From positions 12,588,001-12,652,000 of the forward strand of contig NW_024704743.1 of assembly GCF_018977255.1 (NCBI RefSeq): a stretch of 64,000 nucleotides of DNA, read 5' to 3'. This document shows positions 1 through 64,000 of this stretch, in pieces. Each line of letters starts with the position of its first letter. Position 1 is the stretch's first letter. Source of the stretch: Callorhinchus milii. Taxonomy: Eukaryota. The position numbers were made by a program, and so were the translations under genes. The notes under the pieces were generated by a model. That model did no database searches. It saw nothing but the letters and a program-made list of their open reading frames with translations, and was not told the DNA's origin.

Positions 1-205
1 AGTTCCAGAGCCTCGGGGCTGAGAGGCTGAAGGCCCGGCCACTGATGGTGGGGCGGTTGGGGCGGGGGATGTGGAGCAGACCGGAGCCGGAGGAACGGAG
101 GGTACGGGCAGGTAGGTAGGGGGACAGTAGGTCGGAGAGGTAGGGGGGAGCGAGGCCGTGAATGGCCTTGTAGGTGAGGATGAGGATCTTGAACATTATC
201 ACTGA
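1..205 (-). mobile_element. L2 LINE 3' ORF2 fragment
   Basis: Minus strand encodes FKILILTYKAIHGLAPPYLSDLL...GRAFS...LWN. Confidence 0.8.
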
Positions 206-267
206 GCGCTCTGAGACACTCACCATATGAAGGGTGGTGTTGTAGTTGTTGAAATGGCAGCAGTATG

Positions 268-643
268 GTGGAGTCCTGTTGGTTAGAGCACTCGCCTTAC
301 AAGCCAAGCCGGAGGACTGGGGTTCAAATCCGGGGAGGGGGAAACATTAGGCAAGGAAGCCACCTGCCTGCTTACCCAGCAGTAAATAGGAACCCAATTG
401 TTAATCGATTGGTGATGATCCTTTTTTTAAAAAAATGTGATCACTCAATCCGTGACTGTTTGTGCTACATTACACAAAATGCACAGTCAATTCACTTTAT
501 AGTATAATCTGTGAAGCGCTTTGAAACATCTTGAAGAGGGTGCAGAAAAGATTTACTATGATACTCTCTGAAAATGAGTGTTTTTTGTACTGGAATAGAG
601 AAAGTGATAAGGCGCTATATCAAATGCAAGGTTTGTTATTATG
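268..643 (+). mobile_element. tRNA-derived SINE (long variant, diverged)
   Basis: A/B-box head GGAGTCCTGT..GGTTAGAGCACTCGC..GGTTCAAATCC, shared core and tail. Confidence 0.75.
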
Positions 644-699
644 TATGACTTCAATTAGATTGACTTGCTCTGCCTAACGTTTATAAATTGTTTGTTAAA

Positions 700-905
700 C
701 CACAGTTGGGAGTAATGTGTCCAGTTTTGGTGACCCGACTTCAGTGACAATGTCACAGGCTGTAGAAAAGGTGCAGAAGAGATTTAATAGGAATATACTC
801 TCTGGGGATGAGCTTTTTGTCCTGGAACAGAGGAAGTTAAGGGGATCATATGAAGGGTTTTGATAGTCCATAGTGAGAAATGATTTGTATTGGTCGGTGA
901 GTCAG
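700..905 (+). mobile_element. CR1-type LINE fragment
   Basis: CVQFW, EKVQKRF and EQRKLRG-like CR1 ORF2 C-terminal motifs. Confidence 0.65.
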
Positions 906-1714
906 GAAGTATATCAGAACATAAGAAATGCTAGAGGAAAAAAGAACAAGTTCCATCTAGTTCGCTTTCCACCTGCCCGGCGGTCGCATGCACATTTGTC
1001 CCAAAACTACCTATAATGTCCCATAATGTTATTTCCTAAAAGAAAATGATCTAATCTGTGTTTGAAGGAATCTACGCTTTCTGCTTCAACATGATAAGCA
1101 AAATGGCCTTGATCTGTGTTGTAAATTTCTATGGTTCTGCCTTTTCCATTTATAACACTTCTGCAGGGTGCCCTCTGGATCTCTTGCAAGCAGCCACATT
1201 ATTCATATTTGAGCCTTGACAGTCACTTTTGGCAGAATATTCAAGAAAGCAGATATTACATCCACTCCAATCCTGTCCACACCTGACATCTATACATGCG
1301 ACCAGTCACTAGATGACAATAGAGTATCTGGATGGTTTCCCAATCTAACCCAGACTGCTGATGCCAACAGAAGTGACCTAACTGCTCCCTCGTATGAAAA
1401 CCTTACTGCAATACGTAGCAGATTATGTTGGCAGATTTCTGGCTTTGAGTGGGATTTTAAGAAATTTGTGGGTTCCAAAATAGTTATGTAAAATATTTAT
1501 TCCAATTGGTAGGAATTGTATTTGGTGCTTTTCCTTCTCTCTAAGTGTGCACAATTGCCATTTTATATCCCTTACTAAAATATCCTCCTAATTACTGTTC
1601 TGCAGAGCATCAATTGGATTGCTAACCCACTGTGGTGGTGCATTTGGAATTTAAGAAGCCCTGGGCATTTAAGAGCTAAGAAGCACTACACCACAATTTA
1701 TTTCTCATTGGAAA

Positions 1715-1826
1715 ATGGCAGAAGACCCACAGAGAAACTTCCGTTCCCACTATTATGAAAAGGTTGGGTTTCGTGGCGTTGAAGAGAAGAAATCCCTGGA
1801 GATTCTGCTGAAGGACGATCCATTGG
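1715..1826 (+). CDS. TBC1D7: TBC1D7 coding exon 1 (probable acceptor for the UTR part at 1604-1605)
   Basis: ATG in AAAATGG context; [37 protein letters not shown]; donor gtaaat at 1827. Confidence 0.95.
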
Positions 1827-4800
1827 GTAAATCAATGTTACATGTTTCAGTGTATCTGAGATAAATTGGTGTTAAAGTAGAAGTTTATATGATACAGTAA
1901 GTGAAATCCTCTGCTGTGCAATTTAGTATTGTGGATGAGTTGGAATGAGATATGGTATTTTGTATGAAATTTGGACATGGGAAATTTGTAATCTTTTTTA
2001 GTTTTAAAATACAGGTAATGCTCTGCTACAGATTTTTCTCAGTACTGTACTGAGCTACACACTCAATATTCTGTAAATCGTCCCTTAGCACCAGATTGTG
2101 GAGTCTTGGGAGATCTTGTCTATGTTCTGGGTTTGGTGTATTTCAGGTTTAATTGAGGTCACCAGGAGGATGAGAAATTTTACGTGGAACCATCCCAGTT
2201 TTCACAGATGTAGCTCATTTTGATACAGCAATACCTCAAGACATAACAAAGCTCCAAGGTCGACATAGTGCTCCAAGGTCACAGTGGTGATAATGGGCAG
2301 CGTGATCTATGATGTCTGGATGCACTAAGAAATAACCTCTCATACAAATAGTCTGCACATACTTGTTGTACCTGGTTTTGTTTTGTTTTTAAACCAAAGC
2401 ATTACAGCACACTTTTTAAATTTTTCTTGCAGATGTTGAGAAGTTGTGCACTTTTGCTCAGCGTTTTCCTCTTCCCTCCATGTACCGTGCTCTTGTGTGG
2501 AAAGTATTGCTCGGTATGTCTGTAAACTTACCTATTTTCAATTATTTCAAATGCTTAATTGTGTGTAATAATAATTATTCTTACATTTGCTAGTGCACCT
2601 TTCACATTGGAAAAATGTCCCAAAGTGCTTCACAGGATATACTGCAAAGTGCAGTGACTGCCTGTGGTCGACCATATTTCTGTGCTTTCTTATTATAGTT
2701 ACTTTTTAAATGTGTAGCTAAAGTTCTTTTGTCAATGTCATTTTAGATTGATACTTCTAGTTACTGACTCAACGATCAATGGAAATAATTTCTCCCTATT
2801 GATTCTTTCAAAACCCCTCATAAATTTAAAGACCTCTATCAGGTCACCTCTCAATCTTCTTTGTTCCAGTCGAAAAACTCCCAAATCCTCCAGTCTCTGC
2901 TCATAGGCCAAACCACTCATCCCCAGTATTATCCTCTGCACTCGCTCTATTGCCTTGATGTCTTTCCTAAAGTGACCAATACTGGCCATAATATTCTGAC
3001 TCATGATTTATAAGAATAATCCTTGCACTTGATATAGAGCTTTTCACATCTTCTCAAAGCGCTTCACAGGATATACGAATAGAGTTCAGTGTTATCCACA
3101 TACATGTAGAAATTGACCCAATGCTTGCAGCTGACATCATTGAGCGGGAGCAAGTATAGATTAAAGAGGAGGGGACCGAGGACAGAGTCCTGAGGGACGC
3201 CATACGTGATAATGCGAGGGCTAGAGAAGAAGCAGTTAGTGGGCATGAAGTGCAGATAATGGGAAAGGTAAGATTGGAACCAGGCAGGGACAGAACTGTT
3301 GAGGTGGAGGTGTGAGGAGAGGCGGTGGAGATGAGTAGAGTGGACGACAGTATCGAAAGCGACAGAGAGGTCGAGGAGGACGAGGAGACAGAGGTGAGGG
3401 CAGAGCGGTTAGTCTTGTTGCAGTCCTGCGAGATCTGCTGATGAACTGGTTGCAGGTGGATAGAATGTCATTTGTCATTTTGACCAGAGCTGTCTCTGTG
3501 CTGTGAGCAGCTCAAAACCCAGATTGGAAGTGTTCATAGCGGGAATGCTGGGAGAGGAAAGAGCGAAGCTGGGAAGCAACGACTCGTCCCATGACCTTGA
3601 AAACGAAAGTTTGAAATGGGACGGTAGTTAGGGAGCAGAGATGGGTACGGTGGAGGTAGGCCGGGAGTGGTTAACAATATCTGTTAATAGGGGCACAAGG
3701 AGGTGGAGTTGGGAGATGAGGAGTAGGGATGGGTTCAAAGGAGCAGGTGGTGGGTTTCATACGGGAAATGATGGAGGTGAGCGAAGAGAGGGAGACAGGG
3801 TCAAAAGTGTGGAGGAAGGAATGGGGGCGCAGGCTGGAAGAGGAGTGGGAGATGGGGACAGAGTACAGGTAGAGGGGCTAGAGGCGGCAGAGCAAATCCC
3901 CTTGACTTTGGACTCGAGGAAATCCATCATCTTCTCACGTTTGGTGTTGGAGGAGTGGATGGCAGAGGTATGGGAGGGTGGTTGGAGGAGTTGGTTAATA
4001 GTAGAAAGGGAAGTCTGGTGTTGTCCTTAGCTTCACAAGATGATTTTGGAGTAAAAGGATGACTTAGCTGAAGCGAAGGCAAAGCAGTAGGTCTTGCTGC
4101 AGTCTTGCCAGATTGCTGATGAACTGTTCAATTGATTTTGCGCCAGATGCATTCGGTGGAGCGCACGTGAGATTTGAGGGAGCGGAGGTTTCTGATGTAC
4201 CAGGGGACTTGCGTGAGTAAGAGGTAGTGCGGGAGTTGACGGGGGCAAGAGTATCGAGGATGTCCGAGAGGGAGTTTAGGATAGTGACCGAGGAGGATAG
4301 GTTTTTGCAGGAGGAGGGCCAGAGGAGTAGGTGTTCAGAAACCTCCAGGGCAGTGGAGAAGGCATGGAGGGGGATTTTTCTCCAGGGAGGATAGGAAATG
4401 CAAGTAGGGTGGGTGGCACAGAGGGGGATGGAGAAGTTAAGGGAGATGAAATAATGATCTGAGATGTCTTTGTCAATGATGGTGATGTCAGAGACGGTAA
4501 GGCCCCAGGTGATCACCAGGTCTAGTGGGTGGCATGGATGTGGGTAGCGGCGTTGATGTAGAGGGGGAGGTTGTTGGAGGAGAGGATGGAGAAGTCAGCA
4601 GATGTGGAGCAAGAAGGGGTGAAGTGAAGGTTAAAGTTGCCCAAAATGATGAGGCGTTCACAACAGACACAGAGGAAAGATAGGAGGGTGGAGATTTCAG
4701 AGAGGAAAGTGGACAGGGTTTGGGGGGATGATAGATGAGGATTTTTAAGGAGTGGTTGGAGGGATGGTAGAGAGTAAGGTGCTCGAATGAGGAGAAGGAT

Positions 4801-7800
4801 CCAGAGGAGTAAGTGGAGGGCCTGGAGATGAGGGCAACAATGCCACGATGGTTGGGACATGGGGCATGATGGAAGCTATAGCCAGGTCGCATGGTCTCAG
4901 TAGGGGGAAGGTGTCACCTGGCTGAACCAGGTTTCAGTGAGAGCAAGCATGTTGACGTTTTCGTCAACAATGAGTTTGTGGACAGTGAGGGCTTTATTAG
5001 ATAGGAGGTGGACATTTTGAAGGGCAATGCTGTGGGGACAGTTTACGGGATGGGGGGCGGTGGGAGGAAGCAGGATTGACAGGAGGGGTGGGAACGCGAA
5101 TCATGGCTACACCAAAGCCAGAGAGGGGAAGAGATAATGGACTGGATGGGAAAGGGGGGGAAGAAGATTGGGATAATAACAGAGGTAAAAACTGTACTTA
5201 GCCTATGTTTATTTGAAAAATGCCTTGTGGAAGTGACTTAATGTGGCGAGTTCCGACCGTTGGTTCAGGTGGGAGATTTTAAAAATGACGTCTCCGCACC
5301 TAGAACAACCGCTCGCGCCAGTCACTGCCCGCTCATTCGCTATTCCTGTGGCCTTACTGCTCGCTGTTCCCGTCTTCGTTTGCCGCTCACTGCTCGTGTC
5401 TGCACGAGGCGGCAGAGAGAGCCCTGTCGGTACCCGCTGGCCTCACTTCAGCCGCAGCGTGCTGATCTCACTTGTGCCCTTACTCCGTTCTCCTGTTAAA
5501 ATCCTGCGCTCGCCCGCTGGCCTCGAGCCAAGTCTTGCAACGCTTGCAGCAAGTCCTGGTCTCCTGTTGAGTAACAACTCAGATTTGATTGATCTTTTGT
5601 TGCCTCCAAGTTGTTTCCAAGTTAATTAGTGAAAACTGCATTATTGGTACATTTAGTTTGATCATTCTCTGAAACACTATCCTGCATGAAGAGCGCTATG
5701 TAAGTGTGTGCGTATATATATTTATAGTTATACTTTTTTAAAAAAAGTATGTTTTTCATAATCGTGATATTCATTGTAATTGATATAATGCTTCATATTG
5801 AGAAGATATCTCAAAAGCACTTCACAGGATTTACTGTAACGTGAAGTGACTGACTGTGTATTTTGGAGGTGTACTGGAAGCCAATTTTTGTACAGCCATA
5901 TAGTGAATGACCAGTTTTATTTGGGGGATTATTCACCAGGAAACCAGGATAAACTCCTTTCTCTTTGAGTAGTGCCGTGGAATCGTTTAACATCCTACTG
6001 AAGAGGCATTTAATTCGAAGGATGGCAAATCCAACAATGTAGTGCTTGCATTGGGGTGTCAGCCTAGTCCTTGTCAGTTCAGGGCAATATAAAACCTTTA
6101 ATGAAGCCTTTAAAAAGCTGCTGAGTTATCCACTGACTCTTCCAGGACTGCCAATCAGAGTGGAAATGCTTCCTGCTAGTGATCTTGAAAAAATTATCAA
6201 AATTTCCTGGTTGCTGTGTAGATTATCTTTCTTATGTCTTGGCTTTGAGAGGCTGAAAAATAGTCATTGGAGTTTCCTTCCAACCAAACAGAAGGCAGTT
6301 CTTACAAAGTAGTTTCCAATCCCACAATTCAGGGTGAGACTCATGATGACCAGACAATAAACACAATTAATGGTCGATCATTGTTTTAAATTGCAGAAAT
6401 GTTGAAATAGTCTCTATTAAGAGATGAACCTTGCATTTTTATGATATCTTATCACTTTGAAAAGTCTTGAGGTGCTTTACAGGAAATTACTGTCAAGTGT
6501 ACTTTTACGTATTGGCATTTGTGTTGGACCGCAAACAACCAAGTGGTAAATAACAAATTAACCTAGCGGAAGGTGCGATGGGATCCTTAACATCCACTTG
6601 AAGAACAAATGGAAACTTGGTTCGCCGATAGCCCTACAAAATACAGTAAATCATGCATAGTGCTTTAAGGTATCGTCCTGACATGGAAGGTCTTATATGA
6701 TAATAATATCTATTAATATTTTATCTGAAAATGGCAAGCCACCATTACTGTGGTGAAGTGTCAGCCCAGACAATGAGATACTGTAGACAGATTTATTTAT
6801 AATTGTAGCTCATTTTAAAGATAAATCCTAGATATGGAATGTCTATGATAGTGTATGATATTGGAAATGACGGAATGTTATACTTCAGCTGCTGAAGGTA
6901 TAAATATTGTGATTTGTATCATTTTGTTGATGACTGAAATTGTCCAATATCCCTGCAGGCATTCTTCCTCCTCACTATGAATCCCACTCTGTTGTGATGG
7001 GGTTTCGGGAAGAGCAGTACCAAGACTTGCTGCAAGCATTGCAAGTTATTCGCTTTATTCGTGATTCCACCCAACAGATTTGGATTTACCTCCGAATGTT
7101 CCAGTTAGAGTCGGGAATTCTACCGCGACGCCCAACCCAGCTGGTCAGTAATGTTTTAAACAGCAAAAGGTTGTATCGTGGTAATTTTGATTTGATTGGA
7201 TTGTGTCAGGTTTTTGTCTTTCACTTGTTTAATAGTTTAATAGATTACAATCCTGGATTTCTTTCACAATTCACAGGAACTAATTTGGGTATTACCTTTA
7301 CTCCCATCACCTAAATTCACAGGTGCTTCTCTTTCCTTTGCTTTAGTGGTTAGTGTAAATAGTTGGGATTATAGTATAAGAATCACTATTATTGACCACG
7401 AAGTGAATAGATGAATTAAGTAGAATGAATTAAAGAAATAAAAACTGTCATGTGACACACACACACAGTCCTAGTAAAGAGGTACCGAGCTAGGAGGAGA
7501 TCACTGGAATGCGATCCATGGCCAGGGAAGATAAGGATAGCTGGATCTAGAGGATGGATGGTAGGCCATCTGCGCTTACAAGGGCATGTGACTTACGGGC
7601 AAGAGAGATAGGAACCTGGGATAATTGGACCAGGAGAATGGATGGGATACAAACTAGTGATTAAAACTGAGAAAAAACTTAAGTGAACGGGTCACATGGA
7701 CAGAGTTAGAAAGAAGGATTGAAACTTCAGGGACATGGAGTCAGGTGGTTTGGTCAGGCTAGATAAGATGGAATAGGAGGAGTATGGTTCTTTTACAGAA

Positions 7801-10800
7801 GCTACCCTAGCTGGTGCAAGGAGAAACAACTTGAAGATAGGGAAAGAATGCCTGGGAAAGTGCAGAGAGCGGGAAAGAAGTCATGAAAAAAAAAAGTTAG
7901 AACACAGATGGCCAAACTAGTTTTTTTAGAGGAGCCTCGGAAGAGCCTCTGAGGAGTCTTCTGGAGAGCCTCTGGGGAGCCTCTGAGGAGAGAAAGGGGA
8001 CAAAGTCTAGCTCTCGCTGGAGTGCACTGCAAAGAGGACAAGTTCAGCCTTGCCGGAGTGGACCATCCAGAGACGTTTGCAGCTAGAAGCAAGCCAGAGA
8101 TGTTTGCATCCAGCAGCAAGCCAGAGACAATGTTTAACTTTTGTGCCAGCCTTAGAACTTTGTCACGACTTCCTGCCTGCTTGGTAATATCTCTCCTACT
8201 TACTAAAACACATACCCAATATACATACCAACAGTTAGACATTATTTAGGCACATTTCATATATCACATAATGTTTTTTTATATATGTTCAGAATTTTAG
8301 TATTGAGTGTATTATTAAGATGATGATAATAATAATCCTTGCATTTGATATAGCGCTTTTCATGTCTTCTAGACGTCTCAAAGCGTTTCACAGAATATGC
8401 TGTAAAGTGAATTGACTGTATATTTGTGGGCGAAACGCGGCAGCCAATTGCGCACAGCAATGTCCCACAGACAGTCGTGGATTGAAAATGATCAATTTAT
8501 TATTTTTTTGGGGGGAGAGTTTAGTACTTTAGTAGTCATTTAAGCATGACAGGTAATGATAATGCGTCGGGTGTAATGTGATGCTTATGCTTGTGTGGTT
8601 TTATAATTGCTAATAAAACGTTTAATAATATCCTTGGTGTGGTTTCTGACAAATGCTTGAACCCAATTTCACAAATTTGGTGACCACGAAGGGACTGACA
8701 AGTGTCTTGGTCATAAGACTAAGAGCCAATATAGCAATATTGTCTGTCCGAACAAAAGGGACCTCAAGTGTTTGACTGAATCATACTCAAGTCACATATA
8801 TATTCACACAAACAATAAGTGAAGGAGATGGGGAATAAGACTAACAAGAGTTAGGAAAAAAAGGGCCAACTATGTTAGACATCTATATTGATAAAATAGG
8901 GAAACAAGTACTGCATGCGGGTTAGAAGGGTTCTATGAGAACATGGAGAATCATGCAAGTCCACTAGAAGGAGCTGTTGATTGGCCTGATGAAATGTCAG
9001 GGTTGGGTGTCACAACAATTCGCTCACAAAAGCAAGCCGAGCGAGTGTTGCGATACGCGATTTACTGTGCCATGGTCATTAATAAACAGAGCAGATACCA
9101 GGAATATGGAATTAGCAAAGGTAATTAGGGAGTCCCTCAAACAGTTAGAGGACCAAGAGGAGTATGTCTTGAACCAGATCAATGACCATCAAACTATGAA
9201 TTGTGAGCAGGCAAAGCAAATTTCCCATTTAACTGGCACCGTTAGCAGCAACATCTAATAGCCATGTCAGCATGGGTCAGAATGCATTTTCAAGTGCGAA
9301 ATGATTAATGGAACTCGAGGCTGCGTTTAAGGAAATTCAGCGCCAGTTAGAAGATGCAGGGGGAGCGTTAAGAGAGGAAATGGAGAAACAGACAAAAGGT
9401 AGATTTGGCCGCTGATCACATAGAATGTGCCAAACAAATAGCTGAATTACAGACAGCACTAGATCTTAAAAGGGCGTTGGTATCAGCTATCCAGATCGCG
9501 CCGGCTGCCACCGATCCAATGATCAAAACGGCACCCCGGAGCGATCAGATAGTCGAATCTTTGGCCCCAAGGGAGGAGGTAACAGTGGCAACTGCCCTGC
9601 TTCTCGAGACCGAACCCATGAATGAGCCTGCTAAGGTAACCCCCCCCCCCAGCCAAAACCAAGGAACCGTAGAGTTCAGGTAGCCATCCTGAGCAAAACT
9701 TCACCCCAACTGCAACCCCCCTGCCATACTCCCCTTCTAAACCCTGCACAGTTCAATCTACCCTCAACCTCAACACCCAGATATTCTGATCTAGTGTCAC
9801 CTCGCTTTGTACTGGTTTCGGCTGAGATAGGAGGTTGACGGGCACGATCTCTGTTCTCTCGCTCTACCGTTTCCGAAGCCTCATCACACCCAGAATCGCA
9901 AAGGCGATACACCCTGACACCGCTTCCCCGTCAAAGAAAGAGCAGTGGTAATAGTCCGATTCCTACTCCACGAGTTCCGCTTTGCCAGACGACACCTTTA
10001 TCAGCCACAGACTGCAGCACTCTGGTGAAAGAGATAGGGACAATTTCCCCAGGAAAGCATCCCTCGACTTTCAGACGAGAGTGGACTGCTTTTGTGCAGA
10101 GACAGCCCGAGCTGGACAGTTTTGAGCAGGTTAGGGTAAAAGTCATTGACCCTAAATTACAGGAAAGGCTCCATACAGATCTGTTTAAAATGGGAACAAG
10201 TGCAGTGTATGTGAGTGAGCAAATAGAATAGGCATTAGGGATTAATCAAATTGACACTGATTAGGAATTCGTTAATGCTGTACAGGATTTAAGAGAGCAC
10301 CTGACCGCATTCGATAGGCAACTCTCCGCGCTTTTCGCGCTGTCCCAGGTAAACGGTATCCATGCTGATCCCCACAGGCAGGTCATGTTAAACAAAAATT
10401 CTTGACAAAACTCCACCCAAAAGTCCAGGCTAAATAAACTAGGGATGCTAGTGACACCTGAGGATTATTGAAACAAGCTTTTCGCAATGGTAGTTAAAGC
10501 ATGGGAAGGTGTCAGAAGCCTTCAGACCAGGTACCACGATCGGAGGGGGGAAAGGAGGTATGCTATGTAGAAGGGCCAAAACCAGGTATAATGACCCGGG
10601 ACGAAAGCAGGGTAGAAAGCCAGGGGAAAGCAGAGCTAATGTGCCTTACAGTACCGGCAGAAATCCAAGCAACTCACCCTGTCATGTTTGTGGTGACTGG
10701 GCATTGGGCGCAGACCTGCCCTCAGAAGTGCAACAGCAGTAATGCTCCACCCCAAAGGGAGGGACCTAAAGCATCAGCAGCCAGTCCCACCTGTGAGGAC

Positions 10801-13800
10801 TTTGTGAACTGGTCAAAACAATTTCAAAGGGGACTGGGTACTGACCAATCGGCTAGTAATGCTGATAACAGCAATGGTCCAGCCCACAGTAGAGACAAGT
10901 AACACAGCAAAGACAAGTAGATGTGATAAAGTCTGTCTCACCCATGTGTCCCATAGCAGGGATTTACATTCCAAAATCCAACCCCCCCCCCCCCCCCCCC
11001 CCCACTATGGCCAATTGACGGTTCCCGGCCTTCCCACTAACTTCCCCCAAACTATGTCTATCATTTGAACCTGTATTAGGAGCCAGACCTTATGTTAAAC
11101 TGGTGGTGAATAGAGGCCCATCGCAACTTATGTTAATTGACACCGGATCTGACGCTACTATAATACACTCTGACACTCCGACTGAAAATTTGCATGCTAC
11201 GAACGAATGTATGGAATTGTGTGGGTTTGACGGGAGCGCTGTGTTATCGGTCCAATTGACACATGTTAAACTAACCTTCCCGGTGGAAAGTGGGTGGTGT
11301 ACGTTAGACGTACTGAGTGCGTCAGTGACCAACATGATCCAGAAGAGAGGGATATTGGGAGCAGATGCTCTTTTAAAATATGCGGTGACAGTTGATTTTT
11401 CAAATCAATGCCTGTGGATAGGGGATCCCACTGGAGGTGGGGAGATCGCATATCCATAATGGGTTGATGACTGTCATGCGGTATTTGCAATTAAAAAGGG
11501 TGAAAGTTACCCCCCCATACAGTTCCCAGATAATATAGTGGCAAAAATCTTTGCTGGCCAACCCTCAGTGGTGTCTCTCCACAAGTATGAGTGTGAAAAG
11601 TTAGCTGCTACTGAGACCATTAACGGACCACCGAACAAACCCTGCAAGCAATATCCTATACCACGGGATAGCCACCCCTACGTAGCTGATACTATTAACT
11701 CGTTAAAGCAAAAGGGTGTCATTCGAAAAGGTACATTCACCACCATTCGCGTTCACATTTGATAACCAGCAATACACCTGGATGTGCATGCCCCAAGGGT
11801 TCCACAACACTCCGACTATCTTTCACAAATGAATGGCTGCTATTATTAAAGGGTGCATCAATTCTGAGTGTGTGTTTTAGTATGTGGATGATATTTTAAT
11901 TGCAACCACTGACTACGACACTTGAATTCAGACATACTGAACTGACTGGCTGAAGCAGGACTGAAAATGAACCCCAAGAAGGCTCAGCTACTACAAAAGA
12001 CTGTAACTTTTCTTGGAATACAACTGCCTCCTAGTGGCCGTATGCCAGATGATAAAAAGATCGAAATATTGTCCCGGCTGCCGCTCCCTAAAACAAAAAC
12101 AGCCCTGCGATCATTCTTGGGTCTGGAGGGATATCAAAGGTGGTCCATTCCATCCTTTGCTGAGCTCGCCAAACCGCTGTACAAATTGTTGAAAGGACAA
12201 GAGGACTCTGTGCTAGAATTTTGGACTGATGTTCACACTGCAGCTGTGGCTGCTTTAAAACAAGGAGTCGTACAAGCCACAGCTTTGATTTCTCCTTTTC
12301 ACCTGGAGGTAGGTGCGACTGACCAGAGCTGAACGACACCTGCTGGCCACATTCTGGGCCTTTACACATTTTACCTTTGTGACCAGTCTCCAGAAGGTGG
12401 TGCTACGTTCGCCGCACACTTCATTGACATTGTTGCTCAGCCCCGGAGATACTTCGGCGTCCTCTCAAAGACTGAACCGATGGGCCTTGGTACTGGGACA
12501 GCGGGACAACGAGATTACCTCACAACGAACAACACTTCTCCCTCATATGCTGCTATACGACGGAAACCCCCACGAGTGTCTAGCCCCACGCACCAAGTTT
12601 CAACATACATCCTTGAGCCTTACACCTCTTCCAGAGGGACAGCATGTGTATATCGATGGATCTTCCTTCCACGAAAAAGGACAGCCCCAGACAGGGTTTG
12701 CTGTCATCCTTCCACCAAACCAACAAATCATGTACCAATGCCAGCTGCACTCATCACAGTGTGCAGAACTAGCTGCCTTCCAGGAGGCTTTGAATCAAAC
12801 AGCAGACAAATCCACAAACATTTGGTCTGACAGCGCCTATGTGGTCAACACTGTCACTCTGTTACCTCTTCATCGGTCAAATTCCTTCCGGAAGACTGAT
12901 GGTAAACCATTTATACACCAGCCACTGTTGCAAACCATTTGGGAAATGCTCTCTGCTCGAAAGACTCCTTTGAACCTGGGAAAAGTTAAAGGACATTCAA
13001 AGATAGTGGCACCCCACACCCAGGGGAATTCTGATGCAGGCAAAGCTGCAAAGTTTGCGGCCACCCCTTTCCTCGGCCCTCCAGGTCGCATTGGTGGAAA
13101 AGGCTCCTTCTGCTTTGGACATTCAAACTTTACAGTCAACATACGAACCGTAATGTTGATGTGTTACAATGGCACAAAGAAGGCAAACCTTCTCCTCCAG
13201 CTGACTGTGACTGAGCCCCTTTGACTGTGACAACCCAGACAAATAAAGACTGTACTTCTGAACCAATTTTAATGTACTCGACCCCAGACATAAACCCAGT
13301 TGTGTGCATACCCCCAAGCCTGCAAGAGGAAGTATTCACAATATTTCACATGCACCCTATATCCGGTCACTATTCTGCAACCGTTACGACACAATTAATT
13401 TTGCCTTTGTGACCAGTCTCCAGAATTTTGTAGTATGTGGTAGCCAAATGTGGTAGAAGATATTGCGCAGCGCACCCACCGGTGTTTGGTATGTTTGCAG
13501 CATAATCCCCCTCCTCGAGGACAGTGAGTGTTCTTTAAATCGGCACCCCCACCCCATGGTCCATGGACCCATGTGCAGATTGATTTCATTGGTCTATTAC
13601 CAATGGCAAAAGGAGGTTTTAGGCACTGTCTTGTAATAGTAGACAAATTTACAAAATGGATTGAGGCTTTTCCCACTAGGATTAACACTGCGCTAACAGC
13701 AGCACGAATCCTCTTGTGCGAAGTGATCTGCAGGTGGGGAATACCTGTACAAGTGGACTCAGACCAAGGATCGCACTTTACAGGTCAAATTTTCTCAGAA

Positions 13801-16800
13801 ATGCAAATCATGCTGGGAATCAAACAGAAATTGCACATCTCACACCAACCCTAGTCTTCAGGAGTGGTGGAGCGGGGAAATCAGACCTTGAAGACATTGA
13901 TTAAGAAATTCCTTGCAGATCACCCCGCGCAGTGGCCTGAAATGTTGCCTAGGTGTTTGATGGCTTTGAGAAATGCCACTCACTCCACAATTGGTATTTC
14001 TCCCCATCAGGCTATGACAGGAGAGCCATGGTATCACCTGGTGAAGTGATATTTCTCAGGAAGACACCTATACAAACCAGTGCCTTAACTGAGAACTGGG
14101 TAATAAAAATGAGGGGTTGTATACAGGTTACTAATCAATTTGTTGCAACAAACATTAGACGATCCAAGGCAAACATGAAACAATGCTTTGACAAAAAAAT
14201 TAAACCAGCAGAGTACCAGATTGGTGATTCAGTAATGGTACTTGATTATGGGAAAAGGGAGCATCTATTCAGTCCCAAGTACAAAGGGCCTTTTCCCATC
14301 ATTGATAAAGCCAGCCCCTCAGTTTACTTACTACAATACCATAGCAAAACCAAGAAATATGTCCTTTGGCATCACATGAATCAGTTGAAAACTGTATAAT
14401 AACAGATATTACGCTTGTTCTGTCAAGAAGCACCATGGAATACCCAGATGGTGGCGAACAGTTTACAATGTTGGACAGCACCCTATATTATGGCTTTTAT
14501 CACAATTGTTCGTTATTGTTCAAATCGTAATACTCGTTGCATTGATAATTGCAGTAAGATGGGTTCATTCTCTTGTTCACGGTCTACAAGAACAGTCATC
14601 CCACTTGGATCTGGTCTTACTTATTAGAAGAAGATAATCCATGATAAAGCAAGATGTGTATTACTAACCAATTTTTGAAATATATTACTATTCAATTTTT
14701 TTTATGTGTGTTACTAACCAAAGTTTTTTTTTGAGAGATCAGAAACCTTAAGGTTCCTTCACTCTCAAGGTGGGGACTGTAAGTAGTTGGGATTATAGTA
14801 TAAGAATCATTAGTATTGATCATATTGTGAATAGATGAATTAAGTAGAATCAATTAAAGAAATAAAAACTGCCATGTGACACACACACACACACAGTCCT
14901 AGAAAGAGGTACCGAGCTAGGAGGAGTACACTGGAATGCGATCCATGGCCAGGGAAGATAAGGATAGCTGGATCTAGAGGATGGATGGTAGGCCATCTGC
15001 GCTTACAAGGGCATGTGACTTATAGGCAGGAGAGATAGGAACCTGGGATAATTGGACCAGGAGAATGGATGGGATACAAACTAGTAATTAAACAATGCTA
15101 TGATGCTGGATTTGTGTACATTTCACGGCATTAACACCGATTGAAATTTCGTTATTTTATAACAAATAAATCCTTGTATTTGAATTTGCGCTTTTTACAT
15201 CAAGGATTTACTGTAAACTATAGTGAATGTATTCAGAGTGAACAACTGGGCTATCCTGAAATATATATCCTGAACATTCATTTGACCAGGAAATTGATCG
15301 ACGGGATGACTGACGAGTGGTGCTCTTAGGAAAAATCTGCATGTAATATTTTTGAATGAGGGCCTGTGAACTACTTTTCATTTTAATGTTCACCCAAGTT
15401 ATTTGGTAAGAAGGAAACTTTCATTAGTATCAATTAAAAAAGACAAAAATGGCAATTTAAAATACCTTTTTTAGCCCAAAAAGAATGTAGCAAGAAAAAG
15501 TAGAACTTAATAGAGATATTCAGGTCAGGAGGACATCTCAAATTATTTCTCTGGGTACACTGTCAAGTGATTGTGTATGTTGTATGCAAACACTGACATA
15601 TGGGAACTACTTTGATTGTGATTTAACTGAAACCCCATGATAGAGTAGGATTCATACCAAGGAAAATTAATGGTGGACTTAAACAAAATGAAAGCTGTAA
15701 CAGGACGATTTAGTGTTGAAATATTATCGGTAAAGTATTCTTGTTGTATTCACCTTAGCTGCTGGTACTGTTTCATAGTGAGTGAAAGGTGGGGACTGTA
15801 AATAGTTGGGATTATAGTATAATCTAAATTCTAGCAATATAAAACTAATAATTCTAGCAATATGAAATTAATAGCCTGGATTCTATTGATGGAGAAACCA
15901 CATCTTGGTTGGGGTGGGAATGGGTTTTGTCAGTACAATTGGATGAAGTGGCATCTAATTTATTAAATAATCCAGTTATTTGGACTTGCTGGTTTTGTAT
16001 ACTACAGTGTGAATCGATCCCAATTGGTAGCACTCTAAAAGATTGTGTGTTCAAGCACCACATCTAGACTTTGAGCTCACGTCGAGGCTGAAACTTAAGT
16101 GCAGTGTTGGTGGTGAACTCCATTGATGCAGATGTGACCTTTTGGATGAGCCAACAACAAATTGGATTTATATAGCACTTTTCACTGAGGAGAACATCCC
16201 AAAGTGCTGGATAGTCAAGGGTTTGCACCTGAACTGAGGGTTGGAATCAAGTGACGGGGTGGAGGTGGGAGGTTGAGCTGAGGCACGAAGGATGCAAAGT
16301 TAAACAAAGCCTGTATATGGCGCTCTACAAAAGTGAAGGGAGTTACTGTGTCCTGACCAACAATCCCCCATATAAAATTATCCATGGCTGTTTGGGACAT
16401 TGCTGTGTGCAAGTTGGCTGATGTATTTGCCTTCAAAACCACTGCAGTTTATAGTATATCTTGTGCCAGCGCCTTGGGACGTCCTCCTGACGTGAAAGGC
16501 GCTTTATAAATGGAATCTTGTTGTTGTTGTTGAGATGTCTCTGCTGTATGAAAGGTGCTGTATCAAATATATGGATTATTTATTATGATCTCCTGTGATC
16601 TTTGTGTGATTTAAATCAGTTCATATTTTCACTAATCTTGTGACTATAAGACTTTTCATTTCATATATGGGATGGGCTGTTCACTTTTTTATTGTCTATC
16701 TGGTCCTCAATTGAATGAAGAGATAGGTGCAGTTTTCTTCCAAGCTACATTAGTACCTCTCATTGTTAGGTTACCAAGCGGCATCAAGGACTGTGAATTT

Positions 16801-19800
16801 CATTTTTCCTGTTTCCATCACTGGCGGCACTGCAACCTCTCTTTAGGATTGTACGTTTTAGCCTGGTTCAGATTAGGAACTGAGTGACAGTGGGACCCAA
16901 ATCTGTGCCTGTGGTCCTAGGTGTTAACACACCAATGCTCGATCCCTCCATGCTGTCCTCATAAGGGTTATTTGTAATACTGGTCCAATGAAAGTTGCCA
17001 GCTAAAATTGCTCTTTGTTTGTGCCAGGAACCGGAGGATAAAGTGTTTATTGCTATAGCAGAAGCAATGGAAGAGATGGTGGAAAATGATGTTGATGCCT
17101 ATTGGCTGGTCAAGTGCTTTGTAAACCAATTCAACACCAAATATGGAGATTCGGTGCCTCACTTGGTAAGCAATATGCTACTAAAAACATGTTAACATTG
17201 TATGGTTTCTGCAAGGGTCTACTATTACAGGCTAGCAGCACTGCTCTATTTGTTTGTGAGTCAGTTGTTCTGTACTCCAATTAATATGGTATATGCTGTT
17301 TTATCAGTGTACACTAGTTTGTCATCTCAATAACTAATAATCCCTGTTATACTTGCCATCCAGATCTGGTATTAAGAATGAGTTTGACCTGCTAGTTATA
17401 TAATGCTTTCTCAAATTTTTCAATTGGTTGAATTTCAAACCAGGAAGTTCTGGGTTTAATTTCTTAGCAAATCCACGCAATCCTTCACTCATTCAAGGTC
17501 ACTTGGAAACCTTTACAAAACGATGCTCCTGTTGGTAGGTAAGTGGAGTTTTCCCTGGGCTGAACTGACTCGATGGAGATGTGCCTAGCAAAGCCAGGTA
17601 GGCCTTGGCCCTCAGTAATCCAACAATAGCTTGTAGTATACATATGTCTTAAATCATGTAAGTGAAAGCTTGGTTCATTTCCTTTCTCTTGTTTCCTCCA
17701 CCCCTAAAGATGAGGAACAGGAAGATAAAATACAGCATGCTCTTTATTTGAGATCAGTTAACTTGATTTTCTGAACATTTTATCTAATTGGCAAGGATGT
17801 CAGCATTGGGAAGCAGGCACTTTCCCTGGGATCCCTTTGGTTGATGTAAGTGGAATCTGTTAACCTTAGATGATCATTTACATATATTGGGAGTCCTTCA
17901 AAATTATTTAAAATTGTTTGTGGACATGTTTACTGACCACGATTTAACCTTCAATATTACTTTCAAGTGATGTCTCTCTTATTCTTTCCAACCTGCCAAA
18001 TAGCCCAAGAGTCTTGAACATTATCTGAACCTGGAAGACAGCAAACTTCACACCCACTTGAAGAAATGCTCTGCCATGAATAAACTCCCTTATGACTTGT
18101 GGTTTAGGTGTTGCTTTGCAGGTTGTTTACCTGAATCCAGTCTTCAGAGGTAGGTAAGAGTTTGTCAAGTCAATAATTACAATATATAGAATTATTATCT
18201 TCATTGTATGAGCAGTTAATACTAACATTTTTGGTCTCTATTATATGGTAAGACTAGAGGTATCTTAGTTGCATGGTGTGATTTCAAGTATGCTTGTGTC
18301 TCATTCTTGGGGCTAGTTTTGAATGTCTCAATGTAGCATAGATTTGGGTATAATGGTCTACTGATGCATGAGAGCAAAGTTAGTGACACAGAGTTAGTGT
18401 GATTGAATTATCAGTGAAGCTGGTTAAAAACATGGAGTTGGGAGAAAATAGAATAATAGCAATAATCCTTGCATTTGAATATATAGAAGGGATAAGGAGA
18501 GAAAATCTGAGATGGAAATCATTAGTTACTGAGAGGTGTTAAAACTCATTGTGGTTGCGTATAATTACACGATCCATAAACTGCAACTTCCAGTGCTTGA
18601 TGGGTGCATTTTCACAAGAGGTCTCTGTGCACAGGATGTGCATGCATTTGTGCATTGCTCCATCTACAAGCAGCAAGGAAAACCTTGACATGATCAGTAT
18701 GCTTTACTGGTAAAATTAAGAAGTGATTTTAAGCAAAATTGAATATAGATACAAATTACAATTCTTCTTGATAGCAAGACACTTGAGGGATTGTAGACCA
18801 TCTTGGTTAAGGGATGAAAGTGCAGAGGGACTGAGCGTCCATAATGCCAAGGAGACTTTGGTGCCCAGAAAATCTGAAACTGTCCCAACAGTAAAAGGGA
18901 TCCGAGCAGTCACAGGTGTCAATGGGCAGAGACTGAGCAAAGGGAGAAACAGAATGGAATTGAAAAAAGTATGAATGAGTTTGATGGGACTCCAGGTCTG
19001 CTGATGTTCTGTCAGCTTGTCTGACAGACATCAGGGCCTGGATGAGTGCAAGTTTCCTGCAGCTGGATGTGGACAAGACGAAACCCATCCTTGGCTCCCG
19101 TCACACTCCTGCGGATCTGAACTCCTCAACCTCCCCGGGCTCTCCCTCAGACTCACCGAACCAGTGGCAATCTAGGTGTCGGATTCAACACCTACCTGTC
19201 CTTCCTTCCCCACATCCGGTGCCTGACCAGGACCGCCTTCCTCCACCTCTACCACATTGCCTGCCTCCGACCAAAACCTTTGTGCATGCGTTTATCACCT
19301 CCCTGTCACAATTATCCTATTCTTGCAGTCTGTAGTAATGAGAAAATAATATATATATATCAAACAGCTGGACCCGGGTTGTTTGATTGACAGTCACTTA
19401 ACAAGCAGCCCGCAGGGTAAAAGAACGCATGGACGCTAGCGCGGGAAAAAGTCCTCGCATTCGCATCATACGGTGGGCGGAACGAAAAGCCTATAAAAAG
19501 CAATGCTCGTGGTCGCTAGTTAATGGTCATCATCCGGTACGTACTGATGTGTACAGGACTACTGTACTGTCGGGTTGGTTTAAATCTATTTTACTAATGT
19601 AGTGTTGTGCTGCAAGTTGATATAGTTATGTGTGATAGTTATGTTTGATCTCATTGTTGTTTATCTTAAATTCTTGTATTCCTTACATGCAAGGTAGCCC
19701 AGGGTTGCTAGGTCTTAATAAACAGCTGTTGTTTTTAGCGAATGTTTCCTCGAGTCTCTGTAATATTCCAAAACAAGAAAAGGAGAAAACATTTCAGACA

Positions 19801-22800
19801 GTAGCTGTCGACACCAGAGTTTTGCTAGTGCGAGCAGACTCTGATTAGACAGTCCAGTTACCAGGCTTTGGAGTTAACTGGGAATACAGATCTGTGTGGG
19901 TGACTCTGACTTGGTTGAGTCATCTTTGAAACAGGAACTCACACTGACAGGGAGGGTTAGGAGAGAGTAGAGGCCACTTAGTACAAAAACGTTACTAAAA
20001 TTTGCAAGTACAAGGAGTGAGAACCATCGCACTTGGTGACAACGTGGGGCTCGAGGACATTGACGTAGAACTTCAGAATTTATTTCTACTGGAGTATAAG
20101 GATAAGATAATGGTAGATGCAGCAAGCGACCGGGACAAATTACTAACACGCAACATTCCACGTTCCGTGAAGCATACAGGGCGAACCCACCGAGAAACAC
20201 TTCCGATGGGGGAATGGCTATATGAACAAGGTGTAGCTACTACACACTCAGTAACTGAAGAGAATCGGGGTCATAGCGTGAGAAAACGTAATGAGTCTGA
20301 CCCAGGAATAGAATATTTGGAATATGGAGATTGGGATAGGCAGAGCCTCCGAACTGAAGGAATTGAAATGTTAGGATTGGCCCAAAGAGGTAATTCTGAC
20401 TACAGTAACAGAAGTAGAGAGGGAGTGAATGCTTTGTTGCAGCTGAGAGAGCTCATAAGGTTAACCGACCCAAATAAGAAAATCTAATTAAAACTGACCT
20501 CTACCCGAGTGAGCAGTACAGACAAAACTATACCTGACTCTTTACAGCCCATTATTGTGGTTCGAGAACGGGGATCACCGGCTAGCTCAGAGACAAGAAG
20601 ATCCTATGTGGAGGGTCCTTGGCGCACTGTGTGGGATATCAATAGAGAAAAAGTTTAGAGTTTGTATGAGGTACCGAGAGTACCAGCAGTGAAAGAGTGT
20701 GCGGGGATAGTTGTAGAGACCACATGGGAGGAGGCCACAAAGCAAAATTGGGAGGGATACCTCACAAAAGTACTCACTCAGTTCAAAGCCAGGGAAAAAG
20801 GGACCAGCGGAACATCTGATAATTGGTTCTGCTCCAAAATTAAAAGCAGACCTGTTTCTGTATTTAAATAATGGTGCAGACTATCTCCTAAAGGCGGAAA
20901 TGGGAGCAGCAATCTTCTCCTTGGCATCGGGGCTAACAGCAAGAATACATTTAACTCAGAAATATAGAGAAAGTGCAAAAAATGCAACACAGGTTTTTAA
21001 GCCACAGAAACAAATGCTTTCAGAAAAATATGAAAATAAAGTAACTGAAATAAATATAGCTTTGCAAGAAATGCAGGCTGAGGTGCTGAGTTTGTCTAAT
21101 CAACTTCTGCCAGTAGAAGAAATTATAGTCCAATTAAGGTTAGACGAGGCAGGGCAGCTGTACCAAATAACAGAATTAAAAGCACAGTTGAGATCTAAGG
21201 GCCTCGTAAACGAGAGACTGGGAGTTTTGATGGGCGCGAATTGCATGTGGCAAATGATAATGGCGTACAGCTGGAGAATCACTCATACACACCAAGTGTG
21301 CTAAGGCTTAAATCCTTGACAGGGACTATGCCTGAATTCAGAATAATTGAAAGCTGGTTGGATTCAGCGATATCGATAGAAAAGTTGGTAGTTTTAGAGA
21401 ATAAAACCGCCATGCAGATTTATTTGCAATCAATAGTTAACAAATGCTGGAGGGACCTGATCAACCCCGAGTGGGATAGTTTGATCATGGCACTTAGCGA
21501 AATTAAGTGAATGGTTGTACGAGAAAAAGGGCTTCCAGAGAAAATAGACCAGGTTATAGCACCCACCTGAGTGCTGAAAGCGCTCGCTTCTTTGGGGTTC
21601 AACATAAACCTTTAGAAAAGCCAGATAAGCAGATATAAAGTAGATTGGCCACACTGTCTCAGAAGATGGGGTAGGTTTTTAGGAGGGTTATCTAGATAGA
21701 ATTAGAAAACTTGTGACTTTTCAAAATAGGAAACCATTACAAGGAATTTGGGGGCAATGTTACATTATAATTAATTATGTAATCATGTGCTTAACTATTC
21801 TGTGCTGGTAAGACCTTTATATCAAAGGCTTACGAAGGCAGGGGAGATAGAAGGCAGTGTAGATCTTGACCACGTGCAGCCGGAGCTGGAGACTCTGTGA
21901 GATACCACTGGCACTTAGAGTCGTTGGTAAGGACTTATTGGTGTCGATACAAGTGGGGGTTGACTCCGCAATAGCCAGGGTCTGTGAAGAGGGGGAATCG
22001 ATTCCTCTAAAATACATTAGCTTCCAATTATCTCGAGCTGAAACCAAATTCAACTTTGAGGAAACAATCTCTCAGCTGCCACTACAATTTTAGCAAAAAT
22101 TAGAAATTTCGCACAGCATGCAAAGAAAATAAAAATTTCAACTGCATGCATCGGCATCAGATTGGCAATGCAGGGCAGAGGAAAAAGCCAAAAGGCTTCA
22201 AGGCCAAGGTGGGCTTTGTGGGAAGGGCTTTTATAAGACCCCATGGAAGAGTTTCACACTCGGTCAGAAGCAGATTTGGAGTTAGACAGCTTACTGTCTG
22301 AAAGCAGATCCCCATTGGAAGCGGTTCTTTGGGACCTGGTGGAAGGGTTAATGGTTTTATATTGCGATCTTCGCAGGATGTCAAAAGGGTGTTGGCTGGT
22401 GCTCGGATTGCTATCAGTAAATGGACGACAATGGGTTGGCAAGAGACGGAGAACTTCTTTATCCCCTGCAAAGGTATTTGAGTACAGGCTTCTGAGGTAA
22501 CTGCTTTGTTGGAGGCGCTTAAGCTCCTCCTGTTGGACGCAAACACGGATATTGTTAGTGATTCAGCCTATACGTGTCGAGCCTACATGGATGACTTAAC
22601 TAAATGGGCTATGGACAAACCATAAGGGAAAACCCTCAGTCCACAAGCAATATTGCTGACAGATTTGGGAGGAGAACAAACAGGGAGAAAAAACAGAAAC
22701 CTTTAATCCACGTTTGGCATATGATTGGACACCAAAAAGATAGAATGCAGTGTAGATCTTGACCACATGCAGCCGGAGCTAGAGACTCTTCGAGACGCCA

Positions 22801-25800
22801 TCTTGCAGGTCTCCCCTCCCGCTCCTTCTGCAATAGCTGCACAGACCTACTCACTTGTTCTGCATGCTACTTGAAACGAGCCACCACAGGCTGCCAAGAT
22901 ATCAGTGACAGGGGCAGTAAACTGTGATTTTACTACTGACCCTGAGTTAGTTAAGTTAGCGTCATTCCTGGAGTCGGGGCAAATGGACAAACTTCCTTTC
23001 TGGGCCAGAGGCAAAAAGGTTCTGGTGGAAAGATCGGAATTGTACTGGTGAAGGGAGACTTTAAACCAACTTATTCCACCTACACGAGTAAGGGGGTATT
23101 TAATTACAACTGCCCACGAGGACCTAGTAGTCTCCACAATGGAGTAAAAGGGACCAAGGAAATTCTAAGGGAATACTGGTGGTCCAATATCAAGAGGGAA
23201 GTTAAAACTACATGGTGGATTGCATGCGGTGCATTCGAATTAATCCAAACTCAGTGAAACGGAATACTCAAACCGAGTATGTTCAAATGGGATGCATCTG
23301 GGAGAGGGTTTACTTAGATCTTATCAGACCCTTGCCTAAAACAGCCAGAGGTAATCGCCATCTATTCATGTTCGTTGATTATATGACTCGATTTACTATA
23401 GCCTACCCCTCTAAGAGGTACATGGCTAAAACCATATTCCAGACAATAACAGAGCAGTTTATTCTCAGAAACAGGGTTATGAAAATTCTCGAGTCTGACC
23501 GTGGAAGCCATTTCACGGTGACATAATAAAGTTGGTGACCCATAATCTACATAATTTACAAGTGCCTTACCATCCAGGGGGTTCCGGAAAGATCAAGATC
23601 AAGATCATAAAAAAATGCTCTTAAAAAGACGTATATCCAGAGAGGATGCAGACCAGGGTTTTACCCCTCAGTGATAGACCAGGGTTTTACTCCTCAGTGA
23701 CAGACCAGGGTTTTACCTCTTCCACGGAAGACAAATGATTACCCTGCTTACACAGATGCCAACAGAAATCTCTACTTCGCAGCTGGAGAACTTTGAAGAG
23801 TCTTTAGCTGATATCGTAACTCAGCATAATACAGGTCACCATTATGAGAACACTTGTAACTACAAGCAAGGAGATTTGGTTACTTGGAAGATACATTACA
23901 GGTCTGGCACTTTACGAGAAAAATTCCACAAACCCAGTAAAATTGTGGAATTCCTAAAACGATAAAAATCCTCACTTCCAGTGGTAAACAAATAACAGTT
24001 TTGGTTGACCAGGTCAAATGAGTACAAGTTTATCAAACCATTCGAGTGTTGGGGAAATAATGGCGTGCGAGCCAACCCCTTTCTCCGGGTTCAGATATTG
24101 AGGGATGCGAGAATGCAGGAGCCATTCAAAAACTGGACTGTATAAACACCTGGAGGTGACAAGTTAAATGCAGTTGTCAAATGTTCAATGGGATCATCTG
24201 GAAAGGGTATTCTAAATTCTGGGATTGACCTAATGATTATCATCAAAATTGAGTTATAATGAGTGGCTCTGTTATACATGTGTTTTATAGTAATAACTGG
24301 CATAAATCTCAGAACAAGATACTGTGTGTAAGTTTCTGTCTTCTAGTTGACTTGAAGTGCATGCGGTTTACAGAGAGAGAACAGCAGCAGGCATCTGGAG
24401 AGCGATACGACAGAACAGAAAGTTTTGTGACAGACACTTTGTTGGACTTTTGAGTTCTTTCCTCCTACAGATTGATAACCAAGATATTATTTTCCGAACA
24501 TATTAATTATCGAGAGGGGGGAAATGTCATGGTTATCCTATTCTTGCAGTCCGTAGTAATGAGTAAATAATATATATATATATTGAATAACTATAATTAA
24601 GGGAAATGGGTAGGCCTTAGCAAACAGCATACATGAGGTACCCGAGTTGCAACAATGGAAAGGACCTGGGCTGTTTGATTGACAGTCAGTTAACAAGCAG
24701 CCCGCAGGGTAAAAGAACACATGGACGCTGGCGCGGAAAAAAGTCCTCGCATTCGCATCATATGGTGGGCGGAACCAAACGCCCACAAAAAGCATTGCTC
24801 GACTCTTCTCGTGGTCGCTAGTTAATGGTCATCATCCGGTATGTACTGACGTGTACAGGACTACTGTACTGTCGGGTTGGTTTAAATTATTGTACTAATG
24901 TAGTGTTGTGCTGCAAGTTGATATAGCTATGTGTGATAGTTATGTTTGATCTCATTGTTGTTTATCTTAAATTCTTGTATTCCTTACATGCAAGGTAGCC
25001 CAGGGTTGCTAGGTCTTAATAAAGAGCTGTTGTTTTTAGCGAATGTTTCCTCGAGTCTCTGTAATATTCTAAAACAGGAAAAGAAGTAAAAACTTCAGAG
25101 AGTAGCTGTCGACACTGGAGTTCTGCTAGTGCGAGCAGACACCGATTAGACAGTCCAGTTACAGGCATTGGAGTTAACTGGGAATACAGGTCTGTGTGGC
25201 TGACTCTGACTTGGTTGAGTCCCTTTGTATCCCCCCTGGATTACCTAAACGCACTCCTCGTCGGTCTCCCCAGCTCCATTATTCAAAAATCCAGCTCATT
25301 CAGAACTCTGCCGCCTGCATACTGACTTGGACCAAACTCTGTACCCCCATCTCACCAATTCTGACCAGGGTCCACTGGCTCCCCATCACCGAATGGATCG
25401 ACTTCAAGATCCTTACACACCTCCCTACCTCTCCGATTTTCTGATTCCCCAATCCACCACCTCTGCTGGACCGTCACTGGCCTCCTGCTTGTCCCTCACA
25501 CCCTCATTCAGCCACCATGTCCTAAAAGTCTGGAAAAACTCCCTTCATCCCTCCACCTTGCCCCCTCCCCCTGAAAACCTTCCTTTTCAACCATGCTTAC
25601 AGACATTCCCCACTTGCTCGGAATCAGTTTTCGCCACTGTTAATCGCTCTGAGACGTTACCCTGCGTGGACGGAGGCTAAATAAGTGTAAGTTGTTGTTG
25701 ACATAAACAAGATTAAGTGCACAAGTGTTCTTGTAATATTGATACAATCAAATGAATTCCAAATAAGATCATTGCTTTAATGGTTGCAAATGGTCCATAT

Positions 25801-28800
25801 TAGACACAAAGTGTTTAACTTGTAATGCTTAAATTTCCATCTCCAATTGATTGCTTTATTGAGGGGTAAATTAAAACATTGCAAATACATAAACTTTCAA
25901 GATTCACAGCAGTTCTTTATTCAATAGCTAATCCCTTGACAGCAGCTAATCTGACAAAATAATTTTCACTTAAAAATTAGTGTTATGCAAATTCTAAAAA
26001 GCAAGTCATTTCGCCAGTAGCAAATGTACTGAGATTCAGTCACAACACACCAGGATTCTGTGTAATGCTGCAACCTCTGCTGAAAAGGTTACTTTAGAGT
26101 AAATTCAGCAGCAGAAATTGCAGATATAAGAACAGGTGAGTGAGTTATTGGTCACCAGTAACTTCCCCAGCTCAAACTACCACCAGAAAAGAAATGACCT
26201 TGGGTTTGTGCCCCTTGTTCTTTTTTTGTCCATATTAAACATAATTTTGAAATTCAATTACTTTCACTTCTATCCATGTGCCCAGTAAGTGAGACTACAT
26301 GTGAGATCGATAGCCTTCACTCATTGGCATATAATTGTATATAAACTAGTTTCTTAGACAATTTGGCGTTTAATTGGAGGTACCATATTTCTTCTTTGAT
26401 TGAATTGGGAGGAGTAGCTTGAGTTTTATCATGCTAATCTACATCAATGCCATTGATAGCTGTCTGGAATCTCAAATAAATACTGACAATTAGAATTGGT
26501 GAAATGTGGTACAAAAGATTAATATATTCTTTTTGGTGTTGGCTATCAAAACACAACCAAATGGTTGTGATTTCTAAAAGGTAATAGCAAATGATTCTAA
26601 CATTTGTTTTATTAGGCTTTGCTGTATTTACTAGTAATTATATGATTTTGAGCAATGTGGTCTATTTTCATTGTATCTTGGTTTATAGTTATTGATGGGA
26701 ATGTTTTTTTCGTATAGTGTGCTGCACCAGATTATTCTTTATAGGAGCAGAGCAGTTTTATTTATTGTTTATTGATTACCTAATATATCTTGCTATTTTG
26801 AATTTTTAGGGTGTGGGACAAAATCATAAGTGGATCCTGCAAAATTTTGGTCTTTGTAGCTCTGGAGATTTTATTAACGTTTAAGATGAAATTAATGGCG
26901 ATTAATAAAGCAGAGAATATTACACAGTTCCTTGAGAATGTAAGTATGTATATCTTTTTCTAGCCTTTAAAGTTTAAAACAGTTTATTTCTGTTTGGCTT
27001 GTGAAAGAGCTTTGAGATGCTGTCTGGCGTGAAGGGCGCTTTATAAATGCAAGTTCTTGTTGAAAGGTATGGATATCAATTGTGACATGATACATTTTTT
27101 AGGTGTTGGTTTGCCATAGGTGAGTTAGTTACATTATGGTGCAATTATGCTGCATTAATTGTTATATTTTTCTATATTTTCAATATAATTTAATTCAAAT
27201 TTATTGCTATATTTTTACATAAATGCATTTTTACAAGCTGTACATTTTGTACATTTTCAATCGATCTTAGAGGCAGAAGATTTAATATCTCGACTGAATC
27301 TGCATCTAAAGTATGGCCTTCTGAACAATATAGTTCACATTCTCACAGCATCTTGGATAAAAGTTTTCTGGATTCATTTTTAAACCAGCAGAACTATAAC
27401 TTTAAAATGTTCTAGCCTTGTTCTGGAGCAGAAATCCAGCTCTAATGAGAATCCAATTTCAGCTACCATTTACTATAGCTAATGTCTGCGCCTGTATTTT
27501 TTCTAAAACAATCCTAGCATTCCATTGAAATCAGAAAAAAATAAGCAAGATCATGAACTGTATCCAAGTTAGCAGACTAACCCGACATTACCGTCCCTGA
27601 TTATTGTCAAGTGTATTAGTAGCCATGTATGTCAAAGTCCCATGAAATGATTTAAGAAATTTTTAACACTTCTAAGTTGAGCTTTAGTAAATATACCTTG
27701 ACCCTGATCTCAGAAAGCACCTTCTACTGGACCAGTGAGATTTTCCATTTCCCCAACCAGCCATCCTGTGGCCTTTTTGTGAGTGTTCCCAAATTATTAT
27801 CTTGAGCCCCACTACAAAAAGAGGGTTTCATTCTATCGATCCAGTTGAACTCAGGTTCCAAAAGAGGATAGGACATGACTAACTCACTGCATCATCTAGT
27901 TTTTCTTGATGATGATATAACAATACTCTCTATATTTTGAATGCTAACTGTAAAGCTGAATATAGGAATATACAGATCCAAGAAACTGCACACAAGAGCT
28001 AAAATGGTTACTCACATTTTTTGTAATTTAGTTCTGCTGTCGGTTAGTGTTTAGAATTCATCAGCTGGTGGCACTCTCATTTCTGACTCAGAAGGATGTG
28101 GGTTCAAGCCTATGTGATGATACTTCAATGCAGTGTTAGGGTTGTACTGCAATGTTTGAGGTGCTGTCCTTCAAAGGGGACGTTAAACTGGGGTCTCATC
28201 TGTCTGTTCAGGTGGACATTAAAGATCCTCTGGCACTATTCAAAAAGCGAAGGGAGTTTCTCCCGGCCAGCATTCACACTGATGAAATTGGGCACTCACT
28301 TCATGGTTGTTTGTGGGACATTAATGTGTGCAGATTAGCTACCATATTAGCCTACAAATAAAATCTTGTTAAGTGCTTTGAAATGTCTCCAAGACGTAAT
28401 AAGGCGCTACACCATATTCAAGGATTATTATATTATAGAATAATAACCATAAATCACAAGAACATAAGGTTAGGATGAATAAGATCTTTTAATCCATTTG
28501 CTCTCATACTTCCAGAATAAACATCTTCCAATTTCAGTATTCAATCATTTCTTAAATTTTGTCTAAGTATTGCAAGAACCACATGTCGACACAACAGCAA
28601 AGATAATTAATAGGGTTTTATTAACTTCTAAATTCTTTGAAACTACATATCTATTATAAAGTTACAGATATAATTGGAAATTATAATGCCTGCTATTAAT
28701 AATATTGAATTCCGATCCTTATTCTTACAATTATGTGTTTTCATTTAGATTCCACAGGAGAATACGGATGCCATTATAAGCAAAGCCATTGACTTGTGGC

Positions 28801-28835
28801 ACAAGCACGTTGGGACCCCTGCACACTCTGTGTAA
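1715..28835 (+). CDS. TBC1D7: TBC1 domain family member 7 (TSC complex subunit), join(1715..1826,2433..2513,6959..7143,17028..17165,18004..18149,26810..26939,28749..28835), 879 nt, 292 aa
   Basis: All introns are GT-AG with consistent phases. The spliced ORF runs [35 protein letters not shown]...[16 protein letters not shown], recognisably TBC1D7. Confidence 0.97.
2433..2513 (+). CDS. TBC1D7: TBC1D7 coding exon 2
   Basis: ttcttgcag acceptor; (D)[26 protein letters not shown](G); donor gtatgt. Confidence 0.95.
2738..2990 (-). mobile_element. CR1-type LINE ORF2 C-terminal fragment
   Basis: [14 protein letters not shown]...[32 protein letters not shown]. Confidence 0.88.
3076..5200 (-). mobile_element. 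L2 LINE, endonuclease + RT fragment
   Basis: [49 protein letters not shown]. Confidence 0.88.
6959..7143 (+). CDS. TBC1D7: TBC1D7 coding exon 3
   Basis: ccctgcag acceptor; ILPPHYESH...[16 protein letters not shown]; donor gtcagt. Confidence 0.93.
7354..8673 (+). repeat. ERV-A 5' LTR (contains a SINE insertion and two minisatellites; AATAAA 8612-8617)
   Basis: Starts TGTAAATAGTTGGG and ends TTTCACA just before the PBS; its first ~310 bp are repeated at 14778-15092. Confidence 0.88.
8323..8510 (-). mobile_element. 5'-truncated SINE inside the ERV-A 5' LTR
   Basis: Reverse complement of the family core and (TTA)n tail. Confidence 0.88.
8678..8695 (+). promoter_or_regulatory. ERV-A primer binding site, tRNA-Arg(TCG)-like
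   Basis: TGGTGACCACGAAGGGAC vs the recalled complement of the vertebrate tRNA-Arg(TCG) 3' end TGGCGACCACGAAGGGAC; one CpG-type mismatch. Confidence 0.8.
8870..10902 (+). pseudogene. gag: ERV-A gag remnant (coiled-coil N-part, Pro-rich linker, capsid-like region, frameshifted CCHC knuckle at ~10680-10720)
   Basis: TGT CAT GTT TGT GGT GAC t GGG CAT TGG GCG CAG ACC TGC = C-X2-C-GD./G-H-X4-C with a frameshift; lies between the PBS and the protease. Confidence 0.7.
11085..14399 (+). pseudogene. pol: ERV-A pro-pol remnant (protease, internally deleted RT, tether, RNase H, integrase)
   Basis: Protease LIDTGS (11139) and [22 protein letters not shown] and YVDD (11881). RNase H YIDGSS..AELAA..WSDSAY..KVKGH..GN. 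Integrase [24 protein letters not shown] and KYKGPF. Confidence 0.92.
14767..15092 (+). repeat. ERV-A polypurine tract (14767-14776) and 3' LTR (14778-15092, truncated)
   Basis: AAGGTGGGGA c TGTAAGTAGTTGGG...; roughly 95% identical by eye to 7354-7665, then homology stops abruptly. Confidence 0.88.
15785..15822 (+). repeat. second PPT plus a 26-bp start of the same LTR
   Basis: GAAAGGTGGGGAC TGTAAATAGTTGGGATTATAGTATAA, identical to the start of the 5' LTR. Confidence 0.8.
17028..17165 (+). CDS. TBC1D7: TBC1D7 coding exon 4
   Basis: gtgccag acceptor; [35 protein letters not shown]...PHL; donor gtaagc. Confidence 0.95.
18004..18149 (+). CDS. TBC1D7: TBC1D7 coding exon 5
   Basis: [15 protein letters not shown]...[21 protein letters not shown](R); donor gtaggt. 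Confidence 0.95.
19304..20031 (+). repeat. ERV-B 5' LTR (GC box 19475-19480, TATAAAA 19492-19498, AATAAA 19717-19722)
   Basis: TGTCA...CCATCGCA termini; direct repeat of 24525-25229. Confidence 0.87.
20034..20054 (+). promoter_or_regulatory. ERV-B primer binding site, tRNA-Lys1,2(CTT)-like
   Basis: TGGTGAC-AACGTGGGGCTCGA vs the canonical TGGCGCCCAACGTGGGGCTCGA used by foamy viruses; 2 nt after the LTR end. Confidence 0.85.
20110..21570 (+). pseudogene. gag: ERV-B gag remnant, 3'-truncated by a deletion
   Basis: ATG 55 nt after the PBS; a coiled-coil segment; [25 protein letters not shown]...EWDSLIMAL resembles the foamy Gag central capsid-like domain. Confidence 0.7.
21570..24020 (+). pseudogene. 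pol: ERV-B pol remnant (RT thumb, tether, RNase H, integrase; protease and RT palm deleted)
   Basis: [62 protein letters not shown] (22557); integrase HH, YWW, Cxx[32 protein letters not shown]. Confidence 0.88.
23649..23720 (+). repeat. 26-bp tandem repeat, ~2.7 copies, inside the ERV-B integrase
   Basis: (C/T)AGACCAGGGTTTTAC(C/T)CCTCAGTGA repeated. Confidence 0.9.
24512..25229 (+). repeat. ERV-B PPT (24512-24524) and 3' LTR (24525-25229; ~100 bp of distal U5 missing)
   Basis: GAGAGGGGGGAAA TGTCATGG...; aligns to the 5' LTR up to TTGGTTGAGTC; AATAAA 25018-25023. Confidence 0.87.
26810..26939 (+). CDS. TBC1D7: TBC1D7 coding exon 6
   Basis: tttttag acceptor; [28 protein letters not shown]...QFLEN; donor gtaagt. 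Confidence 0.95.
28060..28435 (+). mobile_element. old DeuSINE (SacSINE1/AmnSINE1-like)
   Basis: Deu-domain sequence GAGGTGCTGTCC..ACGTTAAACTGGGG..CAGGTGGACATTAAAGATCC..GGCACTATT; similar old copies at ~5790-6065(-) and 31275-31670(+). Confidence 0.75.
28749..28835 (+). CDS. TBC1D7: TBC1D7 last coding exon
   Basis: catttag acceptor; [31 protein letters not shown] at 28833-28835. Confidence 0.95.
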   Translation: MPQENTDAIISKAIDLWHKHVGTPAHSV

Positions 28836-29468
28836 TTGAAAATCATGTTGAATTGTTATTTAATTTGTTAAAGTAGATTTTACAAACAAAAAAATGTCTT
28901 GTAAACTGATCAATCTAATGTGCCAAATGACAGACATTCACATTTGGGTTGTGTTTTCCACTGGAGTAGGTAAACGGTAAAAGTGGTGTGAATGTTTGTT
29001 GGTGTATTGTTTCAATTGGATAGTTCTGATTATATGTTAAGATGTTTCCGAACCTAAGCAGTAATATTGTGGGGTTACACATTTGGACAGTTAAGTTTGC
29101 TGTAATATTAGTAAGCCAAATCACCATCAGTGGAGTTCAGCTGCAGATCACACTGGCAGCTTAAAGATTTTACTTGCCTCACAGAAGACGTCTGGCTATT
29201 GCATGTGCAGGTCCTCAACTATACAGTGGAGCTGAGCTTCATCTTAGTCAGTTTCAATCTTGCCCATCATTTTCTGCCAAACTCTCTTCACTTGTGCTGA
29301 GATGTACCAAGCCGCTGTTGCTAAGATGTACCAAGCTGCTAATTGTTGTGGTATTTAACAAACAGCAGTTGGCTCTTTCTTAGCTGGTAAGTGGTGCTAT
29401 AAACAGTTAATGCACACTATTGCATTCAGGGTGGGCATGGCCCCTCTTCCTGAGCTACAAATGCAAGT

Positions 29469-29840
29469 GGAGTCCTGTATCTTAGTGGTTAGAGCACTCT
29501 CCTCGCAATGAAGAGGACCTGGGTTTGATTCCCGGCAGGATGAAAAGTTGGGCAAGTTTCCTTAATCCACACACCTCTGTTTATCTAGCAGTAAGTAGGA
29601 ACCCGGTTGTTAGTCGATTGTCGGATCGCCTTGCCGGGTGTAATAATTCCTTTTTTTAAAAAAAATTGGTCACTTCAATCGTGACTGTTTGTGGGACACT
29701 GCTGTGTGCACAATTGGCTGCTGTGTTTCGCCCACAAAATATGCAGTCACATCACTTTATAATATATTCTATGAAGCACTTTGAGACGTCTCGAAGACGT
29801 GATAAGGCACTATATGAAATGCAAGGATTATTATTATTTT
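29469..29840 (+). mobile_element. tRNA-derived SINE, full-length long variant (possibly in the TBC1D7 3' UTR)
   Basis: tRNA head, extra CTCTGTTTATCTAGCAGTAAGTAGGAACCCGG module, Deu-derived 3' core, L2-like tail. Confidence 0.88.
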
Positions 29841-30934
29841 ATAATTCTTCCCCATGTAGTCATTTCCCTGTACACAACATATTTTTGTCCATCTGACTTT
29901 TCACCATTCGTTCACAGCTAAATAATTGTTCATGCATTGAGGTCCTTTGACTCCTGCATACAAGTAAACAGATGGACAACAGAACATGATCACCTTTTAC
30001 AATAACATCAGTCTAGAATTCCTCATATTTATAATATTCCTAAGTTAGATAGAGAAATCACAAAGTGAAGAAGAAACTAACAATAATCTTCAGAATGCTC
30101 CATTTGAATTTACCCCTCCACAATACCTTTGCAGTCTCCTACTTTGTCATCAATATTGCATATTGGTCAACTCTCAAGGAGGTATGTTGATTACGAGATA
30201 CATCCCTCACATTTCTGGAGAGAAAACTCCAGACTGATAAAATTAATTCTTAGGAGAAACCAAAATGGGTTCCTAGGTGTGATCTAAACATTCCAGGACA
30301 TTTCTGTGAAACCTAATGGTTGTTTAACCCAAGCGTTTGGTTGTAGGGGGGGCGAGGCTCAATATTCTGAAGGCTTTGAAAGCCTCCTTCTGCTGATCAA
30401 AGAGGGATTTTTAAATATCAAGGACTTAATTTTAACACTGTGCAGTTTGAGTTTCAAACAAACTACATTTTATGTCTAGGAAGGCCATGAATTAATTCCA
30501 TTATCTTCAAGAAATAATGTGCTTTTGAATCAAAGGTAGGTCAAATAATGAATCAATTAATCTTTAAGGCTAGTTCTTTAACCTATGGTGCTATATGATT
30601 TGTACAATTCTAGTGAGGTTGTCGATTTATGCCAGCTTAATAGACACAACAACAGAACCATTTTTGTACATAAAGGGGGAGGGGTTTTAAGCAAAGTAGG
30701 AGGCGAAGAATATCCAGCCGAGGGTCAACTACTCTCCCAAAAGATCGGGTCATATCACTTATTTTGTACTATTGCTTTAATGTAAGGGGATATTAACTTT
30801 GTGCTTGGTGATTGATAAAAAAACTTGATTGTACACACCCGTATGGGTCTGTCTGCTTCTGAACCCTTATAAAATCTTATAAAATCTGTATGTTACTTCT
30901 GTGTTTATTTATGAATAATATGTTGTACCAAATG

Positions 30935-30940
30935 AATAAA
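30935..30940 (+). terminator. candidate TBC1D7 polyadenylation signal AATAAA
   Basis: Hexamer about 2.1 kb after the stop, with upstream TGTA elements and downstream T/GT-rich sequence; other AATAAA hexamers exist nearby. Confidence 0.4.
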
Positions 30941-31274
30941 CCTATTTTGGTTTGATTGAGAACCAGCCTGCAGCAATTCATAATGCATAGTTCCACAGAA
31001 AGAGTCCAGTGCCTGAATTTTCTCATGGTCTTATCCATAAGACCATTATCTTAAAAAAAATTGTGCAGAAATTTGGAAAATACTCAGTTTGGAATAGTGA
31101 TAAGCATGCTTCAACAGGTTGTGGTAAGAATTGCAGTAAACTGACTTCCAAATTAAGACAAAGTTTAAATGTGTTGCAATGTCCTGGAGCAAATTTGTTT
31201 ATTAGAGTTTATTGCTTCACAAGTAATTATGAAATCTGTGTGATGGATGCAAATCAGGATTGGTTATCAGCCTT

Positions 31275-31670
31275 TTGGTTGGTAGCACTCTTGTCTCCAA
31301 GAGGCGAGTGGCTTCATGCCCCATCTTGGGACTTTAAGTCTACACTGAAACTCCACTGCTGTGCTGGGGGGTGTGCAGCTTTGTTGGAGGTGCTGTTCTT
31401 GGGATGAGACATTGGATCCATCTGCCTGTTAGGTGGATGTTAAAGATCCCGTGACACTATTCAAAAAGATAAGAAGTTTCTCTTGAGTGTCGGACCAACA
31501 ATCAATTCCCCTAATAAAATTGGTCATTTGCATCATGGTTGTTTGTGTAACATTACTGTGTGCAAATTGGCTGCCAAGTTTGCCTACATTTTACAGTAAA
31601 TTCTGTGAAGCGCTTTGAAACATCCCCTCAGGTTTAAAGGCACTATATCAAATGCAAGAATTGTTTTTAT
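31275..31670 (+). mobile_element. old DeuSINE
   Basis: GGAGGTGCTGTTC..GATGAGAC..GGTGGATGTTAAAGATCCC..CACTATT plus the family tail. Confidence 0.75.
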
Positions 31671-32719
31671 TACTGTGTGTTGGGTGTACAGATTGGGAGG
31701 CAAAGGAATAAACTCACTGAGAAACTTACACTTGGAGAATTTTATTGTTTGAATGTTTGTACTTTTTGAAAACTGAGTGCAAATGCAGTAGAAGCTCCCC
31801 AGAGATAAATTGTTTAATCTAATATATGCCAATTTAATCTCAGTCCTAATCAATTTCACAAAACCGAGCTGGCCATCCATACTTAAAATAAACTGAACAA
31901 AACGCACTTGTTTTGCTTTCTGCTGAGCAAGAGTTTTGTGATTTAGAAGTTAACCCCATTTCTCTGCATATGAAGAATTAGGAAAAACAAATTGATTCTT
32001 TGATCATTTGTTAAATAGCAAAATTGACTTTTTCCTTTTTTTGTTGCGGTAAATTGATTGTAAAATTCTGCAAATAAACTTTAGAACCCCCAGAGGGCAG
32101 TGCAGCCCTTCCAAATAAAACATAAATTGGTCATTCAGTTGAAATTGCTCAATTTATTTAAAGTGGATGAGTCACTGGATTATTTAACATAGTATTGTAT
32201 TTTAAAGGGCTGCTTTAATTGAAGCAACTGAGCTATTGTTTCTTTTTCTGGAGGTATTCTTAACATTAACAAATGGGATGAGTTTTCCATACATAAGAAT
32301 TAATTGAACTCAAGTGGAAGCAGAAGTAAAGGGAGTCCATTTGGCAGTAACACCCTTTGGATAAGAAGTAAGAAGTCAGCCAGGCTTCCCATTCCTAATT
32401 GTTATGCTAGTAAATGTGCTTTCCATAAATGATGTGAAAACAGGATTGTGTTGTGAGCTTTGATTCTGAAAATGGCTTATCCTGCCAGGAGAAAAAAAAC
32501 GTTTATAATGGATCACAATTCGAGCAGAACTCGGAACACACGTATGTCACCTGTAAAGTGAAAGACCAAGTGCTTTTTTAATATGGTGATAAACCTGGTT
32601 CTATCCTTTAACAATAATTATGAAATGAGAACTAAGCATATTGCTTGGTATCTCCATTCCACTTGTGTATTACAAGTTGTACTTCTGAACGCCATCTCAG
32701 TAGTTCTTGCTCAGTGATG

Positions 32720-33220
32720 TCATGGGGTAAATTTCCACATGTATGTGGATGACACCCAACTCTATCTTGCTGCCTTCACCTCAACTCCAGGACCAATGCT
32801 GTTCTGGCAAATTATCTGTCAGACATCAAGTCCTGGACGAGAGCCAACTTCCTCTGTCTGAATGTTGGCAAGACAGAGGCCCACCTGCTTGGCTCCCATC
32901 AGTCCTGGAGTCCTGTAGCTCAGTGGTTAGAGCACTCGCTTTGCAAGTGAGAGATCTGAGTTCAATTCTAGGCAGAGGGCGAAACCTTGGGCAAGTTTCC
33001 TTACTCCACACAGAGCCTAATAATAATCCCTCCAAAAACACCCAAAACAAAACAATAATAAATTGGTCACTTTCAATCCATGACTGTTTGTGGGACATTG
33101 CTGTGCGCAATTGGCTGCCGCTTTTGCCCACAAATATACAGTCAATTCACTTTACAGTATATTCTGTGAAGCGCTTTGGGACGTCCTCCCGACGTGAAAA
33201 GCGCTATCTCAAATGCAAGG

Positions 33221-33267
<47 letters not shown>

Positions 33268-33890
33268 CAGCGCCTCCTCACCTCATGGGTGCACTCTTCA
33301 CCTTACTGAGCCATTATGGAACATGTTTGACCCTCAGCTTTCCTTTAAACTCCACATTTGTGCTGTGATTCGTTCCACCTTTCCCCCCCTCTGCAACATT
33401 GCCCACCTCTGCCACTGCCTCTCACCATAGGCTGCCGAGACCCTCAGCTTTCATCATGTCCTGGCTTGACAACGCCAACTGCCTGCTTCCTGGACTTCCC
33501 AACTCTTACCCTCACAAGCTGCAGATGACTCAGAACTCCGCAGCTCGTGTACTCTTCTGCACCAGGCTCCGCAAACCAATCACTCCTGTTCTTCTCTGGC
33601 TTCACAGGCTCCCCATCCCGCAGAGAATCAATTCAAAGCTCTCATTCTCACCTTCAAAGCCTCTGTGACCTCCATATCAGCCTGTCCGCTCCCTCCACTC
33701 AGCGGACAAGTCCCGTCTGAAAATCTTCTTTCTCGACCATGCCTTCCTTCGGTGACCCTCCCACCCCCAATGCCCTCCACCCCTCCTGACCCCAACTCCC
33801 AGCCCGGATCCAAAACATAATTGTCCAGTGCTCTAGGATATCTTTCCGACGTGAAGGGCCCTAGACAAGTATAATTTGTTGTTGTTGTTC
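32720..33890 (+). mobile_element. L2 LINE 3' fragment interrupted by a SINE
   Basis: FHMYVDDTQLY, LQMTQNSAAR, LHRLPI, (GTT)n tail. Confidence 0.85.
32907..33267 (+). mobile_element. tRNA(Ala-like)-derived SINE, short variant, with a long (TTA)n tail
   Basis: GGAGTCCTGTAGCTCAGTGGTTAGAGCACTCGCTTTGCAAG..GAGTTCAATTC head; (TTA)n at 33221-33267. Confidence 0.92.
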
Positions 33891-34202
33891 TTGACCAGGA
33901 CTTCTTAGGCTATATAATTCTTCCAAATTGGCTGAAAAGTCAGAAATTTGCTGCTCTAATGTTAGAGGAGGTGATTTGAGGTAATCAGCTTAGGTAAAGC
34001 TTTGACTTGTTCTGATTTGTTACAGAGACTTGTCCTTGAGATGACTCCCTTAATGTATTAAATTAAATGTATTGCAATGTCCTTGAGCAAATGTATTTTT
34101 CAGAGTTTAAAAACCAGAGCAATTATTGCTTCATAAGTAATTATGAAATCTTTGTGATGGGTTGGATGCACTTGTGTCGAATCAGGATTAGTTATCAGCC
34201 TT

Positions 34203-36530
34203 AACATCAACATTTAACTCCTCAAATGGGTCCCTTAACCCCTCAATCGCCCACCCAACCCAACTCCATCTCCTATCGCTCCTGAAAAAAATCTCCCCCT
34301 ACTATCTCTCCGCTGCCTTGGAGTCATCTGAACCCCTCCCCCTCTGGGCTTCCTCCCGCAATGGCCTATTCTCCTCGGTCACTCTCCTCCACAACCCCTC
34401 TCCACCACTCTCGATGCCCTTAGAACCCTCACTTCCTGAACCGTCTCCTACTCACGGAAGTCACTGTGGTACACCAGCCACCTCCACTCCCTTAAAGTTC
34501 AGGTTCGTACCACTGAACAAGTGCCACTGAACGTGCCACTGCAACTGGCTCAAATCCAACTTAACAGTGCTTCGGCAGATCTGGCTGGAACTTATCAAAT
34601 CTTACCATTCCGCCCACACCACCACTAAATCGTCCTTCTACGCCAAGACAATCTTGGAGGCCAAGGATAACCCCAGGCTCCTCTTCTCCAACACCAACCA
34701 GCTCCTCTGCCCACACTTTCACGCCTCGCCCATCCTCTCCTCCAACGACAACTGCGAGGAGAGGCTCGACTTCCTAGAAACTAAAGTAGAGGGGACCTGC
34801 TCAGCTGTCTCTGCCCTTCCGACCACTATCCCCTCCCCATCTCCTACTGACACCCCGGCCCCTACCAATCTCTCCCTTCACACCTTTGAACGTGTCTCCC
34901 TCTCTCACCACCACTGTAACCCACATGAAACTGATAACTTGCTCCCTCGACCCCATCCCCAATCCTCTCCTTACCTCCCAGCTCCACTTTCTTGCCCCCT
35001 ACTCAGACATCATAAACCTCTCCCTTTCCATTGGCACAGTTCCCAGCCCCGTAAAAACAGCTGTCATCACTCCTTTCTTAAAAATCCCTCCCTAGACCCA
35101 TTCCTGTTCTCAAACTACTACCCCATCTCCAACCTCTCTTTCCTTGAAGGTCCTGGAAAGAGTCGTTGCTTCCCAGCTTCGCTTCTTCCTCTCCCACCAC
35201 TCCCTTCATGAACCGTTCCAACCAGGTTTCCGTGCCGCCCACAGCACAGAAACAGCTTTGGTCAAAGGGACAAATGACATTTTGTCCATCTGCGACCAGG
35301 GCTCCCTCTGCCTCCTTGTCCTCCTTGACCTCTCTGCTGACTTTGATACCACTGACCAGTCTATCCTCCTCCACCGCCTCTCCTCTCACCTCAACCTTCA
35401 TGGTTCTGTCCTTGAATGCTTCAGATCCCACCTCTCACATCGTCTCCACTTTATCTCCACAAACGACTTCTCCTCTAGCCCTCGGGGAGTACCTCAGAGC
35501 TCTGTCCTTGGTCCCCTCCTCTTCAATATCTATGCTCCCTTTCGGTGACATCATCTGCAGACATGGGGTCAACTTCCACATGTATGCGGGTGACACCCCT
35601 ACCTCTCTTACCTCCATCCTCAACTCCAGGACCACTGCTGTCCTGACAGAAAGTCTGTCAGAAATCGTCCTGGATTGAGAGCTAACTTTCTGCAGTTGAA
35701 CGTCAACAAAACCGAGGCTCTCCTGATTGGCTCCGTCAGCACCTCCACACCTCAGGCACTGACAGCATCACTATCCAAGGATGCACACTCACCTTACTAA
35801 GCCGGTCCGGAACCTTGGTATCTTGTTTGACCCTTAACTATCCTTTCTACCCGACATCCGTGCCATGACTCGCTCTGCTTTCCCCCACCTCCGCAACATC
35901 GCCCGGCTCCTCCACTGTCTCACACCACAGGCCCTCATACATGCATTCATAACATCCAGGCTCAAATACTCAAACTCCCTGCTTATCAACCTCAACTCCT
36001 TCCTCCATAGGCTGCAGATCGTCCAGAACTCTGCAGCCCGTGTCCTCTCACACTCCTGCTCCGCAACCCTATTACCCCCATCCTCCCTGACTCCACTGGC
36101 TTCCCATCACACAGAGGATACAGTTCAATATCCTGGTCCTCACCTTCAAAGTCCCCCTTGGCCTTGCTCCCCCCTACCTCTGCGACTTCCTAACCCACCA
36201 TCATCCTGCTTGCTCCCTCCGCTCAGGGTGCTCTGGCCTGCTTCACGTCCTCCACCTCACCACTGGCGGGTGGGCCTTTTGCCACTCTACACCCACCCTC
36301 TGGAACTTCATCCCACAATCCCTCCTTCCTCGCCCTCTCCCTTGCTTCCTTGAAGATCCATCTCAAGACCCTCCTCTTCAACCATGCCTTTGTTCACCCT
36401 CCTTATGGCCCTGCCCTCCACCCTCCCCGATCCCAACCCCCAGCTCGGGTACGAAACACTGATTGGCCAGAGCTTTGGGATGTCCTCCCAACGTGAAAGG
36501 TGCTAAACAAATGTAATGTTGTTGTTGTTG
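34203..36530 (+). mobile_element. L2 LINE, 5'-truncated (RT domain to 3' tail)
   Basis: [52 protein letters not shown], (GTT)n tail. Confidence 0.9.
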
Positions 36531-37039
36531 CCATCAGAAAATGCTCAAATTTGTGAACGTAAATATGGATGCATTCACATTCACAACTATTTTATAACAA
36601 AAATAATCAGGCACTTTAGACCTTAGATCCTAGACCTTATGACTTTACTGTGAATGGCTGTGAGCTGACAAGTTTCCTAATATTTGACCACAATAACCTG
36701 CAATCATCACAATGTAAAGGCCTGTTTTGGTTCTTTGTTACTGCACTGATTATTTGTCAGCAATCCACATTGAACACTTCTACCACCTATTAGCCCACCA
36801 TACAACTGCAGTGTTTAATTTATAATACTTGCATTTCATATAGGGCCTTGTCACTTCTGAGAGACGACTCAAAGCACTTCACAGAATATATTGTAAAGTG
36901 AATTAACTGTATATTTTGTTGGCGAAACACGTTAGCCAATTGCACACCATGGTATCCCACAAACAAGGTTGTACTACCTACGTGGATGAAGCTTTAGAGA
37001 AGTTTACATCAAATCACGGTCAAAATAAAGTAAGTCCAT

Positions 37040-39714
37040 TTTGTCTTGTTTAAAGTTTTCACTTTTAATGGACCAAAGCTTGAGTTATGTAGCAAAAATT
37101 AGATTTCACCAAACTCTAAATTTCAGCTCCTTTTGTGTAAAAACAGTTGTTGAATACCAACCACTAAAAAAAACTTTTTTTTTCTTAAATAAGGTTTAGT
37201 TTTAAGAAACTGTATACATCATTTGAGACAAACTTGTACACAGTAATTGAAGTTATACATGCAGCTTTTAGTATGTACAAATGGCAAAGCTTAGAACAAC
37301 AAAATTAAAGACTCAATAGTTTTTATGGTTATTTACAATTTTCATACATCGATTAAAAAAATTGTACAATACTGGAAGAGCACAGGGTAGGACAGCCACA
37401 ACATTCACTCCTTTACAAAGACATCTATATACAAACACTCAGCCTCAAGAGAATTCACAGTTTGTTCAGAATCACGGAGCAGGACCAGAGTAGTGGGGAC
37501 GACAGAGATGAAAACATACTGTGAAGTGCAGTTTCAGCAGGACAGCAGTTTAACAAATGTACATGGAAAACAATTGGCTAAACTCTTGTGGAGTAGCCGA
37601 GTCATTACCATCAATTTCCAAGGGTGTTGAACCAACAGGTTTGCTTAAAATGGAAAAGGAATGAATTAAGCCAGCTGTATGCTAACATTTTGGCTCCTAA
37701 ACAAGGGCCACTTCAAGCAACTTGTAAATCTTCCACCAGTTGTATTTCTAATACAGTCATTCTAGAGATTCCGGTTCACTAAATAATGACATGAAATGGG
37801 AATTAACCATTCAAGTGTTTATCTTTGTGATAAAACCCAAATATAGACTATGCAACAGAGTTGGGTGCCTCTGAAGGACTCTAAATTCTGTAACCGACTC
37901 TCCCACAAACATGGTGAATGAAGGATTTCAACTGATACAGCCACTGTGTCCAAGATCAGTTATGGTACTGGCACATTGACGAGTTATTAAACTAATTGAA
38001 CATGACACGAACATAACTAATTGAATTAAGTGAACATGTGCTGGCTGATGAAGTTCTGCGGATTGATCATATCATAGGACATTTTGTCTTAGGACAGCAC
38101 TGTTTGATTATTGCATCTCCTGCTCACAAATGTTCAGCCTGGGCTGGTAAACACTTTATGACTACAACTGAAACGTGTGCTCAGATTCACACTACCATTC
38201 ACTGTCTCTGTACAAAACGGCATTCCTTGTAAATAAAGGGTCATCCTTGCAAAGTGCAGCTAGAGTAAGTAATATATTGTAGGTGGGTCCCTTCTTTTCA
38301 ATATCCTACCCAAATATTTTTTCCAGCAACAGAGACATGCTTTGCTATCACTAAATCCAACCTATCATGTTGTATAGTCTTTATATATCCCAGTTCTTTG
38401 GGTAAAGGAGTGTTTACTAAAGGGTTCTAAATTTAGAATTGGGACTTTACCATACACCTGCAGTGGTCAACTCTGCAAAGAATCCCATTTCCTTATGAAA
38501 CTATGCCATAGTATAAAGGTAATAATTTACATTGAACCTCAACACAATGTTACAGGTCCACAGTTATCCTTAAATTATTATTTTTTAAGGTTAGTTATTT
38601 GTAAGTGCAACTGTGTTTATTATGCTATATTAACACAACCTATAAGAGAAGGAAAATATTCTTACATACACAGAGCTCAAGGCATATATTATTGGCTGAA
38701 TCTCCATATCATCTAACCTGTAAGACTATTTTATCTTAAAATTTAAGGTGACGTGGAAAATGCTTAAATTCAGTCTTAATTTTGTTGCCAGATCTTCTCA
38801 TGGACTGAAAAACACTTCCAAATCAAGGCTAATTTCAAGATTTTTCCATAATTCTGGATGATCTTTAATTTTAGGACAAAATAGTCCTAAAGGATAAAAA
38901 TAAAGTGGAACTTCAGGCTTAATTTGTGTATTAAAGAAGCCATTTTCATTACCAGTGCAGCAGTACTTTTACACCAACTGCAGATAACCTGCACATCCAT
39001 CAGGGCTTTCCCAGAGCAGGTTTAGCTAAGTGCAGTATAGTGTGTTATTGATACATTTAGGCCAATTGCTGCTTATTGTTATCTAAAGCATCATCTCTTT
39101 TTACTCTAAATAACCAGATATTTATTGTAAAATATACAGTGCAGTTTACTCCTTCCAGCAAATCTCCCGGAACAAGAACGCTTAGCAGGAGATACATTCC
39201 ATATACCCGCATGTGTAACTGCAGTCAATGACTAAGATGAAAGAGGTGCAAAATAACCAGCCACTCATTTCCTGGATGCTGGTTATTTGAGAGTTCAGGT
39301 CACAAGCGAGAGAGTGCAGTGACTGACTGACGAGATTGTGGAATTCTAGAGCACAAACTGCTGTCTTAGCTCCATCCTGCAAGTGATGACGTTAAAGAGA
39401 CTTATTGAGATTTCATCATTGTGCAACATTCAGAGTAATAAATAACAAGACAGACCAAGACAATGCTGAATGACAGTACTGAAAGCCTGGATACAGCCAT
39501 TGATGTTTGGAAGTGGCGCATTTGATCCAAACTCTTGAATGCTCTGTTGACTCCTGAAGGTCAGTAGAATGGTAGATGTAGAAAGTGCCCAATACAGTAC
39601 AGTGTCTGACACACAAAGGCAATTCAGAAGATTCTCTCCTAGGTGGGGTTTATGGACATCAGTACAGTCCTAGCACTTAGATAAGACTCCCTGCAGTTGT
39701 ATATAGCAAAACAG
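37040..39714 (-). other. PHACTR1: probable PHACTR1 3' UTR (about 2.7 kb), candidate ATTAAA signal at 37064-37069
   Basis: Stretch free of LINEs and SINEs and AT-rich after the stop; TGTA elements and an ATTAAA on the - strand; SINE/LINE density resumes below about 36970. Confidence 0.5.
38724..38886. repeat. AT-rich palindromic MITE-like element
   Basis: GACTATTTTATCTTAAAATTTAAG ... CTTTAATTTTAGGACAAAATAGTC, with a second inner inverted pair. Confidence 0.7.
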
Positions 39715-62138
<22,424 letters not shown>

Positions 62139-64000
62139 CTAAAAAGAAGAACAGACGGAAATATGGATCAAGGCAACAGCTCGTAAAAATAAATGATTAA
62201 TTATGAAACATGTTTACGCTTTCCCTACAGCGCTGAGTTCAGAATAGGAGGGATGAGGAACACCGATCAAATGTAAAGTGAGACTATAATCAAACAGTGT
62301 CCTTTCAGTGTCTTGAATCCTGTCCAAGCAGATGCAATGAAAGTCTCTTCTCTGGTGACATGTTAAGGTCTCAGTTGGCATGTGTTTGTTTGAGTAGCTG
62401 CTATCCAGTAACTAACAGAAATCAATCTACAGGGTAAATCTGTCTTCATATTCACGAACTGCACTATATAGGAAAACATTTCCATGCATCTAGTTACAAA
62501 GGTTTTTTTTAAAATTGGATTTAACAATGGTCTGAAATTTGCTACATGGGCAAAACATTTAAAATATACCTCTTTCAAAGCACTTTCAGTCATCTTTCCC
62601 CTCCACCTTGTCTCCTACATCACCCCCTCCTTCTCGCCGGGGTGCACATCCAGCACTATGAAATGCTTTGAGATACTGTCCCGATGCGAAAGGTGCTATA
62701 TTGAATTTGCTGCACTCCAGCAGTTCACAGCAATAGAAGCGCTTTCTGCACCCTGCATTATACTGTAGTACAGCAGGGCTTCATTTCAATGCAACAGCCA
62801 ATTATAAATTTGACAACACATTTAAAATAAATGATGACAGAACCATTAACAAGGGTAGGGATAACTCAGAAATAAAAGAATAAGAAGCAGAGTGTAAAAT
62901 AACACTAACTGTAGTCTAAAATGCTCTGGACGTTTATGACAACAGCTTTCAAACTGAAGGAACTGGAGCGTACAAGCACTGTTGTCCTGAAGATACCAAC
63001 ACAAGTGCCTATCATCCAATTAGACACTTTCCAAAATGTCAGCCTGCCTCTCCCCATCTAATCATCTGTAAACCACAAAACCGCGTCTCTCTTAATAAGG
63101 AAAATCTGACTTCTACTCTTATGAAAAGCACAGTCATTATAATGGCCCATAAAAAGTGCTGGCACAATTAGCAAAATGCTCATACAATTCTAATTAAATC
63201 TGATGGGACATTTAAGTTGCAAAAACCTATTTACAATCTTCCTGAAACCTGTCAAGGATACAAGTGCTGTTCTGTCTATTATTTCGGAATTTTCTCAACA
63301 TCACTGTTGAAATCTCATACTGCTGCATTTAACTGCACAAAGTATCACATGAACAATACCTGAACTATTGCAAGTATCTGAAAATATCCACAAGAAAACT
63401 GAGACAGAAACATCAGAGATCACACTTGAAGGCACAACAAATCTTCACACTGGGCGTCTATTATGCAGGCTGTATAAACTTTGTGTAAACAACCTGTACA
63501 GAGCGAATTTGTAATTAACCATTGAAAACAATTTGTTCTGTAGTTAACAACTACCAATAATAATTTCTTAAATAGTGTATAAAATTAGCAATAATCCTTT
63601 TATTTTAAGGATATCTGTAACTCCTGCTGCCCACACAATTTTTGCACAACTGGCTTACTAGGCCTCGATTTTCAACTACAATCTAAAAATGAAAAGAGTC
63701 AATCTTATGTTCTTTGCCTTTTGGTTGCACTTACTTGAAAGCTTATGACATCACTGAGATTTAGCCCTCTGATCTGTCACGTTGAAATCAATGTGTTTCC
63801 ATCAGACAGAAGACTTGAGCCTTAGTGCACTGGAGAATGTCAATATTCCACGGGGTTGAAGATAACACTCATCACCTTTCAAACTGCCGCAAGGCAGTGA
63901 CCAAAGGCAAACGGGAACATCATCAATGCATGTTTTTGTGCGATACACACAGTGAATTAATTCCTAAGGTCCCAGTTGTAAAACAAACTATGGAATGAGA

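Follow-up and report, generated by a model that had tools for sequence, protein, structure and literature searches.

A broken, envelope-deleted endogenous retrovirus in a TBC1D7 intron of the elephant shark groups with SnRV-related CmiERV lineage I and likely had an ancestor with an F-like envelope

The window analysed here, a 64,000-nucleotide stretch from the genome of Callorhinchus milii, the elephant shark, holds at positions 7354..15092 of its plus strand a broken, envelope-deleted endogenous retrovirus (ERV) whose reverse transcriptase (RT), along with its RNase H and its integrase, falls with CmiERV lineage I, an elephant shark lineage published as related to snakehead retrovirus (SnRV; Han 2015, PMC4422223) and assigned to the SnRV-related clade Huo (Xu et al. 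2018, PMC6001957). Its ancestor likely carried an F-like and not a gamma-type envelope, and to this reading as a whole we give a probability of about 0.8. The element sits within an intron of TBC1D7. Upstream of it lies an exon of this gene (6958..7143, plus strand), for which a PDB search returned human TBC1D7 (E 2e-20) and which a motif scan and exon-sized contigs from public runs also indicate, and further exons lie near 17030 (start about 17027), 18100, 26810 and 28785. A second element (19370-25227) occupies a separate intron; TBC1D7 exons separate the two, both of which are sense-oriented, as expected from the earlier proposal that they lie in different introns of one gene. The host gene is not the minus-strand RPEL-repeat gene, whose stop lies near 39730. 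Public-run contigs span the element and the adjoining intron equally and are uninformative on transcription.

The layout is that of a retrovirus (LTR-PBS-gag-pro-pol-env remnant-PPT-LTR), with all genes broken. The 5' LTR (TG...CA, 7355..8673, plus strand; about 1.1 kb minus an inserted SINE) is matched by sister 3' LTRs as far as 8673-8674. Matches from the sister LTRs jump from 8312 to 8522, and the SINE-like host repeat that fills this interval (approximately 8312..8521, repeat family D6) is absent from them, which argues that it was inserted after integration. The primer binding site (PBS; 8678..8695, plus strand) agrees in 17 of 18 bases with a host tRNA-Arg(TCG) gene at its 3' end plus CCA, in line with the tRNA-Arg priming proposed earlier, and a two-variant PBS pattern had 14 exact matches genome-wide (control pattern, 0). 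tRNA-Arg is also given as the primer of SnRV. The polypurine tract (PPT; 14768..14778, plus strand), identical in the sister copies, abuts a 3' LTR truncated to 314 bp (14779..15092, plus strand), and no target-site duplication was readable at the element with this truncated LTR. Aligned over 310 columns, the two LTRs show 16 differences (K2P distance 0.054), equivalent to about 12 My with the mammalian rate and about 120 My with the rate that Han assumed for sharks, a result too uncertain for use. By analogy with established retrovirus biology, tRNA-Arg would have primed minus-strand synthesis and the PPT plus-strand synthesis.

The RT, tether, RNase H, GPF and Gag heptad motifs quoted by the first-pass annotation were all found in the element. 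Three-frame translation of the broken gag (approximately 8828..10920, plus strand) revealed an N-terminal heptad or coiled-coil region (about 9305-9500, with the heptad string at 9414-9482), in which 50-60% of the a/d positions are hydrophobic against a background of about 25%, taking the best of seven phases without a shuffle control. The single CCHC knuckle also claimed for Gag (10680-10719) is split by a frameshift and gave no match in the Pfam scan of the window copy, yet zf-CCHC was matched in both scanned sister Gags, in one with E 3e-6 and in the other below the cut-off. Downstream follow, all on the plus strand, an aspartyl protease (DTG, 11085..11420) called from its motifs and a Pfam RVP match below the cut-off (E 0.009), and an RT (11640..12140, YVDD at 11881-11892) that, compared with the sister copies L157 and C23a, has lost about 214 bp after 11745 and carries smaller gaps and stops. 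A contig from a public run spans 11339-13187 and has 0 gaps, which rules out misassembly as the source of the breaks in that stretch. The tether (12210..12500), a degenerate Gypsy-type RNase H with a partial deletion near 12331, scores 25.3 bits with PF17917 (cut-off 24.8) and retains an 11-residue motif at 12297-12329, a 15-residue motif in another frame at 12328-12372, and RLNRWAL at 12469. The tether of this element's family has not kept the acidic positions that are catalytic in the Gypsy rows and, judged by its sequence, is catalytically dead. Behind it lies a second RNase H of retroviral type (12643..13062; PF00075, E 6e-18; DGSS 12655, AEL 12763, SDSAY 12826, KGH 12988, GN 13024), whose top PDB matches are MLV/XMRV RT followed by foamy virus, and the pairing of a tether with a full RNase H is thus confirmed. 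In established retrovirus biology the former is structural and the latter the cutting enzyme, roles that the two domains would have had here. The integrase (13350..14399; HHCC, core and a C-terminal GPF/SH3 module) is interrupted by stops and frameshifts and matches rve (E 9e-16) and SH3_Tf2-1 (E 3e-4), with GPF at 14286.

Such a GPF/SH3 integrase tail could also describe a Ty3/Gypsy retrotransposon, as could the high score of Ty3 Gag-Pol in the profile comparison and the lack of a full env in the window copy. We regard this as having a negligible chance of being right, given the second RNase H, the degenerate state of the first, the env remnant and a position within the retrovirus clade supported at 100/99-100. 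The single catalytically intact RNase H beside the RT was absent, which rules Ty3/Gypsy out, and the first-pass annotation was correct in calling this a true retrovirus-type element.

The same annotation had preferred a lokiretrovirus or NYNRIN-like identity, with an SnRV-like element as the alternative, and here the trees favour the alternative. In the RT tree (79 rows), the window row, of 126 residues only, falls with the rows C15 and C33 in a nine-row clade (100/96) that is nested in a 39-row retrovirus clade (100/100) and separate from a 20-row lokiretrovirus clade (100/99), the latter anchored by a lamprey protein and by L066 (env Fusion_gly E 1e-5, Pol inside the clade). The window group was retained under a mixture model (95/95), and the window row joined the lineage I clade in the RNase H tree (98/92), the integrase tree (99/98) and the concatenated tree (97/98), the last of which also linked the window group with other putative Huo rows at weak deeper support (86/98). 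A lokiretrovirus, the first from a cartilaginous fish, would explain the dual RNase H and the homology between the env of the relatives and lokiretroviral Env. Dual RNase H is, however, common to all retroviruses, all three domain trees place the element elsewhere, a grouping of the window element with lokiretroviruses is rejected by the AU test (p 9.7e-5 for RT, 1.7e-5 for the concatenated data), and identity across tether and RNase H is about 27% to lokiretrovirus copies against 49% to lineage I, which makes this reading very improbable. As the 'NYNRIN-like' database label is found alike on class I, lokiretrovirus and window-clade proteins, it is uninformative; dual RNase H and this label are insufficient to identify a lokiretrovirus.

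The link of lineage I to SnRV itself is taken from Han's tree via one locus, C15, which corresponds to Han's CmiERV scaffold 2 (four of five probes present in Han's dataset, the fifth not derived from C15); our trees were built without SnRV, foamy viruses, HERV-L/S, class II viruses and NYNRIN itself. The element might therefore represent a separate basal retrovirus lineage only loosely near SnRV, to which Han's lineage I was drawn for want of closer references. In keeping with this, SnRV (like foamy viruses) did not appear among the named matches of the Pol and representative searches, 20 cluster look-ups and viral contigs, frog and coelacanth ERVs come closest among named proteins (41-51% identity), and the trees leave the retrovirus clade unresolved at its base. 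Yet lineage I was placed with SnRV in a published tree (PMC4422223), repeated in PMC4977317, the Gag coiled coil and single knuckle match SnRV, and SnRV-like ERVs are the main class reported in coelacanth, the host of several of the top matches. We consider a separate lineage improbable and retain the placement with SnRV-related lineage I.

Between integrase and PPT we found an env remnant (about 14435..14634, plus strand) comprising a membrane-proximal stretch, transmembrane anchor and tail, the remaining env being deleted; the first-pass annotation did not list it. It has 44% identity (E 5e-7) to the env C-terminus of a fuller relative, L054, and 82% DNA identity to C30 copies that retain about 700 more env bases, and its deletion junction is common to five of seven close copies. 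Compared with two lokiretroviral envs, the L054 env gave local z values of 7.5 and 6.6, a score reached by none of 300 shuffles, and compared with two gamma-type envs it gave -0.5 and -1.1; the longer env piece of the window subfamily behaved likewise (z 4.7, 0 of 300 shuffles; gamma-type, z -0.3). Language-model neighbours of the env were the Baculo_F (0.95) and Fusion_gly (0.93) clusters, at an atlas 'recognition' score that fell short of the trust level; for another env piece the atlas gave no usable match. From sequence comparison and language-model features combined, the scrap is likely what remains of a fusion gene in the paramyxovirus style, as found in lokiretroviruses.

Other approaches yielded little. 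The L054 env matched no Pfam family, PF00523 had no direct match in the relatives' env, a search of PDB with an env alignment profile returned 0 matches, and 0 of 7198 candidates emerged from the env homologue search. Profile-profile comparison of window-clade with lokiretrovirus env was not significant (0.2% probability), both alignments being very shallow. Two AlphaFold models of a sister env (pLDDT 47 and 33) were unusable for fold assignment, and Foldseek on the former returned noise in which a shark paramyxovirus F, at rank 13 (E 0.025), was not counted. With env identity to lokiretroviruses of about 18-24% and no confirmation by Pfam, profile or fold, the similarity could reflect convergence of helical and of cysteine-rich segments, or the env could be nearer foamy Env, and the element would then be a usual SnRV-like ERV whose envelope belongs to no assigned class. 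We judge this unlikely, since the two envs share a collinear order (a strand at the N-terminus, a basic cleavage site, long helices, an L-x-x-G/S-x-L/I-P-S motif, cysteine spacing and anchor), and since shuffles preserving local composition never match their score while gamma-type controls stay at background. Foamy Env is itself F-related (PMC11468914), so that a foamy-like env would still be F-type. An F-like env remains our preferred reading.

In a sister subfamily, the L057 env carries an N-terminal immunoglobulin (Ig) domain, which scores 21.9 bits with Pfam ig (cut-off 21.8); the domain was seen in sister subfamilies only, the surviving env pieces of the window subfamily having no N-terminus. 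The env of C33, a lineage I sister, matches TLV_coat (Pfam, E 8e-12). The presence of F-like env in the fuller relatives and of gamma-type env in a lineage I copy suggests that envelopes were likely exchanged within one clade, in either direction; an AU test of the F-env lineages as one clade (concatenated data, p 0.25) does not set the direction. The env comparison proposed for sister copies returned an F-like result, weakly, but did not discriminate a lokiretrovirus from an SnRV-like element, because env type and enzyme lineage disagree. In open full text, subscription papers and bioRxiv supplements aside, we found no report that an ERV of sharks or of the SnRV clade has an env of F type or one with an Ig domain, nor was there one in PMC11468914, PMC12583693, PMC13709493, PMC11521997, PMC12193657 and bioRxiv 2023.10.26.564294.

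The following history would fit these data. An enveloped ancestor would have entered the germ line, its Env possibly a fusogen of class I built on the F design of lokiretroviruses and paramyxoviruses, which in at least one sister subfamily may have borne an N-terminal Ig domain, and envelopes may have been exchanged inside the clade. One copy presumably lost most of its env, and the env-deleted form would have kept spreading via intracellular retrotransposition or help in trans. As the window copy then probably decayed, part of RT was deleted, stops arose, the SINE was inserted and most of the 3' LTR disappeared; the copy would now be inert. The locus, dead and env-less and from a lineage already published, adds little alone. 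An F-like Env on a retrovirus-clade Pol and a gamma-type Env on a sister diverged by about 50% favour an F-type ancestor and later replacement. Tentatively, and at somewhat less than even odds, a clade inside the sampled retroviruses, near SnRV, may have kept an F-type env and given it an Ig cap, lineage I may have swapped to a gamma-type one, and the F-type fusogen may be the ancestral retroviral Env. If true, F-type Env would be found in lokiretroviruses, foamy viruses and the window clade, and gamma-type Env would be a later replacement caught within one genome.

Among known systems, foamy viruses (clade Tu) have an F-related envelope design (PMC11468914), as proposed for the window clade, but their Gag is devoid of the zinc finger, whereas the Gag of the window family has a knuckle; the family profile scored 492 bits with MLV RT against 415 bits with foamy RT, foamy Pol being compared by profile score alone. 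SnRV Gag combines a coiled coil at its N-terminus with a single zinc finger (PMC2717909), and the window family shares both features (the knuckle of the window copy being frameshifted); the accessory ORFs and the 136-residue Env tail described for SnRV were not seen in the window element, a comparison with SnRV made by description only. Lokiretroviruses (Wang and Han, PMC7947760) share the tether and second RNase H with the window element, and their F-like Env is collinear with the env of its relatives. Their enzymes, however, form a clade sister to the sampled retroviruses, within which the window enzymes fall, their scanned envs have no Ig domain, unlike the sister envs with an N-terminal one, and they were detected in 0 of 3 chondrichthyan genomes (PMC7947760 supplement). 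Small contigs do hold true lokiretroviruses, which may reflect either contamination or transfer. Within the elephant shark, the LTR of lineage I is unrelated to that of the window subfamily, and Han's three sequences contained none of the probes for the Arg PBS, although a PDF line break could mask a probe there. The complete lineage I copy carries a gamma-type env and a different PBS, which we take to be tRNA-Ser-like, in contrast to the tRNA-Arg PBS and F-like env remnant of the window subfamily. Nevertheless, lineage I shares a clade with the window element in every tree, its integrase is 60% identical, and the two are alike in the PPT core, the coiled-coil Gag with one knuckle and the dual RNase H.

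The element lies in sense orientation within TBC1D7, between the exons at 6958-7143 and ~17030, and occupies positions 7355..15092 of the plus strand. Its 5' LTR (7355-8673, +) carries a SINE-like insert (~8312-8521) and is followed by a primer binding site (PBS) at 8678-8695 (+), where 17 of 18 bases equal the host tRNA-Arg(TCG) gene. Between the PBS and the polypurine tract (PPT), gag, protease, reverse transcriptase (RT), tether, RNase H and integrase follow in this order on the same strand, and the 3' LTR (+) adjoins the PPT and stops after 314 bp. A motif check found all motifs quoted in the first-pass annotation at their coordinates, and the tether and second RNase H claimed there were both confirmed by Pfam (PF17917, 25.3 bits versus a cut-off of 24.8, and E 6e-18, respectively); the integrase was supported as well (Pfam, E 9e-16). 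Aligned with four Gypsy rows, the tether of this family lacks the acidic catalytic positions of Gypsy RNase H. The copy is dead; its Pol read-through of 1047 residues carries 14 X marks, the RT lacks ~214 bp after 11745 and the zinc knuckle of Gag is frameshifted. As public-run contigs cover 11339-13187 and 13722-14813 with 0 gaps, the breaks in Pol are genomic and not assembly errors. At 15786-15822, 700 bp beyond the truncated 3' LTR, 37 bp of the PPT-LTR junction recur, with a short duplicated sequence after them; this is probably debris from the rearrangement that shortened the LTR.

Queried with the tether-RNase H piece, the genome yielded a close sister (82%), one group at ~50% and a distant group at ~27%, the last of which served as the lokiretrovirus reference for the trees; its Pol is nearly identical to a lamprey protein and shares ~50% identity with teleost proteins. 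A metagenome element of the lokiretrovirus clade has an env matching Fusion_gly (E 1e-5), an env likeness described as a lokiretrovirus mark in PMC7947760. Another locus of the genome, C15, is 49% identical to the query piece and corresponds to Han's CmiERV scaffold 2 element, since four of five probes were found in the published dataset (LTR start, PBS, RT, PPT), the fifth having come from elsewhere than C15; the elephant shark is accordingly the most probable host. According to PMC4422223, that element belongs to lineage I, which clusters with snakehead retrovirus (SnRV). Searching with window 7355-7700, we found the LTR family to be abundant, with at least 41 matches at 82-93% identity (query excluded; 40 scored of 103 candidates); copies with internal sequence are few, far below the LTR matches.

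The element had been proposed to be a lokiretrovirus-like ERV, with an SnRV-like one as the alternative. Tree rows were hand-picked from retrieved proteins, favouring dual-RNase H elements, with few Gypsy outgroups and most Gypsy matches omitted. In the RT tree of 79 rows the element's short row (126 residues) grouped with C15 and its lineage I sister C33 (100/96); this group fell within the retrovirus clade (100/100) and outside the lokiretrovirus clade (100/99). The group was kept under a mixture model (35 rows, 95/95), and the RT (82 rows), RNase H (41 rows), integrase (43 rows) and concatenated (28 rows, 97/98) trees concurred. AU tests ruled against joining the element with lokiretroviruses (p 9.7e-5 for RT, mixture model, 35 rows; p 1.7e-5, concatenated), and the lokiretrovirus label is rejected. 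Basal branches of the retrovirus clade are poorly fixed in these trees, which were built without SnRV, foamy, class II, ERV-L/S type strains and NYNRIN. The database name 'NYNRIN-like' occurs alike on class I, lokiretrovirus and this clade's proteins. L040 (G000:C2:91874000-91883999), an epsilon-like ERV of class I whose Pol frame is open over 1379 residues and whose env is of gamma type, served as tree reference only. The annotated feature is real. The SnRV-like alternative was supported by the grouping of Pol with C15, and we put the probability of an SnRV-related (clade Huo) ERV at about 0.8, the SnRV link itself being borrowed from the published tree. According to PMC6001957 and PMC8922424, clade Huo is defined by its relation to SnRV and occurs in all major vertebrate lineages. 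The lineage is already published; the Arg-primed, env-deleted subfamily was not found with its PBS probes in Han's three sequences.

True lokiretrovirus elements are confined to small contigs of the assembly: 7 of these (C548, C466, C909, C364, C771, C556, C1182; pieces L037-L039, L162, L163) hold 8 long DNA matches, and large contigs hold none. Some keep long open frames, and across 1524 residues the Gag-Pol of C548 shares 99.5% identity with a protein of the lamprey Lethenteron reissneri. The assembly is likely contaminated with lamprey DNA, very recent transfer being the less favoured alternative; such contigs could yield false findings of a 'shark lokiretrovirus'.

A short env remnant separates the stop of integrase from the PPT. 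It is similar to the terminal stretch of env in a sister lineage that is also Arg-primed (44%, E 5e-7). Because five of the seven close copies compared have one integrase-to-remnant junction, most of env would have been lost once, with the env-less form spreading on afterwards; the other two, C6 and C30, retain ~700 more env bases. The fuller sister env (L054 776-2922, in C23b), translated with stops written as X, begins with a signal-like stretch, followed by an Ig domain (at the Pfam ig cut-off in L057), a basic cleavage site and then a membrane subunit of ~450 residues. The proposed test of likeness to paramyxo/pneumovirus fusion (F) proteins gave a weakly positive result in relatives. The L054 env is collinear with two lokiretrovirus envs (local z 7.5 and 6.6; 0/300 composition-preserving shuffles), and the same test gave no alignment above background with two gamma-type envs; the longer env piece of the element's own subfamily scored z 4.7 and -0.3, respectively. 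Language-model neighbours of the post-cleavage region were Baculo_F and Fusion_gly clusters, at a recognition score below the tool's trust level. However, the fuller sister env has no Pfam family, its profile-profile comparison with lokiretrovirus env gave no match, two fold models were without usable fold, the database search found no env homologue and a second env piece had no language-model atlas match. The env of C33 is of gamma type (TLV_coat, E 8e-12; gamma-type envs at L025 8268-9389 and L027 8505-9263, pieces of C33 and C15), so that, with the Ig plus F-like env of C23b and relatives, one Pol clade holds two env types. Two unrelated env types and two primer tRNAs thus occur inside one Pol clade of one genome. 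An env swap within the clade is likely, its direction left free by the tree test (AU p 0.25). The ancestral env was likely F-type, this locus showing only a remnant, and herein lies its interest. A literature search, with subscription papers and bioRxiv supplements outside it, turned up no description, for this clade, of an env that is F-like or capped by an Ig domain.

That two retroviral elements sit in separate introns of one gene was confirmed, a second, more decayed LTR element being found at 19370-25227 in a later TBC1D7 intron. It carries an RNase H (E 1e-4), and its integrase has 8 significant PDB matches, all in the group of foamy-virus integrases, 3 of them under the label PFV; its PBS resembles tRNA-Lys. 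The element is probably foamy-like. On the minus strand, 39730-62200 holds the 3' exons of an RPEL-repeat gene convergent with TBC1D7, which we take from its motifs to be PHACTR1.

SnRV primes with tRNA-Arg. CmiERV lineage I differs from the present element in using a primer other than tRNA-Arg and in the gamma-type env of its sister C33. The Gag coiled coil and single zinc finger of SnRV, as given in PMC2717909 and PMC1224870, fit those of this element's family.

Follow-up and report, generated by a model that had tools for sequence, protein, structure and literature searches.

The window analysed here, 64,000 nucleotides of the Callorhinchus milii (elephant shark) genome, contains a foamy-virus-like provirus lying in sense orientation inside an intron of TBC1D7 (Table 1). 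The provirus is a broken, envelope-less relic. Both its position in TBC1D7 and the splicing from that gene, described below, are new relative to an earlier note on this DNA, which had described an endogenous retrovirus (ERV) of the spumavirus lineage with an intact cis-architecture.

Table 1. Features of the TBC1D7 locus and its provirus (positions in the window)
Feature	Position	Strand	Basis or remark
Host TBC1D7 coding exon, human residues 174-221	18004..18149	+	PDB match E 4e-21; AG/GT borders; GT donor at 18150
Interrupted host LINE, 5′ part	19010..19303	+	Sequence; 9-LINE-copy spacing test; left border approximate
Target-site duplication (TSD), left copy, TCCC	19300..19303	+	
5′ LTR, TG...CA, 728 nt	19304..20031	+	TATAAA at 19492; AATAAA at 19717
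Primer binding site (PBS), tRNA-Lys1,2-like, three differences	20034..20054	+	Two bases past the CA of the LTR
gag, with stops and frameshifts, 3′ end cut off	20110..21575	+	
Coiled-coil-like stretch in gag	~21008-21226	+	Heptad count 14/21 vs 12/54
Putative helical stretch in gag, probably capsid-like	~21253-21555	+	
Internal-deletion junction, 6-nt microhomology	21570..21575	.	gag end, protease, RT fingers/palm gone
RT thumb and tether (degenerate first RNase H) remnant, broken	21575..22270	+	Colinear with RT-bearing copies
RNase H remnant, broken	22340..22740	+	Pfam RNase_H E 0.0016, below cut-off
Putative ERV-derived alternative TBC1D7 last exon	22377..25040	+	CAG acceptor before 22377; right end predicted
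Integrase remnant, broken; pol stop near 24062	22980..24062	+	Pfam rve E 3.6e-5, H2C2 E 0.09, both below cut-off
pol-PPT spacer, too short for env	24063..24511	+	
Polypurine tract (PPT), ends AAA before the TG of the LTR	24512..24524	+	Purine run before 3′ LTR
3′ LTR, 705 nt, without last ~105 nt of U5	24525..25229	+	AATAAA at 25018
TSD, right copy, TCCC	25230..25233	+	
Interrupted host LINE, 3′ part	25234..25680	+	Sequence; right border approximate
Next canonical TBC1D7 exon, human residues 223-265	26810..26939	+	PDB match E 1e-17; borders
Last TBC1D7 coding exon	28749-28835		

The LTR pair of the earlier note consists of real direct repeats (19304-19928 and 24525-25229), which diverge by a K2P distance of 0.066 over 622 nt (0.083 in a multiple alignment) and are mutually nearest among 23 LTRs (99 SH-aLRT). 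However, the 3′ LTR ends at an internal LTR position, so that the family's ...GCA end is missing, and the 5′ LTR is ~80-110 nt shorter than solo LTRs of the family (777-846 nt). The cis-architecture is therefore not intact, and two further features had been overlooked, namely, the deletion of the gag end, protease, and RT core and the absence of env.

The proposed 4-bp TSD is well founded, since nine of nine independent LINE copies have four letters where the two flanks of the provirus together have eight. Its length recurs in the family: among 12 solo LTRs with both ends located, six have a perfect 4-bp TSD, two have one with a single mismatch, and none has a perfect TSD of 3, 5, or 6 bp (the other eight of 20 loci, left out of this count, were the window's two LTRs, one 5′ LTR, and five without a safe start). 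The family has many solo LTRs, with 285 LTR candidates in the genome (40 scored) vs 16-18 candidates for the internal pieces.

The provirus would have inserted into the LINE, which we take to be L2-like, within the TBC1D7 intron; part of U5 would later have been lost, as would the 3′ end of gag together with protease and the RT core. Sequence exchange also appears to have taken place between the window copy and a sister provirus at a distance of 335 kb. The conversion signal comprises 6 mismatches in 895 nt (20250-21149) against copy L039; by comparison, the difference is ~15% to L039 in the LTR and ~16% to copy L041 throughout.

The PBS stands where the earlier note had placed it, and the PPT that it had listed is also present. 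The same PBS, 2 nt beyond the LTR end, occurs in seven other family loci (a further match with five mismatches, at L028, was counted as noise), and its 22-nt motif presumably corresponds to tRNA-Lys1,2. The PPT ends in AA, AAA, or AAC before the TG in all nine copies compared, none of which has the GGGTG border that PMC5210030 ascribes to every foamy virus and teleost foamy-like ERV. The family integrase would have trimmed two bases off both DNA ends at integration. Such two-ended trimming is a property of orthoretroviruses and not of true foamy viruses.

Remnants of gag and pol and the space for env

The gag ATG lies 55 nt past the PBS, as previously noted. The remainder of gag was read as one low-stop frame per aligned block, with single-frame protein matches to the distant copies L026 and L054. 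About 380 codons precede the capsid-like stretch; this N-terminal region had been called unusually long, a description at odds with the PFV capsid domain, which begins at residue 300 (PMC5102385), and with teleost foamy-like gag genes of 3,342-3,411 nt (PMC5210030). The resemblance to PFV Gag that the earlier note had proposed received no support from any profile or fold search for the foamy Gag domains (NtD, central capsid with PGQA/YxxLGL, GR boxes): Gag_spuma_N and Gag_FV_central gave no match, and a Gag structure model (pLDDT 50) matched no fold. Foamy Env gave no match either; these profile searches were of low power, and their controls matched nowhere. No Cys-His box (CX2CX4HX4C) was present in six frames of 10 loci, although decay could hide one.

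The gag gene ends in TAG in 10 of 11 copies. In L039, L051, and the distant L026 (with TAA), the stop is separated from the protease motif, which is DTGA in family copies, by 27 codons in frame. This exact spacing is found in two of nine measurable close copies, with indels in the others, and in three copies the spacing is 2 nt shorter at one and the same place. A gag stop that apparently lies in frame with protease points to readthrough rather than to a Pol start codon of its own in another frame, in which case Pol would be made as a Gag-Pol fusion. Downstream of the stop there is no conserved fold, with z below -2 in one of 11 copies.

The internal deletion spans ~1.45 kb (1,452 nt relative to L041). 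Beyond it, the thumb/tether remnant has weak matches to FFV Pol 453-493 and to P0019, and a duplicated thumb piece (22738-22800, a copy of 21845-21907, repeat D4) directly follows the RNase H remnant. A tether plus a second RNase H (profile match below cut-off) is thus present, an arrangement also found in lokiretroviruses (PMC7947760). The best PDB match of the integrase remnant is PFV integrase (E 1e-4), and the three PFV Pol motifs that the earlier note had cited do stand in PFV Pol (P0201). On seven true foamy Pols the remnant scores 39-51 bits, whereas two non-spuma Pols of amphibians give 58-63 bits and two Gypsy proteins 57 bits. Judged by such sequence matches, the pol pieces left in the window do not discriminate lineage.

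Between the pol stop and the LTR, 463 nt remain in the window and 465-709 nt in six other copies (463-496 nt in five of the seven measured, 584 and 709 nt in two; five further loci had one anchor only). None of the seven has room for env. A genome search with Foamy_virus_ENV gave one subthreshold match, with no pol nearby, and an internal promoter, env, tas, and bet of foamy type were not found in the family. The env gene was presumably lost after endogenisation, and the family would have multiplied within the germ line, either through retrotransposition or with trans-acting help.

Phylogenetic placement of the family

The window has no RT, and its placement was taken from sister copies, to which it is linked by 86-100% DNA identity with the RT-bearing L039 over gag and 5′ pol and by integrase with L037 (100/99). 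The sister-copy RT carries YVDD and scores 131 bits on foamy Pol vs 64 on Ty3 and 54 on HIV-2. In a maximum-likelihood tree of 38 RTs that includes named salamander, teleost, and shark rows, the family node (100/96) joins L077 and P0019 (97/87) and lies, within a retroviral clade (97/92 branch), inside a 99/98 clade that also holds the foamy viruses of mammals and salamanders (98/95) and the foamy-like Pols of teleosts (100/100); a quick RT tree of 87 rows recovers the same grouping with support of 99. The family is thus a C. milii-only branch of the foamy-related RT clade. All trees used LG+G4 with no mixture model, and epsilon-, gamma-, ERV-L, SnRV, and lokiretrovirus labels in them are our own, named references of these groups being absent. 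Approximately unbiased (AU) tests rejected an RT grouping of the family with rows that we infer to be loki-like (p 0.002) and with other fish/amphibian retroviruses (p 0.001).

Foamy-like ERVs (FLERV, clade Tu) are those whose RT is monophyletic with foamy viruses and fish foamy-like ERVs (PMC5512871), and the family falls there with 99/98 support. It also has the tRNA-Lys (or Asn/Thr) PBS and 4-bp TSD of FLERVs, a trait that is not group-specific, while its RT lies outside the clade of Spumaretrovirinae sensu stricto (98/95). By the RT of its sister copies, then, the family is a foamy-like (spuma-clade) ERV. The spuma-lineage assignment of the earlier note holds for this RT (99/98) and not for the window's own pieces, which are indecisive; the integrase tree lacks resolution at depth.

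A recombinant that combined a foamy-like RT with gag and integrase from a different fish retrovirus lineage would explain the readthrough, the two-ended processing, and the non-foamy Gag, and an in-frame gag stop has been described for gamma/epsilon viruses and XtERV-S (PMC8278194). Family integrase pieces score at least as well on X. tropicalis P0068 and Aquarana P0082 (102 and 95 bits) as on foamy Pols (73-102), and there is no foamy Gag signal. However, raw scores favour slowly evolving references, and AU tests narrowly rejected an integrase grouping with P0068 and P0082 (p 0.039) but neither one with true foamy viruses (p 0.117) nor one with foamy viruses plus teleost elements (p 0.204), making recombination unlikely.

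The Lys-type PBS, 4-bp TSD, YVDD, lack of a Cys-His box, RT scoring best on foamy Pol, and integrase compatible with true foamy viruses (p 0.117) would also suit a member of Spumaretrovirinae sensu stricto that, like the shark/ray elements grouping with mammalian foamy viruses, lost env and accessory genes after endogenisation. That origin appears improbable: the RT branches outside the clade of mammalian, salamander, and Scyliorhinus P0209 sequences (98/95), the GGGTG border is missing from 9/9 copies, an apparently in-frame stop separates gag from pro, and, in the low-power searches, neither foamy Gag profile nor foamy Env matched. A non-retroviral LTR retrotransposon (Ty3/Gypsy or lokiretrovirus/Odin-like) is very improbable, since the missing env and the nonspecific TSD and Lys priming, a Gypsy RT grouping that escapes formal rejection (p 0.061), and the 57 bits on two Gypsy integrases are set against an RT scoring 131 vs 64 bits, 97/92 and 99/98 branches separating it from Gypsy and loki-like rows, the rejected loki-like grouping, and a degenerate tether plus second RNase H.

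Probable splicing of TBC1D7 into the provirus

Splicing would link the TBC1D7 donor at 18149 to a cryptic AG that lies within the RNase H remnant (22377), yielding an RNA that ends in the 3′ LTR. The predicted alternative exon has 40 new codons, a stop at 22498-22500, and a long 3′ UTR to the LTR AATAAA; its acceptor has 11 pyrimidines in 17, equal to host acceptors (11-13). In X8, one public RNA-like run whose RNA type is guessed, contig 30 has 763 foreign letters before 22368, the last 30 of which equal window positions 18111-18140, unique in the genome. With two mismatches and no gaps, this contig corresponds to the prediction of a GT-AG join 18149/22377. The mismatches can lie only at the join end, because none falls mid-contig and the overlapping contig 24 has no differences. 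Contig depth in X8 is 136-143 from 22377 to the LTR vs 0-26 in gag, a per-contig figure that serves as a hint only; the contigs end 17 nt short of the LTR AATAAA, with nothing covered beyond. The stretch compared with the runs excludes the canonical next TBC1D7 exon.

The junction was seen in one of two RNA-guessed runs, in contigs and not in reads, and run X1 has an unspliced contig across 22377 with no joint. A single contig might thus stem from a rare missplicing event, from a chimeric assembly, or from one animal carrying a deletion allele in its DNA, especially as a contig of run X5 also starts at 22368 and TCTTC is common to both sides of the join. We consider such a join without meaning rather unlikely. 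The X5 start is accounted for by copy L039, whose sequence shows no difference over the 36 nt that begin exactly at 22368, the mismatch pattern fits a GT-AG join and not a microhomology deletion, and the host-like acceptor and the X8 depth, as a hint, point the same way.

In the spliced product, the last ~71 TBC1D7 residues would be replaced by 40 virus-derived ones, so that the protein would be shortened, with about a quarter of the TBC fold lost. Because the stop lies in the last exon, junction-dependent decay is not expected. Most likely, the ERV exon is cryptic and tolerated, reducing the amount of full-length TBC1D7 in some tissues, rather than a newly selected function. Co-option as a regulated short isoform that would retain the TSC1-binding helices and modulate mTORC1 seems improbable: the TSC1-binding residues, 70-121, do precede the break (PMC12245910), the stop position would spare the message, and contig 30 runs unbranched from host into ERV, but the 40-residue tail is an off-frame remnant, part of the TBC fold would be lost, and the signal comes from a single run.

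Comparison with known systems

Taken as a whole, the locus is probably best explained as a dead provirus of an env-less C. milii foamy-like ERV family that now acts as a TBC1D7 splice/poly(A) trap. More tentatively, the chimaera lineage might be a deep third foamy-related branch with Gag-Pol readthrough and two-ended processing, and this copy the main TBC1D7 last exon in some tissues. The lineage would then have kept orthoretrovirus traits, so that the separate Pol message and one-ended processing arose after its split, and tissues using the ERV last exon would contain a shortened TSC-complex subunit.

Intronic ERV splice/poly(A) traps are known from mouse IAP/ETn elements and human LTR exonisation. 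As here, a sense insertion providing a cryptic acceptor and an LTR poly(A) signal truncates the host transcript; unlike those cases, this one involves an old foamy-like ERV, a chimaera, and a TSC-complex gene. Our literature search found no link between TBC1D7 and such a trap. The splice offers a concrete example of how an old provirus can change a growth-control gene, here in a vertebrate that evolves slowly and serves as a reference.

The true foamy viruses (PFV, FFV, BFV, EFV, and salamander elements) have the most similar RT and share YVDD, the Lys1,2 PBS, the 4-bp TSD, and tether plus RNase H. In contrast to them, the family has an apparently in-frame gag stop with no separate Pol start seen, a DTGA protease motif, and 2-3 nt between PPT and LTR, and lacks env, tas, bet, and a detectable foamy Gag domain. 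Replicating foamy viruses are further marked by late reverse transcription, virions containing DNA, and budding that depends on Env. The shark element CFEFV of Wang, Chen and Cui (2023) is reportedly set among true foamy viruses. Lokiretroviruses differ in having an RT sister to all retroviruses, a well-kept Ty3-like tether, and an F-like env, and Ty3/Gypsy elements (Metaviridae) in their Gypsy-clade RT, from which the family was not formally separated by the AU test, and single RNase H. Env-less spread is shared with ERV-L (class III), and the apparent in-frame stop parting gag from pol with XtERV-S (PMC8278194); the family differs from both in its RT, which lies apart from bird proteins that we infer to be ERV-L-like and from frog Pols, and in a Lys rather than Ser or Leu PBS. 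Teleost foamy-like ERVs share a mostly Lys PBS, 4-nt TSD, no Cys-His box, and a long gag (PMC5210030), but form a separate RT clade and have env, accessory genes, and the GGGTG border, all absent from the elephant shark family.

The closest published counterparts are the five C. milii RT fragments listed as CmiFLERV by Aiewsakun and Katzourakis 2017 (PMC5512871), from the same host species and likewise basal among foamy-related RTs; one of the five may belong to the family described here. For these fragments that study found pol as the sole gene, and the available part of it gives no LTR, PBS, TSD, or gag. A genome plan for foamy-like ERVs of this species is new relative to such pol-only data, and Wang, Chen and Cui 2023 or Chen et al. 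2021 (J Virol) may describe part of it. This plan (Lys PBS, 4-bp TSD, no Cys-His box, apparently in-frame gag stop, AA at the PPT-LTR border, and no env) is relevant to the succession in which foamy viruses acquired their unusual replication traits, and the same two junctions can be read for comparison in further foamy-like ERVs from sharks, rays, and frogs.

Placement of the family among retroviruses

To find relatives of the provirus, the C. milii genome was searched with its LTR (285 candidates, 40 scored; mostly solo LTRs, at 77-82% identity) and with two internal pieces (16 and 18 candidates). The earlier note had hoped for full-length copies from such a search; protease (DTGA) and reverse transcriptase (RT; YVDD) are indeed present in other copies, the provirus itself being without the RT core, but no room for env was found and every family copy examined is broken. 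The RT of copy L039, read in a single frame with X at stops, scored 131 bits against foamy Pol, compared with 64 for Ty3 and 54 for HIV-2. In a 38-row maximum likelihood (ML) RT tree, with which a quick 87-row tree was concordant, the family (100/96) and two further lineages of C. milii formed a group (97/87) nested in a 99/98 clade with foamy viruses and teleost foamy-like Pols. The other members of this clade were a group of mammalian and salamander foamy viruses that included a Scyliorhinus RT (98/95) and a group of teleost foamy-like Pols that included a second one (100/100).

Among the alternative placements of the RT, grouping with Gypsy fell short of formal rejection in the AU test (p 0.061), while grouping with the rows labelled loki-like (this label, like ERV-L-like, being assigned from domain scores and tree position rather than from named references) or with other fish and frog retroviruses was rejected (p 0.002 and 0.001, respectively). 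The integrase piece of the provirus counts against a foamy-like reading: it scored lower on foamy Pols (39-51 bits) than on two frog Pols (58-63) or two Gypsy proteins (57), and the deep branches of the integrase tree lacked resolution. A word-index protein search with the piece returned no match. An RNase H and integrase tree had been proposed earlier as the check; it was the RT of sister copies, and not the non-discriminating integrase of the provirus, that gave a foamy placement. That RT bears out the claim of a foamy-like ERV (FLERV) in a cartilaginous fish, and the family is, with high confidence, an env-less, foamy-related ERV that counts as an FLERV by its RT and is to be kept apart from the true foamy viruses.

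The kind and host of the provirus were already known, because a 2017 study had described RT fragments of foamy-like ERVs from C. milii (five supplement entries, only pol being detected, in the available part of PMC5512871). In the portion of Han 2015 consulted, only SnRV- and epsilon-like ERVs appear (PMC4422223), and the accessible text of PMC8227577, PMC6001957, and PMC10699275 contains nothing on this locus. No account of the genome plan, LTR, or gag of the family, or of a TBC1D7-ERV transcript, was found in the literature searched, with subscription papers and repeat databases (Repbase/Dfam) outside its scope.

Two further C. milii foamy-like lineages were observed, L062/L085 (G000:C5:60470764-60472218) and L077 (G000:C12). 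The former, in contrast to the decayed provirus family, retains RT and tether in an open frame of 494 codons (protein P0019) and may be one of the 2017 entries. P0019 is named as a C. milii protein and matches the genome at 100% identity across 485 residues, which identifies the host as the elephant shark, a chimaera. Separately, near-identical RT copies with long open frames occur on small contigs (L064-L071; G000:C548, C466, C556, C1182, C364, C909, C771). They group, outside Retroviridae, with Pols that have a well-kept Ty3-like tether and RNase H, and are probably lokiretrovirus- or Odin-like, though they may be contamination; the part of PMC7947760 consulted lists no chondrichthyan lokiretrovirus.

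Termini, decay, and exchange between copies

The LTR pair, the primer-binding site (PBS) two bases past the LTR, and the 4-bp target site duplication (TSD) claimed for the provirus all held up. The two LTRs (K2P 0.066-0.083) are mutual nearest neighbours among 23 family LTRs, for which the median distance is 0.22; their nearest relative is L053, a solo LTR between the window and L039. The PBS spacing recurs in 7 other loci, and by its motif it is putatively of the tRNA-Lys1,2 type. In nine of nine independent LINE copies, 4 letters stand at the site where the provirus flanks total 8, and perfect TSDs of 4 bp flank 6 of 12 solo LTRs (3, 5, or 6 bp, 0 of 12). The cis-architecture, described earlier as intact, is not: the 3′ LTR breaks off ~105 nt before the end of U5, protease, the RT core, and the end of gag have been lost to an internal deletion, and the remaining gag and pol are disrupted by stops and frameshifts. 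One contig of sequencing run X2 crosses the 5′ junction with 0 differences; among the matches listed for the runs, no contig lay over the large deletion junction or an empty site.

Features of the window discussed here
Feature	Window coordinates	Strand	Basis or remark
Second degraded ERV, not foamy-like	7346-15092	+	in an earlier TBC1D7 intron; little env room
Its 324-nt repeats	7346-7665 / 14770-15092	+	93% identity
Its pol	11130-14390	+	34-60% identity to X. tropicalis P0068
TBC1D7 exons flanking provirus	18004-18149 and 26810-26939	sense with provirus	provirus inserted in a LINE, in an 8,660-nt intron
5′ LTR aligned part / 3′ LTR	19304-19928 / 24525-25229	+	direct-repeat alignment
PBS	20034-20054		two bases past LTR end
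Tract shared with L039	20250-21149		L039:1230-2130
Internal deletion, junction	~21570-21575		~1.45 kb
Patch in run X1	21756-21834		~10 substitutions and four 2-nt gaps in an otherwise matching contig
Small deletion	22357-22376		immediately upstream of cryptic acceptor; absent from 7/7 other copies
Tandem repeat	23650-23727		26 nt, three copies, in integrase remnant
ORF	61798-62196	-	presumably like an exon of PHACTR1, TBC1D7's neighbour in other vertebrates

Over the tract shared with L039, the two loci, 335 kb apart, show 6 differences in 895 sites despite LTRs that differ by 15-25%, while a third copy (L041) differs from the window by ~16% everywhere. Independent sequencing runs carry the window's sequence there, and ectopic gene conversion between the two loci is the simplest reading. 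The patch seen in X1 could be either an allele or a converted patch. LTR dating gives 15-19 My with one of the two rates cited in the available part of PMC4422223 (2.2e-9 per site and year) and 150-189 My with the other (2.2e-10). Neither date is reliable, since the distance between the two LTRs (0.07-0.08) is well below the family median and conversion is apparent.

The 5′ gag region is coding, with one low-stop frame per block and single-frame matches to distant copies. Its N-terminal part, ~380 codons ahead of a helical block, had been called unusually long; it is not exceptional, because the capsid domain of prototype foamy virus (PFV) begins at residue 300 (PMC5102385, in part) and teleost foamy-like gag genes reach 3.4 kb (PMC5210030, in part). 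The proposed likeness to PFV Gag gained no support from any tool. A Pfam scan of three gag frames, a PDB sequence search, and an ESM Atlas search were blank, as were genome searches with Gag_spuma_N and Gag_FV_central, whose controls matched nowhere; hhalign against teleost protein P0095 gave a probability of 0.7%, and a predicted AlphaFold model (pLDDT 50) had no Foldseek match and only generic helix matches (Z up to 6.0). These blank results have little power, and a capsid is still compatible with them. P0095 itself, a foamy-like polyprotein model from Coilia grayii, has an N-terminal Macro domain, and its gag and pol are predicted as a single protein.

Probable splicing of TBC1D7 into the provirus

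In run X8, taken as RNA by the tool's guess (none of the runs listed is recorded as such), contig 30 spans 22368-23744 and is preceded by 763 other letters, the final 30 of which equal 18111-18140, a stretch of TBC1D7 exon that is unique in the genome. A GT donor after 18149 joined to a CAG acceptor before 22377 predicts exactly the reported 2 mismatches and 0 gaps. These mismatches must sit at the host end of the match, since none is listed mid-contig and overlapping contig 24 has 0 differences. A deletion by microhomology predicts no mismatches where 2 are reported. In X5, a contig that also starts at 22368 is accounted for by L039, which matches without a difference over the 36 nt beginning there. 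The joint was seen, in contigs, in one of two RNA-guessed runs, X1 being unspliced there; an ERV-derived exon of TBC1D7 is well supported as an event in one data set. The X8 contigs end 17 nt short of the LTR AATAAA (25018). As read from the sequence, human-equivalent residues 223-293 would give way in the product of this RNA to 40 ERV-derived residues, ending at a stop at 22498-22500, and the predicted short protein would retain the TSC1-binding residues (70-121, according to the part of PMC12245910 consulted).

Comparison with foamy viruses

Like foamy viruses, the family lacks a Cys-His box (none in 10 loci). In contrast to them, it has no room for env in all seven copies measured: pol stop and LTR are separated by 463-496 nt in five, and by 584 and 709 nt in the others. 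A genome search with the foamy Env profile gave one sub-threshold match only (L099, unrelated). The border between polypurine tract (PPT) and LTR also differs. The available part of PMC5210030 gives GGGTG as the border of every foamy virus and teleost foamy-like ERV and ties it to one-ended processing, whereas the PPT of the family terminates with AA, AAA, or AAC ahead of the TG (9/9 copies). Because of these spare bases, and the two on the PBS side, the family would appear to have trimmed both DNA ends at integration.

At the gag-pro junction, the gag stop is TAG in 10 of 11 copies, and the protease motif lies in frame 27 codons past the stop in L039, L051, and the distant copy L026 (whose stop is TAA). 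Other copies have indels in this spacing, mostly at differing places, with one common to three, and an RNA fold downstream of the stop is not conserved (11 copies). Readthrough of an in-frame gag stop is described for gamma and epsilon viruses and XtERV-S in the consulted part of PMC8278194. Judged, like two-ended processing, from junction sequence, such readthrough is rather probably the route to Pol in this family, and the likeliest one, in contrast to foamy viruses, which make Pol from a separate start.
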